From NCBI GenBank assembly GCA_030583805.1, contig CP129476.1, positions 245,453-309,452 of the forward strand: a stretch of 64,000 nucleotides of DNA, read 5' to 3'. Under the pieces are notes generated by a model, which was given only the letters and a program-made list of their open reading frames with translations, made no database searches and was not told the DNA's origin. Shown piece by piece: positions 1-64,000 of the stretch. This stretch comes from Patescibacteria group bacterium. Lineage in GTDB: Bacteria > Patescibacteriota > Patescibacteriia > SG8-24 > DYFX01. Both the position numbers and the translations under genes were made by a program. Every line of letters starts with the position of its first letter. Positions within the stretch are counted from its first letter, which is position 1.

Positions 1-58
1 TTATGGCTGGCATGTTATCCAATCACTCACGTAATGAAAATCGCACAGGGTCATATGC

Positions 59-838
59 TTATGTTTTTAAAAGGTGATCGTGTAACGCATCGCCGAGAAT
101 AAATTTCATGTGCTTGTCTGACGCTTTGCCGTCCAGATGGATAACCCGCATTTTCCCGTCCTCACTCACGGCGAGTTGGTTGATAAAATCAGGTACGCCA
201 GTCGGTGAAACAAAGTACCTAAAAACCATCCTGCCAATCGGAAACAGGTATCCGATACAGTTCTCAGTTCTAAACTTCGTAGGTGTTGGAATTAACTCCC
301 TGCTAATGTCCTTGTTTTCGCCAGTAACGATATTAACGAGACACGGAAATTTCATTTGAGTCCCAGGATCCCCCAAAAGGAGCATTTGCCGAACTTCCTC
401 CTCGTACTTCCCAAGGTTCACGTGTTGAAAAAACGGCCTGGTGGATATGCTGGCGCGCCACAGCAGAGAAAGCAGGAACAGTTTCAACGCCGCATAGTCG
501 ATATTCACGATATGGGTAGACTTAAGTTCTCCGTCGGGGTGGACTTGGTTTTCTGCCCTTACGTTCGGCAAAACATTATTTGCTTGCGTACCGAAAATAA
601 AAGCCGCTCCGTACTTTTCGTACCCTCCCAGAATCCGGTTATCGCAGTCCTGGCACAAAATACCACCCTCAAACTCCCCTGTTTGCACTTTCTTAGCAGT
701 ACCCAGTGAGCTCAGAGGGATGACGTAGGCTTCGTGATCTTCGCCATAGATATCACGATAGAAAAAATCAGAAAGAATGTGTGATCTGTTAATCAACTCT
801 TTCTCCTGTAGGCAGAGGCGGCATTTACCAATTTGCAT
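59..838 (-). CDS. hypothetical protein with N-terminal CxxC...CxDC zinc-ribbon/HNH-like motif
   Basis: 259-aa ORF in a very AT-rich stretch. It has CRLC...SHIL...CQDCDN cysteine pairs reminiscent of zinc-ribbon/HNH nucleases. It is the last gene of a 3-gene minus-strand operon. Confidence 0.45.
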   Translation of the reverse strand: MQIGKCRLCLQEKELINRSHILSDFFYRDIYGEDHEAYVIPLSSLGTAKKVQTGEFEGGILCQDCDNRILGGYEKYGAAFIFGTQANNVLPNVRAENQVHPDGELKSTHIVNIDYAALKLFLLSLLWRASISTRPFFQHVNLGKYEEEVRQMLLLGDPGTQMKFPCLVNIVTGENKDISRELIPTPTKFRTENCIGYLFPIGRMVFRYFVSPTGVPDFINQLAVSEDGKMRVIHLDGKASDKHMKFILGDALHDHLLKT

Positions 839-860
839 AGTGATTCCCTGTCCTTGCTAA

Positions 861-1310
861 TTACTTTCCCTTATCACCATGTTCCTGAACTACTCTCCAT
901 GTATATGGATAGTTATGGATCTTATGTTTTTGAATCGTGGACCAAGAAGTAAATCGAAAAGTAAGCCATTTAGCAAAAAGATCGATAAACATGTCAGTAG
1001 GAACCTGGTTTTTTACAACCATATAGCAAAGGAACTCGAATTCTCGGTCCGTCCTGAGAGTAATTTCCCTCGACGCTGCTCTATGTTTTTCCGCTTCATA
1101 AGAGTGCGGGTTATCTTCGAAATGCTCCTGCATTTCATCTGGTGTAAGTGCCTCAGCCGATTCTTGAATACTAAACAGCCTTTGACGGCTCTCAAGGAGA
1201 CGGTCAATTTTTTTATTTTGGCGATCCTTACTTATTGCGTAAATCGATAGACCTAATGAGACGATGGCAATAAATACTCCCGCATCTTGGGCAGCCACAG
1301 TTAAGTTCAT
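861..1310 (-). CDS. hypothetical membrane-anchored protein
   Basis: 149-aa ORF with one N-terminal hydrophobic helix (VFIAIVSLGLSIYAI). It overlaps the upstream gene by 4 bp (ATGA coupling). AT-rich. Confidence 0.45.
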   Translation of the reverse strand: MNLTVAAQDAGVFIAIVSLGLSIYAISKDRQNKKIDRLLESRQRLFSIQESAEALTPDEMQEHFEDNPHSYEAEKHRAASREITLRTDREFEFLCYMVVKNQVPTDMFIDLFAKWLTFRFTSWSTIQKHKIHNYPYTWRVVQEHGDKGK

Positions 1311-1888
1311 ATGTTGAAGTCTTTCGCGAATTCGGCAGCTTTATTTTTCAGCATCTGAGATCTCATCTCGTCCAGCAATTCCTGAGTAATACGATACTTT
1401 TGCAATAACGGTGCTATGAAACTCTCGAGCTGTCTGTCAGTGGCTCTTATTGTTTCCGCTGAAGAAAGCAGTTCTACTAGCATCTTTTTGCGCCCTTCAG
1501 GAAACATGAAATCTTCGGCTCTTTCCCTAAAGTAGCGATGAGACAACCAGTTTCGAATTTCAAGCGCATTCGTTAAACCAGCTATGAGGTCAGCCGGCAT
1601 CTCGACATATTGTCGGAAAGCTGAGACCATTTGTCCAAGCGTTTTCCGAAATTCGTTGTCATAAAAAGCATCCACCTCCTTTTCCCATTCAGATACCGTG
1701 CTTACTTTCGAACGTCGTTCTGGAATCAGACGCAAGCACACCATTGCGTTTACTAAACCGTGCTCGAGACACTGAGCCGCATAAACAGCGAGGCCGAAGT
1801 AAGCGTAGACCTCTTTCACTTCTTCAGTTTCATCGCACACCGGCTCAGGGTGGGAACCGATCCCCTTGCTTTTCTCTTCCTGAGTCAT
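1307..1888 (-). CDS. hypothetical protein (alpha-helical, no recognisable motif)
   Basis: 193-aa ORF, first gene of the AT-rich operon. A promoter-like AT-rich region lies upstream (1890-1975). Confidence 0.45.
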   Translation of the reverse strand: MTQEEKSKGIGSHPEPVCDETEEVKEVYAYFGLAVYAAQCLEHGLVNAMVCLRLIPERRSKVSTVSEWEKEVDAFYDNEFRKTLGQMVSAFRQYVEMPADLIAGLTNALEIRNWLSHRYFRERAEDFMFPEGRKKMLVELLSSAETIRATDRQLESFIAPLLQKYRITQELLDEMRSQMLKNKAAEFAKDFNI

Positions 1889-1977
1889 AGCATGTGTGTT
1901 ATTTCATGATTTTGCAGAGCATAAATAGTACACGATTATTGGCTTCCTTGCACCAATAAAAAGTATATACTTCCACT

Positions 1978-2955
1978 ATGTCTTTGATTTTAGGTGTCCA
2001 TCTACCGAATCGGCTTTTCTTGGCGGCTGATACTCGGCTGACCGTCATTAAGGACGGCGAGAAGACGTACCGCGACAACTTCTGGAAGGTGGCGGACTTT
2101 GGTCCTCAGATCACTTGCGTCGTTGCCGGCGACGCCTACCTTGCGGGCTTCATTCTCCGTAAGATAGCGGGTTCCGGTATTAAGCACGATAATATCAACC
2201 AATTCCGCCCATGGTTGGAGGCGAACCTGCCTACCTTCATCGATGCCTACCTCGGCGAAGGTGGCACGTACAAGAAAGTCGCCATGATTTTCGGCGGATA
2301 TGACCGCACGGCGAAGAAGAAGTTGAACTCAAGCGCCCTCGGTGACGCCATGAGCAAGCCGTTCGTAGGCAAAGAAGGCGTCGTGATGGATGTTGCGACG
2401 AACCGAATGGTAATCGATGGGTTGATGCGCGAATTTGCCCGCAGGGGCATGGAGCAAATTCCGAAAGACGCTGAATTCGAGATTGATTATCCCGACTCCT
2501 CGGTCTTTGCTGTGGAGATCGAACTGCCAAACGCCCCCGCGTTCCGTACCATTCCCTGTTATGGAGTGGTCCTGTATGCCCAGAAAAATCTGCGTGAGGA
2601 GCACGCGACGATGGACATGGTCCAGAAGCTCGAGACTCAAACCGACACGCGCCAGAAGGGCGAAGACGCAGTGGTCATGTGGTCATTGAATCTCGTCGCC
2701 ATGATAGACGAGATGATTTCCAAATACAGCCTAGATGGCGTGGGCGGCCACAAGTTGACGGTCTTGCTCACTCCAGAGGGGAACGTCATTCCGATGACAA
2801 CTGTCAAAAAAATGAACAAGGAGACAGGAAAAATCGCTACGGTCTCTGATATCTGCGTGCAGGACGACGCGTTCTGCGTTCGTGACGATAATGGCACCGT
2901 TTCACCTTTCGAGCAGGTCATGAACTACGGGCTGCAGGCTGATGCTGAAATTTGA
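1978..2955 (+). CDS. proteasome/HslV-like Ntn-hydrolase family protein (Ser1 variant) with ~120-aa C-terminal extension
   Basis: The N-terminus MSLILGV...LFLAADTRLT...WKVADF...VVAGDAYLAG...MIFGGYD aligns with the proteasome beta/HslV signature (T1TIVG...AADTRAT...K33...GSAAD...AGYD). Ser replaces the Thr1 nucleophile. Asp17 and a Lys at about position 36 are conserved. Confidence 0.5.
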   Translation: MSLILGVHLPNRLFLAADTRLTVIKDGEKTYRDNFWKVADFGPQITCVVAGDAYLAGFILRKIAGSGIKHDNINQFRPWLEANLPTFIDAYLGEGGTYKKVAMIFGGYDRTAKKKLNSSALGDAMSKPFVGKEGVVMDVATNRMVIDGLMREFARRGMEQIPKDAEFEIDYPDSSVFAVEIELPNAPAFRTIPCYGVVLYAQKNLREEHATMDMVQKLETQTDTRQKGEDAVVMWSLNLVAMIDEMISKYSLDGVGGHKLTVLLTPEGNVIPMTTVKKMNKETGKIATVSDICVQDDAFCVRDDNGTVSPFEQVMNYGLQADAEI

Positions 2956-3624
2956 ATGGACCCAATGGAACGGACAACGAGTCGAGAAACCATCATCGAG
3001 TATCTGCCCATCATCAAAAAGATTCAGGCGTCTCTTGAGATTCGTCTATTGAAACACCCGAGCCTTGAAGGATCCGATAAATTGCCGTTCTACGGCCTGT
3101 GGGGCGGACACGATCCCGTACCGGTTATTGAAGCTTGGCAAATTATCGGTGGCTGGGTCGGTGAAAAGGGCGTACGGGTTGAGAACACTTGGCCGTCATT
3201 CCACTTGGTGAAGACCGACAGCGCGACGGATTGGTGGGAGGTGCACAAGCTCATCGCTAAACACATTCGTAAGCAAGATCCAGTCGAAGCCGGTCGGGAA
3301 AAGGCGATACGTCGCGACTCCCCAATCGAAATCGCCCTTACGCTCGAAGGCGATCTTTTCCGTGGAAAGCATAAATACTCACTGAGAGAACCGCGACGCG
3401 TTTCTCTCATTAGGCTGCTCAGTGGGGCTGGCGGCAGCTTCGTTAAAACGAACGAGTTGCAGTTGCTGGTCGGCAACGCGAGTGCAGATGCGCTCCGGGG
3501 GATGATCCACGCTATAAATAGGGGTGCCAGAATCCATCTTGTGATCAAGTACAACGTCATCGAAGGCCGTTCCCGAAGCGGCTACCGAATCAATCCGAAG
3601 TATAAGCTTGGCCGCAAAAAATAG
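2956..3624 (+). CDS. hypothetical protein, translationally coupled to the Ntn-hydrolase-like gene
   Basis: Its start codon directly abuts the upstream stop (TGA-ATG). 222 aa with a basic C-terminus. No recognisable motif. Confidence 0.5.
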   Translation: MDPMERTTSRETIIEYLPIIKKIQASLEIRLLKHPSLEGSDKLPFYGLWGGHDPVPVIEAWQIIGGWVGEKGVRVENTWPSFHLVKTDSATDWWEVHKLIAKHIRKQDPVEAGREKAIRRDSPIEIALTLEGDLFRGKHKYSLREPRRVSLIRLLSGAGGSFVKTNELQLLVGNASADALRGMIHAINRGARIHLVIKYNVIEGRSRSGYRINPKYKLGRKK

Positions 3625-3797
3625 CGCGCACCCTAACGTCACTCACGTGGAGTGAATAACTCCAGAGAAACGGCCTGAATATGGCCGTTTTTCTGTTGTG
3701 CCTCTCCACGTGTGTGGGATGTGAGTGACATTCCGAACGGGGTGGAATGTACGTAGGTCGAGCCGGTACCAGTCCTAATAACCATACCCAAGACCCT

Positions 3798-5075
3798 ATG
3801 CCAGACACCCTCAACTTGCAGGTCGAGTACGTACCCATCGATTCGCTCAAGCCCTGTCCTTGGAACCCACGCAAGTGGGACGAGGCCGCCAAGAGTCAGC
3901 TCCGAGAAAGCCTCGTCCGCTTCGGATTGGTAGACCCGCTCATCGTGAACCAGCATCCCAATCGGTTGAACTTCATCGTCGGCGGCCATTTTAGGCACGC
4001 CATGGCAAAAGAGATCGGAATCGAGAAGGTCCCGGTCGTGTATGTCTCGCTTCCCGAAGACAAGGAGAAAGAGCTTTCGCTCCGTCTCAATAGGAACATC
4101 GGCGGCTGGGACTATGACCTTCTTAAAGAGTTCGACACTTCCCTGCTCCTCGACGTCGGGTTCGATAACCGTGATCTCAGCGCTATTTGGGATGCAGCTC
4201 TCGAAACGTCGGATGACGGATTCGACGTCGAAAAAGAAGCCGCCAAGATCACTGCGCCCAAAACCAAGTTGGGTGACATGTACGCGCTCGGCAAGCATGT
4301 CCTGATCTGCGGCGACTCGAGGGATGAGACCACGATCAAGAAGCTCGTCGGAAGCCAAACGATCGACATGGTCTATTCGGATCCCCCCTTCAACATCGGT
4401 CTGTCATACAACAAAGGCATTTCGACCTCTGGCAAGTACGGAGGCCTCAAGACGGACGACAAGCTCTCGGACAGTGCCTATCGAGAATTCCTCACCAAGA
4501 CCATCAGGAACGCCCTTACGGTCTCAAAACCTGATGCCCATGTCTTCTCCTGGTGCGACGAGAACAGCGTCGGGCTCCTGCAAGACCTCTTTACCGAACT
4601 CGGTCTCCAAAATCGACGGACGTGCCTGTGGATCAAGAACAATTTCAACATGACGCCTGGTGTCGCCTTCAACAAAGCCTATGAGCCCTGCGTCTACGCC
4701 ACGCGCGGAAAGCCGTACCTCGCCCCCGACGTGAAGAATCTGAACGAGGTCATGAACAAGGAAATCGGCGTCGGGAACCGTACGATCGACGATATCTTGG
4801 ATCTCTTCAACATCTGGCTGGCTAAGAGGCTGCCCGGCCGGGACTACGAGCACCCTACGGAAAAACCCCCGACACTCCACGAGAAGGCACTGAGGCGCTG
4901 TACAAAGGTTGGAGACGCGGTTCTCGATCTCTTCTGCGGTTCGGGGTCGACCCTCATGGCCTGCGAGATGATGAAACGCCGATGCTTCACATGCGAGATC
5001 GAGCCCGTATTTTGCGATGTAACGATAAAAAGATATGAACTCCTCACCGGAGACAAGGCCAAGCTTCTCAATTAG
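3798..5075 (+). CDS. ParB-like nuclease domain fused to beta-class N6-adenine/N4-cytosine DNA methyltransferase
   Basis: The N-terminus has the ParB/Srx motif (YVPIDSLKPCPWNPRKWD...IVGGHFRH). This is followed by DPPFN (motif IV) and a C-terminal FCGSGST (motif I), i.e. a permuted beta-class MTase. An alternative upstream ATG exists at 3747. Confidence 0.8.
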   Translation: MPDTLNLQVEYVPIDSLKPCPWNPRKWDEAAKSQLRESLVRFGLVDPLIVNQHPNRLNFIVGGHFRHAMAKEIGIEKVPVVYVSLPEDKEKELSLRLNRNIGGWDYDLLKEFDTSLLLDVGFDNRDLSAIWDAALETSDDGFDVEKEAAKITAPKTKLGDMYALGKHVLICGDSRDETTIKKLVGSQTIDMVYSDPPFNIGLSYNKGISTSGKYGGLKTDDKLSDSAYREFLTKTIRNALTVSKPDAHVFSWCDENSVGLLQDLFTELGLQNRRTCLWIKNNFNMTPGVAFNKAYEPCVYATRGKPYLAPDVKNLNEVMNKEIGVGNRTIDDILDLFNIWLAKRLPGRDYEHPTEKPPTLHEKALRRCTKVGDAVLDLFCGSGSTLMACEMMKRRCFTCEIEPVFCDVTIKRYELLTGDKAKLLN

Positions 5076-5811
5076 TCCCGGCGACATCTATGCACTCGGG
5101 AACCATCGGCTGGCCTGCGGCAGCACGAGCGACCACGACCTGCTCCGTCGGCTTTTCGATAACGACAAGATTGACCTCGTCCTCACGGATCCGCCGTATG
5201 GCGTCGCCTACGTCAGCTCGAAGATCGGCGTAACGGAAGGGATCTCGAAACCGAAGGAAATCATCGGCGACCACGAGCAGAGCGACGCGGAGTACCGTGC
5301 CTTTACGAAGGACTGGCTTCTGTCCGCACGCCCATATCTCGCCAAAAAGAATGCGACCTATATCTTCAACTCCGACAAGATGATCTTTGCCCTTCGCGAA
5401 GGCATGCTTGAGGCCGGATTCAAATTCGCCCAACTGCTCATTTGGGTGAAAGACCATGCTGTGCTCGGACGGATGGACTACCTGCCCCAGCACGAACTCA
5501 TCGCCTACGGCTGGTTCGGAACGCATGCGTTCCGGCGTTCGAAGGCTAAGAGCATTCTCGCTTTTCCGAAGCCGGGAAAAAGCCCGCACCACCCCACCCA
5601 GAAGCCAATAGGCTTGCTTCGCGAACTCATCTTGAACAGTTCGAAGCCGAACGACGTGGTCTTCGACGGATTCATGGGCGGCGGCTCGACGCTGCTCGCG
5701 TGCGAGCAGACGAAGCGTCGATGCTTCGGCGTCGAGATCGACGCGGAGCACTGTCTCACGGTTATCCGCAGATGGGAGGCGCTGACCGGACAGAAGGCCG
5801 TGAAGACGTGA
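5035..5811 (+). CDS. beta-class DNA methyltransferase (N4-C/N6-A)
   Basis: DPPYG motif IV, HPTQKP and C-terminal FDGFMGGGST motif I. It overlaps the upstream MTase by 41 bp. Confidence 0.8.
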   Translation: MNSSPETRPSFSISPGDIYALGNHRLACGSTSDHDLLRRLFDNDKIDLVLTDPPYGVAYVSSKIGVTEGISKPKEIIGDHEQSDAEYRAFTKDWLLSARPYLAKKNATYIFNSDKMIFALREGMLEAGFKFAQLLIWVKDHAVLGRMDYLPQHELIAYGWFGTHAFRRSKAKSILAFPKPGKSPHHPTQKPIGLLRELILNSSKPNDVVFDGFMGGGSTLLACEQTKRRCFGVEIDAEHCLTVIRRWEALTGQKAVKT

Positions 5812-5812
5812 T

Positions 5813-6364
5813 ATGAAATCAGGCGCCACAGCATCACCAGCACGGGCGACTCCGGCCGAAAGGCCGGAGCGTCTTAAGGCTCGGCATGCGAAGAAGCTCA
5901 TGCTGGAGATGCTGCGGAAGTACCCGATCATCGAGGCAGCCTGCTCGAAAGCCGGCATTTCCCGTTCGACGCATTATGAGTGGATGAAGAAGGATGCGCG
6001 GTACTCGGCCGATGTCGAACAAGCCACGAGAGCGAGCATCGACACCGTGACCGACATTGCGGAGAGCAATATCATCGAGGGTATCAAGAAGGGAGATTAT
6101 AAATGCTCGGCATTCTGGCTCATCCATCGCCATATGGCCTACAAGAAAAGGAACGATTTGGAAGACACCAAGACAGAGAAACTCCTGATCAAGCCGCCGC
6201 CGAGCGAACGGTTTATCGCTGCGGTCAGAAAATACGATCCTGATTACAATCCTCCCAAAGGGGTGCAATACATCACGCGGGAGGAATGGGAACGCGAACG
6301 ACGGAACGCTGAAGTTTTTTCACGTTTATACGAAGAAAGGCTTCGTCTTGAATCGAGCAAGTAG
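5813..6364 (+). CDS. HTH-domain protein, phage terminase small-subunit-like
   Basis: Has the AACSKAGISRSTHYEWMKKDARYSADVEQA helix-turn-helix typical of phage TerS/homeodomain-like proteins. It starts 2 nt after the MTase stop. Confidence 0.4.
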   Translation: MKSGATASPARATPAERPERLKARHAKKLMLEMLRKYPIIEAACSKAGISRSTHYEWMKKDARYSADVEQATRASIDTVTDIAESNIIEGIKKGDYKCSAFWLIHRHMAYKKRNDLEDTKTEKLLIKPPPSERFIAAVRKYDPDYNPPKGVQYITREEWERERRNAEVFSRLYEERLRLESSK

Positions 6365-6415
6365 GCGGAAGGCCGCGCAAAAGAAAAAGCGCTCCGAAGA
6401 AGCGCTATGAATCGA

Positions 6416-7450
6416 TCAGTGCCGGATGCCTCCTCCGTCTCGCCAGCAGTCGCCGACCACGTTCCAGTTGTTCAGGTTGAACCAACTGGTCTGGCCCGAC
6501 GACGACCCGTAGAGGAAGAAGTTCATGTTCTGTACCGAGTTGCTCAGGATGAGGCTGTAGCTCGTGACCGAACTCGACCACGTTGCCTTGGGCTTGCCTG
6601 AAGTGTAGGCGCCCCATCCGTCGGTATCCGATCCGTATTCGAGATAGACCGGACTGCCGCTCGGTACGGAGCCGAAGATGCCGTACGGGATGTTGCCCGT
6701 GATCGTCACCGTCATGTCCGGGCCGTTCTCGACGCAGTTGATGGTACCGTTCGGAGGTGCAGCATGCGTGATGACGCCGCCGTTCTTCCAGCAGGCTCCG
6801 CCGACCGTCCAGGCATCGCCGTCGTAGTCGGCGTCCGTCAGGTCGAACCACTTGCCCGTGCTTCCGTCCGTCAGGTACAGGTTGAAGTTGTAGACGTTCG
6901 GAGGGAGAAAGAGCGTGTGGTTGTTCGTGCCGTTCCAGTTCGTGAAGGCCTTGCCCGAGCTGTAGGGAACGCTCCACCCATCCGTGTCCGATCCGTAGAG
7001 GATCTTGGTCGGATTCGTGACGGAGCCGTTCACGAGCATGCTCTGGATCGGCCCGTTCACGTAGACGGAGAGGCCGTTCGAATCGAGCGTACAGCTGATG
7101 TCGCCGGTCGACGGCGGCGGTACGAGGTGGCGAATGCCGCCTCCGTCGCGCCAGCAGTCGCCGGTCACCGTCCAGTCGTTGAGGTCGAACCATCCCTGTT
7201 GCCCGCTCGTCGGGTTGTACAGGAAGAAGTTCATGTTCTGGACGGACGGGTTGAGTGCGAGGGTGTAGACCCTCGGAATCCCTGTCGAAACCCAGTCGCC
7301 GACCCACTCCGCCTTGGGCTTGCCTGAGGTGTAGGCGCCCCATCCGTCGGTATCCGATCCGTATTCCAACAAGGTGCCGGATGCGGTGACCTGGGTGAAG
7401 ACGCCTTCCTGCACGGGACCGGTGATGGACACGTCCAGCGCGGCACCGCT
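6416..7450. repeat. intragenic tandem repeats (~330 bp units, outer copies near-identical)
   Basis: DNA segments around 6596-6650 and 7324-7380 are almost identical (ggcgccccatccgtcggtatccgatccgtattc). They match the protein repeats in the M23 peptidase C-terminus. Confidence 0.6.
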
Positions 7451-8917
7451 CACGCGGCAGTCGATCGTCATGGAAGTGACGCCGCCGCCTTGTCCGCCTG
7501 GATGGCACTCGTTGGACTTGGCGTAGTTGAACGGAACGCTGTTGTTGAGCGGCGCGCCCGACAAGGCCGCGACGGTGCCGTCGGGGATCTGGATGACGTT
7601 CCTGTAGCCTCGGTACGTCCCGTAGACGAGCTGGACGTACTTTCCGAACCCGGCGACCCACTCTTCACGGTTGAGCCGCTGGTAGCGGGTGACCGGCGTC
7701 GATGTCGCGTCGTTGCCAGTGATCGTATCCGCGGTCACGAGCCAGAAGTCGTTGTCACTGGCTTCCTCCACGACCGTACCCACGCGCAGTCCCAGGTTCG
7801 GGCCGGAAGGCATCGTGTTGCATTCCTCGGCCGTGCCCACCTGCAATTCATTGGACTTGAAGCCCCATGACTTGATCAGCGGCTGGTACCGCGCATCCGC
7901 TTGGGTGAAGGGAATCCTGCGCCTGAGAGAAGATGTACCGCTCTTGAACGTGACATAGAACTCAACGGTGACACCTGGGTTGCAAACGACGAGTCTTGTT
8001 GTTTGCTGAGAGGAGATGTCCGGCCCTTGCGCGTAGCAACCGAGCACGTCCGAAGGCACCTCGACGACTTGCGCCGTGGGACTCGACGAATCCTGCCAGA
8101 GCCTGCGCCCGACGAACGCGTTCCAGTCGGTGATGTGACACACCGTGGACTCGCTACAGACGAGGTAGATCTCCGGATGGCCGATCTGCTTGACGAGCGT
8201 GCCGACCGGGAAATGCGTCGCGCCGTTCCCGCCGATCGTCACCCAATGCGACGACTGCGAGAGCGGCATGTCGATATCCAAGAAATGGGTGTAACCGCCC
8301 ATCGGTTCGGGTTTGACGGGCTCGAAGACGTTCGGATCGGATACGGTCGGGCAGTGGAGGGCGAAGTGGATGTGCGGGCCGGTGACATTGCCCGTCGATC
8401 CTTCGTATCCCAGCAGCTGGCCCTTCTGGACGACCTGTCCGTGAACAACCGAGCGGCTGTTCAGGTGGCCGTAGTGCGAGAGACACCCGTTGGAGTGTCT
8501 CACATGCACGTGTCTGCCCCAGCCCGAGTTCCAGTCGTCGCCGCCGCTCCAGGCACGGATCTCGACCGTGCCGGCCGCGACGGCCAAGACGCGCGTGTTG
8601 TTGCCCGAGACGCCGATGCCCGCGAAGTCGATCGCGTACTGGTCATCGCCCAGGCCGCTCCACGAGCTGCCGTGATCGGAGTGGCTGAAGCACTGTGCGC
8701 CCTGCGGCGTGAGGTTGTTCGGGCAGTACGTCTGAGCCACGACGTGCGGCTGGGTCAGATCGAAGGGCAAGCCCAGATCCAATCCGACGTCCGCAGCCGT
8801 GCGCGGTGGGCCCACGATGGGCAGCTCCACGGCACCGGTGTCTTCCGGATCCTCCGCGTAGCAACCGACCAAGATCAACAGCAGGAACTGCACGCACAAT
8901 AGGAGCCTCGTTCGCAT
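6416..8917 (-). CDS. secreted M23-family metallopeptidase lipoprotein with three C-terminal ~100-aa repeats
   Basis: Signal peptide plus lipobox (LILVGCYAE). M23 motifs (HxxxD-like HSDHGSSW, GSTGNVTGPHIHFALH). Three repeats of YGSDTDGWGAYTSGKPKA...NMNFFLY...WFDLNDW...GDCWRDGGGIRH. Confidence 0.85.
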   Translation of the reverse strand: MRTRLLLCVQFLLLILVGCYAEDPEDTGAVELPIVGPPRTAADVGLDLGLPFDLTQPHVVAQTYCPNNLTPQGAQCFSHSDHGSSWSGLGDDQYAIDFAGIGVSGNNTRVLAVAAGTVEIRAWSGGDDWNSGWGRHVHVRHSNGCLSHYGHLNSRSVVHGQVVQKGQLLGYEGSTGNVTGPHIHFALHCPTVSDPNVFEPVKPEPMGGYTHFLDIDMPLSQSSHWVTIGGNGATHFPVGTLVKQIGHPEIYLVCSESTVCHITDWNAFVGRRLWQDSSSPTAQVVEVPSDVLGCYAQGPDISSQQTTRLVVCNPGVTVEFYVTFKSGTSSLRRRIPFTQADARYQPLIKSWGFKSNELQVGTAEECNTMPSGPNLGLRVGTVVEEASDNDFWLVTADTITGNDATSTPVTRYQRLNREEWVAGFGKYVQLVYGTYRGYRNVIQIPDGTVAALSGAPLNNSVPFNYAKSNECHPGGQGGGVTSMTIDCRVSGAALDVSITGPVQEGVFTQVTASGTLLEYGSDTDGWGAYTSGKPKAEWVGDWVSTGIPRVYTLALNPSVQNMNFFLYNPTSGQQGWFDLNDWTVTGDCWRDGGGIRHLVPPPSTGDISCTLDSNGLSVYVNGPIQSMLVNGSVTNPTKILYGSDTDGWSVPYSSGKAFTNWNGTNNHTLFLPPNVYNFNLYLTDGSTGKWFDLTDADYDGDAWTVGGACWKNGGVITHAAPPNGTINCVENGPDMTVTITGNIPYGIFGSVPSGSPVYLEYGSDTDGWGAYTSGKPKATWSSSVTSYSLILSNSVQNMNFFLYGSSSGQTSWFNLNNWNVVGDCWRDGGGIRH

Positions 8918-9025
8918 CTTCCGTCTCTCTCTTTCCTTCCAGTTGTGATGGTACTTCTTGAGACGCTGGTTCGTCCCTTAAACCGCTCGTCACTTTCGTG
9001 ACGAGCGGTGTGAGCGGCGAATCAG

Positions 9026-9712
9026 TTAGAAGGCGGTCGTTCCGAGTATCATCTGTCTCACATCTGGGGAGACATCTATGCCGACTAATGCTTTGTTCGG
9101 ATAGTGTCCAACGATCAGGTATACGCGATCGAGCGCCGGGACGTGGACCAAGAAATGCTGAAGACGCTTGGTTCCACCGGACGCAGGGTCGGCCATCGGG
9201 TCAAACTGATAGATCGGCATCTCCGCTGTGCCGACGTTCGCGCGCAACGCGCGAACTTCCGCGAGAGTCAGATCGAGGAGAGGAATCTTGGAATCGGATT
9301 CTTTGAACGGGTAAATGAGGGCGACCGGGGTTTCCATCTCTCCCTCGCGAAGCATCTGTACCGTGACCGCTCCCGGCAGGCCTTCGGGCGGAAGATCGCG
9401 AGAACCGATCAAACGCCAGTTGCTCGGATGCGGGACCGACAAACAGAGGTACTGATCGTTCTCCACAATCCATCCGCTCGGCGCATTCGCGTCTTTCGTG
9501 GGAACTTCGCCGCACTTGAACGGGCCTTGAGAGGTTTCGTTCGGCTCTCCGTTCTGGCCGTTGGTCTGAGGCGGCATGTAGGGGTAGTTCGGAACGTACG
9601 GAGCTCCGTTGCTGTTGCGATTCATGAAGAACAGGACGGCAAAAAATGCGACCGCAAGGAGAGCGACGCCAGCGATGCTAAGACGGGTTTTCGGGGAGAG
9701 ATGTTTAAGCAT
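9026..9712 (-). CDS. hypothetical membrane-anchored secreted protein
   Basis: One TM helix (LSIAGVALLAVAFFAVLFFM), then a Pro/Asn-rich linker and a globular domain. The start was chosen at MLKHLSPK. Confidence 0.5.
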   Translation of the reverse strand: MLKHLSPKTRLSIAGVALLAVAFFAVLFFMNRNSNGAPYVPNYPYMPPQTNGQNGEPNETSQGPFKCGEVPTKDANAPSGWIVENDQYLCLSVPHPSNWRLIGSRDLPPEGLPGAVTVQMLREGEMETPVALIYPFKESDSKIPLLDLTLAEVRALRANVGTAEMPIYQFDPMADPASGGTKRLQHFLVHVPALDRVYLIVGHYPNKALVGIDVSPDVRQMILGTTAF

Positions 9713-9768
9713 GGGTGTGACTACTGTTACTACCCCATTATACGCGAGGATGTCAAGTCTGTAATGAG

Positions 9769-10578
9769 TCACTTATTTCCGTAGTTGTTAATCGCATGGG
9801 AGAGCACGGCCCCAATAATATCCCGGTTTCCAGGGACTTTAAATTTTAGGAGGCGTGGTCTCGACTTATTGTTCTCAGAAAAGCGAATGCCGTCTGAATA
9901 AAAGTTCAAGTCCAGTATATTTTCAAGCTTGGAGGCAAAAGATTTCTTTTCCCCTCTGAAGATAGCGCGCCTGCTTGTCAGGATCAGCTCACCCTCACAG
10001 ACATCGACCAATCCGGTTTCGCTTTCGATATGGCCTCGATGTCCGCCGATTCGGAAACTCACTCCCTTCATAACTCTTAGGCTTATACCTTGAGATCCGC
10101 CTTGGTATCTCCTGCGGATCACCTTTTCCTCAACCAGAATGACTGGCTCAGCCCAATAGACTTTTTCGCTCTTAAGCGTAATGAGGTTCATAACCGGGCG
10201 AATCACCGGCATATTCCCCTGCCTGATCTCGTTCAAAAGACGAAGTCGCGCGAGCTCTTTCTTATCGTTATGGATTTCACCGTCACTCAAGCCAAGAAGC
10301 TTCTGAATGGCGTGCAACTCGCTCTCTTCCTCTTTAGTCACCTCATTATCTGATTTTGCAGCTGCAAACGCAGTTGTATAAGCCTCAGCTTTCAAACCTC
10401 TGAAGTCTCCGTCTGTGAGTCCAAACTCGGCTTTCAACTTGTCGAGTTCGGACATTTCTTCGAGAGAAATACTTCCATCAGCCGCCGCTTTTAGAAAAGC
10501 TTTTCTAAAAAACTGTTTATTCAGGCTTTTCTGCTTAGCAGCTTTGTACTTATCTACGAGCGTTTGAAATATACCCAT
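9769..10578 (-). CDS. hypothetical protein (TerB-like acidic repeat N-terminus, bacterial PH-like C-terminus)
   Basis: 269-aa ORF that is clearly more AT-rich than its neighbours. It has repeated SxEExxEL...GLxDG motifs, then a beta-rich C-terminal region. Confidence 0.45.
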   Translation of the reverse strand: MGIFQTLVDKYKAAKQKSLNKQFFRKAFLKAAADGSISLEEMSELDKLKAEFGLTDGDFRGLKAEAYTTAFAAAKSDNEVTKEEESELHAIQKLLGLSDGEIHNDKKELARLRLLNEIRQGNMPVIRPVMNLITLKSEKVYWAEPVILVEEKVIRRRYQGGSQGISLRVMKGVSFRIGGHRGHIESETGLVDVCEGELILTSRRAIFRGEKKSFASKLENILDLNFYSDGIRFSENNKSRPRLLKFKVPGNRDIIGAVLSHAINNYGNK

Positions 10579-10944
10579 ACCATTTTTAGAAGTTCTCGAA
10601 CTTCTGATTCATTAGGGTACGGCTCGAAAAACACAAAGGGTCCCCCGAGCCGACGACAGCACTCTTTCGAGCGCTGCCCCACGCCCTTTCGGAATCGTGG
10701 ACCACAACGACGAAGTGCCGGTCGGGAGACCGTCTCTATGTCGTTGTGGATTTATTTGTGCCATGCCACCGGAAACCGGCGGTTTAGGCATTGTGCGGAC
10801 AGGGGAAATGTAGCTTGAAAGGAGTTGGAAGTAAAGTCTTTTACCTACAGCTTGCCAACGAATCAGGGCACGGGTTTTCAGGGGGGGTGCTTATATAAAA
10901 AAACAGGTTGAGTAATCAACCTGCAAGTAACTAACCGAGTTGTC

Positions 10945-11535
10945 TCACTGACACGTCGTGGTCGGCCAGCCGTTGTTCTGGTTCACCCAGTAGCTGGAGC
11001 CGCCGCAGGCGCCGCCATAGAAGTCGATGCGACTCCCGATGTTGACGTTCTGCCAGAGCTCGAAATGCATGTGCGGACCGGTCGAGTAACCGGAGTTACC
11101 CGACTGGCCGACAGAACCGCCGCACAAGATGCTCTGCGGCCAGACGACCGTCCCGTTCTTCAAGTGCGCGTAGATGCTCACCTTGCCGTCAGACGGATGA
11201 GAGATCCGGACGTGGTTGCCGTAACTGCCGCCGCAGGTCTGGTCAGCGCCGCTGTCAGAGCATCCATCGAGCCTGTAGTACAGGGAACCGGAAGCTCCTG
11301 CGAGCACCGTTGTGCCCATGCTGGATGCGAAGTCCGTACCGTTGTGTCCATCGTAGTAGTAGCCCGTCCCGCAATCGTACCGAGTCATTGCTCCGCTGGC
11401 CGAGTTGTGGTCGTACCAGGAGATGTAGCCCGGATTCGAGCTGAACGGGAGGCGGAACAGCGTTCCGGCGTGAGCTGCGTGAGCCACGAACAGAACCGTG
11501 ATGCAGAGGATCGAAAGGGTGAGATACTTTTTCAT
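10945..11535 (-). CDS. secreted M23-family peptidase
   Basis: Signal peptide (LSILCITVLFVAHAAHA). YDGHNGTD (HxxxD) and GPHMHFELW (HxH) zinc-binding motifs. Confidence 0.8.
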   Translation of the reverse strand: MKKYLTLSILCITVLFVAHAAHAGTLFRLPFSSNPGYISWYDHNSASGAMTRYDCGTGYYYDGHNGTDFASSMGTTVLAGASGSLYYRLDGCSDSGADQTCGGSYGNHVRISHPSDGKVSIYAHLKNGTVVWPQSILCGGSVGQSGNSGYSTGPHMHFELWQNVNIGSRIDFYGGACGGSSYWVNQNNGWPTTTCQ

Positions 11536-11566
11536 TTATCCTTCTCTCTTTCTTGGGTGTGCGGGT

Positions 11567-12373
11567 TCAGCGAACGTTGATGGTGTGCCGGACATCCTTG
11601 CCGTCGACAAGAGTGCGGACAGAGATGCTCTTGTCCGGCACGACCCATTGAGGCGCGTCGCCTTCGGCGATCCGGGTGGCAGAAGCGGAGCTGTCAGTCA
11701 GCGCGAACTTCCAAACTCCGGTCTCGTGGCCGTAGGAAGTGAACACCGTCACTCTGTCGGACGACCACAAAGCCGTAGTGGGGCTGATGGTCGGGATCAT
11801 GCGGCCGTTCCGAACCGCTTCCTCGTCGACATTGGTGAGACGCTTGGTCTCACCTGTCTTGAGATTGACCACCCAGAGAGATGCCACGCGGTTTCCTGAA
11901 GAGTCGTCGTACGGCCGCGTGGAGTTGAAGTAGAGCATGCTCAGGTCGCGAGAGAATCCGACGGGAGCGAAATCATCGCTTCCGCCGTTGGTGACAAGAT
12001 ACTCCCGCCCCGTTTGCAGATCATGGACGGCGATGCCCAGTGCGAACTCGAACAAGCTCTGCTCGGCGCCATCTGCCGAACCATCAGCCAGCTTCTCGTA
12101 TGCGACGAAACGTCCGTCGTGGGAGAAGATGGGCGCGGCGCCATGAACCCCGATCTTCTGCAGAACGGATCCGTTGGGATCGACCAACAGAACCTCGTGG
12201 TTCTTGGTCCAAACCGCCTCCAACGCTCCGTCCGGCGATTGGCTCGCCGTGATCACATCATCGGCAAGCGTGGGTTCCGGAATGGGTGCCGACGTCGTCT
12301 CCAGGGAACAGCCTGCAGAAAATGCCAGAAACACTGTTGCAATCAGACTCACAGCCGTAATACCGATTCTCAT
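11567..12373 (-). CDS. lipoprotein with TolB-like beta-propeller repeats
   Basis: Start taken at MRIGITAV. Lipobox AFSAGCS. Repeated DG/SxDG... beta-propeller-like segments. Confidence 0.55.
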   Translation of the reverse strand: MRIGITAVSLIATVFLAFSAGCSLETTSAPIPEPTLADDVITASQSPDGALEAVWTKNHEVLLVDPNGSVLQKIGVHGAAPIFSHDGRFVAYEKLADGSADGAEQSLFEFALGIAVHDLQTGREYLVTNGGSDDFAPVGFSRDLSMLYFNSTRPYDDSSGNRVASLWVVNLKTGETKRLTNVDEEAVRNGRMIPTISPTTALWSSDRVTVFTSYGHETGVWKFALTDSSASATRIAEGDAPQWVVPDKSISVRTLVDGKDVRHTINVR

Positions 12374-12522
12374 GTATCCTCTCAATCTTTGTTGCCAACG
12401 AACGCGTTGCGCGCCCAACCATTGGACGCGCAACGAACGGCAACCTAGCATTGCCATGCTTTTAGTGTCAAGCGGGCATCTTATTGCTAATTAGGCGAGT
12501 AATCTGTCATAATAAAGGGCAT

Positions 12523-13062
12523 ATGGTAACAAAGAAGGTGAGAACCGTTGGATTGGTTGCGGTTGTGTTGATTGCAGTAATGGCAGCCCTCGTGCTTTTG
12601 AAGACGAAATACGCCCCTTCAGGAGAGATTGCGGTGAACGTGCCTGCCGGATGGTATTTGCATCACACAAAGTCCGGGGGCATCATTTTCACTCGCCAAG
12701 AGAACCTGCCCGATATTGGAGCTACGGAAGGATTCGCCTACGGCGAGCAAATCACCATGGCGGAACTGGTGTTGGACAAGTCCATGGAAGAATGGATCGC
12801 TTCGCGGTTTCCCGAAAATGATCCGCTCTATACCCTGAAGGAGCGCGGTACTCTGAGCGGTCATCCGACACTCAGAGTCGAGCATGAAGCGGGAGCTTCT
12901 GGAAAGGTGCTGGACTACTACCTGTTTTCCGGTGATCGCGCTTACGTTTTTTCGCTCTATCCTCTCGAATCATACGACGCTGCCAGCAAGATCACGGTTC
13001 GCAATACTACGAATGTGTTAGTGCTTGAACAGATTGTGAGTGACTACGCGACAAAATTGTAG
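12523..13062 (+). CDS. hypothetical membrane-anchored protein
   Basis: One N-terminal TM helix (VGLVAVVLIAVMAALVLL). The start is preceded by AAGGGC. Confidence 0.45.
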   Translation: MVTKKVRTVGLVAVVLIAVMAALVLLKTKYAPSGEIAVNVPAGWYLHHTKSGGIIFTRQENLPDIGATEGFAYGEQITMAELVLDKSMEEWIASRFPENDPLYTLKERGTLSGHPTLRVEHEAGASGKVLDYYLFSGDRAYVFSLYPLESYDAASKITVRNTTNVLVLEQIVSDYATKL

Positions 13063-13252
13063 TGAGCGGCTCGTGAGAGCAAAAAACTCCTGACGAGAAC
13101 CCTGGCCATTCGGCTAGGGTTTTTCGAAATACCTCTTGTGTGGGAGACCCGTGGTATGAGGCGTTTTAAGGGCGGCCTAGGCTTTACGGTCAGGGTGCGG
13201 CATTGATGTCCTGAAGGCCCCATTTGAGGGCTGTAAGGGCAAATTTGAGCCT

Positions 13253-14554
13253 ATGGACCCTTCTACCAATGATGCACCCGTCCGATACTGCCTGTACGCC
13301 CGCAAGTCGAGCGAACAAGACGAGCGACAGGCGCTATCCATCGATGCGCAGGCCAAGGAGGTGCGCCAGATCGCGGAGCGGGACGGATTGGAGATCGTCA
13401 TCGAGCGGCATGAGAGTCACTCCGCCAAGGACTCCGGCCAGCGACCGGAATACGCCGCGATGCTCGAGGATCTACGGGCAGGTGCGTGTAACGGCATCCT
13501 GACCTGGGCACCGGACCGTCTGAGCCGTAACGGCGGCGACCTGGGACAGCTTGTCGATCTTATCGATCGTGGCAAGCTCATCGAGATCAGGACGCCGAGC
13601 CAACGCTTCACGAATCTGCCAGGCGACAAGTTCCTCCTGATGATTCTCTGCTCGCAAGCGAAGCTGGAAAACGACAACAAGAGCGTGAACGTAAAGCGTG
13701 GCCTCCGTGCCAAGGTCGAGATGGGTTATCGGCCCAACATGTCCCCTCTTGGCTATCTCCACGACAAGTACGCTCCCAAGGGCGAGCGGCGGGTGTATCT
13801 CGATCCGGAGCGGGCACCTGTAATAAAAGAAGCCTTTGAGAATGTGGCCGAACTTGGCTGGAGCGGACGCGATCTCAAGGAATGGTTCGACAATGAAAAG
13901 CGCTTCAAGACGCGAACCGGAAGGCAGATCACGCTCAGCATGATCTACCGGATGATGAGCAACCCCTATTACACAGGCCGGTTCGAGTTCCCAAGTGGCA
14001 GCGGAAAGTGGTTCCAAGGGAAGTATGAGCCGCTCGTCACCCAGACGATCTTCGACAAGGTGCAGGAGACGATGAAGGGCGTACCCCATGCTCCATATGG
14101 AGCCAAGGAATTCGCCTTCACGCGCTTGATGAAGTGCGGCGAGTGCGGAAGCGGCATCAGTGCCGAGGAGAAGTTCAAGCGCCTAAACAACGGCACGGTC
14201 GCCCGTTATGTCTACTACGGATGTAAGGGGCGGTGGATGAAACAGTGCAAGCAGCTCTATATTCGCGAGGAGAACCTTACTGATCAGCTTTGCAAGATGA
14301 TTGACGAAGTTGAGATCGACAAGATTGCCGCCTCACAAGCAGTGCGCACTGAGATTGAGAAGATGAAAAAGGTGGCGATAATGATCGGCGGGTCTGCCAT
14401 CGTCGACCAACTCACGACCGCCGCAGAGAAGTTCGACGTGCGGGCCTATGGAAAGCACGTCCTCAAGGAGGGTACGCGAGAGGAAAAACGTGATTTGCTC
14501 GACAAGCTGAAGTCGAATTTCGTCTTAAAAGATGGGCGGGTGCTCCTAGGATAA
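13253..14554 (+). CDS. large serine recombinase (serine integrase/resolvase family)
   Basis: Resolvase catalytic N-terminus (YARKSSEQD...LSIDAQ, DRLSRN). Recombinase domain and zinc-ribbon (CGECGSG...YYGCKG) plus a coiled-coil C-terminus. Confidence 0.85.
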   Translation: MDPSTNDAPVRYCLYARKSSEQDERQALSIDAQAKEVRQIAERDGLEIVIERHESHSAKDSGQRPEYAAMLEDLRAGACNGILTWAPDRLSRNGGDLGQLVDLIDRGKLIEIRTPSQRFTNLPGDKFLLMILCSQAKLENDNKSVNVKRGLRAKVEMGYRPNMSPLGYLHDKYAPKGERRVYLDPERAPVIKEAFENVAELGWSGRDLKEWFDNEKRFKTRTGRQITLSMIYRMMSNPYYTGRFEFPSGSGKWFQGKYEPLVTQTIFDKVQETMKGVPHAPYGAKEFAFTRLMKCGECGSGISAEEKFKRLNNGTVARYVYYGCKGRWMKQCKQLYIREENLTDQLCKMIDEVEIDKIAASQAVRTEIEKMKKVAIMIGGSAIVDQLTTAAEKFDVRAYGKHVLKEGTREEKRDLLDKLKSNFVLKDGRVLLG

Positions 14555-14590
14555 AATAGCCCTAGGATTTTAACAACAAACACATACACT

Positions 14591-16528
14591 CTAAGACAAA
14601 GCGACGACGTTTTCGGCTCCAAACCATTCCTTTGCCTTCGCAATTACTCCAACTGACGGAGCGTGGAAAAAGACCGCGAGTTGCTCCTTTGAGCGCGTAC
14701 AGCACACATAGAATATTTTCCGTGTTCGCTCTAAGACGCTCGGAGTTCCAGATTCCAGAAAAAGGTTCTCGAAATTATATTCGTTCCATTTCCCGTTGTC
14801 TAAAATGGTGAATACATAATCGAACTCGGCACCCTTGATCTTGTGTTGTGTGGAGAACGGCGTTTTCCCCTCCAAATAATCGTATAATTTTTGAAATTCG
14901 CTGAACCTAACCGCCTTCACTCGATCATACAAGTACTCGTTTTCAATCTTGAAACGAGTAATACTATCGTCGAGCAGGCAGACGCCCTTTTCGTCAGCCA
15001 GACGGACGATCTCTTCGACGGTCTTCTCGCCGACGCTCGTTAGTTCGGTAATGCTGCCTTGTAAATTTAACTTATCTTCAACACTAGAAATACGGAAGTC
15101 AGTAACTCTGAGAAACTCATTGTATTGCTTGTTCTGATAGAGTGAAATATTGTTTTGGATTTTGAAGAGGTGCCTTATCAGGTTGTCCCTTTTTGAACTC
15201 TTTTTATTCTCGTCGCCCTCATCCTGTTTCTTGTCATCTAACAGCTGATCCTTATCGACATAGACTTTTCTAAAATCGGAAAAAAGATATCTGCGAGCTT
15301 TCTCATACAGTTCGGGGTTTGCAGCAAGGAATTTCCCAATCACGGTAGTCGGTTTAATCTGCAGATTCACTAGGTCGACTACCTCGCCAAAAGTCAGGGT
15401 TTCCGCAACCGCGATATTTTTCTCCTTTATTTCCTTCACTATCTTGCCCTTCAATTCTAAAATTCTTTCTTTATCGTATATATCCATCAGAGTCCTAAAT
15501 CCCGCCTTGTCCGCTATCAAGTTGTGCGTTAAATTCAACTCTTTAGTCTCCTTGGAATCAGAAAAATCCCAGGCGAAGTTGGTTGAAAGATAATCCCGCA
15601 CTCGATTTAGGTCTGGGTCGTCCGAGTAGATAAATTTCACTACGCCCACTTTTACATTTCCGCCAGTCAACATGTTCGGTGCGGTGACGTCCGCCGATGG
15701 CGTTTGCACCAAGCCGTCGGTTCGTAGTCTGTTGGCTAGATCGATTATTGTCTTCGGGTTCCTTCTGTTCTGCTCTTTCTTGATCTCCTTAACCTTATCG
15801 GCGGCGTCACCTTTGTATGCGTCCAAATTTCCGATACCCCCGTCATAGATCGATTGCATCGCGTCTCCAAAAAAGCCGATAACATTTTTCTTGGCACTTT
15901 TCTTGAAATGATCGAGAAAGATACCGATCACGGCCTTGTCAGTGTCCTGATACTCATCGATGAAGATGAATTTGAACTTGTCTTTTACTATGTCACAAAG
16001 CTTAGGATATTTTTCAAACAAGTAATTTGCCACGATGAGCAATTCATCGTGTGAAATAATGCCCTTGCTCAGTTTCAGGTACTCCTTGTACTGAATTCCT
16101 TCTTCACAACTATCAAAAAATCCTTCCGGGACGGGATTGGGCTCATCGACCCGTATTTTTTCCACCAGGTCATCATTGGCCAGAGCAATCAAGGCCAATT
16201 TCAGTTCCTTCTGAAAATGCTTAATGTTATCCCATAAGAAATCGTGGATCGTGGACACGCTGAGATTCTTATGCCCAACTCGGTCGCTGATTTCTTTGAC
16301 CGCAGCATTGGTGAAGGTCATGCATGCAATTTTGGCTGTCGGGTTTTCCGCGATGGACTGCCTGATAGTTTGCACCAAAGAATACGTTTTACCGCTTCCT
16401 GCTCCACCACTGAGAAGGAAATTGCGCCCGGAGTCTATGCACCGGAAGATCTCCTGCACTTCAGGCTCCAGCGTCAATCTTGCTTCAGCCATAGCAGCCC
16501 TTCTTTTATGTATGACGGTATTTGCCAA
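14591..16528 (-). CDS. gajB: UvrD/PcrA-like SF1 helicase (GajB-like)
   Basis: Walker A GGAGSGKTY, motif II FIDEYQDTD, Q-motif and C-terminal helicase motifs. AT-rich. It overlaps the upstream OLD gene. Confidence 0.75.
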   Translation of the reverse strand: MANTVIHKRRAAMAEARLTLEPEVQEIFRCIDSGRNFLLSGGAGSGKTYSLVQTIRQSIAENPTAKIACMTFTNAAVKEISDRVGHKNLSVSTIHDFLWDNIKHFQKELKLALIALANDDLVEKIRVDEPNPVPEGFFDSCEEGIQYKEYLKLSKGIISHDELLIVANYLFEKYPKLCDIVKDKFKFIFIDEYQDTDKAVIGIFLDHFKKSAKKNVIGFFGDAMQSIYDGGIGNLDAYKGDAADKVKEIKKEQNRRNPKTIIDLANRLRTDGLVQTPSADVTAPNMLTGGNVKVGVVKFIYSDDPDLNRVRDYLSTNFAWDFSDSKETKELNLTHNLIADKAGFRTLMDIYDKERILELKGKIVKEIKEKNIAVAETLTFGEVVDLVNLQIKPTTVIGKFLAANPELYEKARRYLFSDFRKVYVDKDQLLDDKKQDEGDENKKSSKRDNLIRHLFKIQNNISLYQNKQYNEFLRVTDFRISSVEDKLNLQGSITELTSVGEKTVEEIVRLADEKGVCLLDDSITRFKIENEYLYDRVKAVRFSEFQKLYDYLEGKTPFSTQHKIKGAEFDYVFTILDNGKWNEYNFENLFLESGTPSVLERTRKIFYVCCTRSKEQLAVFFHAPSVGVIAKAKEWFGAENVVALS

Positions 16529-18576
16529 TTATCGAGTTTCTCGCTGCTGTGAAACAGGATGTCTAATGCAAAGTGCGTCTTTTTCTTTATGCAGTTATCG
16601 GCGAGCGCGTACGCATCTTTGGTAGCATCGTCGAAGTCCTTCTTGTTTTGGAGTCCCTTAAAACTCGCTTTATTGGTCGACACGAAAGCACGATTCAGGT
16701 GGATGAAACTGTCTTCGAAACTCCGGGCGTTGTACCCATTTTCCTCAATTTGGTAAACGACACAGATGTCGCCATTGGGATCCTGAGTCCACGTGTTTGA
16801 TGCCTTTTTAAATTTCTTGCCTGATATCGTAAGGCTCTTCAAAGTTCCCAACGTGGCCGTGCCAAAGAAAAACCTGAGGGCGTCGTTTGAGTAATCGGTA
16901 CCGGCGGCGACCCTGCAAGCCCTGCCGTCCGCACCGATGGAGTCCAAGTCCGTGACGATCAGCGACTTGATTCCAAGGAAATCAATAAATTTCTCGAAAA
17001 TTTGTGAGTACGCGCCGACTTCTATTACGGAGATGTTCTGTGACAACAGAGGGGGGTGAGGGTCTACAGTCTTGGCTGCCATATGTTTTTCAGACTCCTC
17101 GATGTCAACTTTCTTCATGATCGTCGGTACCAAAATCCGCTCGGTGTCGCCCTCGATCAAAACTGCCTTCTCTGCAAAAAACACCTCGGCCCTGCTGATC
17201 GTGAGATACTGTTTCAAAAATTGGTACTGGACCGCTTCGGACGCATATTCTTCTTGCAGATCCTTAAGATTTTTTGCGGCGACGCCATTGGCACCATCTT
17301 TTTTGAGGTATTTGATGTCGTCAAAATCACTATCCGCGACGATGTGCGAGGAGTGTGTGCTGATGATGTATTGCAATTTTCGATCCTCCCCATCCTTTCT
17401 CTTGATACCTTCCTTGAGTAGATCCTTGATGTTCTTGATGAACACGTACTGCATTTGGGGGTGCGTGTGTGCCTCCGGTTCCTCGATAAAAAGCAGGTTG
17501 ATGTCTGCGGGCCTCGACTCCCTTTCTTTCTTGAACTCCTGCAAAAGGATCTCAATCTCAAAGATCATGCTGATCAGGTTCATATAGCCCAGACCGTTGT
17601 AGTGCTCAGGGAGCAGATTGTCCGTGTCATGCCTGTATACGACGGTGGTATTACCTTCAAGCAATCTCTGGTGCTGTAACGTAGAGATAATCTCAATCTC
17701 TGATTCGGAAATTTTGATTCCTCCGAATTTTTTTACTTTCTCTATCGCGCCGCCGAACAGGGTTTTATACACCTCGCTCAAGCTTACATCGGCCTCGCTT
17801 AATTTGCCCTTGAAAACCTCGATGACCTCGTTCTGATCGTCGCTTATCTCTGTCCTGTCGTAAATCTTGGAGGTTTGGGCAGACAGTGTTTTATCTGAGT
17901 CGCTATTAGTGACCTCCCTTTTGGCACTAACGTATTTAAAATTGATTATGTCCTTGATGTTTATTTTTTCCTTGATGAGGTCAATGAAATTTGCCTCGTT
18001 CTCCAGTTTGGTAGTCTTATCAAACCCTATGGTCTTTTTGTTGATTTTAAAATAAATGTGATGGTTTAATTTTAGGAAATCGTATACACGCTTCGGCTGA
18101 TATTTCGCGTCTTTAGCCTTCTTTGCCTCCTCATCCTTTTTAAACACCGCATACTCTCCTTTGACCTTAGTGTAGTCACCAAAGTTTAAGGTGTAATCAA
18201 AGCCGAGGACCACCACATTATTCGCGGGATCCAGATCCATCATCACCCGTTCGACGTTGGACAAATTATCGCCAGCTCCGTACTCGATGAAAATTTTTAG
18301 TTTTATACCCAAGCCGTGGAATTTACTGAAATCGTCTTCCGATAGGTCGTTCGCATCCTCAATCAGAGTCTTTAGTTCCTTTTTGAAGTCGGTATTGAAA
18401 TCGTCAAAAGAAAACCTATGCTTCTCGGACTGGTTGAGGAACTTATCGAGAATGGTCAGTATCGATGTCTTTCCGGTGTTATTCTTTCCGATCACCAGCG
18501 AAAGCTCATCCTCCAGGTCTATGGAGATTTTTTTAAGAAGCCGATAGTTTTCGATCTGTATTTTGAATATTTTCAT
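16474..18576 (-). CDS. gajA: OLD-family ATPase/Toprim endonuclease (class 2 OLD, GajA-like)
   Basis: N-terminal ABC-type ATPase (GKNNTGKTS Walker A; LLFIEEPEAHTHPQMQ Walker B/H-loop). C-terminal Toprim (VLIEGDTERIL, IVTDLDS). Located immediately upstream of a UvrD-like helicase. Confidence 0.8.
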   Translation of the reverse strand: MKIFKIQIENYRLLKKISIDLEDELSLVIGKNNTGKTSILTILDKFLNQSEKHRFSFDDFNTDFKKELKTLIEDANDLSEDDFSKFHGLGIKLKIFIEYGAGDNLSNVERVMMDLDPANNVVVLGFDYTLNFGDYTKVKGEYAVFKKDEEAKKAKDAKYQPKRVYDFLKLNHHIYFKINKKTIGFDKTTKLENEANFIDLIKEKINIKDIINFKYVSAKREVTNSDSDKTLSAQTSKIYDRTEISDDQNEVIEVFKGKLSEADVSLSEVYKTLFGGAIEKVKKFGGIKISESEIEIISTLQHQRLLEGNTTVVYRHDTDNLLPEHYNGLGYMNLISMIFEIEILLQEFKKERESRPADINLLFIEEPEAHTHPQMQYVFIKNIKDLLKEGIKRKDGEDRKLQYIISTHSSHIVADSDFDDIKYLKKDGANGVAAKNLKDLQEEYASEAVQYQFLKQYLTISRAEVFFAEKAVLIEGDTERILVPTIMKKVDIEESEKHMAAKTVDPHPPLLSQNISVIEVGAYSQIFEKFIDFLGIKSLIVTDLDSIGADGRACRVAAGTDYSNDALRFFFGTATLGTLKSLTISGKKFKKASNTWTQDPNGDICVVYQIEENGYNARSFEDSFIHLNRAFVSTNKASFKGLQNKKDFDDATKDAYALADNCIKKKTHFALDILFHSSEKLDNWQIPSYIKEGLLWLKQD

Positions 18577-18697
18577 TGCTTCTCGTCGAGGTTCTTCGGA
18601 TTGATCTTTTGATTTGTGAGCGTTACTTTATCTCATCCATGTCATTTAGTAAATCGGCGCATTTTTGGTATACGAGATGACCAAAGATGCCAAGATC

Positions 18698-18730
18698 ACA
18701 AAAGCCAGCCATTTTCATGGCTGGCTTTTG
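18698..18730 (-). terminator. rho-independent terminator downstream of tRNA-Asn
   Basis: Perfect hairpin AAAGCCAGCCAT-tttc-ATGGCTGGCTTT, followed on the minus strand by a T-run. Confidence 0.5.
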
Positions 18731-18764
18731 ACCAAGCACGTGGGTCGCCCCACACGCTTGCTCA

Positions 18765-18839
18765 TGGCTCCGAGGCTGGGATTCGAACCCAGGACCAATG
18801 GATTAACAGTCCACTGCTCTACCGCTGAGCTACCTCGGA
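18765..18839 (-). tRNA. tRNA-Asn (anticodon GTT)
   Basis: The reverse complement folds as a cloverleaf. Acceptor stem TCCGAGG/CCTCGGA, anticodon loop CTGTTAA, T-loop GGTTCGAATCC, encoded CCA. Confidence 0.85.
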
Positions 18840-18854
18840 AGGTGCCTGGAACGG

Positions 18855-18910
18855 GGATACTATAGCACCGGGCTTAAATATTTCAAGTCCTGGGCGACTG
18901 TGGTAAAATC
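18855..18910. promoter_or_regulatory. overlapping divergent sigma70-like promoters (tRNA-Asn on minus strand; secreted protein gene on plus strand)
   Basis: Minus strand: TTGAAA-16 nt-TATAGT ending about 20 nt before the tRNA 5' end. Plus strand: TTCAAG-16 nt-TGgTAAAAT about 25 nt upstream of the ATG at 18932. Confidence 0.35.
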
Positions 18911-18931
18911 CAATCAAATTCTCGCTATTTT

Positions 18932-20935
18932 ATGCACCATCCCCGCTTCCTTCTGGCAATCGCTTCGCTGGGCCTCCTGGCGACCGTTTTGCCCGTTTCC
19001 GCCGCTTCCGGCGACGTTTCATCGATCGCCCTCCGCGACTTTAATCGCAACGGCAAGATCGACCGCGCCGTGATCACGTTCGCGAATCCGGGCGCAACCG
19101 CCTGGACCGTGCGCGGCACGTCTGGTCTCAGCGTAACCTACAAGGGTGAAACATTGGCGATTTCCGATGTGTTCGTAGCCTCCAGCGCCGATCCGGCCGT
19201 TCTTGAAGTCGTGCTGGATGAAAGCGACGCCCGCCTCGTCGTCGATACCGCCGCCGAGCACTTCGAAGTGATCTACGCGCAGGTCGGCGCCTCTCTGGGA
19301 GTCAGCAACGGCTCCGTCGAGCTCGCCGCCATTCCGAGCGGCGATGAAACCACGGCTCAAACAGAAATCGACCAAGCCGCGCCGATTCTGGTGTCCTCGA
19401 CGCCCGTGCCGGGCATGATCGAGTACTTGCGTACGGAGGACTTAACGCTGGTTTTCAGCGAGCCCGTCGTAAACGACAGTATCGCGGTTTCATCATCCGT
19501 TAACCCGGGCAGCTGGTTTTTGACCTCGATCGGCGACGGTCGCACCGTGACCGTACAGCACGACGCGTATCCACGCTCGGCGAACGAGACCTTCGGAGTT
19601 TCCGCCAAGGATTTTTCGGGCAACAATCTTGTGACAAACGCCTATCCGAATCCCTTCCCCTTCCAAACTTCGAATGACAGCTCGCCGAACACACGCATCG
19701 ATCCATTGTTCCTTCTTAGCTCCCCGCTCGCGCAAACAACCCTGCCGAGTGGAGAGCTCGCGCTTCTCGCCTGGTATTCGAACATGTCTTCAGCCGACAC
19801 TGTTCGGCTTTCCTACTCGCTCGACGCCGGACAGCATTGGCAGACAATTGCTTCGGTTCCCGCTTCCCAAAAAACGCACATGTGGATGCCACCGATCGCT
19901 TCGGGCACCTTGTGGCTGCGCGCCGAAGCGCTCGATACGAACGGCTCATACGTGAACCTCGCGACGGTCGGTCCGCTTTCCGTCACGGGCGGAACCGCGC
20001 CGACGGGCCTGCGCCTGCTTTCTGCCCCTGAACTCTCCCAACCGTCAGCAACGACGGCTTCCGCGCTTCTCCGACTCGACCGCGCGCCGTCGAGCGCTTC
20101 CTTCTCATGCAACGGCGGAGCCGTGACGGCTCCGGTGCTCGCGACCGGTGACCGGCCGGTGCGCCTCGCTGCTTCGCTTTCCGGCCTGGCTGACGGCACG
20201 ACGTACGCATGCGCCTTTGCGCTGACCGACGGCACGAACCCTCAACTTTCCTTGTCCGTACCGTCATTCGTCGCCGGCGAGGACGTCAAAGCCCCCGAGC
20301 TCACGGGACCTGCCGCCATCGACGCGTTCGACGCTTCGAACGGAAGCGCCCGCCTGACGTGGTCGACGAACGAAATCACGACGGCCACCGTAAGCTACGG
20401 CGCCTATCTGAACTACGGCGGTATGGCCGCGAGCCAGACGTTGGCAGCGACGCACAGCGTGCTGATGACGGGGCTTACGCCCGGCGCCATGCACCAAGCG
20501 CGTATCACCTCGATCGACGCAAAGGGCAACGCCAGCGTTTCCAAGGATTTCTACTTCGTCTTCCTGCGCGAGAACGACCTGATCAAAGGCTCCGGCCCGG
20601 CGGTCTATTGGTACAAGGGCGGCAAGCGCTACGCCTTCCCGAATCTGGACACCTACCGCTCCTGGTACGGCGACGACTTCTCGAAGGTCTTGCGCGTGCC
20701 GGACACGCAGCTCGGCACAATCATGCTCGGCGGCAACGTGACGATGAAAGCGGGCGTCTACATGATCAAGATCCAGTCCGATCCGAAAACGTACGCCGTC
20801 GAGGCGAACGGCGTGCTCCGCTGGATTCCGACCGAAGACCGCGCCCGTGCCCTCTACGGCGCCGCCTGGGCCACGCGCGTCCGCGACATCGATGTTAGCC
20901 TCTTCACCGACTACACGATCGGCGACCCGCTCTAA
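18932..20935 (+). CDS. secreted protein with Ig-like/fibronectin-III-like repeats
   Basis: Signal peptide (LLAIASLGLLATVLPVSAAS). Ser/Thr/Ala-rich beta-strand-type repeats. C-terminal conserved region. Confidence 0.6.
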   Translation: MHHPRFLLAIASLGLLATVLPVSAASGDVSSIALRDFNRNGKIDRAVITFANPGATAWTVRGTSGLSVTYKGETLAISDVFVASSADPAVLEVVLDESDARLVVDTAAEHFEVIYAQVGASLGVSNGSVELAAIPSGDETTAQTEIDQAAPILVSSTPVPGMIEYLRTEDLTLVFSEPVVNDSIAVSSSVNPGSWFLTSIGDGRTVTVQHDAYPRSANETFGVSAKDFSGNNLVTNAYPNPFPFQTSNDSSPNTRIDPLFLLSSPLAQTTLPSGELALLAWYSNMSSADTVRLSYSLDAGQHWQTIASVPASQKTHMWMPPIASGTLWLRAEALDTNGSYVNLATVGPLSVTGGTAPTGLRLLSAPELSQPSATTASALLRLDRAPSSASFSCNGGAVTAPVLATGDRPVRLAASLSGLADGTTYACAFALTDGTNPQLSLSVPSFVAGEDVKAPELTGPAAIDAFDASNGSARLTWSTNEITTATVSYGAYLNYGGMAASQTLAATHSVLMTGLTPGAMHQARITSIDAKGNASVSKDFYFVFLRENDLIKGSGPAVYWYKGGKRYAFPNLDTYRSWYGDDFSKVLRVPDTQLGTIMLGGNVTMKAGVYMIKIQSDPKTYAVEANGVLRWIPTEDRARALYGAAWATRVRDIDVSLFTDYTIGDPL

Positions 20936-20940
20936 GAGCA

Positions 20941-20974
20941 AAAAAATCCCCCGGCCTGCGTCGGGGGATTTTTT
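20941..20974. terminator. bidirectional rho-independent terminator
   Basis: AAAAAATCCCCCGGCctgcgtCGGGGGATTTTTT hairpin, flanked by A-run and T-run. It lies between convergent genes. Confidence 0.8.
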
Positions 20975-20980
20975 GTCGGA

Positions 20981-22222
<1,242 letters not shown>

Positions 22223-22250
22223 ACGAAACGTCAAAAAAATAACCCGGACT

Positions 22251-24044
22251 TCAATTGTGCAGACGTTTGGCGATTGCCTCGAGGCGTTTGGCGATGTGTG
22301 TTGACGCCGCGCGGTCTCCGCGCTGTTCAGCCTCGGCGAGGGCCCCGAGTAATTCCTTTTCCGTTTTCTTGACGGCGGATTTTTCAAGTTCCCGCGCGCA
22401 GACGGAAGCCTCTTCGGCCAATTGATCTTCGGTCCATTCCGGCATGTCGCGATCCATCAAAAGGAGGATCGGCTCGACGGCGGGGAGCGTCGGATCGGCC
22501 TGCCTGGCATTCGCGTACCAGGCAAAAAAAGGCGGTTCAAGGAGGGGGGCTTTTGCATTCTCAGTATAATACGCGGATAACAATTTGGCGAGGGTGCGGA
22601 GCTCGCCTTCCGGAATGCGGTCATCCAGGGCTGAAACATGCGCCTTGAACCGCTCGGGGTCGTGAAGCATGAGCGCCAGAAGCCGCGTCGCCAAGCGCTC
22701 CTCGCGGCTGTCGATTTTCGGGGCTTGCGGCCGTGGTTGCGGCTGCTTTTGAGCCGGTGCTGCGGCCGAAATGACGGCCGAACGAACCGCGTCGTCGCCC
22801 AAAGCGAGTCGTTGCGCCACCGCGTGAATCCAGTGATCGCGAAGCACCGGATCTTCGAGCAAAGCGAAAATTGGTTTCAGCGATTCAAGCGCCTTGCGTT
22901 TGCCGTACGGGTCCTTCAAATCGACGGTGCTGATGGCGCGTTCGACGGAGAACTCGATCATGTCTCGCGCTTCGCTGATCGCTTTGCGCCACAATTCCGG
23001 GTCCTTGCGGATCACTTCGTCGGGGTCTTTGAATCCCGGCGGCAGCACGACGACCATGACTTGCAGGCCGCTCTTCCAAGCGTGCGGCAGCGCGCGCGAA
23101 GCGGCGTTCTGCCCGGCGATGTCGGCGTCGAAGGCGAGCGCGAGGCGCGAGCAGTAGCGTTTCAAGACGTCGATCTGGTCTTCGGAGAACGCGGTGCCCG
23201 AAACCGCCACGACGTTTTTCACGCCCGCCTCATGCGAAGAAATCGCGTCCATGTTGCCTTCGACCAGCACCGCGAAGTCGGCTTTCTTGATTTGGTTCTT
23301 GGCGCGGTCAAGCGCGTAGACCAAGCGACGCTTCTTGTAGACGATCGTCTCCGGCGTGTTGACGTACTTCCCGGTTTTTTCCGCCTCGGCGCTGTCCGGC
23401 ATGATGCGTCCGGTGAAACCGACGACCGTGCCTTTTTCGTCACGGAGCGGAATCATGATGCGATCGCGGAAGCGATCGTAGTGGCTGCGGTTCTTGTCGC
23501 TCGGAATCGCGAGTCCGGCCGCGACGAGCTTGTCCATCGGGTGGCTCTTGCCGGCGAGCGCCTTGACCATCGCGTCCCAGCTTGCAGGCGCGTAACCGAT
23601 GCGGAATTCCGCGAGCGTTTCCTCCTTCACGCCGCGCTTGGCCAGGTACGCGCGGGCGCGGTCTCCCGTGGGCGCGTGCTTGAGCGCCGCCTCAAAGAAG
23701 CGTGCCGCGTCTTCCAAGGCGGCCAGGACGGCTGCGCGCTCGGAATCGGCCTGCGGGTCGAACTCGGGCAGCTGGACGCCGGCGCGCCGCGCCAGCTCCT
23801 TCAAGGCGTCGCGGAAGTCCACGTTTTCCATCTTCTGATAGAAGGTGTAGACGTCTCCGCCTTCGCCGCAGCCGAAACAGTGCCAGAATTGCTTGTCGCG
23901 ATGCGCGTAAAAACTGGGGGTTTTTTCCCCATGAAACGGGCAGAGGCCGCGCAGCGATTGGCCGCCGGCGGGCTGCAGGCGGACGTATTCGCCGACCACG
24001 TCGATCAGGTCGGTTTTTTGCTTTACCTCTTCGGAAGCGGTCAT
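22251..24044 (-). CDS. dnaG: DNA primase DnaG
   Basis: Zinc-binding [11 protein letters not shown]...CFGCGxGGD, Toprim (EGNMD), and a C-terminal helicase-interaction domain. The start was placed at MTASEEVK. Classic dnaG-rpoD operon. Confidence 0.9.
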
Positions 24045-24161
24045 GGCTCCACCATAGCGTTCTCTTGACTTTTCACGCAAATCTGCATCTTTCGTGCCAC
24101 CCCTCGGATCTTGCTTTTCTGGCGTCGTTACGTTAGACTGAGCCGGTAAATCCACCGGCCC

Positions 24162-24249
24162 GGAGGGGTCGCATAGTGGTCGAGTGCGCTCGCTTGGAAA
24201 GCGAGTATACCGCAAGGTATCAGGAGTTCGAATCTCCTCCCCTCCGCCA
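24162..24249 (+). tRNA. tRNA-Ser (anticodon GGA) with long variable arm
   Basis: Acceptor GGAGGGG/CCCCTCC, anticodon loop TTGGAAA, long extra arm, T-loop AGTTCGAATCT, encoded CCA. Confidence 0.85.
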
Positions 24250-24255
24250 GAAAAC

Positions 24256-24280
24256 GCCTGGACGTCGTCCGGGCTTTTTC
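24256..24280 (+). terminator. rho-independent terminator after tRNA-Ser
   Basis: GCCTGGACG-t-CGTCCGGGC hairpin followed by TTTTT. Confidence 0.5.
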
Positions 24281-24306
24281 TTATGCTAGATCGGCGAGGA
24301 GGTCTC

Positions 24307-24543
24307 ATGCGCTCATTCGGCACTCCGCCCGATCCGGAGCACGCGTGGCAGGAAGGCATGACCGTTCAGACGCTGGAGTTCATCAGCGAAGCCGAGCGAG
24401 TCATCGCGACGAACACCTTGTCCGAGAAAGAGGTCTACGTCTTGCGCGCCAAGATCGACCGGCTGAAGGACGGCCAGGAATCGCTCGACGAATCGGACAC
24501 CTTCGACGAGTGGCTCGAACAGCTCCGCCATCATCACCCCTGA
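24307..24543 (+). CDS. small hypothetical acidic protein
   Basis: 78-aa ORF downstream of the tRNA-Ser. Coding status is uncertain. Confidence 0.3.
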   Translation: MRSFGTPPDPEHAWQEGMTVQTLEFISEAERVIATNTLSEKEVYVLRAKIDRLKDGQESLDESDTFDEWLEQLRHHHP

Positions 24544-24570
24544 GGGTGATTTTCTTTTTAAAAAACCGCC

Positions 24571-24804
24571 CTAGCAGGGGCGGACGAGCGCGAAGCGCGG
24601 GCCTTCGTAGTTGTGCTCGGGCTTCACGACGTGCTCCGCAAAGGCGGCCGAAGGCCGAACGAGCCTGGCGTAGGGCGCATAGAGCGCCATGTACGCCACA
24701 GAGAGCGTACCGTCATTCGGCGACAAGAACTCGCCAAAGACCTTGTACATGTTGCCGCCTTTGAAATGGCGGTAGATCCCCGGAGGCACCGTGAAGGCGG
24801 GCAT
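24571..24804 (-). CDS. DUF1653-like small protein
   Basis: 77 aa with GIYRHFKGGNMYKV...YMALYAPYARLVRP, matching the DUF1653 YRHYKG signature. The start was trimmed to MPAFTV to avoid a large overlap with lgt. Confidence 0.45.
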   Translation of the reverse strand: MPAFTVPPGIYRHFKGGNMYKVFGEFLSPNDGTLSVAYMALYAPYARLVRPSAAFAEHVVKPEHNYEGPRFALVRPC

Positions 24805-24910
24805 GACGAGGCGCGACCAGTCGCTCAGGACCGCCCTCAAGCTCGTAGCGAGCAGTTGCGGATACGGTTCGTAGAGCAGCGTCAGCGGATAGTGCAGCCT
24901 TCGCGTTTCG

Positions 24911-25723
24911 CTATGGATGAACTCGCCCAGGCTCAGGCACGATCTCCCGTTCTCCGTGATGACTCTCATCGCTGAAACCTCCCGTTCGGATGCGACGCAT
25001 AAGATAGCACCCGGCGGCAAAAAGCGCTATGGAACCGTATTGGCCCGGCGTCAATCCGAAATACCGCACGTCGATCGCGCGCAGGAAATCGAGCGCAAAA
25101 CGCACGGGACCGTAGACGAGCATGAACAGCGCGAAAAAGAATCCGTCCGCGCGCGGCTTGCGCATCAAGAGCAGGAACGCGCCGAACAAGAGAAAGTCAA
25201 AGACGCCGAGCAGGAGTCCGAGATCATAACGCGCGCCGTCGGGGTAGCGCACCGCGAACCATTCCCCCGCTCCATAGGCCAGGGTGCCTGGATGATCGTG
25301 AATCAGGAAACAGCCGATCCGCCCGCAACCTAAGCCGAGCGTCGTGGCGGTCACGAGTACATCCGCGGTTTTCATGAGCGGAAACGGCTTCGCGCGCATG
25401 TGCCAGAAGAAAGAGGCGGCCGCGCCGAGAAAGCCTCCGAACGACGATAGACCGCCTTGCCAGACCTTGAACAGGTCGGCGGGATGGCTCAGGAAATATC
25501 CCGGCTCGTAGGCAACAGCATGGAGAAGCCGCGCTCCGAGAAACGACCAGACGACCATCCAAAGAATCATCGACTCGAAACGCGCCATATCGAAACCGAG
25601 ACGCTTCGCTTGGCGCATCGCGAAGAGGGACGCTGCCACGACGCCGAGCGCCGCAAAAAAGCCCCAAACCCTGAGCGTCAGGGGCCCGAGCGCGACGGTG
25701 TGCCATTCGAAATACGGAATCAC
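24911..25723 (-). CDS. lgt: prolipoprotein diacylglyceryl transferase
   Basis: Polytopic membrane protein. Lgt signature region GCGRIGCFLIHDHPG (G-R-x-G-N-F-type motif). Conserved H and Y positions. Confidence 0.7.
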   Translation of the reverse strand: MIPYFEWHTVALGPLTLRVWGFFAALGVVAASLFAMRQAKRLGFDMARFESMILWMVVWSFLGARLLHAVAYEPGYFLSHPADLFKVWQGGLSSFGGFLGAAASFFWHMRAKPFPLMKTADVLVTATTLGLGCGRIGCFLIHDHPGTLAYGAGEWFAVRYPDGARYDLGLLLGVFDFLLFGAFLLLMRKPRADGFFFALFMLVYGPVRFALDFLRAIDVRYFGLTPGQYGSIALFAAGCYLMRRIRTGGFSDESHHGEREIVPEPGRVHP

Positions 25724-26181
25724 AGCAGGTGGAGCGTATGCAGCGCTTCTTTGAAGTCTTTGACCGCGCGCTTGGCCATGCCCGGATCGAGATAAAACGA
25801 GGCCTCGTGCGCCAGCGAGTTGCGCAGGCGATGGGCGTTCCAGACATTCCTGATCTTGGGGTACTTGTAGGCGGCGTATTTCAGGCGCTCGCCGAGCGTC
25901 TTGCCGGGCATCGCCATCGCCTTGAGCGCATGGTCAAGCAGCTTGTCGGCTTCCATGACGGCGATCTTCAAATGCATTTCGCCGCCGGATTCGAGCATGC
26001 GCTCGATCTCTGTCCAGCGAGCCTGGATCGCTTTTCGGTCCATGCCTTCGAGCCGATTGCTCGCGAACAGGCGGCGCACAAAGCTCCAGACGGCGCGTAC
26101 GATGAACAAGACGAAGATGAGTCCGATCAACGCCAAAACGAATTTTCCGAGGCTGGCGATGTCGATCGTGAAACTCAGCAT
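25720..26181 (-). CDS. hypothetical membrane-anchored protein
   Basis: N-terminal TM helix. Overlaps the lgt start (ATGA coupling). Confidence 0.45.
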   Translation of the reverse strand: MLSFTIDIASLGKFVLALIGLIFVLFIVRAVWSFVRRLFASNRLEGMDRKAIQARWTEIERMLESGGEMHLKIAVMEADKLLDHALKAMAMPGKTLGERLKYAAYKYPKIRNVWNAHRLRNSLAHEASFYLDPGMAKRAVKDFKEALHTLHLL

Positions 26182-26196
26182 ACGCGCGCTCGACGG

Positions 26197-26790
26197 TTAC
26201 GCTTTTTCCTTGCGGGGTTTTCGGATCCAGCGCACGCGCGCCGGCAGATCGGTTTTCGACCAGGAAATCTTAAGGTCGCCGCCTTTATGGGACGCGGCCA
26301 CGGCCTTACCCATGCTGACCGCCGTCTGGTTTACCGTCGTCGTCACGACAACGCGCGCGCCGCGATCATCGATCGCGACCACGCGGTCCTCCGGATCGCG
26401 ACGAAGCTGCCTCTTCGCGAAATTGCGGATCGTCGCCAGGATTTCCGCCTTTTCTTTCACGTCGTCCAGGCCGTCCAGAATAAGCTGGCCTTCGTAACGC
26501 GCTTGTTTCGGATCTCTCGGGCCGTGCACGGCCACGTGGCATTCATGACAGAGCATCGTCTTCTTTGCGCCCTTCGCAGCCTTCTTCTTGGCACGGAGCA
26601 TCGCCGCAAGGCCCGGCGCCGTGTGCCAGTGCCCGTCGTACCAGACAGCGTCGCAACGGTCGCAAAGTTGCGCCGAAGACATCTTGCGGCCTTCGTGGTT
26701 CCACCAGCCTTTGAGTTCGCGCTGGATTTTCGACTTCGTCAACGGCTTCTTCTGGGCTCTGGAGGGCGTGTACGTCTTTTTTGCAGGCAT
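26197..26790 (-). CDS. zinc-ribbon protein of unknown function
   Basis: Basic N-terminus. Two cysteine pairs, CDRC...CHEC. C-terminal beta-rich domain. Confidence 0.4.
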   Translation of the reverse strand: MPAKKTYTPSRAQKKPLTKSKIQRELKGWWNHEGRKMSSAQLCDRCDAVWYDGHWHTAPGLAAMLRAKKKAAKGAKKTMLCHECHVAVHGPRDPKQARYEGQLILDGLDDVKEKAEILATIRNFAKRQLRRDPEDRVVAIDDRGARVVVTTTVNQTAVSMGKAVAASHKGGDLKISWSKTDLPARVRWIRKPRKEKA

Positions 26791-26843
26791 AGTAATGGTG
26801 ATTCCGCTTCAGTATAGCAGAAAACGCCCCTGCCAGGGCGTTT

Positions 26844-28301
26844 TCAGAGCATCGGCTGCTTGGCGTGCCAGTCCGTCACCTCTTGGTACCGGGAAGCGGC
26901 GTCGAGCACGAGCGCATCTTCAAATTGACGCCCGATGAGCTGCAGGCCGACGGGCATGTCGCGCACGAAACCGCAGGGCACGGACACGGCCGGCGCGCCG
27001 ACGACGTTGACGGTCACGGTGTAGATATCCGTGAGATACATGGCGATGGGATCTTCGAACTTTTCCCCGAGATCCCAGGCGACCGATGGGGCTGTCGGCG
27101 ACAGAAGCAGATCGACGTCTTGCATGAGCGCGTCAAACTCGGCCTTCATCTTGGCACGCACTTTTTGCGCCTGGAGATAGTAGGCGTCGTACCAGCCGGA
27201 GGAGAGCGCGTGCGCTCCGAGCATGATGCGGCGGCGCACTTCCTTACCGAAGCCTTCGCCGCGCGACGCGAAATACGTTTCTTTCAAAGACGGCGTCGGA
27301 ACGGACAAGCCGTAGCGCATACCGTCGTAACGGGAGAGGTTGGCGCTGACTTCGCACGGCATGATGACATAGTAGACCGGCAGGCCGTATTTGGCGGACG
27401 GGAATTTCACGTCCACGAGTTCCGCGCCGAGCTTCTCAAGCTCTTTCGCGGCGGTCATGACGCGCTCGCGAACTTCCGGATCCATGCCCTCGGAAAAAAA
27501 TTCTTCCGGAAGGCCGACGCGGAGACCCTTCAAGCCATCACCCTCCCGCTTGCGCGGGACGTATCTCGACGTTTCAGCGCTGGTGGAGTCGAGAGGATCT
27601 TTGCCCTCGATCGCTTCCAAGAGCAGCTTGGCGTCTTCCGCCGTGCGTCCGAACGTGCCGATCTGGTCGAGGGAGGAGGCCATCGACAAAAGGCCGTATC
27701 GCGAAACGCGGCCGTAGGTCGGCTTGAAGCCCGTAACGCCGCACATGGCGGCCGGTTGGCGGATCGAGCCGCCGGTATCGGAACCGAGCGCGCCCAAGCA
27801 CATGCCGGACGCGAGCGCTGCGGCGGAACCGCCTGAGGAACCGCCCGGGATTTTCGTGAGGTTCCAGGGGTTGCGCGTCACGCCATAGGCGGACGTTTCC
27901 GTGGAAGAACCCATCGCGAATTCGTCGAGATTGGTTTTTGCCAAAATAACCGCGCCCGCCGCCTTCAGCTTCGCGACGGCCGTGGCGTCAAACGGCGACT
28001 CGTAGTTTTCAAGAATTTTTGAAGCGGCCGTCGTGCGACTGCCGAGGAGCTGCATGTTGTCTTTGACCATGACCGGCACGCCATCGAGCGGCCCAAGCGC
28101 CTCGCCGGCCGCCAAACGCCGGTCCGAGGCTTTGGCATCTTGAAGCGCCTGAGCATCAAGCACCTGAAGCGTGGCGTGCACCTGCGACTCGACCGCGCGC
28201 AAACGTTCAAGACACGCTCCCGTAAGTTCGAGGCTGGTGAACGATTTTGCGCGAAGGCCTTTCGAAGCCTCGGCGATGGTGAGCGCGTACAACTTGTTCA
28301 T
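26844..28301 (-). CDS. gatA: Glu-tRNA(Gln) amidotransferase subunit A
   Basis: Amidase signature (GGSSGGSAAALA), and KDNMQLLGSRTTAASKIL. Confidence 0.9.
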   Translation of the reverse strand: MNKLYALTIAEASKGLRAKSFTSLELTGACLERLRAVESQVHATLQVLDAQALQDAKASDRRLAAGEALGPLDGVPVMVKDNMQLLGSRTTAASKILENYESPFDATAVAKLKAAGAVILAKTNLDEFAMGSSTETSAYGVTRNPWNLTKIPGGSSGGSAAALASGMCLGALGSDTGGSIRQPAAMCGVTGFKPTYGRVSRYGLLSMASSLDQIGTFGRTAEDAKLLLEAIEGKDPLDSTSAETSRYVPRKREGDGLKGLRVGLPEEFFSEGMDPEVRERVMTAAKELEKLGAELVDVKFPSAKYGLPVYYVIMPCEVSANLSRYDGMRYGLSVPTPSLKETYFASRGEGFGKEVRRRIMLGAHALSSGWYDAYYLQAQKVRAKMKAEFDALMQDVDLLLSPTAPSVAWDLGEKFEDPIAMYLTDIYTVTVNVVGAPAVSVPCGFVRDMPVGLQLIGRQFEDALVLDAASRYQEVTDWHAKQPML

Positions 28302-28302
28302 A

Positions 28303-28596
28303 TCACCGGAAGACAGCCTTGACCTTCACTGCGTCGCCTTCGCGCTCCGGAGCGGCGTTCAAAAGAGCCTCACGCACCTCGGTGGGCGTCGTCTTCACTT
28401 CGTCGGCGCGCAGGACGTTGCTCACGCCGGCGATATGCGCGGCCGGCTCGATCCCCCGCACGTCGACTTCCGAAAGCTGGCCCACGTACTCCAAAACGGA
28501 CGAAAGCTGAGCCCGAAAGGTCTCGATTTCGTCTTCAGCCAGCTTGAGATGCGCCAGGTTGGCGATTTTCAGGATTTCTTCGCGGGAAAGGCTCAT
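28303..28596 (-). CDS. gatC: Glu-tRNA(Gln) amidotransferase subunit C
   Basis: About 97 aa. Typical GatC sequence (SREEILKIANLAHLKL...EVDVRGIEP). Sits immediately upstream of gatA. Confidence 0.85.
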   Translation of the reverse strand: MSLSREEILKIANLAHLKLAEDEIETFRAQLSSVLEYVGQLSEVDVRGIEPAAHIAGVSNVLRADEVKTTPTEVREALLNAAPEREGDAVKVKAVFR

Positions 28597-28597
28597 A

Positions 28598-31512
<2,915 letters not shown>

Positions 31513-31523
<11 letters not shown>

Positions 31524-32118
31524 AGGCGCGTGAAGTGACGGTTGTCTGAGCGTTCATCGTGAAGACGTCTTGCGGTTTCGGTCCGGTCGTTCGCACTTGC
31601 AGCGCGATCGTAACCGTCGGCTGGGCGTTCGCCTTGTACAGGCCGCTTCCTGCGTCGATGCTGAAGGGATCGTTGCCTGGCGAAATGTAGAACACGAGCT
31701 TTTCAAGCACGACGCCGGTCGACGTCAGGCTCTGTGCGGTGCCGTTCACGCGGACGGCCAGGCAGCGCGACACGCCTGAGGAACATACGGTCGGATTCGT
31801 TTCGGAATAGAACTCAAGCTGGTTGCCGGAAGCGCTTTGCAAAAGAAGACGCGACGCCGGAAGCGTGATGCCGCCCTGCGCGTTTTCGTATGTCGCGTAA
31901 TCGATTTGCCCGCCCCGCACTTCGCGCACGATCGCTTCCATGACGAATCGCAAATCCGCCTGCGCCGCCGTCAGCGCCAATACGCGCCGTTGCGCCTGGT
32001 TGCTCAGCAAGAAAATGCCGGACGTGACCGTGACAGTCATGCTGAAAATGCCCATCACGACCAAGATTTCCATGAGCGTGAGGCCGCGCTTATCTCCAAT
32101 CATACAATCGTTCTTCAA
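31513..32118 (-). CDS. type IV minor pilin/pseudopilin
   Basis: Prepilin class III signal (KRGLTLMEILVVMGIF). Confidence 0.6.
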
Positions 32119-32731
32119 CGGTCAAAATGCGGAAATTCCCGCCGACGGACTGATAGCGGACGTGTGAAGCGACCGCCAATCCCACGAGCTGCTCGGAAAC
32201 CAGGCAGGTCGACGTGTCCGCCACGATGCGCTCGACCCCCGTCGAAAGATCGCGGCAAAGGTGCTGGATGCCGACCGCGCGGCTGTACGGGGTCACCGTG
32301 CTGCCGGGCGGCTGGGTGTCGGCCTGCACGAACGCCCCGCTCGTGGTCAGGTACACGGCGGAGTTCGGGTTCGAAAACGACGTCGCCGCGAACGAAAGCG
32401 ACCAGGTACCGTCCTCCAGATCAAGGATCGGCCGCGCCGTCTTGTTGCCGCTGCCGTCGATCAAGCCGACTTGAAAGCTTTGGCTGCGCAACCAGTTGGA
32501 GTCGCGGACGGATCGCACCACCTCGAGTCCCTCGCGCGCCAAATTCGCGGCTACGATTTGAGCGCCGCCGATGCGCGATGCGGTAATCGAAGACTGCACG
32601 AGCGCCAAAGCGCTGGCGATCGACGTGATCAGCACCGTAATCGCCACCATCGCTTCGATGAAGGATTGGCCGCGCGACGCTTTTCTAGTCGTGTTCGATT
32701 TTTCCCGAGAGGGTGAAGATGTTGACATGCC
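32090..32731 (-). CDS. type IV minor pilin-like protein
   Basis: GQSFIEAMVAITVLITSIA prepilin-like N-terminal helix. The start is uncertain. Confidence 0.45.
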   Translation of the reverse strand, partial: GMSTSSPSREKSNTTRKASRGQSFIEAMVAITVLITSIASALALVQSSITASRIGGAQIVAANLAREGLEVVRSVRDSNWLRSQSFQVGLIDGSGNKTARPILDLEDGTWSLSFAATSFSNPNSAVYLTTSGAFVQADTQPPGSTVTPYSRAVGIQHLCRDLSTGVERIVADTSTCLVSEQLVGLAVASHVRYQSVGGNFRILTVEERLYDWR

Positions 32732-33296
32732 GGGTCGTGGTTCCGAATTGGTGGCCGAGCGTGAGCGTGACGATGGGCGTTCCGGACGAAGAGCCGTTGA
32801 CGTACACCTGGCCGTACGGCGGCGTATAGACGAGATCAAGCGGGGTGCCCGCGCTCGCCGCAGTCAGCCGCACGTTGTTTCCCACCACATACGGCGATGC
32901 TTCGAGCTCCTCTCCGACATCGTACCTCCAATCGCCATCCGTGTCGTAAAAAAGCAGGTAACTCGTGTCAGGCGACGTCGTGAAACGAATCCCGTATCCC
33001 GTCGGCACGCGGCGCTGACACACCGCGCCCGCGCACGTCACGGGAGGATTCTTCGGCTCGCACACATGCAAATTGAAGCTGCCGCCGCTGCAGACGGAAA
33101 CGAGCCTCCCCGACAACGACGACGTCTGCACGGAGCGGATCTGATCGACGAGAATTTCCGAAGCGAGCCGGACTTCCGTGCTGCGCTGGCCGCCTCGGAA
33201 GTTCGCCATCATCATGCCGGTAATCACGCCGATAATCGAAATCGAAAGAAGCAGCTCGACGAGCGTGAATCCCCTAGTACCCAAGGAGCGAGGCAT
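32685..33296 (-). CDS. type IV pilin-like protein
   Basis: RGFTLVELLLSISIIGV prepilin N-terminus. Confidence 0.65.
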   Translation of the reverse strand: MPRSLGTRGFTLVELLLSISIIGVITGMMMANFRGGQRSTEVRLASEILVDQIRSVQTSSLSGRLVSVCSGGSFNLHVCEPKNPPVTCAGAVCQRRVPTGYGIRFTTSPDTSYLLFYDTDGDWRYDVGEELEASPYVVGNNVRLTAASAGTPLDLVYTPPYGQVYVNGSSSGTPIVTLTLGHQFGTTTRHVNIFTLSGKIEHD

Positions 33297-34050
33297 ACGC
33301 GTTCACCACCGGTTGACCGAAGAAAAGAGCGAGGACCGTCGCCGCGCTGAGAAAGGTGCCGAAGGCCATCTGCCCCGACCACTTGGCCTTTCCCGCCGCC
33401 AACAGACTGAGCGCGACCAGCGCGCCGCCGATATAAGCCGCGAACAGCGCCAAAAGCACATGTGGGAAGCCGAGCATCATGCCCATCATCGCGCCGATGC
33501 GGATATCGCCCCCGCCGATCCAACGACCGCGCGAGATCGCATACTGCAGAAGGAAAAAACCGCCGCCGATCGCCGCCGCGCCGAGAAGGCTGAGCGGTTT
33601 GGCGCCGAGAGCGACATTGGCAAGAAACGCGATCGCCGCCGCCGGAAGCGTCACGGAATCAAACACGACCATGTCTCGCAAATCCACGACGAATACGACC
33701 GTGAGGACGGAGATGAAGAACCAATCGCGCAAAAGCACCAGGAGCGTTCCCGATCCGTCCGGACCGAGGAGTGGAGCGCGGAGCACGTATGCCAGCAAAA
33801 ACAGCGCCGCGGTTGAAAACTCAACGGCCGGATATTGCCAGGAAATCGGTTTTTTGCACGAACGGCACTTGCCGCGTAACAGTAGAAAACTGACGAGCGG
33901 CACGAGCTCGCTCGGCCGCAGTATCGTACGGCATTCAGGGCAGTGGGAACGCGAACGCCAGCCCGTCTCGCCGGAACGCAGCCGCCCAATGACGACATTC
34001 AAAAAACTGCCGATTGCGAGTCCAAGGAGTACAACGAGAAAAGCGGTCAT
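33274..34050 (-). CDS. pilD: prepilin peptidase (A24 family)
   Basis: Polytopic membrane protein with zinc-binding CPECRT...CRSCKK and conserved Asp-containing loops. Confidence 0.8.
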   Translation of the reverse strand: MTAFLVVLLGLAIGSFLNVVIGRLRSGETGWRSRSHCPECRTILRPSELVPLVSFLLLRGKCRSCKKPISWQYPAVEFSTAALFLLAYVLRAPLLGPDGSGTLLVLLRDWFFISVLTVVFVVDLRDMVVFDSVTLPAAAIAFLANVALGAKPLSLLGAAAIGGGFFLLQYAISRGRWIGGGDIRIGAMMGMMLGFPHVLLALFAAYIGGALVALSLLAAGKAKWSGQMAFGTFLSAATVLALFFGQPVVNAYASLLGY

Positions 34051-34056
34051 AGAAGC

Positions 34057-34602
34057 TTACAGGCAGGTTCCGTTTCTGAGTCCTGATTGAGTCGCAATAA
34101 TGGCGCCGGCAGAAAGCCCGCTTGAACCGACGCCGCTCTCCAATGTTGCTTGGAGGCAGTAGCCGTTGCACGGAGCGGTCGCGCAGGACGCACCCAAGGC
34201 ATCCGTACTTTGGTACATGTAGCTCGTGCCTCCGGGCGAAGGGTTCGCCGGCACAAGCCCCATGAAGACACGGTTCGCATCGCAGTTCGCCGGCGTCTGG
34301 TCCGGCTTGAAACCCGTCGCGCCCGCACGTTCGCACAAGACGTCCGTCGTAGCCGTCCCGATGACGATCGGCGCCCCGGCGAGCGGATAGCCGGAACCCG
34401 GTTCATAAGAAAGATCCAGCGCCTTTTTGATCTGTGCCAAATCCGATGCGCGTTTCGTGTCTCGCGACCTCGCGCGCGAACTGCCCAAGCTCACGATGGC
34501 GATCATGGCCAAAAGCCCGATAACCGCGATCACGATAAGCAGCTCGACCAACGTGAAGCCGCGATACGGAGAGTTCGGCGCCATAGAAAAACTAGTGGAC
34601 AA
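34057..34602 (-). CDS. type IV pilin
   Basis: RGFTLVELLIVIAVIGLLAMIAIVSL prepilin N-terminus. C-terminal disulfide-bonded D-region. Confidence 0.75.
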   Translation of the reverse strand: MSTSFSMAPNSPYRGFTLVELLIVIAVIGLLAMIAIVSLGSSRARSRDTKRASDLAQIKKALDLSYEPGSGYPLAGAPIVIGTATTDVLCERAGATGFKPDQTPANCDANRVFMGLVPANPSPGGTSYMYQSTDALGASCATAPCNGYCLQATLESGVGSSGLSAGAIIATQSGLRNGTCL

Positions 34603-34672
34603 CGCTCACAGTATAGCATACGCAGGAACAAAAACCGCCCAGCAAAGCTGGGCGGTTTCGTGACATCCGAGC

Positions 34673-35152
<480 letters not shown>

Positions 35153-35206
35153 AGACGAAACGAAAACAAGTCTTAAAAACTTAATTATCCACAGTCTAGC
35201 ACATTT

Positions 35207-35596
35207 TTATTGAGAGCACGAGAGCCCCGTGCGCTCCGCTGTGCAAGAACCGCCGGCAAGCGCCCCGAGCTGGCCTTCCAGGGCGAACTGCAGGCGATAA
35301 TTTTGGCACGGCGTGGCCGAAACGGATCCACAGCCGGACGGCTCGGGGGCGTATCCGAGCGCATCAGCGAGATCGGCGTCGTCGGAGCGCAGGAGATCGG
35401 TACGCTCGGGGTACGAGGCCGTCCGTGCGCGATAGGCCTCGAGCGCCGCTTGCGTTTGCCGGACCAGCGAAACGACGCTCGCGTCACGCGAACGACGCCG
35501 CGTATCGAGCACGCCCAAAACCATCGGCACAGCCAAGACGAGCACGAGGCCTCCGGCAATCAATCCTTCGACGAGCGTGATGCCTTTGGTCTTCAC
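35207..35596 (-). CDS. pilin-like protein
   Basis: KGITLVEGLIAGGLVLVLA prepilin-like N-terminus. Confidence 0.55.
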   Translation of the reverse strand: MKTKGITLVEGLIAGGLVLVLAVPMVLGVLDTRRRSRDASVVSLVRQTQAALEAYRARTASYPERTDLLRSDDADLADALGYAPEPSGCGSVSATPCQNYRLQFALEGQLGALAGGSCTAERTGLSCSQ

Positions 35597-36801
35597 ATCT
35601 GCTGGGCTAGCGTATACATCGGCAAGATGATTGCGGCGACCAGGCTGCCGACCGCAAGACCCATGATCACCATGATGATCGGCTCGATCGCCGTCGACAA
35701 GTTGGCGACCGACGCGTTGATCTCGCGCGTATAAAATTCCGTAAGCCGCGCTAAGACCTGCTGCAATCTTCCCGTTTCTTCGCCGACGGCAATCATCTGC
35801 GTGACCATGTCAGGGATTTCCTTCCGATTCTTCCACACGGTCGTCATGGAGTTACCCGCAGCGACTTCCTGCACGGTTTTTACGAGACCCTCGCGGTACG
35901 TTTCGTTTCCGACAACGCCTGACACCACCTTGAGGCTCGTGACCATATCGACGCCGCCGCCGATCAAGGTCGCAAGGCTGTGCGTGATACGCGTAATGTA
36001 AATTCGGCGGAAGAGCGGCCCGAAAATCGGAACGTGGAGGATCAGGTAATCGATCTTTCTCTTCCCGGCCGGCGTGTGGTATGCGGCGCGGATGCCGAAG
36101 AACAACGCGAGGACGCCGCCGATGACGAGGTACCAGAAGTTTTTAAAGAAGTCGCTGACGCCGATCAGCATGCGCGTCGTGAGCGGCAGCGTGGCGCCGC
36201 TCTCTCGAAGCACGTCCGTCAATTTCGGCACGACGAAAATCATCATGATCGTACCGACCAGGAAAAGCATGGCCATCACGAACGCGGGATACGTCATGGC
36301 GCCCCTGACGCGCTGGCGCAAATCGTAGTCTTTTTCCTCTTGATCGGCCAAATACTGAAGCACTTCATCAAGCTTGCCGGACGTTTCGCCCGAGCGCACC
36401 AGGTTCACGTAAAACGTGTCGAAGACGTGCGGGTATTTGTTGAACGCGTCGGACAGGCGCACGCCACCTTCAACTTCGTTCGCGACGTCAAGCACCATTT
36501 CATGCAGCTTGGGACTCGCGGTCTGGCGCGCGGCCGTTCGCAGTGCACGGACAATCGACACCGAAGCGCTGATCATGACCGAAAGCTGTCGCGAAAAGAC
36601 GACGATATCCTTCGCCGTCACGCGCCTAAACAGCGTAAATTGGCGCGTTGCGAGCGTCGGCGCGTCGCGTTCCGTGAGCGAGAGGGTGTGATACCCGTGC
36701 TCACGCAAAACATCGGCGGCCTGCGCCTCGTTTTCAGCCTCGACGGCACCCTCCAAAACGGTGCCGCGCGAATCTTTTACTTTGTAGCTATAAATCGGCA
36801 T
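35593..36801 (-). CDS. pilC: type IV pilus assembly platform protein PilC (GspF family)
   Basis: Two GspF repeats, three TM segments, about 400 aa. Confidence 0.85.
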   Translation of the reverse strand: MPIYSYKVKDSRGTVLEGAVEAENEAQAADVLREHGYHTLSLTERDAPTLATRQFTLFRRVTAKDIVVFSRQLSVMISASVSIVRALRTAARQTASPKLHEMVLDVANEVEGGVRLSDAFNKYPHVFDTFYVNLVRSGETSGKLDEVLQYLADQEEKDYDLRQRVRGAMTYPAFVMAMLFLVGTIMMIFVVPKLTDVLRESGATLPLTTRMLIGVSDFFKNFWYLVIGGVLALFFGIRAAYHTPAGKRKIDYLILHVPIFGPLFRRIYITRITHSLATLIGGGVDMVTSLKVVSGVVGNETYREGLVKTVQEVAAGNSMTTVWKNRKEIPDMVTQMIAVGEETGRLQQVLARLTEFYTREINASVANLSTAIEPIIMVIMGLAVGSLVAAIILPMYTLAQQM

Positions 36802-36805
36802 GCAG

Positions 36806-37177
36806 TCAGTTCAGCCCCAGAAGATCTCGCAAAGTCCGCGCCACGTCGTCGGCGACCAGGTGTGTCTTCACAAGATAGGTGCGCGCTCCTGTTCGCAGGC
36901 ACCGCTCCGCCTCCTCGGCGCACGGACGTTCCGCAAGCACGACGACGGGGACACGCACGAATTCAGGCGCGCGCTTCAGTCGATCAAGCAGCGACGCGTG
37001 TTCCGCGCCGAGCAGGATCGTATCGGGCCGTTCGCGCAGCGCGGTCTCGAATCCCCGATCGCTGCCGCCCTCGCACACGACGGAAAACCCCTCCGCCTCG
37101 AGGCGGCTGGCGCACGCGCTCGCGAAGAACGCGTCGGCGTCGATCAGCAACACGCGGACGGAGCCTTGAACAAGCAT
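36806..37177 (-). CDS. single-domain response-regulator receiver (REC) protein
   Basis: CheY-like fold (VRVLLIDAD...DTILLG...YLVKT). Sits between pilB and pilC. Confidence 0.55.
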   Translation of the reverse strand: MLVQGSVRVLLIDADAFFASACASRLEAEGFSVVCEGGSDRGFETALRERPDTILLGAEHASLLDRLKRAPEFVRVPVVVLAERPCAEEAERCLRTGARTYLVKTHLVADDVARTLRDLLGLN

Positions 37178-37182
37178 ACCAC

Positions 37183-38928
37183 CTATTCGCGCGCGAGGCG
37201 CAGCACTTCATCGACTGTCGTCGTTCCTTCAAGAACTTTGAGTACGGCGTCTTGCCGCATCGTGATCCAGCCTTGTTTTTTCACCTCTTCCTTGACCTGC
37301 GGGATCGGGAAGCCGCTGTTCATGAGGCGCTGGATTTCAGGCGTGACGCCGATCATCTCGGCAATCACCGTACGGCCGGCGTAGCCCGTATCGCTGCAGC
37401 GCGGGCAACCCGCGCCTTTTTGGAACGGCAACGGGCCGTCGAGCGTGATGCCCGGCGGATAATAGGCGGCGGGAATTTCCTTCAAACTGTCGCGGATCAT
37501 CTGCTGCAAATTCTCCGGCACGTCCGCGGGTCCCTTGCAGTGTTCGCAGATCTTGCGCGCCAAGCGTTGCGCGATCAGCAGGTTCAGCGTGGCGGAAAGC
37601 AAGAACGGCTCGACGCCGAGGTCGATCAGGCGCGGTACCACGCCGATCGCGTCGTTCGTGTGGATCGTGGTCAAAATCAAGTGGCCGGTCAGCGCGGCGT
37701 GCACGGCGAGCTCGCCCGTTTCCTGGTCGCGGATTTCGCCGACCATGATGACGTTCGGGTCCTGGCGCAGGAGCGCGCGGAGGCCGTTCGCGAAACTGAA
37801 ATTGATCTCGGGGCGGATTTGCGACTGGTTGACGCCCGGCAAGAAATATTCGACAGGATCCTCGAGTGTCGAGATGTTGACGCCCTCGTCGTTGATCATG
37901 CTGAGCATCGTAAGCAGCGTCGTCGATTTTCCCGAACCGGTCGGTCCGGTGATCAGCACCATGCCGTGCGGTTTTTTCACCTCTTGCGCGAGCACGTCGC
38001 GGTACTTGTCACGGAAACCGAGCTGCTCGAGCGAAGGTACGCCGGTAGACGTGTCGAGAACACGCATAACAACTTTCTCGTTATCAACGACCGGCAGCGT
38101 GGAAATGCGGAAGTCGATCGCCTTCCCGTTGATCACCTGGGTGATGCGTCCATCCTGCGGGACGCGCGTTTCATCCAATTTCAAGTTGGCCAGCACTTTG
38201 ACGCGCGAGATGACCGAGGAGTGCAGGTAGTTCGGAAGCGTCAGCAACGTGCGCAACACGCCGTCGACGCGGTAACGAACGCGCGTTTCCTTTCCTCGAG
38301 GTTCGATGTGGATGTCGGAGGCTTTCGCTTCGACCGCATAGCGCATGATCACCGAAACGATGCGGGAAACCGGCGCCCCCTTGATAACCTCTTCAATGCG
38401 CGCTTCTTCACCCGGACGCTCTTCTTCCGGCAAACGTTCCTCCTGCGCGGATTCAAGCGCGGTCGCGACTTCTTTCTTCAGCGTGCCGTACTGCTTCAAG
38501 GCGAGCTGAAACGAGCTCGGCGTCGTCACGGCCGGGGCCGCCGTCAGGTTTCGTTCTGCCAACAGGAAGCCGAAGGCTTCGACTGCAGCCGCATTCAACG
38601 GATCGACATACGCGATTTTAAGCGTCGTGCCGTCCAAATCGTAGGCAACGGCTTGGTACGTTTCCGCAACGGACTTCGGAATAATGTTCAGCGCCTCGGG
38701 ATTGAGCTCCATGCCGAGCAGATCGACATATGCCATGCCGAGCGCCTCGGCTTTGGCGCGGGCGATATCCTCTTCCGTGACCAACTTGCGCTCAAGCAGC
38801 GTCCTTTCAAGCGCATCGACTTCCAGGGACGCAAACTCCGTGGACAAGGCCACGAAATCCTCTTGCGAAATTTTTCCTTGGCCTGCCAGGAGTTCCAGGA
38901 GGCCTTTCGAATTCATGTAGCCGGCCAT
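37183..38928 (-). CDS. pilB: type IV pilus assembly ATPase PilB (GspE family)
   Basis: N-terminal GSPII_E N domain. Walker A LITGPTGSGKSTTL, Asp/His boxes, tetracysteine (CEHC...CPRC). Confidence 0.9.
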   Translation of the reverse strand: MAGYMNSKGLLELLAGQGKISQEDFVALSTEFASLEVDALERTLLERKLVTEEDIARAKAEALGMAYVDLLGMELNPEALNIIPKSVAETYQAVAYDLDGTTLKIAYVDPLNAAAVEAFGFLLAERNLTAAPAVTTPSSFQLALKQYGTLKKEVATALESAQEERLPEEERPGEEARIEEVIKGAPVSRIVSVIMRYAVEAKASDIHIEPRGKETRVRYRVDGVLRTLLTLPNYLHSSVISRVKVLANLKLDETRVPQDGRITQVINGKAIDFRISTLPVVDNEKVVMRVLDTSTGVPSLEQLGFRDKYRDVLAQEVKKPHGMVLITGPTGSGKSTTLLTMLSMINDEGVNISTLEDPVEYFLPGVNQSQIRPEINFSFANGLRALLRQDPNVIMVGEIRDQETGELAVHAALTGHLILTTIHTNDAIGVVPRLIDLGVEPFLLSATLNLLIAQRLARKICEHCKGPADVPENLQQMIRDSLKEIPAAYYPPGITLDGPLPFQKGAGCPRCSDTGYAGRTVIAEMIGVTPEIQRLMNSGFPIPQVKEEVKKQGWITMRQDAVLKVLEGTTTVDEVLRLARE

Positions 38929-38934
38929 GCGAAA

Positions 38935-39192
38935 TCAATAGGGTGCAAAAGGGTTTTCACGGCCCATCCGGCCCGGCACGATCGGGAGATCGACGCGCAA
39001 TTCCAGACGCCGATATTCAGGCCGCTCCGTCAGATCGTTCGGGATGCGCGTATCAACCTTGGGCGGGATGTAAGCCGGAGCTTCGGACACGACCGGCGGC
39101 TTGAAAACGAAGAGCGCGAGCACCACCACGATCGCGGCGATCAGGATGATGAGTACGATCAGGAGGATTTTCTGTCGATCAAGCTTCGGCAT
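38935..39192 (-). CDS. small membrane protein (PilP-like position)
   Basis: 85 aa with a single TM helix, downstream of pilO. Confidence 0.4.
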   Translation of the reverse strand: MPKLDRQKILLIVLIILIAAIVVVLALFVFKPPVVSEAPAYIPPKVDTRIPNDLTERPEYRRLELRVDLPIVPGRMGRENPFAPY

Positions 39193-39193
39193 A

Positions 39194-39760
39194 TCAAATG
39201 GCTTTCTTCCAAACGTAGGCGCGAAGCGTCAACGTATAACTCGCTCCCGCAGGATTGATGTTCGCGCTGCGCACGTCGAACAAGCGCAGGTTGTCCTGGA
39301 GCGATGACAGGAACAGCTTGAAACGTTCGTAGCTGCCGTGTTGGACGGAGATGGAAATAGCAAGCGCGCCGACGTTCGATACGTCAATGCCGGTCATGTC
39401 GGCAGCGGCGAAGTTCACCGCCGTCAGCTGCAGATCGCTGGCGCGGGCGGCCGCTTCAAGCATTGCGAGGATGCCGGGAACGTCGTCCTCGTGCGGAATC
39501 ATGGTGCGCGCCCGTTCGATATCTTCGAGCGCGTAATTGCTGTACTCGAGAGCCAGCGCATCAAGCTGCTTCAGATACGCCTCCTTCGACGTGCGTTCCT
39601 GATTGAGAACCGCGATACGGTCCGCCTGACGAATACGAGCGACCTGATGACGGAAAACGAATGCGTACCCCAGAAGCAGCAACAGCGCGCAAACGCCAAG
39701 ACTGGACCAGACGAGATGTCGGGCGATCCAGACCATGGGAGTGCTGCGGGAGAAGGACAT
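39194..39760 (-). CDS. pilO: type IV pilus assembly protein PilO-like
   Basis: Single TM helix, coiled coil, periplasmic domain. Operon position after pilN. Confidence 0.6.
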   Translation of the reverse strand: MSFSRSTPMVWIARHLVWSSLGVCALLLLLGYAFVFRHQVARIRQADRIAVLNQERTSKEAYLKQLDALALEYSNYALEDIERARTMIPHEDDVPGILAMLEAAARASDLQLTAVNFAAADMTGIDVSNVGALAISISVQHGSYERFKLFLSSLQDNLRLFDVRSANINPAGASYTLTLRAYVWKKAI

Positions 39761-39763
39761 ACG

Positions 39764-40819
39764 CTATGGCGTGGTTGGAACCGAGGGTGCTGACGCGGTT
39801 TGCGGCTTGTAACGGAAAATCGACGGATCGATCTCGAGCGACATGGAAGCGCGCACGCCTTGAAGAAGATCGTTCTCGCCGATATCAGCCGAGGCTGTTC
39901 CGACGCTGACTTTGCGCACGCGCGCGTCTTGCCGGAACGCGACGATCTGCTTCGCGAGCGTCGTATAGTCGCGCGCCTTGATTTCAAAGCCGAGCGTGCC
40001 GGTTTCAGCGCCCGCAAGGCTTCCAAACTGCACGTCCGGAAGCGCCCGCTCTTCAAGCAGCTTCAACACTTCCGTCCAGTGCGCGTGCGCGTCGAGCACT
40101 CGTGCGGCGGCGCGGGTGAGCGCCTGAAAATCACGCACTGGCGTGAGCTCGGCGTCGCGCGCCGCGATGCGCGCATCGACATCTTGCACGGCTTGGGCAG
40201 CCTCTTGGTTTTTCTTCTCAACCGAAAGTTTTCGCCAATGCAAACCGCCGAAAATCAAAGCATCCACCAGCAAGCCGATAAGGCCGATGATGACGAACGT
40301 GCGCTGACGATGGCGAAGCGCCAGGTCGGACAGTCCAGCCCCTCCATTCGCCGTGATGAGGCTGACACGGAGCGTCCCTCCCTCCTTCCCGCCATCATCC
40401 TGAGGCGGCGGCGGGGGCGCAGGCGGTTTTTTAGGAGGGCCTGGAGGTGACGGTGGCGGCGGGGGCGGGGGCGGGGGCGGAGCAACGGCCTTGATGACCG
40501 GAGGCGGCATCGGCTTAGGTTGCGGAAGCTTGGGAAGCGGGTTTTCGATTTTCTTTGGAGGAACGGCCGTGGCCGGATTCGGCTCTATTTTTTGACTGAA
40601 CAACTTTTCCGTCGGCACGCTCGATTGCTCCTTATCGATGAGTTGCGCCAAAAACGTGCCTCCCAATGAAGGGGCGGCCTGCTTTTCAGGCGGTTCCTGA
40701 GAAGGCACGTGCAGCGTCAAATCCTCGTTGCCAGCTGCCGGCGGACGTTTGGCTTTGCCGTCGCGTGCCGCATCATCGTTTGCGAGCAAATTGATATCGC
40801 TCATATCAATCAATGTCAC
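39764..40819 (-). CDS. pilN: PilN-like protein with long proline-rich N-terminal extension
   Basis: A poly-Pro tract (PPPPPPPPPPSPPGPPKKPPAPPPPP), then a TM helix and a PilN-type coiled-coil/periplasmic domain. Confidence 0.55.
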   Translation of the reverse strand: MTLIDMSDINLLANDDAARDGKAKRPPAAGNEDLTLHVPSQEPPEKQAAPSLGGTFLAQLIDKEQSSVPTEKLFSQKIEPNPATAVPPKKIENPLPKLPQPKPMPPPVIKAVAPPPPPPPPPPSPPGPPKKPPAPPPPPQDDGGKEGGTLRVSLITANGGAGLSDLALRHRQRTFVIIGLIGLLVDALIFGGLHWRKLSVEKKNQEAAQAVQDVDARIAARDAELTPVRDFQALTRAAARVLDAHAHWTEVLKLLEERALPDVQFGSLAGAETGTLGFEIKARDYTTLAKQIVAFRQDARVRKVSVGTASADIGENDLLQGVRASMSLEIDPSIFRYKPQTASAPSVPTTP

Positions 40820-41864
40820 GCATTGCCAAACCTATGGCCGCGCCGAAACGCGGTCCGATCTGGTTTAAAACGGGACGGAGCGCTTCCGGATACACCACGC
40901 GCGCCCAAGGGTCGCCGACATAGGCTCTCAAATTCATCGCCTTTGAGATGTGCTCGGAGAGCCGCGGCAAGAGCGCGCCGCCGCCCGTCAAAATAATCTT
41001 GTCGATGCGCTTGTCCTGATTCGCCTTTTGACCCAAGAACAAGTTGGTCGAATACGTCAGCTCGCTCAGGATCGGCGAAAGTGCTTTTTCAAACGCTTTG
41101 GGAAAACCGCCATCGTACATCGACGCCATGGCCGCGGCGTCAATCTTCATGCTCTCGGCTTGCTCTTCAGACAATCCGAGCGCCGCCACCATTTCCTTGG
41201 TCACGTCGACGCCGCCGCGTGCCACGCTTCGGCTCACGAACGGGATGCCGTTCTCGACAATCAAGATGTTCGTGCGGATCGTACCGATGTCGAGCAGCAA
41301 GGTTGGCGAACGGTCGCGTCCGATCAAGGCGCGGATCATCGCCAGCGCTTCCGTTTCAAGACTGAGCAATTCCAAACCGGCCGCGTTAAAGATATCGACG
41401 TATTTTTTGATCAGCGTCTTGGCCGCGCCCGTGAGCAGGACTTGGACGTACTTTTCATCCGCGGCCGCGCCCGGAACCGCGATCGGTTTCCAATCGACCG
41501 TCATTTCCTCGAGCGGCAGCGGGATGAGTTTCTTCGCTTGCCAGTTGACGGCCTCCTTCAGATCTTCCGCCTTCGCGGTTTTCTGCACGCTGATGATCGA
41601 ACTGAAAACCGAGGCGATCGGGAGAGCGGAAATCGCGCGCTTCGTCGTCGTTTTCGACTTCTTCAGCATCTTCTTCAACAGCTCCACGGTCCTGCCGGGG
41701 TTGTCGAGGTAGTTCTCTTGCGATTCGCCGGGCGCGCGTTCAACAAAGGCGTACGTCACGAGACGCGCACGCCCTTTTTCGTTCATCAACTCGACGAGCT
41801 TGATACCGCCCGCTCCGAAGTCGACGCCGAGATAGCTGGGTTTCGATTGACCGAACAACGCCAT
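40806..41864 (-). CDS. pilM: type IV pilus assembly protein PilM
   Basis: Actin-like ATPase fold (LGVDFGAGGIKLVEL...DIGTIRTNILIV). Confidence 0.85.
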   Translation of the reverse strand: MALFGQSKPSYLGVDFGAGGIKLVELMNEKGRARLVTYAFVERAPGESQENYLDNPGRTVELLKKMLKKSKTTTKRAISALPIASVFSSIISVQKTAKAEDLKEAVNWQAKKLIPLPLEEMTVDWKPIAVPGAAADEKYVQVLLTGAAKTLIKKYVDIFNAAGLELLSLETEALAMIRALIGRDRSPTLLLDIGTIRTNILIVENGIPFVSRSVARGGVDVTKEMVAALGLSEEQAESMKIDAAAMASMYDGGFPKAFEKALSPILSELTYSTNLFLGQKANQDKRIDKIILTGGGALLPRLSEHISKAMNLRAYVGDPWARVVYPEALRPVLNQIGPRFGAAIGLAMRDID

Positions 41865-41919
41865 AGCCTCCTCGAGTAATTGGTTCCGGTTTAGTATACC
41901 ACACTCCCCTTATCCCGCC

Positions 41920-44900
41920 TTATTGCCCCGGCACGGAACGGAAGCCTGGAAGGGAGCGCGTGGCATCGGAGAGCCCCGGTGGCGGGTTCAAGATGACGCG
42001 CGCATCGAATGTTACGCGCTCTGACCCCGTCGTACGTGAGGAAAACTGCCGTTCTAAGCTGAAGTTCTTGGCCACGAAGATGCCGGTCGCGTCGAGTTGC
42101 GAAGTGCCGTTGCCGGTCGAGATCGTCTCTTCCGCAAAGAACGCGCCGACGATGTTGTTCACAGCTCCGTTCACGATGACGTTACCGCCGCCGACGCCGG
42201 AGTCGTTCTTCAGCACGACCCAGCCGACCGAGGCAAGATTCTTCAAGTCGCTTTCATTGCGATCCTGATAGCCGAGCTCGGCGTTGATCGTCAGGTCGCC
42301 TTTCACGATAACCAATCCGTTCGCGCGCGCGGCGCCGCTTGAGTTTTGGAACGTGATCGGCGCGTTGATCGTCAATCCCGACGGGAAATAGTAGACGCCG
42401 CCTGCGAGCTGGTTCGGCACGGTGCTCGGCGACGCGAGCGCGCCATATTTCCCGTTCAGGATACCGTTCACATCGATCGCTCCGAACGATCCGACGTAGT
42501 TCGCTTCACGCCGCGGCTGGACGTACGAAGGGCTCCCGGACAGGCTGCAGCCGCGCTCACTCGTGAAGTTCGTGATCACGCCTCCGGACTGCAGGCAGAA
42601 CGTCGCGTTATAGATCGGGGGAGCTTCGCCGGCTTGCAAGTCGCCAGCGGAATAGATCTGACCCGAGAGCGTTTCAACGAACGGGTCAACGAGCGCTTTG
42701 CAGGAACCCGACAAGCAGTCGCCGTTCGAGAAACAGCAGTTGCCTTCGTCCGTGCCGCCGTCGCACTGGCCCCAGTCGAGGCTGCAGACGCCGACCGAGA
42801 GCGTGTTCGGCGGCTGGCAATCCGCGTCCGCGGAACAGTTCACCGTACACATCGGATGATCGACGACGATGCAAAGATCGGGCGCCGTGCAATCATCGTC
42901 CGTCGCGCAGGCTCCGCCAGGCGTCGGGTCATCCGGCGTCGAACCGCAGTATTTGTACTTGCAACGGCCGACCGCGCTCGCTTCGCATGAATCTCCGACA
43001 CCGTTCGCGTTCGTGTCGCTTTGATTCGGGTTGTAGTAGTTGATGCAGTTGTCGCAGGCCCGCGGCTGCGGAAGGCCGAAATACGTCGGCGTAGGAGGCG
43101 ACGCATAGCCGTTCGGCGTATAGCGTCCTTCCGGAGCGCCGTCATGATCGAAGTCCGCGTCCTTGCACGCGCCGATGCCGAGATCGCCGAGGTCGCACTT
43201 CAGGAAGGCTTGCGCGTTCGAGCGCACCACGTCGCCGCTCGAGTCCGTGCCTTCCACGAAAATCCAATAGCGTCCCGGCGCAAGTCCGGCCGGAACGTTA
43301 TAGACGCCCTGGCAGGTCATCGTATTGCCGATGACGGTCGGCGTCATCGCTACCGTAACCGCTTCGCCGCCGACCCAGTTTTGGTCGTAGACGAACACGC
43401 GGCAGGCGGAAGCGAACGTGCTGAGCGTATCGGTACGGAACTGCGTATTGAGGTTCACCGCGTCGTTGCTGCGATAGGTATGCACGACCGCGCCGTTGAT
43501 GTCGTTGCCAAGTACCAGGTTCTGGGCGACGGAAGGCACGACGTTGATGTTGATCGTCTGCGTCGTGCTCGTCGCGCTCTTATTGGACGCGCCGTCGACC
43601 GCCGCCGTTTCAATTTCGAACGCAGGGCTGTCGTTCACGAACGGTCCGGCCGTCACCATGCAGTTGCCGTCGCCGGAACTCTGCGCTCCGCCATCCAAGC
43701 TGAAATCGCAACGGCAGATGCCGGACGGATCGTTGTTCGGAACGGCCTGGAAACGCACGCTTGCGCCGACGGGAACGTCGACTTTTCCGGAAACGATCCC
43801 TTCGATTTCAACCGCCGGGACAGGCAGCGTCGGCGGCGTATTTTCGTAGACGCGCGTCGACAGCGTCATGTCGCCGAACTCGGCGACGCCCGCATGGTTT
43901 GCGACATAGGAGACGATAAAATCTTCCGGTCCGAGCGGTACGGCCGATGTCGAGGTACAGATCAACGACACGTCGAAATCGGTCACGGTCTCTCCCGAGA
44001 TTTCGTTGATGATGCCGACGGAGGGGTACGGGCTCGTGTACTGCAATTGCGCGGCGCCCGTGCCGGAAAGCGCGCAGTTTGCCGTACCCGCATCGAACGG
44101 AAAAGCGTTCGCGGGATTTACCGCGTCGCCGATAACGATCGTGAGCGACGTAAATGCTCCTGAACCGGTAAAACGAATCTCGTACGGCGCGTTCACGTAC
44201 AAGCGATCGCGATGCGAAACGTTCAGGCTTCCGCCCGGCACGACCGGCGTCAACGTCGTCATGTGAGGAATGTCGGGGCAGCTTGCCGCCAGCGTCCAGC
44301 CTCCCCCGCCCGGCCTGCGCGCGCACTGCACGGCGTCCTGGCAAGCCGTATCGAAACAATCCGTACCTCCGTCGGAATCATTGTCCGCTCCGTCGTGGCA
44401 GGTGACCGCGCCGGATTCCGCGCCGCAGAAATACGGTATGACGCCCGAAGAACCGATCGTGGGGCCGTGGCGCTGCGCCGGCGTCGTGCATCCGGTATCG
44501 CTGCAGTCGACCTGACCGTCCGCGTCGTTATCGAGTCCATCGCCGCAAAAATTCGCGGAATTTTCGGTAGCCGTGCAAACGGCGGCGTCCGTTTCGGTCA
44601 ACGCGTATCTCGCGGGCGCCCCGCACGTCGCGTTCAAGCAGCCGGCGCGGCCGAGTTTCACGCCGGTCCGGCATTGCACGTCGGCGCAGTCGATTGCCGT
44701 ATCAAGATCGTTATCGAGGCTGTCGGAGCACGACAGGAACGTGTAATCCTCCGTCGCCGGAGAAGGTCCGCATTCGCCGAACACGTTTCGGCAGTCGGGA
44801 TCGAGCGCATCCATGAGCGCGTCGCCGTCGTTGTCGATGCCATCGCTGCAAAAATTGAAATAGTACACGGGCAACGGGTCGCCCGTACCGAGCGGACTCG

Positions 44901-46125
44901 GCGGCAGATACGCCTCGAATCCGGCGCAGCGCTGCGGCCCGTCGATCGCGCCGAGACAGTTCGGGTCGGCGCAATCCGTCTCGCTATCAAGATCGTTATC
45001 GAGCCCGTCGAAACACTGCGAAGGCGTGTCGATGAAGGTGCCTGTCGGAACATCGTAGCGCAGACGCTCGTTGACGGTGCACGTCCCCTGCCCTTGGCAG
45101 TCGTAATCGCGGCAATCGACGCCCGTGCCGGCGTTGGCGTCGATGTTTGACGCGTAATCTTGGTCGCGATCGTTGTCGATCGAATCGATGCAGGAGGTCT
45201 CGGTCGCGGCGCAGTCTTGAAAGCCCGTTTTCCAGCAGCCCGTGATGGCCGCGTTGTCGGTGCAATCGATCATGCCGTTACCGTCGTTATCAAACGCGTC
45301 CGCGCAGTTGCCATGCGCCGGTCCGCCGTTTTCCGGACCGCAAAACCTGGTTTCCGCGGCGTTGCCAGGAAGACCGTTGCACTGCGGATCGCTGCAGTCC
45401 GTAAGCCCGTCACCGTCGTTATCGAGACTGTCGTTGCATGTGGACTCCGGAGCCTGGCAAACGCTGGTCGGACCGATGCTCTCACCGAGGCAATCGCTGT
45501 CAGCACAATCAAGGCGGTAATCGAGGTCGTTATCGACCGCGTCGTTGCACTGGCGATAGCTCCCGCCGAACAGCGGGGCGAGAGAAGCGCCTTCGTCGGT
45601 ATTCGTCGGCGAAGCGGCGTCCACGGACACGTTGAACGGCGGCACGATCGTTGCGGCGCCATACTGCGCGAATTCAAGCGTGACGGCGATCACGCCGTCC
45701 GGAGGCGACGCGTAGCGCAGTTCCTGCACGAAATCAAACGTCGCTCCGGCCGTACTGGTTGTCGCCGACCGTTCGATGATCGTATTGCCGATGTTCACCG
45801 TTTGATCCGGCGGCAACGACGTGGTCGGGCTGGGATTTTTCAATGACGTGTTCGAGGAGAACGCCCGGTCAACCGTAATCTTGAAACGCACCGGATTGGG
45901 GCTCGCGAGGTACGGACCGCTCCAAAAACGAATTTTGAGGCTGGAATCGGTCGTGCTGTGGTTTTGCGTCCAGGCATACGAAATCAGCTGGCCGCCGACG
46001 GTAACGGAGCCCGTGCAGACGTTGCCGGCGCAGCTCGGGTCGAGGACGGCCTGGGCTTGCTGCGAGCCGCGCCAGAGCACGAGCGCCAACGCGAGCGCCG
46101 CGACGATAAGAAAGCGCGACTTCAT
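41920..46125 (-). CDS. giant secreted protein with Cys-rich, thrombospondin-type-3-like Asp repeats
   Basis: Signal peptide (MKSRFLIVAALALALVLWRGSQQAQA). Dozens of DxDxDG/DNDxD calcium-binding-like motifs interspersed with Cys pairs. About 1400 aa. Confidence 0.7.
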   Translation of the reverse strand: MKSRFLIVAALALALVLWRGSQQAQAVLDPSCAGNVCTGSVTVGGQLISYAWTQNHSTTDSSLKIRFWSGPYLASPNPVRFKITVDRAFSSNTSLKNPSPTTSLPPDQTVNIGNTIIERSATTSTAGATFDFVQELRYASPPDGVIAVTLEFAQYGAATIVPPFNVSVDAASPTNTDEGASLAPLFGGSYRQCNDAVDNDLDYRLDCADSDCLGESIGPTSVCQAPESTCNDSLDNDGDGLTDCSDPQCNGLPGNAAETRFCGPENGGPAHGNCADAFDNDGNGMIDCTDNAAITGCWKTGFQDCAATETSCIDSIDNDRDQDYASNIDANAGTGVDCRDYDCQGQGTCTVNERLRYDVPTGTFIDTPSQCFDGLDNDLDSETDCADPNCLGAIDGPQRCAGFEAYLPPSPLGTGDPLPVYYFNFCSDGIDNDGDALMDALDPDCRNVFGECGPSPATEDYTFLSCSDSLDNDLDTAIDCADVQCRTGVKLGRAGCLNATCGAPARYALTETDAAVCTATENSANFCGDGLDNDADGQVDCSDTGCTTPAQRHGPTIGSSGVIPYFCGAESGAVTCHDGADNDSDGGTDCFDTACQDAVQCARRPGGGGWTLAASCPDIPHMTTLTPVVPGGSLNVSHRDRLYVNAPYEIRFTGSGAFTSLTIVIGDAVNPANAFPFDAGTANCALSGTGAAQLQYTSPYPSVGIINEISGETVTDFDVSLICTSTSAVPLGPEDFIVSYVANHAGVAEFGDMTLSTRVYENTPPTLPVPAVEIEGIVSGKVDVPVGASVRFQAVPNNDPSGICRCDFSLDGGAQSSGDGNCMVTAGPFVNDSPAFEIETAAVDGASNKSATSTTQTININVVPSVAQNLVLGNDINGAVVHTYRSNDAVNLNTQFRTDTLSTFASACRVFVYDQNWVGGEAVTVAMTPTVIGNTMTCQGVYNVPAGLAPGRYWIFVEGTDSSGDVVRSNAQAFLKCDLGDLGIGACKDADFDHDGAPEGRYTPNGYASPPTPTYFGLPQPRACDNCINYYNPNQSDTNANGVGDSCEASAVGRCKYKYCGSTPDDPTPGGACATDDDCTAPDLCIVVDHPMCTVNCSADADCQPPNTLSVGVCSLDWGQCDGGTDEGNCCFSNGDCLSGSCKALVDPFVETLSGQIYSAGDLQAGEAPPIYNATFCLQSGGVITNFTSERGCSLSGSPSYVQPRREANYVGSFGAIDVNGILNGKYGALASPSTVPNQLAGGVYYFPSGLTINAPITFQNSSGAARANGLVIVKGDLTINAELGYQDRNESDLKNLASVGWVVLKNDSGVGGGNVIVNGAVNNIVGAFFAEETISTGNGTSQLDATGIFVAKNFSLERQFSSRTTGSERVTFDARVILNPPPGLSDATRSLPGFRSVPGQ

Positions 46126-47555
46126 GGACGCGGAGCTTGAGGCGCGGAAGCCGGAGGATGCGGAATGCAGAGGTAGGTGATGCCGCGACAATTGCGGTCG
46201 CCGACCGTCGCCGGAGTTCCGCCGGCGCAATCGCGTTGCATGTTCGCATCGTCATCGATGTTGTCGTAGCATCGCACCTCGACAGGCACGCCGCGCGCCT
46301 TGAGCAGCGTGTACGCCAAGTCGCCTTCGGTATCGCACTGAACGAGCGCTCCGTTCGGATCGCTGTTCAAAAAGTACGCGCGTGACGGATCGGTGTTCGT
46401 GTTGCCGTCAAGGCAATACTTTGCGCGAACGGAATCGACAGCGTTGGCTCCGCCTGCGCCGGAAAACGTCCACGATTCCGGATGCACGGCGATGCGATTC
46501 GATATCACCCTCTGTTCCGATGGGACGCCCTGGATTTCGCAGCCGAACGGCGGATCCGGCGCTTGCGAGCTGAAAGACCAGAGCACGGGATTGCCGAAGG
46601 AGTCGACGACGGCGTCAGACGTCGTGGCAGAGACGGTGTAGTACTCGGTGTAGTCCGTCAGCGCCCGACGAGCGGTGATCGAGGCGGTTTTGGTGCGATA
46701 CGTGTTGTCCGACATGCGGAACACGCACCGCAGGGTTGAACCGGCAGGGGCGGAAAATTGCGTAAACGCGATCGGAATGTCGGTGAGTCGAGAGCCGGTA
46801 TTCGATGCGATCGCCGGCGAGTAGATACCCTCGATCGGCGCCACGGTCAACCAGCCGGAATCAACCCAACCGCTCGTCACGCCCCAAGAACCGTCCGGAC
46901 CGACGCATGACGCGTGCGGTTGGTTGCAGCCGAACTGGAGCCAGCCGTTACCTGTCATGTCGCCGTTGCCGTTCCATGCGTATCCATAAAACTCTCCGGC
47001 CGGCTGTGTCGCCGCCTCATCGAACGTGACGCCATAATCCGCTCCGGGGCATGAATGCGGCGATGCCGTGTTGGTTCCGACATCGGTGCAGTTCAGCGAG
47101 ATCCAGCCGCGGTAGCTCGTGCCGTCGGTTTGGCTGATGACGTACGCCCAGCCATGCAGCTGGTTGTCGTTCGTGTCGTAGCGCGCGCAGGGAACGTAAC
47201 CCGGGCAATAGTGGTCGGCAGCCGAAGCCGGACTCGAAGGCGTTCCGCTGGGCGGCACGCCGGCCGCACCCGTGCAGGTCGATCCGAAACAAATCCAACC
47301 AGCCAAGCTCGACCACGCCCATCCGGAAACATTGCCGAGTTCGTCGATGTCGATGCCGTAGTCTCCGGCCGGGCCGACGCAGCCGGTCGGGTCGGTGTTG
47401 CAGTTCATCGAAATCCAGCCCGTCGTACCAGACCACGCCCAGCCAGCGACGTTATGCGGCGCGGCTTCGGCGGCGCGCGGCGCTGCAAGAACGAAAAACA
47501 ACCCAACGCCGAAAACGAGGGTGGTGAATCTGGCAAAACGCCGAGACATCCCCAT
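46122..47555 (-). CDS. secreted Trp/Cys-rich repeat protein
   Basis: Signal peptide, then four copies of a GWAWS...GWIS(M/L)NC repeat. C-terminal DxD Cys-rich region. Its stop overlaps the start of the giant protein (ATGA). Confidence 0.6.
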   Translation of the reverse strand: MGMSRRFARFTTLVFGVGLFFVLAAPRAAEAAPHNVAGWAWSGTTGWISMNCNTDPTGCVGPAGDYGIDIDELGNVSGWAWSSLAGWICFGSTCTGAAGVPPSGTPSSPASAADHYCPGYVPCARYDTNDNQLHGWAYVISQTDGTSYRGWISLNCTDVGTNTASPHSCPGADYGVTFDEAATQPAGEFYGYAWNGNGDMTGNGWLQFGCNQPHASCVGPDGSWGVTSGWVDSGWLTVAPIEGIYSPAIASNTGSRLTDIPIAFTQFSAPAGSTLRCVFRMSDNTYRTKTASITARRALTDYTEYYTVSATTSDAVVDSFGNPVLWSFSSQAPDPPFGCEIQGVPSEQRVISNRIAVHPESWTFSGAGGANAVDSVRAKYCLDGNTNTDPSRAYFLNSDPNGALVQCDTEGDLAYTLLKARGVPVEVRCYDNIDDDANMQRDCAGGTPATVGDRNCRGITYLCIPHPPASAPQAPRP

Positions 47556-47603
47556 ATGCGAACAGTGTAGCAAATTGACGGCAGCTCCCCTATTCCTCAG
47601 ACT

Positions 47604-49427
47604 GTGAATACTATGACGCAAAAAACCACTGGCGCTGAACGTGTTCGTTGGGACCTCTCATTCCTGTATACGGGTTTTGAAGACCCCGCGCTCAAGCGCG
47701 ACCTGCAAGAGGCCCTGAAGCGCGCCGCTGCATTCCGAAAAACCTATAAGGGCCGTCTCAAGAAGAACCTGGGGGCGGCGCTGCGCTCGTATGCGGACCT
47801 GAGCGCGCGCATCGACAAGATCGGCGTCTACTTGTTTCTCGCGCACAGCACGGACGTCGAAAACGAAAAACTGAACACGGAGCGCGCGGAAGTGTCGCTG
47901 GCGCTGAGCCAAGCGTCGGGAGAGCACCTGACATTCTTCGAGCACGAGCTGGTCGCGCTTTCCGACAAAGACATCGCGCGCCAAGCCAAGAAGGACGCAT
48001 TCCTCACGAAACATCTTCCGTGGATCGCGCAAATCCGCCGTTTCAAGCCGCATCTGCTCAGCGAGGAGGTCGAAGGCGCCTTGGCGAAGCGCGGACCGTT
48101 CGGTCCTGGAGCCTGGAGCGAGTTTTATGACGAGATCGAAGCCGATCTCCGCTTCGCGCTCGACGGCAAGCAGCTCACGCTCACGGAAATTTTGCACGTC
48201 ATGAGCGACGACGCGTCGCGCGAGCGTCGTGCCAAGGCGCTCAAAGCGCTCAATGCGGGTCTGGGCGGAAGCTTTGCCAAGTATTCGGCGCAAACGCTTT
48301 GGCAAACGGCCGGCTCCGGCGCGCTTGAAGACAGGGAGCGCGGCTACAAGCACCCGATGCAGTCGAGGAACATGTCGAACCGCGTCCCAGACAAGGTGGT
48401 GGAAGCGCTTCACGCTTCGGTCACGGAAATCGGCGGCCCGCTCGCCAGGCGCTGGTACAAACTCAAGGCCAAACTGCTCGGCCTCGAGCGGCTGCGCTGG
48501 AGCGACAGGAACGCGCACCTCCCGTTTGAAGACCGCAGCCTCGTGCCGTTCGACGTCGCGCAGCACGAGATCGTGCTTCCGGCCTATGAAAGTTTCAGTC
48601 CGACGCTCGCGAAGCTGATTCGCGAGGAGCTCGTGGCAAAAAAGCGCATCGACGCGCCGGCCGGGCCGAACCGCGAGAGCGGTGCTTACTGCATGTCGTT
48701 CGTCATGCCCGACGGCACGCCGATTTCGCTCAACTTCCTGAACTATCTCGGTTCGAAGCGCGACGTCATGACGATTGCACATGAAGAAGGGCATGCGGTG
48801 CACGGCCTCTTGGCCGGCAAGGCGCAAGGCGGCCTCCAATCGCATGCGCCGATGGCCTATGCCGAAACCGCTTCCGTCTTCGGCGAGATGACGACGTTCC
48901 GTTTCCTGCGCGAACGTTTGGCGAAAAACGGCACCGCACAGGAACAGCTCGCGCTCGTCGCCGGCAAGATCGACGACATGCTGAATACCGTCGTCCGCCA
49001 GATCAGTTTTTCGAACTTCGAACGCAAGCTGCACGGTGCCGGAAAAAAAATGGCGCCATCCGACCTCGACGCGATCTGGATGGACGTCACGCGCGAACTC
49101 TATGGAAAAAACGGCGACGTTTTCGACTACGCCGACATGGAACACCTCTGGGCGTACATCGGGCATTTCCACCGGCCGTTCTACGTCTATAGCTACGCCT
49201 TCGGAGAACTCCTGACGCAGAGCCTCTACGCGCGCAAGGACGCCTACGGCAAGAAATTCGAACCGTTGTATCTCGATCTCTTGCGCGCCGGATCAACCAA
49301 AGACGCCGTCGGCCTCATGAAACCGTTCGGCCTCGATCCGAGGAAGCCCGATTTCTGGAGCGAAGGACTGAAGAACAGCCTTGGCGCGCTCGTTACGGAA
49401 GCGGAGCGGCTTGCGAAAAAACTGTAG
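47604..49427 (+). CDS. pepF: oligoendopeptidase F (M3B family)
   Basis: HEEGHAVH zinc motif (HExxH) with a downstream Glu. Length about 607 aa. Confidence 0.85.
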   Translation: MNTMTQKTTGAERVRWDLSFLYTGFEDPALKRDLQEALKRAAAFRKTYKGRLKKNLGAALRSYADLSARIDKIGVYLFLAHSTDVENEKLNTERAEVSLALSQASGEHLTFFEHELVALSDKDIARQAKKDAFLTKHLPWIAQIRRFKPHLLSEEVEGALAKRGPFGPGAWSEFYDEIEADLRFALDGKQLTLTEILHVMSDDASRERRAKALKALNAGLGGSFAKYSAQTLWQTAGSGALEDRERGYKHPMQSRNMSNRVPDKVVEALHASVTEIGGPLARRWYKLKAKLLGLERLRWSDRNAHLPFEDRSLVPFDVAQHEIVLPAYESFSPTLAKLIREELVAKKRIDAPAGPNRESGAYCMSFVMPDGTPISLNFLNYLGSKRDVMTIAHEEGHAVHGLLAGKAQGGLQSHAPMAYAETASVFGEMTTFRFLRERLAKNGTAQEQLALVAGKIDDMLNTVVRQISFSNFERKLHGAGKKMAPSDLDAIWMDVTRELYGKNGDVFDYADMEHLWAYIGHFHRPFYVYSYAFGELLTQSLYARKDAYGKKFEPLYLDLLRAGSTKDAVGLMKPFGLDPRKPDFWSEGLKNSLGALVTEAERLAKKL

Positions 49428-49432
49428 ATCCA

Positions 49433-49458
49433 AAAAACCCGGCTTGCCGGGTTTTTTA
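49433..49458. terminator. bidirectional rho-independent terminator
   Basis: AAAAAACCCGGCttgcCGGGTTTTTT. Confidence 0.8.
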
Positions 49459-49869
49459 TGCGCCGCGCTCGGCCAGGTAGTTCATAATACTCTCGATGTC
49501 GCGGCGATCCTTCTCCCTGTCCATGGCGCGCTTCATCTTTACGAGTTCTTCAAGCGGTTGGAACGGAATGTCTTCGATCATCTCCGCGCGCGCAATCAGA
49601 TCGGCGGCGTCCACGCGCTCGTTCCCGTACCACAGGTCCTTGTACGCTTCGGCGCGGCCGAACGCGAGCTTCTCGCGCTGCCGTCCGTCGATCACGACAT
49701 CGCCGTAGTTCCAACCGCGCTTTTTCAAATCTTCAAAGAGGCCCGGCGTTACGAGCAGATCGATGTCTTCGCTTTCGCGGATGCCAAGGGCGCTCATGAT
49801 GCCGCTGCCGATGACGACGTACGCTCCAATCGGAAGGTCCAGTTTCTTCACCTCCTGGATGCTGCGCAT
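49456..49869 (-). CDS. nucleotidyltransferase-fold protein (Lnu/ANT-like)
   Basis: GSG...ED.D motif (VIGSGIMSALGIRESEDIDLLV) typical of the Pol-beta-superfamily NTases. Confidence 0.45.
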   Translation of the reverse strand: MRSIQEVKKLDLPIGAYVVIGSGIMSALGIRESEDIDLLVTPGLFEDLKKRGWNYGDVVIDGRQREKLAFGRAEAYKDLWYGNERVDAADLIARAEMIEDIPFQPLEELVKMKRAMDREKDRRDIESIMNYLAERGA

Positions 49870-49873
49870 ACGC

Positions 49874-50293
49874 CTATTTTTTCGCGTGCGCGTCGAGCGC
49901 CTTGTTCACCAGCGCGTCGGCTTCGGTATTGAATTCGCGACGCACGTGCTTGAACGTAACCTTTTTGAACGCGATCTTTTCGTTGTGGATCAGCACGTAG
50001 ATGCCGGCGAGGCCGGCGTCTTTGACGCGATACTCCCCCGTCAGCTGTTTCATGGCGAGCTCAGAATCCATGCGCATCTCGAGCGTTTCGGCGCCGAGTT
50101 CGCGCGCTTTGCGGATCGCGGCCAGGATCGCCTTGTATTCGGCTTGGTTGTTGGTCGTGACGCCGATGTATTCGCCGTGTCCGGCGATCGTTTCGCCGTC
50201 AGGCGTCTTCAGTACGTAGCCGAAAGCCGCAGGACCGGGATTCCCGCGCGAGCCGCCATCGGTATAGGAGATGAGATGCGGGTATTTGGGCAT
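49874..50293 (-). CDS. rnhA: ribonuclease HI
   Basis: YTDGGSRGNPGPAAFGYVL, the NNQAEY...E and C-terminal D catalytic residues. Confidence 0.85.
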   Translation of the reverse strand: MPKYPHLISYTDGGSRGNPGPAAFGYVLKTPDGETIAGHGEYIGVTTNNQAEYKAILAAIRKARELGAETLEMRMDSELAMKQLTGEYRVKDAGLAGIYVLIHNEKIAFKKVTFKHVRREFNTEADALVNKALDAHAKK

Positions 50294-50305
50294 GGCGACA
50301 GTCTA

Positions 50306-52015
50306 TCAGGATTCTATTTTGAGATCGATCAGGCGCCCCTGCGGCTCGACGCGGCCGTTCCATTCGTTGAGATCGAGTTCGACCACGGCTTGCACGGCGC
50401 GGCCGGGCGCGCATTCTTCGACGCGTTCGCCGAAACCGAAACCAATGAGCTTCAAGCGTCCGCCGTGGTCATCGGCGACGGTCATTTGCAAATGCCTCCC
50501 ATCGGCTCCCACGAGACGCGTCGTCGCCACGCGGGCGCCGCGCAAAAGGAAACGCGGGCGCGGGTTGCCTTCGCCGTACGGTTCAAGCTGGCGGATCTGT
50601 TCGACGAGGCCTTGGGTGATTTCATGCACCGCGGCCTCCTCCTCGATTTCGACCGAGGGCGTGAGATCGGTATCTTTCAAAAGCGTGTCCGCATGCGCGA
50701 CGAACGCCTTTTTGAACGCTGCAAAATTCTCTTCGCCTTGAATCGTGAGTCCGCAGGCCGCAGGATGTCCGCCGAACTTCACGATGTGTTCGGCGCAGGC
50801 GCGCAGAGCGCCCGTCACGTCGAAACCGGGAATACTGCGTCCACTGCCGACGTATTTGCCGTTCTCGTCCTTGCCGACGGCGATCACGGGTCGATAGTGG
50901 TCGTCGACCAAGCGCGAAGCGACCAAGCCACAGAGCGCGGCCGGCCAGCCTTCGCCCGCGACCACGATCGCGGAGTTCGTCGATTGATGGTCGGCCAAAA
51001 GACGCGCTTCGATGACGATCTTCTCGGTCGCTCCTTGGCGGTCTTTGTTGTGGCCATGCAGCACTTCGGCCTTGAGCGCGGCGTCGCTTTCCGTTTCCGC
51101 GGTAAGCAGCGCGAAAGCGGCGTCGGCGTGCTCCATGCGCCCGGCAGCGTTGATCCTCGGCGCGATGCGGAAACCGATCGACTGCGCGTCGAGCGATTCG
51201 TCGCCGCGCTTCACGCCGTCGATCAGCGTTTTCAAGCCGAGGCGTTTCGTTTTGTTGAGCACCAAGAGCCCGTACTGCACGAGCGCCCGGTTCTCGCCGA
51301 TCAACTTACCCATGTCGGCGACCGTCGAGATGGAGACCATGTCGAGCAGCCACTTTTCGTGGCCAGCTGGAAGATTCCCCTCTTTCCAAAGAGCCTGACA
51401 GAGCTTGAAAGCGACGCCGCCGCCCGTGAGGTGGCGGAACGGGTAGTTCTCGCCTTCGCGCAGCGGATGAAGAATCGCGTACGCCGGCGGCAGCTCCGGC
51501 GGCAGCGTGTGATGATCGGTGATGATGGTGTCGATGCCGAACGTATTCGCGAGGGCGATCTCCTTGCCGCTTGAGATGCCGCAATCGCAGGTGATGATCA
51601 TCTTCACGCCGTCCGCGCCCATCTTCTCGATCGCCGGCGCGTTCATGCCGTAACCGTCCTTTTCGCGGTGCGGCAAGTACACCGAGACGTCGGCGCCGAG
51701 CGTTTTCAGCGTGGCGTGCAGGATGACGGAGCCGGAAACGCCGTCGGCGTCGTAATCGCCGTGCACGACGATTTTTTCGCCGTTCTTGATCGCCGTCATC
51801 AGGCGATCGACCGCCTTCTGCATGTCGTTAAACAGGAACGGATCGTGCACGTCGCGTTCCCAGGAAGGGCGCAGGAACCGCTCGGCGTCTTCGGCGGTAC
51901 GCAAACCACGGCGCCAAAGCAGCGATGCCAAAAGCCGAGGCTGCTCGGGAAATGCCTCGAACGCCTCGGCTGGTACCGGTTCCATCATCTTCCAACGCTT
52001 ACCCATGCCTTTCAT
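50306..52015 (-). CDS. recJ: single-stranded-DNA-specific exonuclease RecJ
   Basis: DHH motifs (VVHGDYDADGVSG, TDHH), DHHA1, C-terminal OB domain. Confidence 0.85.
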   Translation of the reverse strand: MKGMGKRWKMMEPVPAEAFEAFPEQPRLLASLLWRRGLRTAEDAERFLRPSWERDVHDPFLFNDMQKAVDRLMTAIKNGEKIVVHGDYDADGVSGSVILHATLKTLGADVSVYLPHREKDGYGMNAPAIEKMGADGVKMIITCDCGISSGKEIALANTFGIDTIITDHHTLPPELPPAYAILHPLREGENYPFRHLTGGGVAFKLCQALWKEGNLPAGHEKWLLDMVSISTVADMGKLIGENRALVQYGLLVLNKTKRLGLKTLIDGVKRGDESLDAQSIGFRIAPRINAAGRMEHADAAFALLTAETESDAALKAEVLHGHNKDRQGATEKIVIEARLLADHQSTNSAIVVAGEGWPAALCGLVASRLVDDHYRPVIAVGKDENGKYVGSGRSIPGFDVTGALRACAEHIVKFGGHPAACGLTIQGEENFAAFKKAFVAHADTLLKDTDLTPSVEIEEEAAVHEITQGLVEQIRQLEPYGEGNPRPRFLLRGARVATTRLVGADGRHLQMTVADDHGGRLKLIGFGFGERVEECAPGRAVQAVVELDLNEWNGRVEPQGRLIDLKIES

Positions 52016-52087
52016 CTACAGGGATGGAGGGCGTATCCGCAAGCGCGGGCTGTTGATAAATAAAAAGACCCCGAAACGCAGTCGGGA

Positions 52088-52669
52088 TCAGGAACGGAAC
52101 GGAATCGGTTCGACGGGCGGATGCGCCTTCACAGGCTTGATCCTGCCGCCCTTGATCGCAGCTTCGACCAGCAGGGCGTGCTGACGCGCTTCCGCGACGT
52201 GTCTGCGGCCCGCTTCGGTTCCGCGTCGCACTCCATCGATCAGCTGGTCGCTCGTGAGACCGCCTCGACCGACGACGGACGGCGCCGTGCCCAGGCGCTC
52301 CCGTACCAGCACCTCGATCGCCAGCCGCGCGAGATCCTCTTCCGCGTGCCGCTCGATCGGCTTGATCCTGGCGCTCCCGGTTTCGGACGGAGACAGGGAG
52401 AACTCCTCGCGCGCCGCCTGAGGAGCGAGGGCGCGGATCGCGTCCGCGATCGTCGCCATCGTGCCGTCCTCGCGGACGGCGAACGGGAGCGCAAGATCGT
52501 CTCGCGTGTAGGAAAAAATGAAGTCAGGATGCTGGAGCACGTCGTTGATCATGTTTCCCTCCGATACGCCCCCGAATGTCCAGGAGCCCGTCGGAGGGAA
52601 AGCGATCAGTAGCCCGCCGACATCGAAACGATCATCGAGACCACGACGAAGCATGACAGGATGATCCAA
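52088..52669 (-). CDS. hypothetical protein
   Basis: 193-aa GC-rich ORF between lepA and recJ. No motif recognised. The coding frame is uncertain, since a small TM peptide is encoded in another frame at 52608-52698. Confidence 0.3.
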   Translation of the reverse strand: MDHPVMLRRGLDDRFDVGGLLIAFPPTGSWTFGGVSEGNMINDVLQHPDFIFSYTRDDLALPFAVREDGTMATIADAIRALAPQAAREEFSLSPSETGSARIKPIERHAEEDLARLAIEVLVRERLGTAPSVVGRGGLTSDQLIDGVRRGTEAGRRHVAEARQHALLVEAAIKGGRIKPVKAHPPVEPIPFRS

Positions 52670-52700
52670 CCGATTTTAAGCATTTTCTTCTTGCGCATAG

Positions 52701-54548
52701 CTATTTCGCTTCGTCTCGGCGCTTCAGCACCGCAATAAACGCTTCGGGAGGGATGTCGACGCCGCCGGAGGCGAGGCCCATCATCTTCTTTTTGCCTTTC
52801 TTTTGCTTTTCAAGAAGTTTCTTCTTGCGCGTCACGTCGCCGCCGTAGAGGTAGCCGGTGACGTCCTTGCGGAAGGGCTTGATGCGCTCAGAGGCGACGA
52901 TCGTGCCGCCGATCGCGGCTTGGATTTTGATTTCGAACTGCGTCTGGTCGATTTCCTCTTTCAGGATTTCGCAGACGCGGCGTCCAATGCGCGTCGCCTC
53001 ATCTTCATACACCATCATCGAAAGCGCCTCAACCGGCTGTTCGGCGACAAGGATCGTCATCTTCACGACGTCGGCCGGGCGATATTCGATGAACTCGTAG
53101 TTCAGCGACGCGTAGCCGGAAGAAACGCTCTTCAACTTATCGTAAAAGTCGACCAGGATCGCCGAAAGAGGCGCCTGGAAATGCATGATGACGCGCGAGC
53201 CGACCACGTCGTCGACGGACGTCGTTTCCGCGCCCGTCAGGTATTCCATCGTCTGGTAGATGCCGCGCTTGTCGACGACCATGCCCATGACGCCGCCGAT
53301 ATATTGCTTCGGCGTGACGATGTCGACTTTAACCCACGGCTCGCGAAGACCGGCCACGCCGCTCATGTCCGGAAGCTCCGATGGCGACTTGATGGTGATG
53401 CGCTGACCGCTCTTCATGTCCACTTCGTAGGCGACGCTCGGCACCGTGACGATCAGGTCGAGGTTGTATTCGCGCGACAGGCGTTCCTGAAGAATTTCGA
53501 GGTGCAGCAAGCCGAGCAAGCCGCAACGGAAACCGAAACCGAGCGCGGAAGACTGCTCCGGCTCGAAGACGAGCGAGGCGTCGGAAAGCTTCAGTTTGAG
53601 AAGTCCTTCGCGCAACCTCTGGAACTCATCGCCTTCTTTGGGGAAAATACCGGCGAAAACCATCGGCTTCACTTCCTTGTAGCCTGGCAAAGCCGCAACG
53701 CCGCGCGCCTTCCAGTCGGAGACGGTGATGGTGTCGCCGACGCGGCAGGCGGAAATGTCTTTGTGTCCCGTGACGATGTAGCCGATCTCGCCGGCGGACA
53801 AGGAATCCGCCGCCACGAATTTCGGGCGGAACCAGCCGACTTCCAACACTTCGTTCTGCGCGAACGTGGCCATGAGCTGCGCTTGCACGCCGCGTTTCAC
53901 CAAACCTTCGACGATGCGCACGAAAGCGACGACGCCTTTGTACTCGTCGTAGATCGAATCGAAGATGAGCGCGCGGAGAGGCTTATCCGTTTCGAGTTTC
54001 GGAGGAGGAATCCTGGCAATCACGGCATCAACGATATCTTGAATCCCCTGTCCGGTCTTGCCGGACGCCAGAATGATCTCTTCCTTCTTGCAGCCGAGCA
54101 GCTGGATGAGTTCTTGCGAAGTTTTCTCGATATCGGCCGCCGGCATGTCGATCTTGTTGACGACCGGAATGATCTCAAGCCCCTGCTCGATCGCGAGATA
54201 GAGATTGCCGATCGTCTGCGCCTGGACGCCCTGCGTCGCGTCGACCAAAAGGATCGCGCCCTCGACGGCAGCGAGCGAACGCGAGACTTCGTACGTGAAG
54301 TCGACGTGGCCGGGCGTATCAATCAGGTTCAGGATGTATTCCTTGCCGTCCTTCGCGTAGTTCATGCGCACCGGCTGAAGCTTGATCGTGATGCCGCGCT
54401 CGCGCTCGAGATCCATGGTGTCGAGCAGCTGCGACTTCATTTCCCGTTTCGTGACCGTGCCGGTGAATTCCAAAAAGCGATCGGCCAGGGTGGATTTCCC
54501 GTGGTCGATATGGGCGATGATGCAGAAATTGCGGATTTCGGCGGCCAT
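52701..54548 (-). CDS. lepA: elongation factor 4 (LepA)
   Basis: NFCIIAHIDHGKSTLADR G-domain. LepA-specific C-terminal domain. 615 aa. Confidence 0.9.
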   Translation of the reverse strand: MAAEIRNFCIIAHIDHGKSTLADRFLEFTGTVTKREMKSQLLDTMDLERERGITIKLQPVRMNYAKDGKEYILNLIDTPGHVDFTYEVSRSLAAVEGAILLVDATQGVQAQTIGNLYLAIEQGLEIIPVVNKIDMPAADIEKTSQELIQLLGCKKEEIILASGKTGQGIQDIVDAVIARIPPPKLETDKPLRALIFDSIYDEYKGVVAFVRIVEGLVKRGVQAQLMATFAQNEVLEVGWFRPKFVAADSLSAGEIGYIVTGHKDISACRVGDTITVSDWKARGVAALPGYKEVKPMVFAGIFPKEGDEFQRLREGLLKLKLSDASLVFEPEQSSALGFGFRCGLLGLLHLEILQERLSREYNLDLIVTVPSVAYEVDMKSGQRITIKSPSELPDMSGVAGLREPWVKVDIVTPKQYIGGVMGMVVDKRGIYQTMEYLTGAETTSVDDVVGSRVIMHFQAPLSAILVDFYDKLKSVSSGYASLNYEFIEYRPADVVKMTILVAEQPVEALSMMVYEDEATRIGRRVCEILKEEIDQTQFEIKIQAAIGGTIVASERIKPFRKDVTGYLYGGDVTRKKKLLEKQKKGKKKMMGLASGGVDIPPEAFIAVLKRRDEAK

Positions 54549-54599
54549 GATGGATCAACGCTATCAAAAAACCCCATCCGTTTCAAGGGATGGGGAGGC

Positions 54600-55757
54600 T
54601 CAGCGCGGAACGAAGGCGCGGATGTGCTCGAAGATGTTTTTCGCCGCGTCCTTCTGGTACGCGTTGCGAAAGTGCTTCTGGCGGTTGTGCAGGGACAGCG
54701 CGCGAGCCGCCTCCGCCGCGGAGGCCGGCTCCAGGATGACCCGGACGAACTCGGCCGCCTTGGCGACCGTGTCCCAGTGCGCGATCGCGCCCATGCGAAC
54801 CGGCGGCAGCGGAGCATCGACCCTCGGCGGCGGTCCGTCGGTCGGCGCGGCATGCGCCATGTCGTCGACATACGCGGCCGGGATCATGCGATGCGCCGCG
54901 ACGAGCACTTCGGTCGACGACTTCGCGAGAACGAGGTCTGCGGCCATCGCGACCGTCTCGGTCGCGTGTTCGTCGGTCTGGAGGTACTGGAGGCCAGCGC
55001 GATCGAAGGCGGCGGCGTAGTCGGCCTCGGAGGACGCGTCGCGCGGGTGCCGGCGGACCGTATAAACCGGACCGCGGCAGCCGATGGCGGCGAGCGCTTC
55101 GGCCAGGGCCGGAACGGTCGTGCCGTTCTTGGGGCCGCCCATGAACACCACGAGACGCGCGTCGCCCAGACCGAGGGCGCGGCGCGCTTCCTGGCGCAGT
55201 GCCGGACTCTCGCCCGCCAGGCGAGCGAAGACCGGCTGCCCGGTCGAGAACGCGCGCGCGTGATCGTACTCGGGATAAGCGCCGATCAAGTCTTCGAGCG
55301 AACCGCCGTCGATGGTGCACACGAAGTCCGGCAGCCTCAAGCGTTCCTTCCGCAGCGCGGCGAACAGCTTGGCATACTGCCGGTAGTTGTCCTCGACGTA
55401 GATCATCGGCACGTCGGGGAAGATCGCGCGCATCGCCACTTGGAGGTGCGCGCTGGAACAGGAGCTGGACGTCACGAAGACGTCGGGGCGCCGAACGTTC
55501 TCCCATCGCTCGACCGGAATGCGTCCGTGCTTCGCGCCAGCCGTCTCGAGATCGAAACGTTCGGCTGCCAAGCCGGAGACGAGCGCCGAGGGCGACCAGC
55601 AGCCGCCCCTCTCGTCGCTCATGACATCCATGACCGGCACGAGCGCGTTCGCGTCGCCTACGTCGCGCATCAGAAACATCGCTCGCCGCGCACGACCGTC
55701 ACCCTCGGGAAACGTCACGAGATGCGTGTCGACCGGGTCGCTGATTGTCGTTTTCAA
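54600..55757 (-). CDS. hypothetical protein, possibly GT-B-fold glycosyltransferase/epimerase-like
   Basis: 385 aa. It has two Rossmann-like halves (VFMGGPKNGTT...). It sits between lepA and murJ. Confidence 0.35.
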   Translation of the reverse strand: MKTTISDPVDTHLVTFPEGDGRARRAMFLMRDVGDANALVPVMDVMSDERGGCWSPSALVSGLAAERFDLETAGAKHGRIPVERWENVRRPDVFVTSSSCSSAHLQVAMRAIFPDVPMIYVEDNYRQYAKLFAALRKERLRLPDFVCTIDGGSLEDLIGAYPEYDHARAFSTGQPVFARLAGESPALRQEARRALGLGDARLVVFMGGPKNGTTVPALAEALAAIGCRGPVYTVRRHPRDASSEADYAAAFDRAGLQYLQTDEHATETVAMAADLVLAKSSTEVLVAAHRMIPAAYVDDMAHAAPTDGPPPRVDAPLPPVRMGAIAHWDTVAKAAEFVRVILEPASAAEAARALSLHNRQKHFRNAYQKDAAKNIFEHIRAFVPR

Positions 55758-55837
55758 AGCCCACCTCCATGCAAGGGGTCAAGGACCTTTCCGCAACGCT
55801 GCGGAAGGCAAAACCGTATTTGGTTTTCGGCGTTTTG

Positions 55838-57481
55838 TCAATCGCCGCGCCTAAAAAACCTTCTCCGCACCATCCCGATAACGGTTCCCAACTCTTCAGA
55901 TTTCAAAAGGCGCAGCACGGCCACGTAGACCGCGAAACCGGCAAGGCTTGCCACCGTCGCTTCCGTAAAGACTGAGCCGAGACTTCGCGTATCGACGCTC
56001 TGCATTCCAGGACGCAGGACCCAGCCGGCCGCCCAGGCCGCGGCAAACGCCCCGAGAACATACTTGCCGAGCGCGCGAAAAATCCCCGAGGCGCCCAGGC
56101 GGCCGAACGTGCGGCGCAGGAAATAGAACAGAAGCGTCACCTGCACGATCGAAGCGATGGAGAAAGCGGCCGTAAGCGCGAGCACGCGGACGTCGTCGAT
56201 GCCGAAGAGGTACAGCCAGAGCCAAGCCGTTGCGCGCCCGTCCGTACCGGACAGCCACCCTTTCAAAGCGAACGTCGCGATGATGTTGGCCGTCATCGCC
56301 GCGAGCGAGATCGCGACGGGGATCCACGTATTTTTGAGCGCATAAAAGGCGCGCGCTAAAAGAGGCGCCAGTCCTTGGAGCGACATGGTGAGAATGGCGA
56401 GCGCCAAGGCGGCGGCGGATAAACGCGTATCGTTCCAGCTCAGCGTTTGCGCTCCGATCAGCACGCGGATGATCTGAAGACGCAGCACGAACGCCAGCGT
56501 CGTGAGCGGCACCAGGAAGAAGAGAATCTGCCGAAGCGTCATCGAAAACGTCGACCGGAACGCCTCGCGGTCGTTCCGCGCCGCCGCCTCGGAAAGCGTG
56601 GGGAAGGCCGCCATGGCGAACGGGATCGCCACGACGCCGACGGGTACCGCCGCGATGTTCATCGCGAGGTTGAAAAGCGCCGGCGCGCCGACGCCGAAGG
56701 TCGTGCCGATCGCCGTGCCGACGAATTGACTGATCTGCGAAATGTCGATGCCGAACACGCGCGGCAAGAAGAGGCGGCCGACTTCGCGCACGCCTTCGTG
56801 CTTCGTGTCGAAGACGAAACGCGCGCGCCAACCGAGCGCGATAACGGCGGGGAGCTGCACCAGGAAATGGAGCACGGCGCCCAGAATCGCGCCGTAGGCC
56901 ACGCCGAGCACGCCGAACGGCTTCGAAAGCGCGACGATGCCGAAAATGATCGAGGCGTTATAGAGAAGCGGCGCGAGCGAAGCGGCCAAGAAGCGCTTCC
57001 GGGCGTTCAGAACGCTCGTCAGAACGGCTGAGAGCGCGAAGACGAACGGCGAAAGCATCATGACGCGCGTGAGCGCGATCGTGAGCTGGAGCTTCTCGCC
57101 TTCAAAACCCGGCGCGATGACCGGCACGAGCTTGTGCGCGCCGATCGAAAGCGCGAGGCACAAGACGCCCATGACGACGCCAACGATCGTCAGGATGCTG
57201 TTGGTCATGCGCCACGCGTCCTCGCGCTTGTCCTTGGCGACGTACTCGGTAAAAACGGGAATGAAGGCCACCGAGAGGGTGCCGAGAATCAAAAGCGCGA
57301 AAAGGAAGTTCGGGATTTGAAACGAGGCATAGTAGGCGTCGAGCGCGTCGCTCACGCCGAAACGCGACACCAAAAGGCGGTCGCGGAAGAGGCCGAGAAT
57401 CCGCGAGAGAATCGAACTGACGGCGATCAAAAAGGCGCCGCCGGCAATCGTTTTTGATTCCTGCGTGAACAGCTTGAACAT
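55838..57481 (-). CDS. murJ: lipid II flippase MurJ (MviN)
   Basis: 14-TM profile with the conserved N-terminus (AGGAFLIAVSSILSRILGLFRDRLLVSRFG). Confidence 0.85.
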   Translation of the reverse strand: MFKLFTQESKTIAGGAFLIAVSSILSRILGLFRDRLLVSRFGVSDALDAYYASFQIPNFLFALLILGTLSVAFIPVFTEYVAKDKREDAWRMTNSILTIVGVVMGVLCLALSIGAHKLVPVIAPGFEGEKLQLTIALTRVMMLSPFVFALSAVLTSVLNARKRFLAASLAPLLYNASIIFGIVALSKPFGVLGVAYGAILGAVLHFLVQLPAVIALGWRARFVFDTKHEGVREVGRLFLPRVFGIDISQISQFVGTAIGTTFGVGAPALFNLAMNIAAVPVGVVAIPFAMAAFPTLSEAAARNDREAFRSTFSMTLRQILFFLVPLTTLAFVLRLQIIRVLIGAQTLSWNDTRLSAAALALAILTMSLQGLAPLLARAFYALKNTWIPVAISLAAMTANIIATFALKGWLSGTDGRATAWLWLYLFGIDDVRVLALTAAFSIASIVQVTLLFYFLRRTFGRLGASGIFRALGKYVLGAFAAAWAAGWVLRPGMQSVDTRSLGSVFTEATVASLAGFAVYVAVLRLLKSEELGTVIGMVRRRFFRRGD

Positions 57482-57485
57482 GCGC

Positions 57486-58523
57486 CTACTTCAGCGCCTC
57501 CGCGGTTTCGCGCGCGATCATGCGCTCTTCATCCGTCGGCACGACCAACGCCTTCAGCTTGAACGGTTTCAGCCACCGCGTGATCATGCTGCGGATTTTT
57601 TCGGAGCGCTCCCCCACTCCGGCGGTAAACACGACCGCGTCGCAGCCTCCCATGACCGTCATGAACTGGCCGATGTAGCGCACGACGTCGTACGCGAACA
57701 TCTCGAGCGCGAGTTTCGAGCGCTTCTCGCCTTTTTCCGCTTTGGCGATCACGTCGCGCAAATCGCTCATGCCCGTGAGGCCGAGCCAGCCGGATTTTTT
57801 GTTCAGGAGATCGTCGACCTGTTCGGGCGTCATCTTGAGCGTACGAATCAGCCAGAGCGGAATTTCCGGATCGATATCGCCGCACCGCGTGGACATCGTG
57901 AGCCCTTCAAGCGGCGTGAAGCCCATGCTCGTATCGACCGCTTTGCCGTTCTTCATGGCCGTAACCGACGCGCCGCTGCCGAGATGGCAGGTCACGAGCT
58001 TCAGTTTTGAAAGGGGCTTTTTGAGCTTCTTCGCGGCCTCGGACGCGACGTAGCCGTGCGAGATGCCGTGGAAGCCGTATTTGCGAATGCCGTGCTTTTC
58101 ATACAAATCGTACGGCAGGGCGTACATGTACGCGTAGTCCGGCAAGTCGCGATAGAGCGCCGTATCGAAGACCGCCACGTTCGGCACGCCGGGCAGAAGC
58201 TTCATGGAGGCTTCGATACCGAGCACGTTCGGCGGATTGTGCAGCGGCGCGAGCGCGTACAATTCTTTGAGCTTTGCGATGACGCGCGCGTCGATCTTCG
58301 TCGGCGCCACGAACGCCGCACCTCCATGCACCACGCGATGACCGACCGCGCGGACGTCACGGACGTCAAAACCCTGCTTTTTGAGATCGGAAAACGCCGC
58401 CGAAAGCGCCGCGGCATAATCGCCGTTTACGCGTTCGTTCAAGCCCGAAGCCACAGGCTTCAGTTTGGCGTCGAACAGCTTGTATTTCAGCGAGGAGGAC
58501 CCGCAGTTGATGACGAGTAGCAT
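57486..58523 (-). CDS. ackA: acetate kinase
   Basis: LVINCGSSSLKYKLFD N-terminal motif, VGHRVVHGG, and the ASKHP sugar-kinase fold. Confidence 0.8.
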   Translation of the reverse strand: MLLVINCGSSSLKYKLFDAKLKPVASGLNERVNGDYAAALSAAFSDLKKQGFDVRDVRAVGHRVVHGGAAFVAPTKIDARVIAKLKELYALAPLHNPPNVLGIEASMKLLPGVPNVAVFDTALYRDLPDYAYMYALPYDLYEKHGIRKYGFHGISHGYVASEAAKKLKKPLSKLKLVTCHLGSGASVTAMKNGKAVDTSMGFTPLEGLTMSTRCGDIDPEIPLWLIRTLKMTPEQVDDLLNKKSGWLGLTGMSDLRDVIAKAEKGEKRSKLALEMFAYDVVRYIGQFMTVMGGCDAVVFTAGVGERSEKIRSMITRWLKPFKLKALVVPTDEERMIARETAEALK

Positions 58524-58541
58524 GGGCTCACTCTACACGGT

Positions 58542-59156
58542 TCACGCCGTTTTCGGCCAGACGTCGACGATGCTTCCGGTCGCGCCCTGTTCCGAGAGCG
58601 ACGCGGCGTTCGCCTCGTCGGTGTCGAGGTGGATGTTCATGCGGAAACTCGGATGCACGCGGACCGCGACGTCATGCACCGTGATCGGCGTCGCGCCGGG
58701 GACGCGCACCGAGAGCGTGTCGCCGTTCTTGAGACCGAGCGTTTCGGCCTCCTTGTCGGAAATATGAAGATGCCGCGCGTCGTTGATGACGCCTTCGCTC
58801 AGTTCGACCGAGCCCTTCGGCCCGATCAACTCGCACTTCCCGGTGCCGGCCAAGTCGCCGGAGACGCGCACGGGCGTTTCGATACCGAGCTTGAAACCGT
58901 CGGAAAACGCCAGCTCGACTTGCGTCTGCTTGCGGCACGGACCGAGCACGCGCGCTTCCGCCTGCCCTTTCGCGCCCTTGATGATGACTTTCTCCTCGTA
59001 GGCGTATTGGCCGGTCTGCGACAACTCTTTGAGCTGCGTCATCTGATACCCGGCGCCGAAAAGAATATCTTGGTGCTCTTGCGAAAGATGCACGTGGCGC
59101 GCGGAATACTCGATGCGGACGTCGTGGCCGGTTGCGGGGTGTTCAACGGGGTTCAT
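58542..59156 (-). CDS. pduL: PduL-type phosphate acyltransferase (phosphotransacetylase/propanoyltransferase)
   Basis: Two PduL half-domains, each with the ARHVHLS / ARHLHIS motif. Located upstream of ackA. Confidence 0.7.
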   Translation of the reverse strand: MNPVEHPATGHDVRIEYSARHVHLSQEHQDILFGAGYQMTQLKELSQTGQYAYEEKVIIKGAKGQAEARVLGPCRKQTQVELAFSDGFKLGIETPVRVSGDLAGTGKCELIGPKGSVELSEGVINDARHLHISDKEAETLGLKNGDTLSVRVPGATPITVHDVAVRVHPSFRMNIHLDTDEANAASLSEQGATGSIVDVWPKTA

Positions 59157-59652
59157 CGTAGTGTTTTACGATCGGAGTTTCGTCATACCGGAGGAAGGCG
59201 CGCAGGATGCGGGCGATCAGCGTCTTCTCTTTCGTCTTGCCGAACTTCTTCAAACGCGACTTCGGCGCATGGAACGTCGTGACGGCGCGTTCGATAACTT
59301 TCGCGTTCGTGCGTACGACCCAGCCGAGGAAACCGGTTTTCCACATCGGGTTCGAGAGACGCTTGTTCGTAATCTTGATGGCATTGTCGGGACAGACGCG
59401 CTCGCAGGTCTCGCAGCCGATACACTTGTCGAGATCGATGTAGATGCCCGGCTCGCCAAGCATGCCAAGATCCTTGTTGTGCCAGGAAATCGCGTTCACA
59501 GGACACTTCAGCACGCACTCGCCGCAGGATTTGCAAAGCCCGAGAAACCGCGTGACGCGGATCTTGGCGTTCTCTTCGGTTTTCGGACGGAAACGCTGGA
59601 GTTCTTCCGGCGTGCCGCGATCCATATCAAGCGAGGGCATAGCCTTTTTCAA
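59143..59652 (-). CDS. porD: 2-oxoacid:ferredoxin oxidoreductase delta subunit (4Fe-4S ferredoxin)
   Basis: Two CxxCxxCxxxCP clusters (CKSCGECVLKCP, CIGCETCERVCP). Confidence 0.8.
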   Translation of the reverse strand: MKKAMPSLDMDRGTPEELQRFRPKTEENAKIRVTRFLGLCKSCGECVLKCPVNAISWHNKDLGMLGEPGIYIDLDKCIGCETCERVCPDNAIKITNKRLSNPMWKTGFLGWVVRTNAKVIERAVTTFHAPKSRLKKFGKTKEKTLIARILRAFLRYDETPIVKHYDEPR

Positions 59653-60175
59653 ACGCTTTACGATTCAACTCCTTTAAGGAGGGATCTTTGGCGTACTTCG
59701 AAGCGAAGACGTGATCGAGCGCCGCCTCGAATTTATTCCTGTCGAGCCCAGGGATCAGCTTCACCATGGCGCCCATGATGATCATGTTGAAGACGCGGGG
59801 CTTCTTGAACTCCTCTTTGGCGATCTTGCCCGCGTCGATCTCGCGCGGGTGCCATCGCCCGAGTTTCGAAAGATCCTTCACGAGATAGCTGTTGACGATG
59901 ACGTGCGTGTCGTCTTTCAGGAATCCGTAGATGCGGTCGACGGCGCGCTGCGACAACACGACCCAGAGATCGGCTTTTTCGAATTTCGGGTAGCTCGGAA
60001 CGACGTCGCCGATCTGCGCGTACGCCTCGGTCACGCCGCCGCGCTTCTCGGTCGAGAAGTACGGCACGTAGACGGCTTTCTTTCCCTGCTCGAAGGCCGC
60101 GATCGCAATGATCTTCGCGATCGATTGCACGCCCTGGCCCCCTTCGCCGCAAATGACGATTTTAAACGTATCCAT
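59627..60175 (-). CDS. porC: 2-oxoacid:ferredoxin oxidoreductase gamma subunit
   Basis: IVICGEGGQGVQS N-terminus typical of POR/KOR gamma. Confidence 0.8.
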   Translation of the reverse strand: MDTFKIVICGEGGQGVQSIAKIIAIAAFEQGKKAVYVPYFSTEKRGGVTEAYAQIGDVVPSYPKFEKADLWVVLSQRAVDRIYGFLKDDTHVIVNSYLVKDLSKLGRWHPREIDAGKIAKEEFKKPRVFNMIIMGAMVKLIPGLDRNKFEAALDHVFASKYAKDPSLKELNRKAFEKGYALA

Positions 60176-60176
60176 A

Positions 60177-60905
60177 TCAGAAACGTCCGAGTGTATAGAC
60201 CTTCGCCATCTTGTGCTCGAGGATCTCGAACGTCTCGTTCGGCTTGTCGATCGTTCCCCAGTTGAGCGTGCAGGGCGACAAGACCTCCAAAAACGCGAAT
60301 CCCCTGTTTTCCTTCACGAACGCCAGCGCTTCCTTCATGTATGCCCGCAGTTCGAGTTGCCGCGTCGTGATGCCGCGCGCGACCCACGCCGTCGGGTTGA
60401 GGTGGCGGATAAGGTCCGGACCCTTTACGTAGTGGTTGTCGGCGCCGTAGGGCGTCGTAATCGTCTTGGTGCCCGGCAGCGTCGTCGGCGCTTCTTGGCC
60501 GCCCGTCATGGCGTACACCGCGTTGTTTACGACGATCACGAAAACGTTTTCGTTGCGGATCGCCGCGTTCAGGAGAGAGCCCATGCCGATCGCGTACGCT
60601 CCCCCGTCGCCGACGTAGGCGACGGAAATCGCGTGCGGATTGCCGCGCTTCACGCCGACCATGACCGGCACCGTGCGGCCATGATGCGTTTCGATCGTGT
60701 CGATGTTGAAAAAATCGAACGCCAAGAGCGAGCAGCCGATGTCGACGCCGAACGCGAGGCGTTTTTGAATGCCGAGCTCGTCAACGGCGAAACCGAACGC
60801 CTTCAAGACCTCCGGATGCCCGCAGCCGGGGCAGAACAAGTGCGGCTTCGATTCGACGCGCACGCACTTCGGAAACGCGAGTTGAGCGGCGGAAGGATGG
60901 CTCAT
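60177..60905 (-). CDS. porB: 2-oxoacid:ferredoxin oxidoreductase beta subunit (TPP-binding)
   Basis: CPGCGH motif and GDGG TPP-binding motif. The start was trimmed to MSHPSAAQ and overlaps the porA stop (ATGA). Confidence 0.8.
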   Translation of the reverse strand: MSHPSAAQLAFPKCVRVESKPHLFCPGCGHPEVLKAFGFAVDELGIQKRLAFGVDIGCSLLAFDFFNIDTIETHHGRTVPVMVGVKRGNPHAISVAYVGDGGAYAIGMGSLLNAAIRNENVFVIVVNNAVYAMTGGQEAPTTLPGTKTITTPYGADNHYVKGPDLIRHLNPTAWVARGITTRQLELRAYMKEALAFVKENRGFAFLEVLSPCTLNWGTIDKPNETFEILEHKMAKVYTLGRF

Positions 60906-62029
60906 ACTTCCGGCAGTTCGGTAATGAGTCGCGTGATTTCCTCGGCCGAGATGCCGATCGACGGGCGATGGTATTCGACCATCGGCGCGTCCGTCACGCC
61001 GTAAAGCTCCTCTTTGACGAGGCGCGAGAGCTGGCCGATCGCGGACTCCGCCACGATGATGCGCTTGGCGCCCTTCGACGCCGCCCGCAGCGCCTTTGCG
61101 GGGAACGGACGGAGCGTAATCGGACGGAACAGGCGCGCCTTGCCGCCGGCCTGATCGATCGCTTGCTTGGCCGCCGCGCCGACGATGCCGAAAGCGACGA
61201 CCAGGATTTCGGCGTGCGGATCGCCGTACGTTTCGTGTTCCTCGATTTCGTGCGCGACCTTGTCCCAAGCATGCTTGATCTCCATGTTGACCTGGAGCGT
61301 TTCCTCTTCCAAGTTCAAGCAATTGCGGTAGCACGAGTATTCGACGCCATCCTGATTCCGAATATGCACTTCGGGCGTCGGCACGACCTGATCGATCGGG
61401 CGATCGCGCTTTTCTTCCAAAAGATATTTTTCGGTCGGCACGAGCGCGACGCCGCGTTCATGCGGATCGTAGATATCGACTTCGCCCATCATCTTGGCCT
61501 GGTAGCCGTCGCCCAAAAGGAAAGTCGGAAAACGGTACTTCCAGGCGGTATTGAAGGCCTTGATGCCGTAATCGTAGAGCTCTTGAAGATTCGACGGCGC
61601 GTACACGATGCGGTAACCGTTGCCGTTGCCGCCGAAAGCCGTCAGGTTCACTTCGGATTGCGAGTAAATGACCGTCGAAGTCGAAGGTCCGCCGCGCTGG
61701 TTGATATAGGCGACGACCGGCAGGCGCATCGCTTCGCACATCGAGAACGCGTCTTGCATGAGGACGTTGCCGGGCCCGGCCGTGGCGGTGAACGCCTTTT
61801 GCCCCGAGAGCACGGCGCCGAGCAACATGAACGACGCGCCGATTTCGTCTTCGGCCTGCACGAACACCATGCCGTCTTTTTTTCCCTTCTCGCTGCCGGC
61901 CTCTTTGGCCCACCACAACAAAATCTCCGATCCCGGCGTGATCGGATAGCCGTACATTCCCGTCGCTCCGGCGGCGCGCGCCGCGAGAGCCAGGATCTCG
62001 TTGCCCATCAGGAACCGTTTCTCGGACAT
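60902..62029 (-). CDS. porA: 2-oxoacid:ferredoxin oxidoreductase alpha subunit
   Basis: MGNEILALAARAAGATGMYGYPITPGSEIL N-terminus typical of POR alpha. The start was placed at MSEKRF. Confidence 0.8.
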   Translation of the reverse strand: MSEKRFLMGNEILALAARAAGATGMYGYPITPGSEILLWWAKEAGSEKGKKDGMVFVQAEDEIGASFMLLGAVLSGQKAFTATAGPGNVLMQDAFSMCEAMRLPVVAYINQRGGPSTSTVIYSQSEVNLTAFGGNGNGYRIVYAPSNLQELYDYGIKAFNTAWKYRFPTFLLGDGYQAKMMGEVDIYDPHERGVALVPTEKYLLEEKRDRPIDQVVPTPEVHIRNQDGVEYSCYRNCLNLEEETLQVNMEIKHAWDKVAHEIEEHETYGDPHAEILVVAFGIVGAAAKQAIDQAGGKARLFRPITLRPFPAKALRAASKGAKRIIVAESAIGQLSRLVKEELYGVTDAPMVEYHRPSIGISAEEITRLITELPEV

Positions 62030-62078
62030 GCCAACAGTATAGCAAAAAAGCGGCAACGGCGGTGTGGACGCGCACGTC

Positions 62079-64000
62079 TTACATGCGCTTTAAAGCGCGT
62101 TCCAGAACCGGATACACCAAGAGCGCGCCGTCAGGGCTGAGGTGATTCTGATCGCCGTAAAGGAATTTTCCATCTTTGACCAACGGGCAGATCTCCTGTC
62201 CGCAGTACAAGTCGGTAAAATCGAGCACTTCAACCCCGTTACCAGCATACGCGGCGAGCTGCGATGCATAGCCGTCCTGCTGCGCGGCGTATTCCTCTCT
62301 CGTAAGACCGTGCGTGTTGATGGCCTGATCCGTATTCAGCCTTCTTCGCAAAGTATCCCTGGGATGCTTCTCCTGAACCGGATTATCGACAACGAGGTGA
62401 ACGCGTACGCCGATCGAGCGATAGAGGGCAACCGTGCGATCGAGCCAAGCACGCATCTGCGTGCTTCGCCCCTCCGCGAGCAGATGATCATAGTTCGACC
62501 AGCGGAACGCTATGATAACGTCGCCGATCTCGTGATCGCGGATATAACGGAAAACCTGCTCGTTCTCCGTCCGGCACGGTTCCTCTGTCAGGCACGCCTT
62601 GGTCAACACGTAGAGAAAGCTCGTGTCGTGTTCGTGTCCGTATTTCGCGAAGGCCGGCAGAAACGCGCCCGCATGCGAATCACCCATGATGAACGCCGCC
62701 GGCGGTGCGGCCTGCTGGCCGATTTTCCAGAACCAATCAGGGTCTCCGACTTTCACGGCAGCTGATTCTGCCGTCGCGATGGAGATCGTGCGCACGTAGT
62801 CCCCCAAACGGCGCGCGACCGGACGAAACCCGAATCCCCCGTCCCAATACGTCAAAAAACCGATGAGGCCGAGGAGTGACAGCCAGGCCAGCAGATACTT
62901 CACCGCTGTCTTCGAGGCGAGTCCGAAGCGCATCGGGCGCTCGACGTACGCATACGTGAGGCCAGCAAGAACGAACGCCGCCGCGACCAAGAGCAAGCGC
63001 CATGGCCAAGCAGGCGTGCCGCCGGTCAAGATCCGCGCGTATGACAGCAGCGGCCAGTGCCAAAGATAGAGCGGAAAACTGATGAGTCCGCACCATACGA
63101 GCGGCCGCAACGACAAAACACGTCGATTAAACCAAGCTGAAGCCCCGCCAACGATCGTAAAAACAGCTCCGAGCGTCGGCAGGAGCGCCCACCAGCCAGG
63201 AAAAGCCTCTTCCTTCACGATCAGCGTGAAGCCGAGCAGAAGGAGATAGGCCCCGAGAAAAGCAACGATGTTTCCCAGGGCGTTCTCCTTCGGCCAGCCA
63301 GGAATTCTGCGCCCGCCTTTTTCCAGCCAGCGTTCCGAAGCCTCCCAAGCATCCGACCATCGGCCGCGATGCTCCCGGGAGACGGCAGCCGCCGCCGCGC
63401 CAATCATCAGTTCCCAAGCACGCGTGGCAGGCGAGTAGAACCCCGCTGCCGCTTCGTTCATCGAAAAAATATTCGCGACGAAAGAGAGCCCGCCGAAGAC
63501 AGCAATCGGGAACATCGGGTGCGCGCGGCGGCGATGCGCGATCCAGAGCACGACAGGAAAAAGCAGATAGAACTGCTCTTCAATGGCGAGCGACCAGAGG
63601 TGCAGCAACGCTTTGCGATCCGCTGCGACATCGAAGTAGCCGATTTCGTTCCACAACAGGAAATTTGAACTGAACGTCGCTCCGCCCAGCACGTGCAAGC
63701 CGAGCTTTCTCAATTCGACGGCGTCGAAGGTAAACCAGGCAACGAGATATGCCGCTGCCAGGACAGCAATGAGCGCCGGAAAAATGCGCCGGATGCGGCG
63801 GCCATAAAACTCGCGGAACCGGAAACGACCGCTCGCGAGCCCATTTAGGATGATCGTCGTAATCAGGAAACCGGAGATGACGAAAAAAACGTCAACACCG
63901 ATGAAACCGGCTGGAAGGAGCCCCGGAAAGGCGTGAAACGCCACCACGCCTAAGACGGCGAGCCCGCGGAGGCCGTCAATATCGGGGCGGTATGTTGGAC
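62079..64000 (-). CDS. acyltransferase family 3 (OafA/YrhL-like) membrane protein with C-terminal SGNH domain; N-terminus runs off the window
   Basis: Multi-TM AT3 domain (VDVFFVISGFLIT, LWSLAIEEQFY), then an SGNH-like C-terminal part (GDSHAG). The ORF is still open at the window end. Confidence 0.7.
   Translation of the reverse strand, partial: PTYRPDIDGLRGLAVLGVVAFHAFPGLLPAGFIGVDVFFVISGFLITTIILNGLASGRFRFREFYGRRIRRIFPALIAVLAAAYLVAWFTFDAVELRKLGLHVLGGATFSSNFLLWNEIGYFDVAADRKALLHLWSLAIEEQFYLLFPVVLWIAHRRRAHPMFPIAVFGGLSFVANIFSMNEAAAGFYSPATRAWELMIGAAAAAVSREHRGRWSDAWEASERWLEKGGRRIPGWPKENALGNIVAFLGAYLLLLGFTLIVKEEAFPGWWALLPTLGAVFTIVGGASAWFNRRVLSLRPLVWCGLISFPLYLWHWPLLSYARILTGGTPAWPWRLLLVAAAFVLAGLTYAYVERPMRFGLASKTAVKYLLAWLSLLGLIGFLTYWDGGFGFRPVARRLGDYVRTISIATAESAAVKVGDPDWFWKIGQQAAPPAAFIMGDSHAGAFLPAFAKYGHEHDTSFLYVLTKACLTEEPCRTENEQVFRYIRDHEIGDVIIAFRWSNYDHLLAEGRSTQMRAWLDRTVALYRSIGVRVHLVVDNPVQEKHPRDTLRRRLNTDQAINTHGLTREEYAAQQDGYASQLAAYAGNGVEVLDFTDLYCGQEICPLVKDGKFLYGDQNHLSPDGALLVYPVLERALKRM

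Follow-up and report, generated by a model that had tools for sequence, protein, structure and literature searches.

MNT antitoxins are the classical partners of HEPN toxins. The defining motif of HEPN proteins is Rx4-6H, in which the Arg is directly followed by a polar residue (N, D or H; PMC3710099). Members of the DUF4145-like branch of the superfamily, e.g., RAZR/PD-T7-4, are encoded by solo genes of defense islands and of the P2 defense hotspot, the region between gpA and gpQ that has been linked to defense experimentally (PMC9122126). DUF4238 (PF14022), a single-protein defense against T7, was likewise found in the P2 hotspot (Rousset et al. 2022). DUF4760 (PF15956), the proteins of which have an N-terminal transmembrane (TM) helix, is mentioned in one paper, only as an item of a genomic island. 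Three adjacent genes of a Patescibacteria group bacterium, here designated A, B and C, show likenesses to these families. The locus is probably best understood as a lineage-specific juxtaposition, within an acquired, defense-rich island, of three independently mobile genes that encode a HEPN-like protein (A), a membrane-anchored protein (B) and a protein with a zinc module (C).

The three genes are located at the left end of the window, which is the entire 64,000-nucleotide stretch of DNA that was analyzed (assembly GCA_030583805.1, contig CP129476.1, positions 245,453 to 309,452), and are all encoded on the minus strand. According to the ORF calls, gene A extends over 1307..1888 (193 aa; NCBI tag QY323_01370), gene B over 861..1310 (149 aa; QY323_01365) and gene C over 59..838 (259 aa; QY323_01360). 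They are real genes because all three have database relatives. Their tight coupling, noted in the initial annotation, was borne out by the ORFs: direct reading of the sequence revealed that the gene A stop overlaps the gene B start in ATGA, and 22 nt lie between genes B and C. Judged by spacing only, A, B and C are probably co-transcribed, and the ATGA overlap together with the 22 nt between B and C is also what a functional operon would show. The presumed promoter region of A-B-C is the divergent 89-bp intergenic segment at 1889..1977, between gene A and a plus-strand gene encoding 325 aa. A 7-bp inverted repeat without mismatches, TTATTGG-N10-CCAATAA, lies within it at ~1936-1959. Scans for sigma-70-type promoters and for terminators yielded nothing above chance; promoters of Patescibacteria may differ from the sigma-70 type. 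None of the three proteins has a match above threshold in Pfam or NCBIfam, or any match in PADLOC-DB v2 at E <= 1, in agreement with the initial annotation, which had assigned them to no recognizable family.

The first 2 kb of the window have a GC content of 0.44-0.45 vs. ~0.60 across most of the window. The GC3 values of A (0.48), B (0.37) and C (0.53) are the lowest of the region, compared with 0.59-0.67 in the adjacent island genes and 0.7-0.83 in core genes. The foreign base composition claimed for the three genes is thus confirmed, but it is not unique in the window, since a second low-GC patch, at 14.6-18.6 kb, contains a Gabija system located 13 kb from the trio. The trio was acquired horizontally, as follows from the difference between its GC3 (0.37-0.53) and that of the core genes and from the identity of the other low-GC patch as Gabija.

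Together with its surroundings the trio forms an accessory island of intermediate GC, identified by GC3, Pfam and PADLOC, that occupies 1..6364 and runs ~3.5 kb further to the left of the window. The methyltransferase (MTase) genes reported nearby are indeed present, at 3747-5811, with two genes without assigned function (1978-3624) intervening between them and the trio. Pfam matches identify the first as a ParB-MTase (3747-5075) and the second as an MTase (5035-5811); a gene for an HTH protein follows at 5813-6364. The sequence to the left, inspection of which had been recommended, was obtained from a contig of the same organism (L001), which agrees fully with the window for 6632 bp and continues beyond its left edge. 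It encodes an HTH_17 (mad1-like) protein, a 234-aa TM protein, HEPN_AbiU2 and a 268-aa protein. The foreign composition and the richness of the island in defense genes (MTases, AbiU2, Gabija) uphold the view that the setting is a horizontally acquired, defense-like one.

In the initial annotation gene A was described as encoding a plain soluble protein, and its canonical HEPN motif, RNxxxH, was overlooked. A database search retrieved 63 relatives of A, and members of the family occur at at least 249 metagenomic loci. The family includes phrog_12893, a PHROG of unknown function that matches A at E 5.5e-11, and gp38 of phage PSP3, which matches the A-family HMM at E 3e-18. In an alignment of 29 sequences E42, H43, R112 and H117 are invariant. 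In 102 sequences the conservation of E42, R112 and N113 amounts to 99% and that of H117 to 100%, the last three residues belonging to the motif R112-N113-W-L-S-H117. The motif agrees with the Rx4-6H definition, including the polar residue after Arg (PMC3710099), and the AF2 model of A (pLDDT 90.8) consists of helices only (20-61, 65-80, 84-92, 99-117, 130-164 and 169-190), which corresponds to the all-alpha fold of HEPN proteins. Two matches below threshold cover the motif region, DUF4145 (E 0.012, 16.1 bits, cut-off 23.1) and HepT-like, the latter in 2 of 29 family members (E 0.027). Because RNxxxH and E42 are conserved, the model is all-helical, the DUF4145 and HepT-like matches lie over the motif and the motif conforms to the published definition, A is considered a new HEPN-like family without prior annotation.

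The closest described counterparts of A are the DUF4145-like branch and AbiU2, with which it shares the small size, the all-helical structure, R-N-x3-H and the invariant upstream Glu. Like the DUF4145-like proteins, which provide its best Pfam lead, A is a solo gene of defense islands and the P2 hotspot. The AbiU2 gene located 2 kb away encodes a similar motif, RDKWLAHDD, vs. RNWLSHRYF in A. There are also differences. The N-terminal zinc finger of RAZR is absent from A; E42, although 99% conserved, is found in the context LEHGLVNA rather than the typical HEPN Ex3[KR]; and the helix with this family-specific sequence and a C-terminal helical extension of ~60 residues set A apart from HEPN families. 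A search with the consensus sequence of the family against curated families gave leads below threshold only. Comparison of the family with PDB sequence profiles revealed nothing relevant and no HEPN, and Foldseek found neither a significant match of the model in the PDB nor a HEPN structure. The family was not significantly related by hhalign to the neighboring AbiU2 or to an RNxxxH (HEPN-like) protein adjoining an A relative. The RNase activity of A is putative.

The genomic settings of the relatives point in the direction of defense. PSP3 gp38 and its homologs in 31 E. coli prophages are encoded between gpA and the portal gene gpQ of P2-like phages. Another A relative is located directly behind qatABCD on a Vibrio plasmid, and raw tallies of further neighbors include XhoI, Eco57I, C5-MTase, AbiJ, AAA_15/21 and HNH. 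The closest relatives of A have a UvrD-like helicase as neighbor. A recurrent pair of A with DUF2971 was considered and rejected, as it is confined to E. coli prophages and one further locus (L006) and the two DUF2971-like proteins are dissimilar. The genes downstream of A relatives at L006 (213 aa and 244 aa) and L010 (129 aa and TIR) were excluded as homologs of B or C by BLAST and HMM searches.

The membrane anchor attributed to the middle gene is present: B contains a single N-terminal hydrophobic segment, residues 5-23 (KD19 = 1.81). Behind it come the basic sequence KDRQNKK and then a cytoplasmic domain made of helices. The family is rare. Exhaustive phmmer searches yielded 19 relatives, and a word-index search retrieved only B itself. 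DUF4760 matches B with E 0.005-0.006 and 17.1-17.5 bits, below the Pfam cut-off of 25, and matches 4 of 14 family members at E <= 0.1. Positions 4-112 of the 141 positions of the profile align with B, and the two share the N-terminal TM helix and a 150-190-aa helical cytoplasmic domain. B resembles DUF4760 and is an inner-membrane protein with its anchor at the N-terminus. Within the B family, one member matches SLATT_5/6 and another Hol_Tox, which recalls SLATT-type membrane effectors; SLATT proteins, however, have two TM helices, B only one. A B relative is found close to Abi_C and HicA; the closest relatives lie in the dnaA/dnaN region.

The overlap of the A stop with the B start raises the question of whether translation couples A and B as a pair, in which a HEPN toxin would have a membrane protein as its partner or immunity factor, with C as an unrelated neighbor. 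B, which lies between the other two genes, has the most deviant GC3 of the trio, and genes for TM proteins are slightly more common downstream of A relatives (18/75 vs. ~13-15% at other positions, by crude ORF calls). This excess does not go beyond the proportion of membrane proteins that is usual in genomes and is not a convincing enrichment, so that an analogous, non-homologous TM partner behind A was dismissed as well. A B-family gene was found beside none of the 86 A-family loci, no HEPN-like neighbor was seen at the B relatives, and no MNT antitoxin is encoded here. Such a pair is hence unlikely.

C has 67 relatives in a database search (E values down to 1e-119) and 169 family members in GTDB species genomes that span Bacteroidota, Patescibacteria, Ignavibacteriota and Proteobacteria (at least 169 species). 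It belongs to phrog_19960/7075, of unknown function. Conserved are C6xxC9, S-H20-I-x-P, C62xxC65-[DE]66, E74, LLW127-R128-A-S130, E146, R150 and P186. The CxxC...H...CxDC arrangement pointed out in the initial annotation is thus real, and in 128 members its residues, i.e., the four Cys, H20 and D/E66, are 95-100% conserved along with E/D74 and W-R-x-S. In the AF2 model (pLDDT 92.2, pTM 0.91) H20 (96% conserved) is part of the strand 19-22 and D/E66 (100%) is situated at the start of the helix 63-82. The 95-100% conservation of these residues, in conjunction with the confident model, suggests that C is a Zn-binding, enzyme-like protein. Neither its sequence family nor its model resembles a protein in the PDB: comparison with PDB sequence profiles gave nothing relevant, and the best Foldseek hits, to unrelated folds, had an insignificant E of 0.05. 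A library of viral structures contained one uncharacterized phage protein similar to the model (TM 0.69).

The proposed similarity to HNH nucleases fared less well than the motif itself. In arrangement C resembles Cys4 HNH (ββα-Me) nucleases of the HNH_5 type, having CxxC, followed by [S/A]-H on a predicted β-strand and by CxxC-[D/E] where a helix begins. In these enzymes, as in T4 endonuclease VII, the corresponding succession consists of zinc ligands, the catalytic His and a metal ligand borne by the helix. HNH_5 matches C below threshold and over positions 1-22 of 56 only (E 0.015-0.21), i.e., over its first half, and 7 of 44 C-family members at E <= 0.1; Foldseek retrieved no ββα-Me structure. 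C departs from HNH in a three-strand insert of ~40 residues between His20 and the second CxxC, in the residue preceding His, which is S/A and not D/E/H, and in a large, conserved C-terminal domain with the WRxS helix that lacks an HNH counterpart.

A second comparison leads to DUF4238. Alignment of the two profiles by hhalign covered 206 collinear columns with a score of 29.1 and a P of 0.0036, at a probability of only 9%. Unrelated profile pairs score 9-16, block shuffling of the C-DUF4238 pair gave 20.1 +/- 2.3, and 1 of 120 shuffles reached at least the observed score. Searches of HMM against sequence produced no match in either direction. Both families behave as solo genes and have the motif H-[IYF]-[IV]-P-x-F/Y in the N-terminal part, and their proteins are similar in size (259 aa for C, ~305 aa for DUF4238). 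DUF4238 differs in lacking the two CxxC pairs of C, and its invariant R107 is two residues out of register with the invariant R128 of C. On the basis of these sequence comparisons C may be a remote, zinc-ribbon-decorated relative of DUF4238. In two unrelated genomes DUF4238 genes are located <=1 kb from C relatives. Another C relative follows a restriction endonuclease gene on a plasmid, and raw tallies of C neighbors list Mrr_cat three times, Fic twice, DUF4238 twice and Lit peptidase U49. Many housekeeping genes also occur in C neighborhoods; the closest relatives have tRNA-modification genes, an integrase or a GIY-YIG-like gene as neighbors.

Their distribution could mean that the genes have no role in defense. 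They would then be selfish or maintenance cargo of a mobile element, in which C might be an HNH endonuclease of the homing type and A a toxin for addiction, or else regulators unrelated to phages. It is patchy, in variable contexts beside integrases and transposases; C has the weak resemblance to HNH_5; and there are the PHROG matches and the one structural match to a phage protein. C is nevertheless nearly absent from phages (no tblastn match in 50,697 phage genomes and four relatives in IMG/VR), its relatives are single chromosomal copies that are not inserted into conserved genes, and genes of the A family reside in a hotspot experimentally linked to defense. Non-defense cargo is therefore quite unlikely. 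We infer an anti-phage role of the genes from the defense and mobile contexts of their relatives. The defense setting of the trio is indeed repeated among the relatives of A and C, which are accompanied by RM, Abi, Qat, Fic, DUF4238, integrase and transposase genes or occupy the P2 hotspot.

The initial annotation viewed the three genes as one defense or abortive-infection module. A lineage-specific three-component system of this kind, e.g., a HEPN RNase and a zinc nuclease controlled by, or signaling to, a membrane protein, would account for the tight, co-oriented packing with the ATGA overlap and the 22-nt gap, for the deviant composition common to all three genes and for their place in a defense-rich island. 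Co-occurrence was determined by searching every ORF of 173 related loci with one HMM per family; 85 C-family loci, 86 A-family loci and the B-family contigs were covered. A, B and C were found together only on L001, which is from the source organism. No neighbor of A or C is conserved, as no neighbor family was present in more than 3-4 of ~85 loci. The trio is also absent from the closest relatives (52-65% identity), in which the genes have other neighbors, so that the comparison of gene neighborhoods proposed in the initial annotation speaks against a module. A young, lineage-specific origin would be compatible with the missing co-occurrence elsewhere. Against a three-component system stand the failure of the families to meet outside the source organism in any of the 173 loci, the closest relatives included, and the occurrence of each family alone in many differing contexts, with the B-family members standing alone. 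A three-component system is thus decidedly unlikely, and a new CPR-specific three-part abortive system is the less likely interpretation. Because co-occurrence is restricted to the source organism, no neighbor is conserved and the closest relatives have other neighbors, the trio is a singular combination of three genes that are each mobile on their own and not a conserved three-part system.

Within the juxtaposition of independent genes favored here, A would most likely cleave RNA without metal, at a composite R-N-x3-H site formed upon dimerization or oligomerization, and RNA cleavage would stop translation during infection in the manner of abortive infection. B may be a membrane effector or an exclusion protein. 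C, with its predicted Cys4 zinc module and its invariant constellation of His, acidic residue and Trp-Arg-x-Ser, is probably an enzyme directed at nucleic acid, presumably a nuclease, that acts alone. We tentatively consider, as a possibility somewhat short of an even chance, that two anti-phage families, each consisting of a single gene, have so far escaped description: that of A, with minimal HEPN-like RNases that stand alone and include gp38 of the P2 hotspot, and that of C, with a zinc-dependent enzyme the fold of which is absent from the PDB. As it stands, the locus is an ordinary defense-island accretion of uncharacterized solo genes that exhibits no new system architecture.

If A and C were confirmed as solo defense genes, two widespread, unannotated families would be added to the defense catalogs; at present PADLOC and Pfam miss both. 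The reach of A extends to P2-like prophages of E. coli and Salmonella, to plasmids and to the metagenomic loci counted above. A stand-alone A would need to stay inactive, and to be triggered, without a fused sensor or an antitoxin. C, if its relationship holds, would tie DUF4238 defense to a Cys4/His active site and would provide the first mechanistic handle on DUF4238. For the organism itself, an episymbiotic member of the Patescibacteria, the locus means that a genome of ~1.2 Mb carries low-GC, acquired defense cargo consisting of Gabija, AbiU2, MTases and the trio.

The three minus-strand genes at the left edge of the window, A (1307-1888, 193 aa), B (861-1310, 149 aa) and C (59-838, 259 aa), are tightly packed: the start of B overlaps the stop codon of A (ATGA), and B and C are spaced by 22 nt. 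The window derives from a Patescibacteria (CPR) MAG, and the A, B and C proteins are identical to the NCBI entries QY323_01370, QY323_01365 and QY323_01360, respectively, which are borne by a 1.17-Mb contig. The GC content of the first 2 kb is 0.44-0.45 vs ~0.60 across most of the window; the GC3 values of A, B and C are 0.48, 0.37 and 0.53, compared with 0.59-0.67 in the flanking genes of the surrounding accessory island and 0.7-0.83 in core genes. None of the proteins matched Pfam, NCBIfam or PADLOC at the curated threshold, and the PHROG matches (A to phrog_12893, C to phrog_19960 and phrog_7075) are all of unknown function. Relatives of A, B and C exist in public data and they are therefore real genes. 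ORFs, spacing, GC3 and family searches thus confirm the initial annotation in its description of a packed, GC-deviant three-gene arrangement outside the curated families. The divergent 89-bp spacer ahead of A holds a perfect 7-bp inverted repeat (TTATTGG-N10-CCAATAA, ~1936-1959), which may be an operator.

The proposal that the three genes form one module was not borne out. The three family HMMs were used to search every six-frame ORF in 173 loci, comprising 80 A loci from metagenomes (which hold at least 249 A relatives), 80 C loci from GTDB species genomes (at least 169 C relatives) and the contigs of individual A, B and C relatives. The sole locus to contain two or more of the families was L001, a contig of the same organism that is identical to the window across 6.6 kb and extends to the left; elsewhere, neither the trio nor a pair was conserved. 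Clustering of the ±3 neighbours in ~85 loci each for A and C revealed no neighbour family in more than 3-4 loci, and the few that were common to 3-4 loci came from near-duplicate contigs. The closest relatives, checked as the likeliest to have kept a partner, tell the same story. C relatives of 57% and 61% identity adjoin an integrase and follow a GIY-YIG-like gene, respectively, in both cases without the trio; the contig of a third (65%) covers just 162 bp on the upstream side of the gene. A B relative of 50% identity stands alone beside dnaA/dnaN. The closest A relative (52% identity; L204 1-1375, a contig with a GC of 0.28) begins 4 nt after the gene of a UvrD-like helicase with a GajB-like C-terminus, and nothing B-like was found behind it. 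A search behind A relatives for a TM partner that is analogous but not homologous gave no convincing excess. Because the families co-occur only in L001, lack common neighbours and lack the trio in their closest relatives, the trio is a lineage-specific juxtaposition of three unrelated solo genes and not a conserved system.

The genomic surroundings are of the defence type. Directly left of window position 1 (L001 6881-9397) lie four genes of intermediate GC3 (~0.6): an HTH_17 gene (PADLOC mad1, E 3e-9), one encoding a multi-TM protein of 234 aa, HEPN_AbiU2 (229 aa, with the motif RDKWLAH) and an unknown gene of 268 aa; core-like composition returns at L001 ~10300. To the right, two adjacent plus-strand genes of 325 aa and 222 aa (1978-3624), divergent from A and abutting stop to start at 2955/2956, matched neither Pfam nor PADLOC. 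Beyond them lie a ParB-MTase and a second MTase, in agreement with the MTases noted initially near the trio. A second low-GC patch (14591-18576, minus strand, GC 0.43-0.47) consists of a complete Gabija system, with GajA (16474-18576, minus strand, 700 aa, PADLOC E 3e-287) and GajB (14591-16528, minus strand, 645 aa, E 3e-236); it adjoins a tRNA-Asn (18765-18839). That the window's other low-GC patch is Gabija supports the view that such patches in this genome are defence cargo taken up from elsewhere. Just past the island, the minus strand encodes M23 peptidase-domain proteins of 833 aa (6416-8917) and 196 aa (10945-11535), and a TerB-like protein is encoded at 9769-10578.

In the A family alignment, E42-H43 and R112-x4-H117 are invariant; among 102 sequences, E42, R112 and N113 are conserved to 99% and H117 to 100%. 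The R-N-x3-H motif agrees with the HEPN census, which describes an RNase motif of this type with a polar residue after Arg and a conserved acidic residue upstream (PMC3710099); E42 lies in LEHGLVNA and not in the Ex3[KR] setting typical of that acidic residue. The AF2 model (pLDDT 90.8) contains only helices. Sensitive sub-threshold leads, namely the family consensus against DUF4145 over the motif region (E 0.012) and HepT-like matches of two members, suggest the HEPN clan. A similar-looking motif, RDKWLAHDD, is found in the neighbouring AbiU2 HEPN gene beyond the left window edge, although hhalign of the A family with this neighbour was not significant. Foldseek matched the model to no solved HEPN structure, and A is thus called HEPN-like by predicted fold class and motif rather than a HEPN member. 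Among characterised proteins its nearest analogue is RAZR (PD-T7-4), a zinc finger joined to a DUF4145/HEPN RNase and activated by assembly on phage protein rings (PMC13017515); unlike RAZR, A has no zinc finger.

A relatives occur in mobile and defence-type settings. Salmonella phage PSP3 gp38, located after gene A/tumAB at the cos-proximal genome end, is a family member (HMM E 3e-18) with the motif RNYLAH. Of 5426 complete E. coli genomes, 31 carry a homologue, within a P2-like prophage between the replication endonuclease and portal genes; this site is the gpA-gpQ locus, a defence hotspot of such prophages (PMC9122126). Another A relative stands behind qatABCD on a plasmid of Vibrio, and neighbours in metagenomic loci include XhoI, Eco57I, C5-MTase, AbiJ, AAA_15/AAA_21, HNH, UvrD, transposases and integrases. 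The UvrD and AAA_15/AAA_21 neighbours hint that part of the A genes travel behind loci resembling Gabija or OLD. In two loci, L202 2099-5420 (E. coli SaT040 P2-like prophage) and L006 1896-3874, an A-family gene and a DUF2971-like gene stand side by side; BLAST shows no similarity between the two DUF2971-like proteins, and none of the remaining A loci has this pairing. The hotspot table of Rousset et al. lists the arrangement 'DUF2971 + DUF4145', which may be the same pair. L010 (5001-6920) holds a further defence-type cluster, which adjoins a tyrosine integrase: behind an A relative come a 129-aa protein, a TIR_2 protein and, at a greater distance, a truncated RNxxxH (HEPN-like) ORF.

C had been likened to HNH nucleases. 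Among 128 family members, C6, C9, C62 and C65 are conserved to 95-100% and H20 to 96%, positions 66 and 74 are acidic throughout, and W127, R128 and S130 are invariant. The succession of Cys pairs, a strand-borne His and an acidic residue at the N-terminal end of a helix is compatible with HNH; however, HNH_5 was matched only over the first 22 of 56 positions (E 0.015-0.2), and at E <= 0.1 by only 7 of 44 members, so that the partial, sub-threshold match does not establish the assignment. The AF2 model (pLDDT 92.2, pTM 0.91) had no significant neighbour among PDB structures; its sole structural neighbour is an uncharacterised phage protein (TM 0.69). A second candidate is DUF4238, a single-protein anti-T7 defence of the P2 hotspot (Rousset et al. 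2022), which the N-terminal S-H-I-I-P-x-F motif of C brings to mind. Against a profile built from the validated sequence (supplement of the DUF4238 paper) and eight annotated plasmid homologues, hhalign aligned the C family collinearly over 206 columns (score 29.1, P 0.0036, probability 9%). Unrelated profile pairs scored 9-16, the reversed profile 14.6 and block-shuffled profiles 20.1 ± 2.3, the observed score being reached in 1 of 120. HMM-to-sequence searches gave no match in either direction, and the invariant Arg residues lie two positions apart in the alignment. From sequence comparison, C may plausibly be a remote relative of DUF4238.

C relatives are spread over Bacteroidota, Patescibacteria, Ignavibacteriota, Proteobacteria and others (GTDB) and are almost missing from phage genomes. 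Their neighbourhoods are very heterogeneous (131 Pfam families among 150 neighbours) and include Mrr_cat (three times), Fic and DUF4238 (twice each), Lit peptidase U49, integrases and IS200, as well as housekeeping genes; in one case, on a plasmid, a restriction endonuclease precedes the C relative. True DUF4238 genes lie less than 1 kb from C-family genes in L019 3-2179 (Parcubacteria MAG) and L054 6001-7847 (Chitinophagaceae MAG), in the latter convergently.

B belongs to a rare family, with 19 representatives in 1.84 billion. The membrane anchoring ascribed to it agrees with a predicted single N-terminal hydrophobic helix (residues 5-23); as a basic stretch follows this helix, the positive-inside rule predicts a cytoplasmic C-terminal domain. 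DUF4760 was matched below threshold (17 bits vs a cut-off of 25; 4 of 14 members), SLATT_5/6 and Hol_Tox were touched by single members, and genes for Abi_C and HicA occur close to one relative. As a guess, B might be a membrane effector or exclusion protein.

Of the horizontally acquired defence module first envisaged, the acquisition of A, B and C and their defence-type context stand; the module dissolves into three solo genes, and the HNH assignment of C is only partly backed. As the likeliest mechanisms, A would work on its own as a HEPN-like RNase in abortive infection; C would be an enzyme that depends on zinc and is directed at nucleic acids, with a possible kinship to DUF4238; and B would serve as a membrane-anchored accessory protein.

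Follow-up and report, generated by a model that had tools for sequence, protein, structure and literature searches.

A rare, uncharacterised proteasome-type protein family in variable, often serine-recombinase-bearing islands of Patescibacteria

Results

The locus and its features

The window, i.e. the whole stretch of 64,000 nucleotides that was analysed, stems from a metagenome-assembled genome (MAG) of a Patescibacteria group bacterium. Two units on the forward strand are considered here, ORF A with its predicted subdivisions and a separately conserved module of four genes that starts immediately downstream:

1978..2955, forward strand: ORF A, 325 aa (NCBI QY323_01375, 'hypothetical protein', Patescibacteria group bacterium MAG), predicted proteasome-beta-like N-terminal-nucleophile (Ntn) hydrolase with Ser1
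1981..1983, forward strand: codon of Ser2, the predicted nucleophile (Ser1 after removal of Met1), aligned on the mature Thr1 of yeast beta2
2029..2037, forward strand: codons of Asp18-Thr19-Arg20, equivalent to proteasome Asp17-x-Arg19; AADTR of ORF A aligns with AADTR of yeast beta2
2086..2088, forward strand: codon of Lys37, equivalent to proteasome Lys33 by alignment
2125..2136, forward strand: codons of Ala50-Gly51-Asp52-Ala53, which align with I-A-G47-L in the beta subunit from Thermoplasma; Gly51 corresponds to Gly47 of the oxyanion hole
2329..2556, forward strand: family-specific insertion between S7 and S8, residues 118-193 (~75 aa that form two helices plus a beta hairpin), boundaries inferred from the secondary structure of the model and from alignment spans
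2557..2817, forward strand: second half of the Ntn core, residues 194-280, with predicted S8 (196-200), H3 (212-219), H4 (229-250), [TS]-V-G256-G257 and S9/S10 (259-279)
2818..2952, forward strand: C-terminal beta-strand extension, residues 281-325, with strands 286-295, 298-302 and 308-310 in the AF2 model and the last 3 residues disordered
2965..6364, forward strand: four-gene module outside the Ntn unit (ORF B, ParB_N+N6_N4 MTase, MTase, TerS-like gene)
ATG 2965 or ATG 2956, forward strand: start of ORF B, the first gene of the module (219 aa or 222 aa, respectively)
3747-5075, forward strand: ParB_N+N6_N4 MTase (domain matches)
5035-5811, forward strand: MTase (domain matches)
5813-6364, forward strand: TerS-like HTH protein (domain matches)

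Neither an RNA family nor meaningful repeats were found in the flanks of ORF A, and a sigma-70-like promoter was looked for and not detected. Over its initial ~19 kb, up to a tRNA-Asn, the window has a mosaic composition and encodes a large serine recombinase as well as an OLD+UvrD pair resembling Gabija, so that the mobile- or defence-type neighbourhood proposed in an earlier note on this DNA is real.

A family of divergent proteasome homologues

Single-sequence searches with ORF A gave no match in NCBIfam, PADLOC, PHROGs or the PDB (phmmer), and the comparison with Pfam PF00227 remained below threshold (15.9 bits, E=0.01; gathering cut-off 22.4). A word-indexed homologue search yielded 6-9 relatives, and an exhaustive profile search was needed to recover the family, which comprises ~208 clusters at 50% identity with uniform protein lengths of ~310-360 aa. 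PF00227 was matched by 52 of 118 family members at E<=0.01 (best value 1.1e-9), a profile of these 118 sequences matched yeast beta2 in the PDB (E=1.3e-7; its mature Thr1 falls under profile position 2), and hhalign aligned the family with the Thermoplasma beta subunit (sequence verified) over residues 3-112 at E=2.5e-5. The profile check against PF00227 that had been proposed was thus positive for the family, also in view of its significant PDB match, but negative for the window protein alone.

Profile matches begin at residue 1 and, for most members, reach position ~320. No member has an N-terminal extension, and members share only 18-25% identity with one another. Family loci were located in genomes and metagenomes with sub-clade alignments, and all organism-named members belong to the Patescibacteria/CPR (Patescibacteria, Woesebacteria, Nealsonbacteria). 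The literature search revealed no paper that characterises the family or that makes a connection between proteasome homologues and either CPR or defence. ORF A therefore belongs to a rare, coherent and uncharacterised family of the proteasome type.

Conservation of the active site

Residues were counted in the 118 selected members, and a separate set of 154 unselected representatives was used in addition. Position 2 is Thr in 73 and Ser in 45 of the 118 proteins, and the N-terminal pair is MT in 78 and MS in 55 of the unselected representatives. The replacement of Thr1 by Ser that had been pointed out for ORF A is thus correct for this protein, but it reflects a Thr/Ser polymorphism throughout the family. 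Asp18 and Lys37 are invariant (118/118 each), and Arg20 (112/118), Ala50 (109/118) and Gly51 (115/118) are nearly so; the offset of 3-4 residues between Lys37 and Lys33 is explained by a short insertion in the S2-S3 region. As judged from the alignments, the family has kept the catalytic set of Ser/Thr at position 2, Asp18, Lys37 and Gly51. It should be noted that [TS]254-[VI]255-G256-G257 and Y200-G201 resemble the Ser129/Asp166/Ser169-Gly170 region of proteasomes, a likeness for which the alignment of the C-terminal sub-profile is not significant, and that Gly201, otherwise common in the family, is Ala in ORF A and its clade.

A catalytic cycle of the proteasome type can be proposed. The known specificity of methionine aminopeptidase predicts that Met1 would be cut off and Ser1 exposed. 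The hydroxyl group of Ser1 would be activated by its own alpha-amino group together with Lys37, which would be oriented and polarised by Asp18, and Ser1 would attack the carbonyl of a peptide or amide, with the oxyanion stabilised by the backbone NH of Gly51. The acyl-enzyme would be resolved by water or, as in Connectase, by an amine.

A proteasome fold with an insertion

The AF2 model of ORF A has a pLDDT of 94.6 and a pTM of 0.92; an earlier AlphaFold model from 6 sequences (pLDDT 48.8) was left out of the fold search. The top Foldseek matches are all 20S beta subunits (probability 1.00), and the closest structural relatives are 20S beta, Anbu, BPH and HslV. In the model, the protein adopts an alpha-beta-beta-alpha Ntn sandwich with proteasome topology (S1-S10, H1-H4; H1 = 53-65, H2 = 73-93). 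Profile, predicted structure and conservation hence strongly back the view, already expressed in the earlier note, that ORF A is a proteasome/HslV-like Ntn-hydrolase with a Ser directly after Met.

Sequence similarity to proteasomes ends at residue ~112, and the position of the remaining core had to be deduced by other means. Foldseek alignments of ORF A with proteasome-type proteins of 173-220 aa extend over 270-290 columns and are thus ~80 longer than the targets. In addition, residues 194-265 contain family-wide conserved positions (W194/G195, Y200/G201, P211..L218-E219, [TS]254-[VI]255-G256-G257) that resemble E-D-I-Y..G128, P132..L138-E139 and S169-G170-G171 of the Thermoplasma beta subunit. 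No PDB entry was matched significantly by a sub-profile of residues 188-292, and hhalign of the second half against the Thermoplasma protein was not significant either, so that the mapping of the second half of the core rests on structure. Together, the alignment spans and the motifs resembling S8, H3 and GG-S9 indicate that the fold continues to about residue 280 and is interrupted at 118-193. The extra ~120 residues are, therefore, probably made up of a ~75-aa insertion inside the fold and a short C-terminal beta extension, and probably do not form an appended C-terminal domain of ~120 aa as had been assumed.

Both additions are predicted to pack on the core. In 20S structures, the S7/S8 loop is part of the cis-ring interface and borders the neighbouring subunit and its substrate channel, and additions at such a site would thus most likely limit the access of substrates or alter oligomerisation.

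ORF B and the downstream module

The earlier note had united ORF A and ORF B in a two-gene cassette. The stop codon of ORF A indeed abuts the first start codon of ORF B (TGA followed directly by ATG at 2953-2958), and the two genes share the strand and a similar GC content, which would be expected for a translationally coupled protease and its partner. However, window positions 2965-6343 are colinear with positions 9245-12624 of a locus from another metagenome, L007 (82.6% identity over 3389 bp, blastn), and this DNA homology starts exactly at the second ATG of ORF B, 9 nt past the stop of ORF A. The 219-aa form that begins there is the one used by NCBI and by the only homologue of ORF B that was found (61% identity), which is located upstream of the same MTase/MTase/TerS-like trio; the gene maps of L007 and L008 contain no Ntn gene. 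Conversely, a homologue of ORF B is absent from all of the ~36 other loci of the ORF A family, so that the proposed check for conservation of the gene pair found no co-occurrence. A coupled protease-plus-partner cassette is contradicted by these observations and, therefore, extremely improbable; ORF B is unrelated to ORF A and belongs to the neighbouring methyltransferase/TerS-like module. As had been stated, ORF B has no recognisable motif (no match in four HMM libraries or the PDB). An impression of a C-terminal winged helix was supported by no tool.

Genomic context of the family

No neighbour of the ORF A family is conserved across ~36 loci (BLASTP, and phmmer among adjacent genes), and recurrence among neighbours is limited to large serine recombinases and HTH proteins of the XRE type. 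A large serine recombinase is present in 9 of 21 family loci of at least 7 kb, and none was found in the remaining 44 kb of the window, which served as a small control. Among 145 neighbours from 32 loci, the 25 Pfam families listed include no AAA+, HslU, ATP-grasp or transglutaminase, and other families occur at most once each; the absence of the usual partners of HslV (HslU) and of Anbu (ATP-grasp, transglutaminase) that had been seen in the window thus extends to the recurrent neighbours at these loci. Batch scans with Pfam and PADLOC detected families of restriction-modification (R-M) systems, reverse transcriptases (RT) and toxin-antitoxin systems among the 145 neighbours. At one locus (L040), an OLD-family nuclease gene lies directly upstream of the family gene and a type III R-M system nearby; at another (L001), an RT+Mrr gene lies downstream, and a third (L041) is prophage-like, with Rep_O, an amidase and a serine recombinase. 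At several loci the family gene has housekeeping neighbours such as SmpB, trigger factor or H+-PPase. With a cut-off of E<=1, PADLOC-DB v2 has no family that matches either ORF. A search of 50,697 phage genomes brought up no relative of ORF A, and neither did two pattern scans with sub-clade alignments through 2.9 M viral contigs. The family thus sits in variable islands, which often bear a serine recombinase.

Discussion

Relationship to known proteasome-type systems

To our knowledge, the characterisation of proteasome-type families has been limited to five of them, i.e. 20S, HslV, Anbu, BPH and Connectase. In comparison to 20S beta subunits (PF00227, MEROPS T1A), ORF A lacks a propeptide, an alpha subunit and the context of a 28-mer, carries the ~75-aa S7/S8 insertion and the C-terminal beta extension, has Ser instead of Thr, and is an accessory protein of bacteria (CPR) that is encoded in an island. 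HslV (ClpQ) matches ORF A less well than 20S beta subunits do, its subunit of ~175 aa is about 150 residues shorter, and AAA+/hslU genes are absent from the neighbourhood in the window and from the recurrent neighbours in 32 family loci. The operon partners of Anbu (ATP-grasp, transglutaminase-like and alpha-E proteins) are not among the family neighbours, and Anbu ends in a long C-terminal H5 helix, whereas the C-terminus of ORF A is predicted to be beta-stranded. Anbu and BPH differ from ORF A also in length and insertions, and they occur mostly in Proteobacteria and others, in contrast to the CPR distribution of the ORF A family.

Connectase (DUF2121), an archaeal proteasome-like protein ligase, is a proteasome homologue that works alone, uses Thr1 or Ser1 as nucleophile, and possesses, besides a beta-rich C-terminal extension, an insertion over the active site that is responsible for sequence specificity (PMC7980362). 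However, Connectase has a two-helix lid between S3 and S4 and no H1/H2, while ORF A has H1/H2 and no helical S3/S4 insertion; Connectase acts on MtrA in methanogens, while the hosts of ORF A are CPR bacteria and Pfam DUF2121 is not matched.

The statement that a module of this kind had not been described before was too strong, because orphan proteasome homologues with insertions and without partners have been catalogued (PMC8665760), although none of them has been characterised. Fuchs, Alva and Lupas reported in 2021 22 uncharacterised proteasome-like subfamilies (PMI-1..6, PHI, WPH, RPC, DAH and others) that keep Thr1/Ser1, Asp17, Lys33 and Gly47 and have no propeptide and no detectable partner or context, and several of which carry insertions, extra domains or additional C-terminal parts (PMC8665760). 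The insertion sites described there are the N-terminus, S3/S4, after H1/H2, H3/H4 and the C-terminus and do not include S7/S8, and an association with mobile elements was reported only for PPH and AAH (PMC8665760). The main insertion of ORF A is apparently at S7/S8 and thus shows no obvious match to the sites described for these subfamilies. A representative of PMI-3 (OGZ26396.1) and a member of the ORF A family (OGM09943.1) presumably come from the same 2016 groundwater CPR release, judging from their accession prefixes.

Possible functions of ORF A

Taken together, sequence and model make it likely that ORF A is a catalytically active member of the proteasome-beta/HslV superfamily (MEROPS T1, Ntn fold), i.e. 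a hydrolase lacking a propeptide, which would act as a partner- and ATP-independent, substrate-selective peptidase or amidase and would be a single-gene accessory cargo of CPR mobile elements, unrelated to ORF B, rather than a bulk degradation machine.

Alternatively, ORF A might be a self-compartmentalising protease, that forms double rings of hexamers or heptamers, as HslV, BPH and Anbu do, and degrades unfolded proteins without a dedicated ATPase, the insertion serving as cap or gate. The nearest structural relatives all form rings, H1-H4 are all present in the ORF A model, unlike in the monomeric Connectase, and BPH likewise has no unfoldase partner (PMC5777263). However, the structured insertion of ~75 aa would be situated at the cis-ring interface of the 20S proteasome, and Fuchs et al. 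have argued that comparable insertions would clash in rings (PMC8665760), so that we regard a ring protease as unlikely, though as an alternative to be taken seriously.

The genomic context would be compatible with CPR mobile elements carrying ORF A as a lone anti-phage (or counter-defence) effector gene, the product of which would cleave a host or phage protein upon infection of the uncultured CPR host. In the window, the Gabija-like pair, the serine recombinase and the tRNA-Asn all lie within 17 kb; the nuclease, R-M, RT and toxin-antitoxin genes at other loci, the serine recombinases in the long loci and the high variability of the immediate neighbours point in the same direction. Nevertheless, PADLOC contains no matching family, the island association is qualitative, some loci are flanked by housekeeping genes, and neither a sensor domain nor a regulated partner is present, and an effector function thus seems rather unlikely.

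A more far-reaching proposal, to which we assign a still lower probability, is that the family constitutes an uncatalogued, CPR-restricted branch of the proteasome superfamily in which the S7/S8 insertion and the C-terminal extension form a lid over Ser/Thr1. ORF A would then be a monomeric, sequence-specific protease or transpeptidase, similar to Connectase but independently evolved, and would by itself constitute a conflict module (defence or counter-defence) of one gene that is spread by mobile elements with serine recombinases.

Two further possibilities are very improbable. A phage or prophage maturation protease (for prohead or scaffold) might be suspected from the ParB-MTase, the TerS-like gene and PHROG-matching ORFs nearby, from the prophage-like locus, and from the occurrence of proteasome homologues (e.g. 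PPH and AAH) in phages, but the phage and viral collections searched yielded no relative, capsid, portal or large-terminase genes are adjacent to the family gene in no locus, and viral structural matches are only core-sized homologues (TMq <=0.48). A catalytically dead structural or regulatory protein with a proteasome fold, like alpha or inactive beta subunits, would be in line with the loss of Gly201 in the ORF A clade and with the lack of a confident assignment of the Ser129/Asp166/Ser169 equivalents, but the (near-)invariance of nucleophile, Asp18, Lys37 and Gly51 at such low identity would be unexpected without catalysis, and the N-terminus is never extended.

Implications

The ORF A locus defines a coherent and well-modelled family of ~208 clusters with an intact catalytic site, an unusual mid-fold insertion and no partner. 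One characterised proteasome homologue, the protein ligase Connectase, has proved useful in biotechnology. If the insertion of ORF A likewise gives sequence specificity, the family could provide a new specific protease or ligase, and it could yield the first functional clue to the many orphan homologues of the proteasome. If ORF A should turn out to be merely a catalogued orphan of the PMI type, the present analysis would still add the context of islands and serine recombinases, which the 2021 survey did not report. In either case, the family is part of the mobile gene pool of Patescibacteria, a group in which the systems for protein turnover and for conflict are poorly known.

Homology to the proteasome

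Two adjacent genes, both annotated as 'hypothetical protein', belong to a Patescibacteria (CPR) MAG and lie on a contig of 1.17 Mb:

1978-2955, +, ORF A (QY323_01375), 325 aa
2956-3624, +, ORF B (QY323_01380), 222 aa

Their coordinates and lengths were confirmed, and the TGA of ORF A abuts an ATG without a gap. The earlier note had called ORF A a proteasome/HslV-like Ntn-hydrolase. Searched alone, ORF A matched PF00227 (Proteasome) in register (residues 4-117 on profile positions 7-121), but under the Pfam cut-off (E=0.01, 15.9 against 22.4 bits), and had no match in NCBIfam, PADLOC, PHROGs or the PDB. However, 52 of the 118 sequences in the family alignment match PF00227 individually (best 1.1e-9), the profile of this alignment matches mature yeast beta2 in the PDB (E=1.3e-7), and hhalign against the Thermoplasma beta subunit (a sequence 100% identical to 3c91_H) gave E=2.5e-5 over residues 3-112. 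On yeast beta2, profile position 2 falls on Thr1, DTR on D17-T-R19, K37 on Lys33 and AG51 on Gly47. AlphaFold2 with a deep alignment yielded a model with a pLDDT of 94.6 and a pTM of 0.92 (a run on 6 sequences, pLDDT 48.8, was set aside), and the top Foldseek ranks against the PDB were occupied only by 20S beta subunits (E=5e-7, probability 1.00, target-normalised TM 0.6-0.7). Its fold and catalytic residues therefore place ORF A in the proteasome-like superfamily, though it scores below the Pfam threshold itself. The note had staked its call on a profile match and a proteasome fold; since profile homology and predicted fold are both of proteasome type, the call stands.

Architecture of ORF A

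Sequence similarity to proteasomes stops at about residue 112, and the rest of the protein was therefore placed by structure. The Foldseek alignments span 278-289 columns against beta subunits of about 198 aa, and about 270 columns against HslV-like phage proteins of 173-180 aa; as these spans exceed the target lengths, the alignment reaches query residue ~270-285, with a gap of ~80 residues. In the C-terminal half, the family-wide conserved motifs W194-G-E..Y200-G201-P and P211..L218-E219 resemble S8 plus Gly128 and H3 (P132..L138-E139) of Thermoplasma beta, respectively, and [TS]254-[VI]-G256-G257 with the hydrophobic strand that follows resembles its Ser169-Gly170-Gly171 and S9. Spans and motifs argue for one proteasome fold with a mid-fold insertion and a C-terminal beta extension.

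Predicted fold of ORF A (residues)
4-51, S1-S5
53-65, H1
73-93, H2
100-117, S6/S7
118-193, family-specific insertion, two helices and a hairpin
196-200, S8
212-219, H3
229-250, H4
259-279, S9/S10
281-325, C-terminal beta extension

Instead of an N-terminal Ntn domain of ~200 aa followed by an appended domain of ~120 aa, as had been proposed, the fold would thus run to ~280 and be interrupted by the insertion. A search with the profile of residues 188-292 alone gave no significant match in the PDB or by hhalign.

A Patescibacteria-associated family with conserved catalytic residues

A word-indexed protein search retrieved only five relatives of ORF A. An exhaustive search of 1.84 billion cluster representatives with an HMM built from their alignment yielded 208 clusters (E<=1e-3), 153 of them with E<=1e-10; almost all have lengths of 310-360 aa and match the profile from residue 1. 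The N-termini are diagnostic: among 154 representatives, 78 begin with MT and 55 with MS, followed by [LVIM][IV]xG. Mean column identity in the 118-sequence alignment is only 18%, and just D18 and K37 are invariant, M1, G6, R20, D33, A50, G51, G107 and G256 being conserved in at least 90% of the sequences; a pseudo-enzyme is hard to reconcile with this pattern. ORF A does carry Ser in place of Thr1, as reported earlier, yet this is nothing special: position 2 varies within sub-clades (18 S and 18 T in one of them), and the replacement is therefore an ordinary family polymorphism. The same interchange has been stated for proteasome-like proteins generally (Fuchs et al. 2021, PMC8665760).

Every member with an organism name is from Patescibacteria: the MAG of the window, Woesebacteria OGM09943.1 (UniRef A0A1F7X4Y4), Nealsonbacteria MBI2042717.1 and Patescibacteria MFA5127246.1. 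One rival reading is a phage maturation protease. One family locus (L041) looks like a prophage, but no relative was found by tblastn in 50,697 phage genomes or by two pattern scans of viral contigs, and structural matches in BFVD were only core-sized phage proteasome homologues (TMq at most 0.48).

ORF B belongs to a separate module

The abutting genes had been taken for a two-gene cassette. Among 5.8 billion proteins, ORF B has one homologue (61% identity, 219 aa; contig L007), which lies directly upstream of the same set of genes, a ParB-MTase (442 aa), an MTase (258 aa) and a 184-aa gene; the gene before it encodes 292 aa and has the opposite orientation, and this locus has no Ntn gene. 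Window 2965-6343 and L007 9245-12624 form one colinear DNA block (82.6% identity, 3389 bp), which begins exactly at the second in-frame ATG of ORF B, 9 nt past the ORF A stop; this ATG is the NCBI start, giving 219 aa. ORF B, the methyltransferases and the TerS-like gene therefore constitute a separately conserved four-gene module, located at:

window 2965-6364, +
L007 9245-12648
L008 (a further contig) 10001-11749

Its products are ORF B (219 aa), two methyltransferases (ParB_N+N6_N4, then N6_N4) whose genes share 41 nt, and a TerS-like HTH protein. The contigs elsewhere stem from unrelated samples (SRR11088367; GCA_020049755.1; 82.6% DNA identity). Conversely, the gene pair is not conserved: no ORF B homologue occurs in the other family loci (homologue contigs L001-L006, genome contigs L009-L010, 28 metagenome loci L012-L039, L011 and L040-L043). 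On this comparative evidence, ORF A only adjoins the module and ORF B is not its partner, and the cassette was abandoned.

In L007, an extended -10-like box, TGTATAAT, lies ~14 nt upstream of the ATG of the ORF B homologue; the same position in the window is the 3' end of ORF A.

Genomic neighbourhoods

Closely upstream of many family genes lies another gene on the same strand, and BLASTP and phmmer detected no relatedness among these neighbours. Recurrent neighbours are of two kinds only: XRE-type HTH proteins, in 5 loci, and large serine recombinases (Resolvase+Recombinase+Zn-ribbon). With a local HMM the latter were found in the fetched flank of 9 of 21 non-redundant loci (each at least 7 kb, together 256 kb), and none in the rest of the window (44 kb). 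According to Pfam and PADLOC, 145 neighbours include R-M methyltransferases, ResIII helicases, RT systems, integrases/transposases and a YoeB toxin, next to housekeeping genes (H+-PPase, SmpB, trigger factor). No AAA+, ATP-grasp or transglutaminase family recurs among them, in agreement with the earlier view that the usual partners are absent.

The first ~19 kb of the window are compositionally mosaic (GC 0.41-0.64 versus about 0.60 elsewhere), and the defence- or mobile-type neighbourhood noticed earlier was substantiated:

13253-14554, +, large serine recombinase
14591-16528, -, UvrD-type helicase
16474-18576, -, OLD-family AAA_15+TOPRIM protein
18765-18839, -, tRNA-Asn, end of the mosaic region

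The OLD-family and UvrD genes overlap by 55 nt and form a Gabija-like pair in a low-GC block (0.41-0.49), with the tRNA directly on one side and the recombinase on the other; the region 14591-18839 looks like an island integrated at a tRNA gene. A defence effector, a less favoured reading, would suit such surroundings, although some family loci have the housekeeping neighbours mentioned.

Further observations concern single loci. One locus carries an OLD gene next to a family gene:

L040 6126-9403, +, Candidatus Nealsonbacteria JACOYH010000008.1, OLD-family nuclease (607 aa), family member (314 aa) and 147-aa gene, head-to-tail

The nuclease gene is 52 nt upstream of the family gene, 15 nt separate the latter from the 147-aa gene, and a type III R-M pair and a TnsA-like gene adjoin the trio. 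As the island in the window also has an OLD gene, a loose association with OLD proteins is hinted at, though the two genes are adjacent in only one locus. In L001, the family gene is followed closely by a gene (11307-12875, +) whose product joins a reverse transcriptase to an endonuclease domain of Mrr type; the locus also has a serine recombinase and a tyrosine integrase. Two of the 145 neighbours match PADLOC 'RT-Protease_XI' (~1e-130). In L020, two distinct proteasome-like genes stand side by side: convergent with the family member and 38 nt apart, a different homologue (1403-3094, -; 563 aa) starts with MTVVV, has the motifs DSR, K, GSGS and GG (PF00227, E=1.6e-6) and carries a ~350-aa C-terminal extension with a weak DUF6941 match. 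In L043 (1086-3062), as in one other locus, the family gene adjoins smpB, and islands classically integrate in the tmRNA/smpB region.

In the window, an AT-rich three-gene block (59-1888, -; GC 0.41-0.46) diverges from ORF A; its products are 259 aa (phrog_19960, 2.5e-19), 193 aa (phrog_12893, 5.5e-11) and 149 aa (weak DUF4760 match, N-terminal hydrophobic segment). A TerB-like protein (9769-10578) is encoded between two M23 peptidase genes (6416-8917, -; 10945-11535, -). The 833-aa M23 protein has internal ~120-aa repeats, in which a GSDTDGWGAYTSGKPKA... segment recurs (direct repeat D1 at 6610/6970), and its gene lies in a high-GC stretch with long spurious ORFs on the opposite strand.

Proposed function and relation to known systems

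The family thus combines the fold, the nucleophile/Asp/Lys/Gly set and an island context with the lack of a propeptide and of a conserved partner. Proteasome catalysis depends on the Thr1/Asp17/Lys33 triad (Huber et al. 2016, cited in Fuchs et al. 2021, PMC8665760), and the active site of ORF A would work like that of proteasome beta subunits and HslV. From methionine-aminopeptidase specificity and proteasome chemistry, Met1 would be removed and Ser1 would become the nucleophile, activated by its own amino group, Lys37 and Asp18; the Gly51 NH would provide the oxyanion hole, and the acyl-enzyme would be resolved by water or an amine. Structurally, the insertion would occupy the loop between S7 and S8, found in 20S particles at the cis-ring interface, next to the substrate channel of the adjacent subunit. 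Together with the C-terminal extension it probably controls the access of substrates or alters oligomerisation. Given the insertion site and the presumed chemistry, we consider a selective peptidase or amidase that acts without a partner more likely than an ATP-dependent machine for bulk degradation; a ring protease is a less favoured rival.

ORF A is neither HslV, being twice as large and without HslU, nor Anbu, having neither that protein's operon partners nor its long H5 helix; nor is it Connectase, as it has H1 and H2 and its insertion is at another site. The claim that nothing of this kind had been described was overstated, since comparable proteasome-like orphans were reported by Fuchs et al. 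2021 (PMC8665760), and the family may coincide with one of their subfamilies, for example a PMI-type orphan. It may also be new, because its main insertion site is absent from their list, as compared by description. No later literature characterising any such orphan family was found. The accession of the PMI-3 representative presumably comes from the same CPR data release as a family member. What emerges is a well-defined orphan branch of the proteasome superfamily, associated with CPR and carried in islands, that is catalytically intact as judged by sequence, and its distinctive feature is the insertion architecture.

Follow-up and report, generated by a model that had tools for sequence, protein, structure and literature searches.

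Genes and features of the locus

The 64-kb window (the whole stretch of DNA that was analysed) comes from a MAG of Patescibacteria, with a small genome, and contains a gajA-gajB pair between a large serine recombinase gene and a tRNA-Asn gene. The features discussed below are the following, with window coordinates, strand and the evidence used.

3747-5075, plus strand: ParB-methyltransferase (Pfam ParB_N and N6_N4_Mtase)
5035-5811, plus strand: second DNA methyltransferase, part of the element-family hallmark module 3747..6364
5813-6364, plus strand: terminase small-subunit-like gene, part of the same hallmark module
13253..14554, plus strand: large serine recombinase, 433 aa, probable integrase of the surrounding phage-like element (Pfam, phrog_95)
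14555..14590, no strand: convergent spacer of 36 nt from recombinase stop to gajB stop, left edge of the slot (similarity with the sister locus extends to the recombinase stop and no further)
14591..16492, minus strand: gajB, 633-aa UvrD/PcrA/Rep-like SF1A helicase (Pfam, PADLOC, motifs, AF2 model)
16474..18576, minus strand: gajA, 700-aa class 2 OLD nuclease, ABC ATPase plus Toprim (Pfam, PADLOC, motifs, AF2 model)
18577..18698, minus strand: sequence preceding gajA, with its presumed promoter and RBS, at the right end of the variable slot (unrelated to the sister locus)
18699..18764, minus strand: tRNA-Asn 3' flank with two hairpins, bounding the slot on its right and a candidate att arm derived from the element (identity to the sister locus, folding)
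18765..18839, minus strand: tRNA-Asn(GTT), 3' end towards the recombinase gene (ARAGORN; Rfam RF00005, 74.9 bits)

The gajA ORF, 16474-18576(-), has an ATG start and codes for 700 aa. GajA matches Pfam AAA_15 over residues 1-413 (E 2.9e-67) and, in agreement with the Toprim domain postulated in the preliminary description, OLD-like_TOPRIM (PF20469) over residues 466-545 (E 6.8e-13). Walker A (GKNNTGKT, 30-37), Walker B (LLFIEEPE, 361-368) and the H-loop (STHS, 406-409) are all present. The Toprim catalytic residues, Glu E475 and the DxD pair D543/D545, are intact and correspond to E379 and D432/D434 of Bacillus cereus GajA (PMC10781630). The gap between Glu and DxD is 68 residues as against 53 in B. 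cereus GajA, and two helices (478-500 and 525-534) are predicted within it in an AF2 model, with mixed local pLDDT; they may correspond to the helical insert that class 2 OLDs typically have in Toprim. This model is a monomer of moderate quality (pLDDT 74); among PDB entries it comes closest to B. cereus GajA (E ~1e-12), at 14-16% identity and with low TM scores of 0.29-0.35.

The longest gajB ORF, 14591-16528(-), has a TTG start, codes for 645 aa and would overlap gajA by 55 nt. An ATG at 16492 gives a GajB of 633 aa, identical in start to NCBI WKZ29375.1 and to the gene as called in an independent contig, and the real overlap is therefore 19 nt (16474-16492); the gajA-gajB order with overlapping ends, as described earlier, holds with this shorter overlap. 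GajB contains the Pfam domains UvrD-helicase, AAA_19 and UvrD_C together with helicase motifs I-VI—GAGSGKT at 30-36, DEYQD at 179-183, GDAMQSIY, QNRRN, HKIKGAEF and TRSK—and its AF2 monomer model matches UvrD/PcrA/Rep and GajB. The catalytic motifs of both proteins are invariant across 65-66 homologues.

Assignment and subfamily of the gene pair

Each protein was matched separately to the curated PADLOC HMMs. GajA scores 953 bits with PDLC00079 (residues 1-699 on model positions 1-701 of 702) and GajB 784 bits with PDLC00135 over its full length; these end-to-end matches bear out the earlier identification as Gabija. On sequence criteria, positions 14591-18576(-) hold both genes of a complete Gabija system, whose subtype had been catalogued before.

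An adjacent gene for a UvrD/PcrA/Rep-like SF1A helicase is what sets class 2 OLD nucleases apart from class 1. The helicase partner is conserved here and the PADLOC Old model gives only 95.6 bits against 953 for GajA, and a class 1 assignment (P2 Old type) was rejected. PARIS (AriA/AriB) was also rejected: the AriA model aligns with residues 1-413 alone, the ATPase part (212 bits), Toprim forms one chain with the ATPase whereas AriB is a separate protein, and PARIS does not account for the helicase partner. The sole PDB sequences that HMMER detects from GajA are the class 2 OLD proteins of Burkholderia pseudomallei and Xanthomonas campestris (6NK8 and 6NJV; similar in the Toprim core, E 1e-5 for 6NK8) and the class 1 OLD of Thermus scotoductus (6P74; E 6e-13, similar from Walker B to the Toprim region). 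The last is a stand-alone protein of 528 aa (PMC10568477), whereas GajA is 170 aa longer and has a helicase partner.

The B. cereus VD045 Gabija system (8SM3, 8U7I, 8X5I, 8J4T) has the same gene order and the same parts, namely a protein that joins an ABC ATPase to a Toprim nuclease (catalytic Glu, DxD) and an SF1A helicase in which the DExQD box is found. The two are nonetheless far apart in sequence (14-16% identity), and HMMER, profile search included, does not match B. cereus GajA with the GajA described here. B. cereus GajA is about 578 aa long and GajB of B. cereus measures 493-499 aa in the solved structures, so that the remark in the preliminary description that both proteins exceed the canonical ones is numerically right, by ~122 and ~139 aa. 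When the insertions are placed against these references, as had been proposed, those of GajA fall chiefly in the ATPase/dimerisation part (+96 before the Toprim Glu, +15 between Glu and DxD, +11 at the C-terminus) and those of GajB in the C-terminal half, nearly all beyond residue 254. The extra ~139 aa bring GajB to the size of full-length UvrD/PcrA/Rep.

These differences had been read as a divergent subtype with extra domains. The divergence from the B. cereus pair is indeed very large, but neither protein has an additional Pfam domain, and the length does not mark a new subtype: the best-matching PADLOC models already span 702 (GajA) and 603 (GajB) positions, the pair has more than 5,600 homologues, and gajA and gajB remain together in all 80 homologous loci sampled from GTDB genomes, which represent many phyla and lack conserved synteny. 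To judge from the profiles, the 700/633-aa form belongs to a subfamily that is already known and widespread and for which reference HMMs exist. This PDLC00079/PDLC00135 subfamily is common in Bacteroidota, where the proteins have the same lengths and the genes the same overlap; unlike those, the present pair has a Patescibacteria host and lies in a phage-like element beside a tRNA. We regard it as a real system in an ordinary defence island, in which the host and the serine-recombinase phage-like setting are what is new.

The variable slot and the recombinase element

The 4.1-kb block 14555-18698 has a GC content of 0.443 and the chromosome at its right (19000-64000) one of 0.608, with a standard deviation of 0.009 over 4.1-kb windows; at 44.3% against 60.8 ± 0.9% (z = -17.5), the low GC reported for the cassette is confirmed. 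The block is the minimum-GC stretch of its size in the window, and the change is abrupt, exactly at the recombinase stop codon. GC3 is host-like in the recombinase gene (0.72) and not in gajAB (0.54-0.60), whose closest relatives (72-79% identity) lie on contigs of ~40% GC.

A sister locus, L242, has a recombinase that is 90% identical, and its tRNA-Asn and hairpins are 97.9% identical over 18699-18843, with unrelated sequence on either side. Between these flanks L242 holds a 581-aa Old-type nuclease and a 329-aa gene in place of gajAB. Shared flanks with different cargo define 14555-18698 as a variable slot, and since homology ends at the recombinase stop and resumes at 18699, the block edges are where the preliminary description had put them, at the recombinase gene and at the tRNA-Asn with its terminator.

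At the left edge, 14544-14567 forms a 7-bp hairpin followed by TTTT (-9.8 kcal/mol), no better than shuffled sequences. At the right edge, 18699-18764 lies 3' of tRNA-Asn on the same strand and folds into hairpins with 12-bp and 13-bp stems (-44.9 kcal/mol, z = -8.0), of which the second is the terminator. RNA structure in 18577-18698 is not significant (z = +0.67), and a promoter scan upstream of gajA gave no site of 9/12 or better. A weak TTTACT-17-TAAAGT is visible by eye in the region upstream of gajA.

The 433-aa recombinase has the Pfam domains Resolvase, Recombinase and Zn_ribbon_recom and belongs to the phrog_95 integrases (E 2.4e-64); the nucleophile motif YARKS(S/T)E and the zinc-ribbon Cys ligands are invariant in the family alignment (A3). 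Relatives number at least 572 in metagenomes and 67 in IMG/VR, contigs whose viral status is a prediction. In all 50 related loci with a tRNA downstream, the first such tRNA is convergent with the recombinase gene, at spacings of 120 nt to 7 kb, and the tRNA partner follows the recombinase phylogeny (the same in 19/53 nearest neighbours, permutation p <= 5e-4). Among the 92 ORFs between recombinase and tRNA, defence genes abound, restriction-modification and Shedu included. Integrases of the phiC31/Bxb1/A118 type likewise combine a Resolvase catalytic domain, a recombinase domain and a zinc ribbon, and their genes lie at one end of a temperate element; the recombinase here is short by comparison and is consistently found at tRNA 3' ends, with many different tRNA genes as partners.

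The window also carries the hallmark module of this family (3747..6364), which matches phrog_498 and phrog_4044 and has homologues in L242. In 60 of the 67 viral loci a ParB-methylase precedes the recombinase, TerL/TerS are present in nine of 12 sampled, and L242 has TerL. A TerL homologue was found nowhere in the 64-kb window, and an intact prophage—TerS-like and two methylase genes but no TerL—was rejected; the element appears defective because the large terminase is missing.

The arrangement gajA-gajB-recombinase, with the same convergent orientation, recurs in four lineages (the window, L085, L089 and L091) with differing flanks. At L091 the 3' end of tRNA-Glu recurs as a direct repeat of 17 nt, and the 9.35 kb so delimited hold the gajAB pair, the recombinase gene and a further four genes. 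Comparable repeats, or duplicated tRNA-Asn 3' segments, had been anticipated at the edges of the present block; a search of the 64-kb window for another tRNA-Asn 3' end or for terminal repeats found none.

These observations bear on whether gajAB settled beside tRNA-Asn independently, as a free-standing chromosomal defence island in a place where foreign DNA builds up and with the recombinase adjacent by chance. The sharp GC step, the host-like GC3 of the recombinase gene alone and the missing att duplication would fit such a history, as would the 80 GTDB Gabija loci of the subfamily, only two of which have a recombinase homologue, weak and not adjacent (a tRNA within 1 kb of Gabija occurs in just one of the 80). 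We nevertheless consider this origin unlikely: the convergent gajA-gajB-recombinase order in four independent lineages, the L091 repeats around gajAB and recombinase together, and the convergent tRNA in 50/50 loci all argue against it. So does the 3' flank of the tRNA: it is 98% conserved between the window and L242, in contrast to the unrelated sequence on the host side, which is what is expected if the flank belongs to the element. The island between recombinase and tRNA-Asn proposed in the preliminary description has both of its flanks, but most probably it does not stand free and serves as cargo slot to a larger phage-like element.

A second alternative is a minimal three-gene unit, in which the recombinase would move gajAB alone as a 5.5-kb cassette between tRNA sites and the phage-like genes further upstream would have no connection with it. 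The recurrence of the trio with differing flanks agrees with this, as does L089, where the recombinase directly adjoins an RHS toxin gene. We find it quite improbable, given that L242 combines the same recombinase and tRNA flank with other cargo, that most loci link the recombinase to ParB-methylase, TerS or TerL (the window itself retaining ParB-MTase, MTase and TerS), and that four further genes lie inside the L091 repeats. Moreover, repeats of at least 8 nt between the recombinase-upstream region and the tRNA edge do not exceed chance, and the recombinase and gajAB phylogenies are incongruent; together with the GC3 difference, the incongruence indicates that recombinase and gajAB have not always travelled together.

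We therefore consider it likely that the two-gene Gabija system was acquired horizontally and is swappable cargo of an apparently defective, serine-recombinase phage-like element at tRNA-Asn. The element would have integrated at the tRNA-Asn of the Patescibacteria chromosome, with the slot bounded on one side by the large serine recombinase gene and on the other by the end of this temperate-phage-like integrative element that is nearest the tRNA. The cassette would have come from a lower-GC lineage by horizontal transfer and may be exchanged for other defence cassettes, probably by recombination in the conserved flanks (recombinase gene and tRNA arm). The term 'cargo of a mobile element' may apply to the past of the cassette and not to its mobility today. 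Hotspots of defence genes in P2-like prophages and in P4-like satellites, P2 old included (Rousset et al. 2022, PMC9122126), are similar in that unrelated anti-phage systems interchange between conserved flanks at a fixed site of a temperate element, and in their OLD-family cargo (Old in L242, Gabija in the window). They differ in having a tyrosine rather than a serine integrase, whereas the hosts here are of the Patescibacteria type and the slot runs from the 3' end of the integrase gene to the tRNA attachment end.

Function of the gene pair

GajB profiles score PcrA and UvrD slightly above B. cereus GajB, as might be seen if nuclease and helicase served housekeeping or repair and not defence, the helicase being a UvrD/PcrA orthologue. 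Such a role is exceedingly improbable. The preliminary description had set the helicase against housekeeping UvrD/PcrA, and gajB is paired with gajA in 80/80 loci with no conserved synteny; in addition, the pair is spread patchily across phyla at 58-79% identity to hundreds of genomes, deviates extremely in composition, matches defence-specific HMMs over its full length, and occupies a slot that elsewhere is filled by restriction-modification, Shedu and Old genes.

As a Gabija system, gajA and gajB may be translationally coupled through the 19-nt overlap and expressed from a promoter region of their own, next to the tRNA-Asn terminator on the slot side. If the B. cereus system is a guide, GajA and GajB would form a hetero-oligomer (GajA4:GajB4) and both genes would be needed for protection against phage; in this complex GajA might cut or nick invading DNA once inhibitory cellular nucleotide levels drop and GajB might then work on the DNA ends so made, with phage replication halted as the net result (mechanism of the family: PMC10781630, PMC10568477). 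Similarity to the only biochemically characterised GajA lies below HMMER detection and the fold match has a low TM, and this mechanism is accordingly carried over by family membership only.

How Gabija tells self from phage is disputed, between nucleotide sensing and recognition of DNA ends without RecBCD (PMC12407980). On the latter account, proposed for Pseudomonas aeruginosa Gabija (PMC12407980), the system is non-abortive, recognises linear DNA ends free of RecBCD/AddAB and blocks circularisation of the phage genome, with no sensing of nucleotide depletion. The sequence described here fits either model and discriminates neither. We view the DNA-end account as possible for this system, if rather doubtful, since B. 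cereus GajA is described (PMC10568477) as an ATP-inhibited, site-specific nicking enzyme in vitro.

The gajA-gajB gene pair

The preliminary description placed in this region a 700-aa ATPase-Toprim protein and a 645-aa helicase, encoded in the gajA-gajB order with overlapping ends, and both open reading frames are present:

16474-18576, minus strand: gajA, open reading frame of 700 aa
14591-16528, minus strand: gajB, maximal open reading frame of 645 aa with a TTG start

Starting from the ATG at 16492, gajB encodes 633 aa, which is the length of both NCBI WKZ29375.1 and an independent gene call; the overlap with gajA is thus 19 nt. Exact NCBI proteins (WKZ29376.1, WKZ29375.1 and WKZ29374.1) are recorded for a 'Patescibacteria group bacterium' MAG with a contig of 1,167,441 bp.

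GajA has an AAA_15 domain (E 2.9e-67) and the expected OLD-like Toprim domain (E 6.8e-13), and GajB has UvrD-helicase, AAA_19 and UvrD_C domains. Comparison with PADLOC-DB aligns residues 1-699 of the 700-aa protein with positions 1-701 of the 702 in GajA model PDLC00079 (953 bits), and the helicase with GajB model PDLC00135 over almost its full length (784 bits). All of the catalytic residues are kept, both in GajA (Walker A 30-37, LLFIEEPE 361-368, STHS 406-409, Toprim Glu E475, and DxD D543/D545) and in GajB (Walker A 30-36, DEYQD 179-183, and motifs III, IV, V and VI), and they do not vary across 65-66 homologues. AlphaFold2 models were built from homologue alignments for GajA (pLDDT 74) and GajB (pLDDT 83). 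The solved structure nearest to the GajA model is B. cereus GajA (8X5I, 8U7I, 8SM3; E ~1e-12); the GajB model is nearest to UvrD/PcrA/Rep, with B. cereus GajB next. That the helicase might be a housekeeping UvrD/PcrA orthologue is not borne out by its gene context: in all 80 sampled genomes with a full-length GajA relative (58-77% identity), drawn from many phyla with Bacteroidota in the majority, a GajB relative follows directly, which makes the pair class 2 OLD/Gabija by definition (PMC10568477). The ATPase-Toprim nuclease and SF1A helicase are shown to form an intact, translationally coupled pair of the Gabija family that occupies the defence slot of an integrative element, and the original reading of the cassette is essentially right.

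It had also been suggested that the length of the two proteins marks a divergent subtype with extra domains. The divergence stands, in that the pair is very distant from the sole characterised system, that of B. cereus: neither phmmer nor a 66-sequence profile reached B. cereus GajA, and the structural match has only 14-16% identity. The extra domains do not, as no additional Pfam domain was detected in GajA or GajB and the size class is common. The best PADLOC models have 702 (GajA) and 603 (GajB) positions, with many further GajA models of 660-750, and more than 5,600 GajA-like and more than 4,500 GajB-like proteins are homologues at E <= 1e-10. Judged by these sequence comparisons, the 700/633-aa size class is ordinary for the Gabija family, and the subfamily is already in reference HMM sets.

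Placing the GajA insertions by direct alignment to the B. cereus protein was dropped for want of a match, and the published active-site numbering (E379, D432/D434; PMC10781630) was therefore used instead. By this numbering the excess of 122 residues divides into 96 ahead of the Toprim Glu, 15 in the stretch from the Glu to the DxD, and a further 11 at the C-terminal end; the 96 fall in the ATPase plus the inserted dimerisation region. GajB is nearly collinear with its B. cereus counterpart in a profile alignment (residues 17-254 against 5-237), so that most (about 122) of its ~139 extra residues lie in the C-terminal half, which includes a largely helical region (323-540) in the model. GajB is thereby as large as full-length UvrD/PcrA/Rep.

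By analogy with the family (PMC10781630, PMC10568477), GajA and GajB would form a hetero-oligomer in which GajA would cut or nick DNA once nucleotide levels cease to inhibit it and GajB would act on DNA ends, with phage replication being aborted. An alternative model is non-abortive, with linear DNA ends that lack RecBCD protection as the target (PMC12407980); the sequence is equally silent on the nucleotide-sensing and RecBCD-end models and cannot decide between them. Few anti-phage systems are commoner than Gabija, and the cassette—real, and of an already known kind—brings no new biology on its own. Its modest value rests on three points: the record in Patescibacteria, the swap pair, and the tRNA-linked integrase family. 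The first of these concerns an ultra-small genome from a group whose defensome has been surveyed only recently, with Gabija among the systems discussed (PMC12259885).

A variable slot between the recombinase and tRNA-Asn

The cassette is bounded by the following features:

13253-14554, plus strand: large serine recombinase, 433 aa
18699-18764, minus strand: two strong hairpins 3' of tRNA-Asn (-44.9 kcal/mol, z = -8.0)
18765-18839, minus strand: tRNA-Asn(GTT)

A sister element, L242 (Logan SRR6202010), was reached through a protein in the 90% cluster of the window's recombinase. Its gene order is ParB-methyltransferase, methyltransferase, TerS, TerL, one gene, recombinase, a 329-aa gene, a 581-aa Old-type gene and tRNA-Asn. 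The recombinase matches window 13280-14527 with 90% protein and 83% DNA identity, and the tRNA-Asn with both hairpins aligns to window 18699-18843 at 97.9% identity. No homology between L242 and the window is seen between the recombinase and the hairpins, nor on the 5' side of the tRNA. Since homology stops at the recombinase and resumes at 18699, the variable slot is 14555-18698. For the 581-aa ATPase-Toprim protein of L242 the top PADLOC model is 'Old' (E 6e-47), and at the level of sequence the comparison shows defence cassettes being exchanged at this slot. The two loci are a clean natural swap pair, illustrating how such cassettes change at a fixed position of a serine-integrase element, and the slot is analogous to the P2/P4 hotspots; as at those hotspots (PMC9122126), a Gabija cargo would let the element exclude competing phages. 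A conserved tRNA 3' flank beside unconserved host DNA would fit integration of the element into the tRNA gene, with the 3' portion of that gene coming from the element itself.

The Old-type gene and the 329-aa gene, which has no family match, occupy L242 11316-14216 in the same slot, and may represent an uncharacterised two-gene OLD system. Upstream in L242 are an AIPR gene and a type II restriction-modification pair.

The low-GC block noticed between the recombinase and tRNA-Asn coincides exactly with the slot fixed by L242. Its GC content is indeed far below that of the chromosome—44.3% compared with 60.8% (sd 0.9) on the right side, z = -17.5—and it is the lowest-GC 4.1-kb stretch of the window, although part of this is accounted for by protein composition rich in Lys, Asn, Ile, Phe and Tyr. 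The nearest GajA/GajB relatives (72-79% identical) are on contigs of ~40% GC, including one that belongs to Candidatus Yonathbacteria. The GC3 of gajAB (0.54-0.60) is intermediate between those of the nearest relatives (0.30-0.45) and of host genes (about 0.72-0.85), and we therefore read the pair as probably acquired horizontally and partly ameliorated since.

The duplicated tRNA-Asn 3' segment or direct repeats that might have marked the island edges did not emerge. Searches for a tRNA-Asn att duplication in the window (25-mer with <=3 mismatches, 14-mer with <=2, and whole-window blastn-short) gave nothing above chance, nor did k-mer comparison of the slot edges, which have no common repeat of >=8 nt. 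The content of the slot is consequently more likely to be replaced through homologous recombination within the conserved flanks than by a cassette-specific mechanism. An Rfam search of 12-20 kb returned only the tRNA, and promoter and terminator scans gave sites no more numerous than in shuffled sequence. A search for an empty site by exact-protein look-up of the flanking genes returned only the same sample, on short contigs broken inside the tRNA. Two independent-assembly contigs of near-identical sequence (L001 and L082; Logan SRR24881069) both end inside tRNA-Asn, at about window 18805-18822; the breaks may stem from differences between strains at the site of integration, or simply from tRNA k-mers common to several genomes.

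Tight association with a tRNA was rejected as a trait of this Gabija subfamily, with a tRNA within 1 kb in just one of 80 GTDB loci, so that the tRNA link is a property of the recombinase element and not of Gabija.

The recombinase family and its elements

Three further lineages among the nearest Gabija relatives (loci L085, L089 and L091) have gajA and gajB in the same order, convergent with a recombinase 49-51% identical to that of the window; the position of the recombinase next to gajAB is not incidental. In L091, 17 nt of the tRNA-Glu(CTC) 3' end (ATTCCCCGTAGAGTCAC) occur twice in direct orientation and without mismatch, at 1019-1035 and 10369-10385, and bound a 9.35-kb element with gajA, gajB, the serine recombinase, AAA_28, NUDIX and two unknown genes. 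The repeats are a candidate attL/attR pair, and because they enclose gajA, gajB and the recombinase they support the placement of gajAB inside the element.

Other close relatives (L086-L088, L093-L094) carry the Gabija subfamily amid TraG/TrwB and DUF87 ATPases, in conjugative-element-like contexts, from which it follows that the cassette moves among different kinds of mobile element. One of them has a 560-aa serine recombinase immediately upstream of gajA, and another has Gabija next to ParDE and a DUF87-SIR2 pair.

Alignment searches found at least 572 metagenomic relatives of the recombinase and 67 in IMG/VR. Of the 147 recombinase loci that we retrieved (L095-L241), 50 carry a downstream tRNA gene, and without exception the first such gene lies on the other strand, its 3' end facing that of the recombinase gene, as it does in the window. 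Among these 50 loci eighteen different tRNA partners occur, the commonest being tRNA-Asn, and the partner is correlated with recombinase phylogeny. In 12 loci the recombinase stop and the tRNA are separated by 120-250 nt, which would make these the loci of choice for defining the att site; in the others the distance is 0.75-7 kb. In 60 of 67 viral loci the region upstream of the recombinase contains a homologue of the ParB-methyltransferase at window 3747-5075, and small and large terminase genes are less than 10 kb away in nine of 12 sampled loci. The 92 ORFs between recombinase and tRNA are defence-rich, and include parts of type I/II/III restriction-modification systems, MutH-, DpnII- and MamI-type endonucleases, Shedu SduA and AAA_13.

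We lean towards the view that these are an extensive, hitherto undescribed family of Patescibacteria elements resembling temperate phages, with 430-aa serine integrases each directed to the 3' end of one tRNA gene (at least 18 tRNAs), a self-supplied tRNA 3' flank, and a slot between integrase and flank where Gabija, Old, restriction-modification and Shedu interchange through flank recombination. No description of a serine-integrase, tRNA-linked family with a defence slot was found in the literature. This family, analogous to known prophage hotspots, is the most interesting by-product of the analysis, and short serine integrases with many tRNA-linked targets could interest recombinase miners once att sites are defined.

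Repeats were also seen in two of the retrieved loci. L133 has a 49-nt direct repeat (94% identity; 10825-10873 and 11082-11130, ~230 nt apart) that spans the final ~10 nt of tRNA-Asn plus the hairpin downstream, and looks like a remnant of successive integrations at one site. In L102, 19 nt of the tRNA flank are repeated within the cargo region.

Other element genes and neighbours

The beginning of a phage packaging module is found at 3747-6364 on the plus strand:

3747-5075, plus strand: ParB-methyltransferase, with homologues in viral loci
5035-5811, plus strand: second DNA methyltransferase
5813-6364, plus strand: terminase small-subunit-like (TerS-like) gene

An ORF at 5068-5958 on the minus strand was rejected as a shadow of the methylase at 5035-5811. 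The expected place of the large terminase holds ~6.8 kb of genes, mainly on the minus strand (6416-13062), and no large terminase is present within the 64-kb window; this copy of the element is therefore probably defective. PADLOC found no further defence genes in window 1-13 kb other than the methyltransferases and a 269-aa gene (9769-10578, minus strand; GC 0.46) with weak matches to TerB and to the candidate system PDC-S48 (E 2e-10), which may be a further defence-related gene within the element.

Two M23 peptidase genes are on the minus strand, at 6416-8917 and 10945-11535. The one encoding 833 aa has a host-like GC of 0.63 and internal direct repeats at 6419-7366 (up to 94% identical, with spacings of ~340-370 and 710-730 nt). 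Window 1-1900 is a second low-GC patch (0.41-0.46) with three minus-strand genes. Two of these have hits solely to PHROG families without an assigned function (phrog_19960 and phrog_12893); the element probably extends past the left edge. To the right of tRNA-Asn is core chromosome, with a Big_5-domain protein, rpoD, dnaG and lgt. The maximal dnaG ORF (22251-24359, minus strand; 702 aa) overruns tRNA-Ser(GGA) at 24162-24249 on the plus strand, so the true primase start is further downstream.

Follow-up and report, generated by a model that had tools for sequence, protein, structure and literature searches.

PilY1/PilC proteins of Pseudomonas, Neisseria and Myxococcus are large Sec-exported non-pilin proteins encoded within the type IV pilus (T4P) cluster. 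They combine a conserved C-terminal domain with a variable N-terminal part, involve calcium and have a role in pilus-mediated attachment. Genes for such proteins usually lie among those of the minor pilins and not before pilM. Acidic repeats of the calcium-binding type are known from other settings. Teneurin, an adhesion protein with a YD shell, contains a single C-rich domain (7PLP), which has the geometry of thrombospondin type 3 (TSP3) repeats at two of its three calcium sites (PMC9058538). TSP3 repeats proper (Pfam TSP_3) are those of COMP and TSP-1/2, and NF033662, an acidic double-disulfide repeat, is the name of a repeat module and not of a protein function. The choline-binding repeats (CW_binding_1) and the Listeria GW modules are short, secreted beta-repeats with conserved Gly-Trp or other aromatic residues. 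Such aromatic beta-repeats without a covalent anchor suggest non-covalent binding to wall glycopolymers.

Here we describe two genes, ProtA and ProtB, in a 64-kb stretch (the window) of the genome of an ultra-small bacterium of the Patescibacteria. Although our confidence falls a little short of even, we favor the reading that they encode the two halves of a lineage-specific extracellular pilus-partner protein, PilY1-like and serving attachment.

Gene order and linkage to pilM

Both ORFs are on the minus strand, with the ATG of ProtB (46125-46123) overlapping the TGA of ProtA (46124-46122), and they open the T4P operon 55 nt 5' of pilM. The co-orientation, ATGA coupling and position before pilM-N-O reported in an earlier note made from the sequence alone are thus confirmed. 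The order after ProtB is pilM-pilN-pilO-(85 aa)-pilB-RR-pilC-pilins-pilD-minor pilins (Table 1), with overlaps or gaps of 1-14 nt between genes as far as pilC. Together with the ATGA overlap these spacings are consistent with one operon, and no minus-strand terminator-like site is present in the 55-nt gap between ProtB and pilM. The cluster beyond the 85-aa gene contains pilB, a receiver-domain protein, pilC, two pilins, pilD, minor-pilin ORFs and two unmatched ORFs. The Pfam search gave no PilN match for the pilN-like gene and no secretin gene at the locus. The slot after pilO holds genes of 89-115 aa in other loci (L001-L004 and L086). The upstream neighbor of the pair is a divergent pepF. 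A six-frame scan of the window finds neither the GW motif of ProtA nor the acidic-repeat motif anywhere else.

Table 1. Features of the ProtA-ProtB locus (positions in the window).
Feature	Position	Strand	Basis
ProtA, 477 aa	46122..47555	-	ORF; homologues 470-477 aa, 50-86% identity; AF2 mean pLDDT 74.8
ProtA putative Sec-type signal peptide, residues 1-31, AEA↓A	47463..47555	-	Read from sequence; AF2 helix 4-24
ProtA GW repeat domain, residues ~35-230	46866..47453	-	Motif, conservation, AF2
ProtA Ig-like beta-sandwich, residues ~255-360	46476..46793	-	AF2 strands 259-357
ProtA C-terminal single acidic disulfide repeat, residues ~425-465	46161..46283	-	NF033662 E=0.0021 at residues 425-444
ProtB, 1401 aa	41920..46125	-	ORF; start MKSRFLIV; ATGA overlap with ProtA stop
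ProtB putative Sec-type signal peptide, residues 1-26, AQA↓V	46048..46125	-	Read from sequence
ProtB N-terminal domain, residues ~27-190	45556..46047	-	Conserved among long-form homologues (consensus, tblastn)
Nine acidic double-disulfide, calcium-binding-type repeats, residues ~191-600	44326..45555	-	NF033662 E=1.2e-47
Three tandem Ig-like beta-sandwich domains, residues ~620-980	43186..44268	-	AF2 pLDDT mostly 93-97; Foldseek
Cys-rich region with one TSP3-like repeat (~1023-1048)	42706..43185	-	Profile match to COMP 3fby; low AF2 confidence
Conserved C-terminal beta-rich domain, residues ~1141-1401	41923..42705	-	AF2, alignment, family search
pilM	40806..41864	-	PilM_2 E=4e-42 (Pfam)
pilN-like gene	39764..40819	-	Position; N-terminal INLL motif, Pro-rich linker, TM segment
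pilO	39194..39760	-	PilO E=5.3e-5 (Pfam)
85-aa membrane protein gene, C-terminal GRENPF motif	38935..39192	-	ORF call; conserved post-pilO position
Remaining co-oriented T4P cluster	30678..38928	-	Pfam T2SSE, Response_reg, T2SSF, N_methyl, Peptidase_A24
Two N_methyl-positive minor-pilin ORFs	32685-33296, 31513-32118	-	Pfam N_methyl

The earlier note had suggested checking whether homologues are linked to T4P loci, and they are. We collected 80 Patescibacteria loci, each from a separate assembly, of which 75 could be tested for spacing. In 70 of these (about 93%) pilM starts directly downstream, at most 300 nt past the stop codon of the gene carrying the C-terminal domain of ProtB (C-domain). 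The five exceptions comprise four loci with a 1-5 kb insertion before pilM (L030, L042, L049 and L053) and one without a detectable pilM (L075). In many loci encoding short forms of the protein the stop-to-start spacing is only 2-8 nt, which implies co-translation with pilM. The adjacency reaches homologues down to about 30% identity, including distant full-length ones, and P0290, a member of the family whose N-terminus differs, also lies directly before pilM.

Domain organization of ProtA and ProtB

ProtA starts at the ATG of MGMSRRF and consists of a signal peptide, a GW repeat domain, an Ig-like sandwich and a Cys-rich tail. A TTG-extended form of 499 aa has no support among the homologues, which measure 470-477 aa with a coverage of 100%. 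The protein is therefore one residue shorter than the 478 aa first noted, and the description of both proteins as giant does not apply to it. Both are Cys-rich as had been claimed (3.8%, or 18 Cys, in ProtA; 4.9%, or 68 Cys, in ProtB). ProtB contains 9.1% Asp, but the claimed richness in Trp fits only ProtA (3.1% compared with 0.6% in ProtB). ProtB is acidic, with a pI of about 4.

The N-termini of both proteins look like Sec signal peptides in their n-region, h-region and cleavage site, in agreement with the earlier note, and across 40 homologues of ProtA the conservation of Ala-31 (position -1) is 90% or higher. The prepilin motif G↓FxxxE is absent from the short-form relatives, whose N-terminal layout matches that of ProtA, and the signal peptides of the family are predicted to be of the Sec type, not the prepilin type. 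Neither protein has a membrane anchor after signal-peptide cleavage, and Pfam and NCBIfam searches found no Secretin, PilP or peptidoglycan-binding domain in either.

The four GW repeats noted previously lie at residues 38, 78, 135 and 191 of ProtA, with a degenerate fifth near 234. Each unit (YGxD…GWAWS…GW[IL]xxxC, ~40-55 aa) is a three-stranded beta-meander in the AF2 model, and W41, G46, W47, G78, W81, G86, W87, G135, W136, G150, W151, W194, G204 and W205 are invariant. The units are longer than those of CW_binding_1 and the Listeria GW modules, which they match neither in sequence nor in Foldseek, and the likeness to wall-binding repeats is best seen as an analogy only. Other proteins of Patescibacteria that carry PKD and Ig domains contain GW-repeat domains as well. 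The Ig-like sandwich that follows is modeled with a pLDDT of mostly 90-96 at residues 260-310; its match to Big_5 is weak (E=0.047) and in Foldseek it gave local Ig/FN3-type matches only. The tail carries one acidic unit, CYDNIDDDANMQRDC, at residues 429-463.

ProtB was put at about 1400 aa by the earlier note, and the acidic motifs interleaved with Cys pairs that the note described correspond to nine Cys-flanked D[ND]DxD units at residues 193-600, with the pattern CxDxxDNDxDxxxDCxDxxC. NF033662 matches eight stretches with a score of 159 bits (cut-off 41). The repeats also match the C-rich domain of teneurin-4 (7PLP, profile E=7.8e-6), including the Cys at -5/+9/+14, and each keeps five to seven of its eight acidic calcium-ligand positions and the Asn. 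However, ProtB has nine tandem copies compared with the single one in teneurin, and several are missing a single Cys or between one and three ligands. Judging by this pattern, the nine repeats are of the NF033662/teneurin C-rich (three-calcium) type, not TSP3 proper, and probably bind calcium. The proposed resemblance to TSP3 holds for a single unit, ACDNCINYYNPNQSDTNANGVGDSCE, at residues ~1023-1048, which follows the TSP3 consensus with Asp-to-Asn substitutions. Pfam TSP_3 does not match ProtB even at E<=1, and the ProtB family profile matches COMP 3fby at E=1.1e-6, individual stretches being weak. Of the repeats thought to be unusual for bacteria, the acidic one has an NCBIfam model and a wider prokaryotic spread, with NF033662 proteins also in Myxococcota, Woesearchaeota and Nanoarchaeota, whereas the GW repeat has no match in Pfam, NCBIfam or PDB.

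The three Ig-like domains match the adhesin stalks 3lso, AgI/II, SiiE, GhpA and MpIBP (the Marinomonas ice-binding adhesin) in Foldseek with E=1e-9 to 1e-5. Like the giant calcium-dependent Ig-repeat adhesins (SiiE, MpIBP, LapA type) and the Antigen I/II stalks of Gram-positive bacteria, ProtB has tandem sandwiches; it is also acidic and probably calcium-stiffened. Unlike these adhesins, ProtB has only three Ig domains, belongs to a pilus operon and is predicted to be Sec-exported; it carries no LPXTG motif and no signal for RTX or type 1 secretion.

The C-terminal domain and single-chain relatives

The C-domain is a beta-rich domain of 260 aa containing …YDGRxxxNPPPG… and ending in …FDARVILNPPPGLSDATRSLPGF…, modeled with a pLDDT of mostly 82-97. 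Short strands that recur in threes in the model suggest a beta-solenoid. Thirty-five columns are invariant in an alignment of 17 diverse members, and an exhaustive search yielded 527 clusters (50% identity) in which the domain is C-terminal in every case. It has no match in Pfam or among PDB sequences; below threshold it resembles two putative adhesive beta-solenoid families, pAdhesive_15 (E=0.009) and DUF7305 (E=0.07). The fold was unmatched in Foldseek, where the lists were swamped by Ig-domain matches. The N-terminal architectures vary across the family (PKD, Beta_helix, DUF2341, CHB_HEX_C), as does total length (450-2459 aa), and some members have additional Beta_helix/NosD regions. We found no paper describing this protein family, and ProtA and ProtB appear to belong to an undescribed one.

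Family lengths are bimodal (450-725 aa and 1290-1780 aa), and most relatives are single chains of 450-725 aa with GW repeats, acidic repeats and the C-domain. A 665-aa protein (L033:4852-6849) aligns at 36% identity both with the GW domain of ProtA (E=3e-24) and with the C-domain of ProtB (E=8e-44), a Rosetta-stone relationship. The pair in the window thus represents, split in two and expanded, what most relatives encode as a single gene, a point missed by the earlier note. In those relatives the protein is one chain, predicted to be Sec-exported, with a GW module, zero to five acidic repeats and the 'NPPPG' domain. In the lineage of the window a split within the acidic-repeat region would have left the GW module in ProtA and the C-domain in ProtB, which may have gained a signal peptide and N-terminal domain of its own, the array of nine acidic repeats, the three Ig-like sandwiches and the TSP3-like Cys-rich segment. 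The N-terminal domain has no tblastn match in short-form loci and is long-form-specific. Full-length ProtB homologues, at identities down to ~31%, have a near-constant length (1399-1457 aa) and nine repeats.

Possible roles at the pilus

Among the possible roles, that of a calcium-stiffened extracellular tether or adhesin that works with the pilus is the likeliest for this family, and the adhesin role suggested by the earlier note is plausible. ProtA and ProtB would both be exported by Sec and then oxidized, and the calcium-loaded repeats and Ig domains would form a stiff acidic stalk. The C-domain could dock this assembly on the pilus machine, either at the tip/minor-pilin complex or at a periplasmic complex of PilN, PilO and the 85-aa protein, while the GW module, with its aromatic residues, and the variable N-terminal regions may bind a glycan or cell-wall surface of a host or of the bacterium itself. 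The resemblance to PilY1 would be functional only, without homology. Pfam detects no PilY1/PilC beta-propeller in either protein, the C-domain is of a different predicted type, and there are two chains in the window. The position upstream of pilM, not among the minor pilins, speaks against a PilY1-like protein.

Compared with the corresponding proteins of another locus (L011), ProtA shows 68% identity and ProtB 64-74%, about equal to PilN (61%), PilO (61%) and PilC (69%). This slow divergence and the fixed length of the long form fit a structural part of the machine better than a fast-evolving adhesin. ProtA and ProtB could be an envelope component: a strut or collar of fixed length, stiffened by calcium, to guide the pilus across cell wall and S-layer. 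Instead of binding a host, it would stand in for the missing PilP-PilQ of pilMNOPQ in bacteria without an outer membrane. The family's place at the head of pilMNO, in loci that all come from different assemblies, would suit this role, and the 85-aa protein has a motif resembling the R[DN]PF motif of PilP and may be a PilP remnant. The absence of a secretin gene agrees with the reported lack of PilQ in CPR bacteria (PMC6744442). However, we consider this role rather unlikely, as the proteins have neither an anchor nor a Secretin, PilP or peptidoglycan-binding domain, and the family varies widely in length and in N-terminal modules typical of glycan binding and adhesion. It is unlikely as well that the protein is simply a surface adhesin or coat protein, mechanistically independent of the pilus and held before pilM by frozen gene order in small collinear genomes. 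Its modules are generic (Ig-like stalk, calcium-binding repeats, GW repeats shared with other proteins), and an upstream RecJ-RNaseH(-LepA) block, functionally unrelated to pili, is conserved in 45 of 62 loci, so that part of the pilM adjacency could be plain genome collinearity. Against this, the link to pilM outlasts a lost or changed upstream block (in the window, L004, L053 and L086), the spacing to pilM is that of co-translated genes, and the C-domain was found only at T4P-type loci among those examined.

That the C-domain is an enzyme, such as a beta-helix glycan lyase or hydrolase that opens the bacterium's own or a host wall for the pilus, with the rest as a targeting stalk, is very improbable. 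The predicted solenoid, the Beta_helix/NosD regions of some members and invariant polar residues (D89, Y157, S170, R230, S234, E240, D245, R247 and D258 in domain-alignment numbering) would suit an enzyme, but no enzyme family matches in Pfam, NCBIfam or PDB sequences, the sub-threshold matches are to putative adhesive families only, and many other invariant residues are Gly, Pro and Cys, typical of structural constraint. An artefact is effectively refuted. Long spurious ORFs are common in GC-rich DNA, and the region is ~62% G+C, encodes a repetitive protein and has many long ORFs on the opposite strand; the earlier note had itself raised misassembled repeats. However, the repeat copies are only 60-80% identical in DNA and form no tandem array (TRF reports just two short 9-nt repeats), and independent assemblies encode ProtB at 1399-1406 aa with 69-91% identity. 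Dozens of assemblies have collinear, same-length proteins at 50-91% identity, and the AF2 models are confident. For the PilY1-like pilus partner, the adhesin-like N-terminal architectures across the family and the likeness of the ProtB Ig stalk to those of known adhesins favor an adhesive role.

The pilM-linked gene pair and its homologues

The genes for ProtA, a GW-repeat protein, and ProtB, an acidic-repeat protein, encode a two-protein unit at the head of a type IV pilus (T4P) operon; from the gene layout they are apparently co-transcribed and translationally coupled. The start codon of ProtB (ATG) and the stop codon of ProtA (TGA) share the tetranucleotide ATGA. ProtB in turn is immediately upstream of, and co-oriented with, pilM (PilM_2, E=4e-42), with a gap of 55 nt in which no terminator-like site is found on the minus strand. 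Further genes in this orientation, each overlapping its neighbour or separated from it by 1–14 nt, encode a PilN-like protein, PilO, an 85-aa membrane protein, PilB, a receiver-domain protein, PilC, two pilins, PilD, and four ORFs (two with N_methyl), and ligA ends the cluster. A sigma-70 promoter scan of 38.8–47.8 kb returned no site and is uninformative for this phylum.

Features of the window discussed in the text (positions in the window)
Feature	Position	Strand	Remarks
M23 peptidase-domain protein	6416-8917	-	833 aa
LOOT RNA	10655-10790	-	Rfam RF03000
Low-GC island	13253-18839		adjoins tRNA-Asn
Serine recombinase	13253-14554	+	in low-GC island
GajB UvrD-like helicase	14591-16528	-	PADLOC E=2.9e-236
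GajA OLD-family ATPase/TOPRIM	16474-18576	-	E=3.2e-287
tRNA-Asn	18765-18839	-	
Big_5 Ig-like domain protein	18932-20935	+	667 aa
85-aa membrane protein	38935-39192	-	between pilO and pilB
PilN-like protein	39764-40819	-	
ProtB	41920-46125	-	1401 aa, starts MKSRFLIV
ProtA	46122-47555	-	477 aa, starts MGMSRRF
M3 oligoendopeptidase F (pepF)	47604-49427	+	divergent from ProtA

The PilN-like protein has an N-terminal INLL PilM-binding motif, followed by an unusual Pro-rich linker of ~100 aa that includes a PPPPPPPPPP run and by a TM segment, and it has no match to Pfam PilN. The 85-aa protein has one TM segment and a C-terminal GRENPF. By comparison with the R[DN]PF motif of PilP, it may be a minimal PilP-like adaptor. 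A gene of 89–115 aa occupies the same position after pilO in homologous loci from other genomes (L001-L004 and L086).

ProtB residues 1141-1401, the very C-terminus, comprise a domain with the motifs NAT[YF]C and GSE…[YF]D[GA]R…NPPPG…LP that defines the family. The domain profile was built from alignment A3. An exhaustive search identified 527 clusters (50% identity) that carry this C-domain; the proteins range from 450 to 2459 aa, and every one of them ends with it; a word-indexed profile search gave only 15 matches and added little by comparison. The N-terminal parts of these proteins vary and include PKD, Beta_helix, DUF2341 and CHB_HEX_C, and one protein with such a variant N-terminus also adjoins pilM. 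At the sequence level the C-domain itself matches nothing in Pfam, NCBIfam or PDB: for 17 C-domains Pfam returned just sub-threshold matches to pAdhesive_15 and DUF7305, and a profile search of PDB sequences returned nothing significant. In Foldseek searches of the model of ProtB residues 601-1401 (PDB, BFVD) the lists were filled by tandem-Ig matches that masked the C-domain. A literature search on the repeat name, DUF7305, and large or Cys-rich proteins by pilM in Patescibacteria did not find a description of the family or of any protein encoded at this place in the pilus loci of Patescibacteria. This is a widespread family of 527 clusters that has no domain annotation, and for which a published description was not found. 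Further members can be recognized by [YF]D[GA]R…NPPPG at the C-terminus of a protein encoded beside pilM.

The window comes from a member of the Patescibacteria (CPR), and the best matches to ProtA and ProtB are in Patescibacteria MAGs, including a 'Candidatus Paceibacter' MAG with ~70% identity. Full-length homologues of ProtB with 29–35% identity were found in four MAGs, in all of which the gene immediately precedes pilM, pilN, pilO, a small gene, pilB, pilC, a pilin and pilD. When the C-domain profile was run against GTDB, with each species represented by a single genome, it identified 130 relatives, and 80 of these loci were retrieved (L005-L084). Most have either Patescibacteria titles (Uhrbacteria, Kuenenbacteria, Falkowbacteria, Paceibacter, Parcubacteria) or titles that are apparently placeholders. 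About 30 of the 80 are titled 'uncultured Gammaproteobacteria bacterium', which appears to be a placeholder or wrong taxonomic label; their gene content and nearest relatives are Patescibacteria-like. One locus from a 'Vicinamibacterales' bin (L078) is probably a binning contaminant.

Among the 75 loci with at least 1.5 kb of downstream sequence, pilM starts within 300 nt of the stop codon in 70, and many of these gaps are just 2–8 nt. Four others have 1–5 kb inserted before pilM, and one has no detectable pilM. The position next to T4P genes, which the earlier note had described for this stretch, therefore holds for most of the homologues as well. Immediately upstream, 45 of 62 loci share a conserved block of RecJ, RNase H and often LepA. 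Gene order is therefore generally conserved in this region, and adjacency alone overstates the functional link. Where the upstream block has been replaced, as in the window (divergent pepF) and in the homologous loci L004, L053 and L086, the family remains with pilM. In L053, ClpB is found upstream, and an insert (6880-10826) encodes an 898-aa protein without Pfam matches, a 196-aa protein and signal peptidase I. Three observations support a link to the pilus, namely the retention of pilM despite changed upstream genes, the spacing of a few nucleotides, and the extracytoplasmic nature of the proteins, which resemble the outer parts of the pilus machine in this respect. ProtA and ProtB evolve at the pace of PilN, PilO and PilC.

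In the window, the oligoendopeptidase F gene parts ProtA from RNase H, RecJ and LepA, and its start codon is only ~50 nt from that of ProtA. The order LepA-RecJ-RNaseH-ProtA-ProtB is uninterrupted in L001-L003. A short-form subfamily of 453–477 aa, without acidic repeats and with the N-terminus ACxFHN[IV][ST]G, has extra genes before pilM, of which the L053 insert is an example.

Domain organization of ProtA and ProtB

Both proteins begin with what reads as a Sec-type signal peptide (AEA|A in ProtA, AQA|V in ProtB), and the Ala at -1 is conserved among ProtA homologues. ProtA contains 18 Cys (3.8%) and 3.1% Trp, and ProtB contains 68 Cys (4.9%), 9.1% Asp and only 0.6% Trp; the mature proteins have pI values of ~4.45 and ~4.05, respectively. 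Neither is a type IV pilin or pseudopilin, as there is no Pfam N_methyl match and no class III signal peptide (G|F/M-x-x-x-E), and a prepilin-like N-terminus is ruled out for both and for 23 short-form relatives, all of which are Sec-type. No secretin (PilQ) or PilP domain is found in either protein in Pfam or NCBIfam.

ProtA contains four GW units of the form YGxD…GWAWS…GW[IL]xxxC, at residues 38, 78, 135 and 191. In the AF2 model (mean pLDDT 74.8), a signal helix is followed by repeats folded as beta-meanders, by an Ig-like sandwich and by a Cys-rich tail that includes a single acidic repeat. The GW module has no match in Pfam, NCBIfam or PDB: the model has no Foldseek match in PDB at E<0.01, and a profile search of PDB sequences with the ProtA family returned nothing significant.

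Residues 193-600 of ProtB contain nine units of the form CxDxxDNDxDxxxDCxDxxC. The protein matches NF033662, the NCBIfam acidic double-disulfide repeat, in eight stretches with 159.3 bits (curated cut-off 41; E=1.2e-47), and ProtA scores 17.8 bits, under the same cut-off. Beyond NF033662, a sub-threshold Big_5 match was all that Pfam and NCBIfam returned for the two proteins. A profile of 67 homologues matches the teneurin-4 C-rich domain (7PLP, E=7.8e-6). In the solved teneurin domain, three calcium ions are coordinated by eight acidic residues together with one Asn, and the geometry of two of the three sites is that of thrombospondin type 3 (TSP3) repeats (PMC9058538). We scored the ProtB copies against the framework of this domain (E-8, D-3, D0, N+1, D+2, D+4, D+8, D+11, D+13; Cys at -5, +9 and +14). 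All nine retain five to seven of the eight acidic calcium-ligand positions together with Asn+1, and all three framework Cys are present in six of the nine. Judged by their sequence, the acidic repeats are members of NF033662 and of the teneurin C-rich type, and they are predicted to bind calcium.

The earlier note had likened these repeats to TSP3. The nine repeats are of the NF033662 type; ProtB has a single TSP3-like unit elsewhere, at residues ~1023-1048, and it has no match to Pfam TSP_3 (PF02412) at E<=1. The ProtB family matches COMP at the profile level only, with every stretch at an i-Evalue of at least 0.26. The AF2 model of residues 601-1401 (mean pLDDT 85.4) shows three Ig-like sandwiches, for which Foldseek matches adhesin stalks. 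The Cys-rich stretch after them is modelled poorly, and the beta-rich domain at the C-terminus, the C-domain, is modelled with confidence, its short strands recurring in threes.

Misassembly of the repeats, a concern in the earlier note, is excluded because the DNA copies are just 60–80% identical and independent assemblies yield proteins of the same length with identity up to 91%; TRF reports only two short 9-nt repeats. Neither the GW-unit nor the acidic-repeat motif is found elsewhere in the window in any frame.

Family proteins are bimodal in length. Short forms (450–725 aa, ~52 loci) are single chains with a signal peptide, GW repeats, 0–5 acidic repeats and the C-domain. One on a complete Uhrbacteria chromosome (L033:4852-6849) aligns with the GW domain of ProtA (E=3e-24) and with the C-domain of ProtB (E=8e-44). 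Long forms (1290–1780 aa, ~23 loci) lack GW repeats. Upstream of them is a distinct ProtA-like gene, whose end often overlaps the long-form gene by the same 4 nt. The exception is L004, where other proteins take the place of the ProtA-like gene; 3890-9745 of this locus encodes two secreted Cys-rich acidic-repeat proteins, of 708 aa (41 Cys) and 1165 aa (76 Cys, with a Pfam TSP_3 match). ProtA ends with one acidic repeat and the ProtB array follows a new signal peptide and N-domain, which places the break in the repeat region. The ProtA-ProtB pair is a split gene. From its narrower distribution, we infer that the long form is derived. The natural occurrence of split and fused versions predicts a ProtA-ProtB complex.

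Putative role in the type IV pilus

Current views give T4P a central part in the way Patescibacteria (CPR) locate host cells, attach to them and take up DNA. The family is best described as a putative non-pilin extracellular partner of the T4P, and it provides a good, testable lead for CPR host attachment. It is distinct from PilY1 and Neisseria PilC: for the C-terminal beta-propeller domain of those proteins, neither ProtA, ProtB nor any of 17 C-domains has a Pfam match, and PDB sequences gave no match. PilY1-type proteins are normally encoded with the minor pilins and incorporated at the pilus tip; the genes described here share a co-oriented cluster with the minor pilins and lie at its opposite end, before pilM.

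We infer a calcium-stiffened stalk with two conserved ends. The reading that we favour, though at somewhat less than even confidence, is that ProtA and ProtB act with the pilus as a tether or adhesin, in a role like that of PilY1, because an invariant C-domain is combined with variable outward parts that contain modules of the adhesion type. Its strongest competitor is an envelope strut or collar of fixed length that substitutes for PilP/PilQ. Members of the long-form clade are constant in length and in repeat number, which favours such a strut, but with outward parts this variable across the family we regard it as unlikely. A pilus-independent adhesin held in place by collinearity ranks just behind the strut; it accords with the conservation of the RecJ-RNase H block and fits poorly with the loci in which that block is replaced and pilM is kept. 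An enzymatic beta-helix is improbable, and in view of the diverged repeat copies an artefact is scarcely credible.

A bolder reading, which we offer as doubtful, makes the family a core extracellular part of the Paceibacteria/ABY1-type pilus machine that has so far gone unrecognised. In that case it would be a calcium-stiffened strut of defined length, either capping the pilus or replacing PilP-PilQ across the wall and S-layer, and the GW module, with a new fold that binds glycan or wall material, would determine the host cells to which these episymbionts bind. Should the family prove to be no more than an adhesin encoded nearby, the finding would help annotation without being surprising. Experimental work on CPR pili has so far been confined to Saccharibacteria, where pilins or a propeller protein bind the host (PMC12206443, PMC9894109). 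In the far larger Parcubacteria-type lineages, the family described here is encoded at the front of the pilus operon, and it is a concrete candidate for the missing host-recognition or envelope-crossing component. It would also put tandem teneurin-type three-calcium domains in a bacterial surface machine.

Other features of the window

A low-GC island (0.46 compared with ~0.60) adjoins tRNA-Asn and contains a serine recombinase gene in addition to gajA and gajB, which together constitute a complete Gabija defence pair. The island probably represents a mobile element for defence that has inserted into a CPR genome. Two further large proteins, one with an M23 peptidase domain and the other with a Big_5 Ig-like domain, are probably surface-located. 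The LOOT RNA scores 64.9 bits (gathering threshold 46.4) and spans the full model length.
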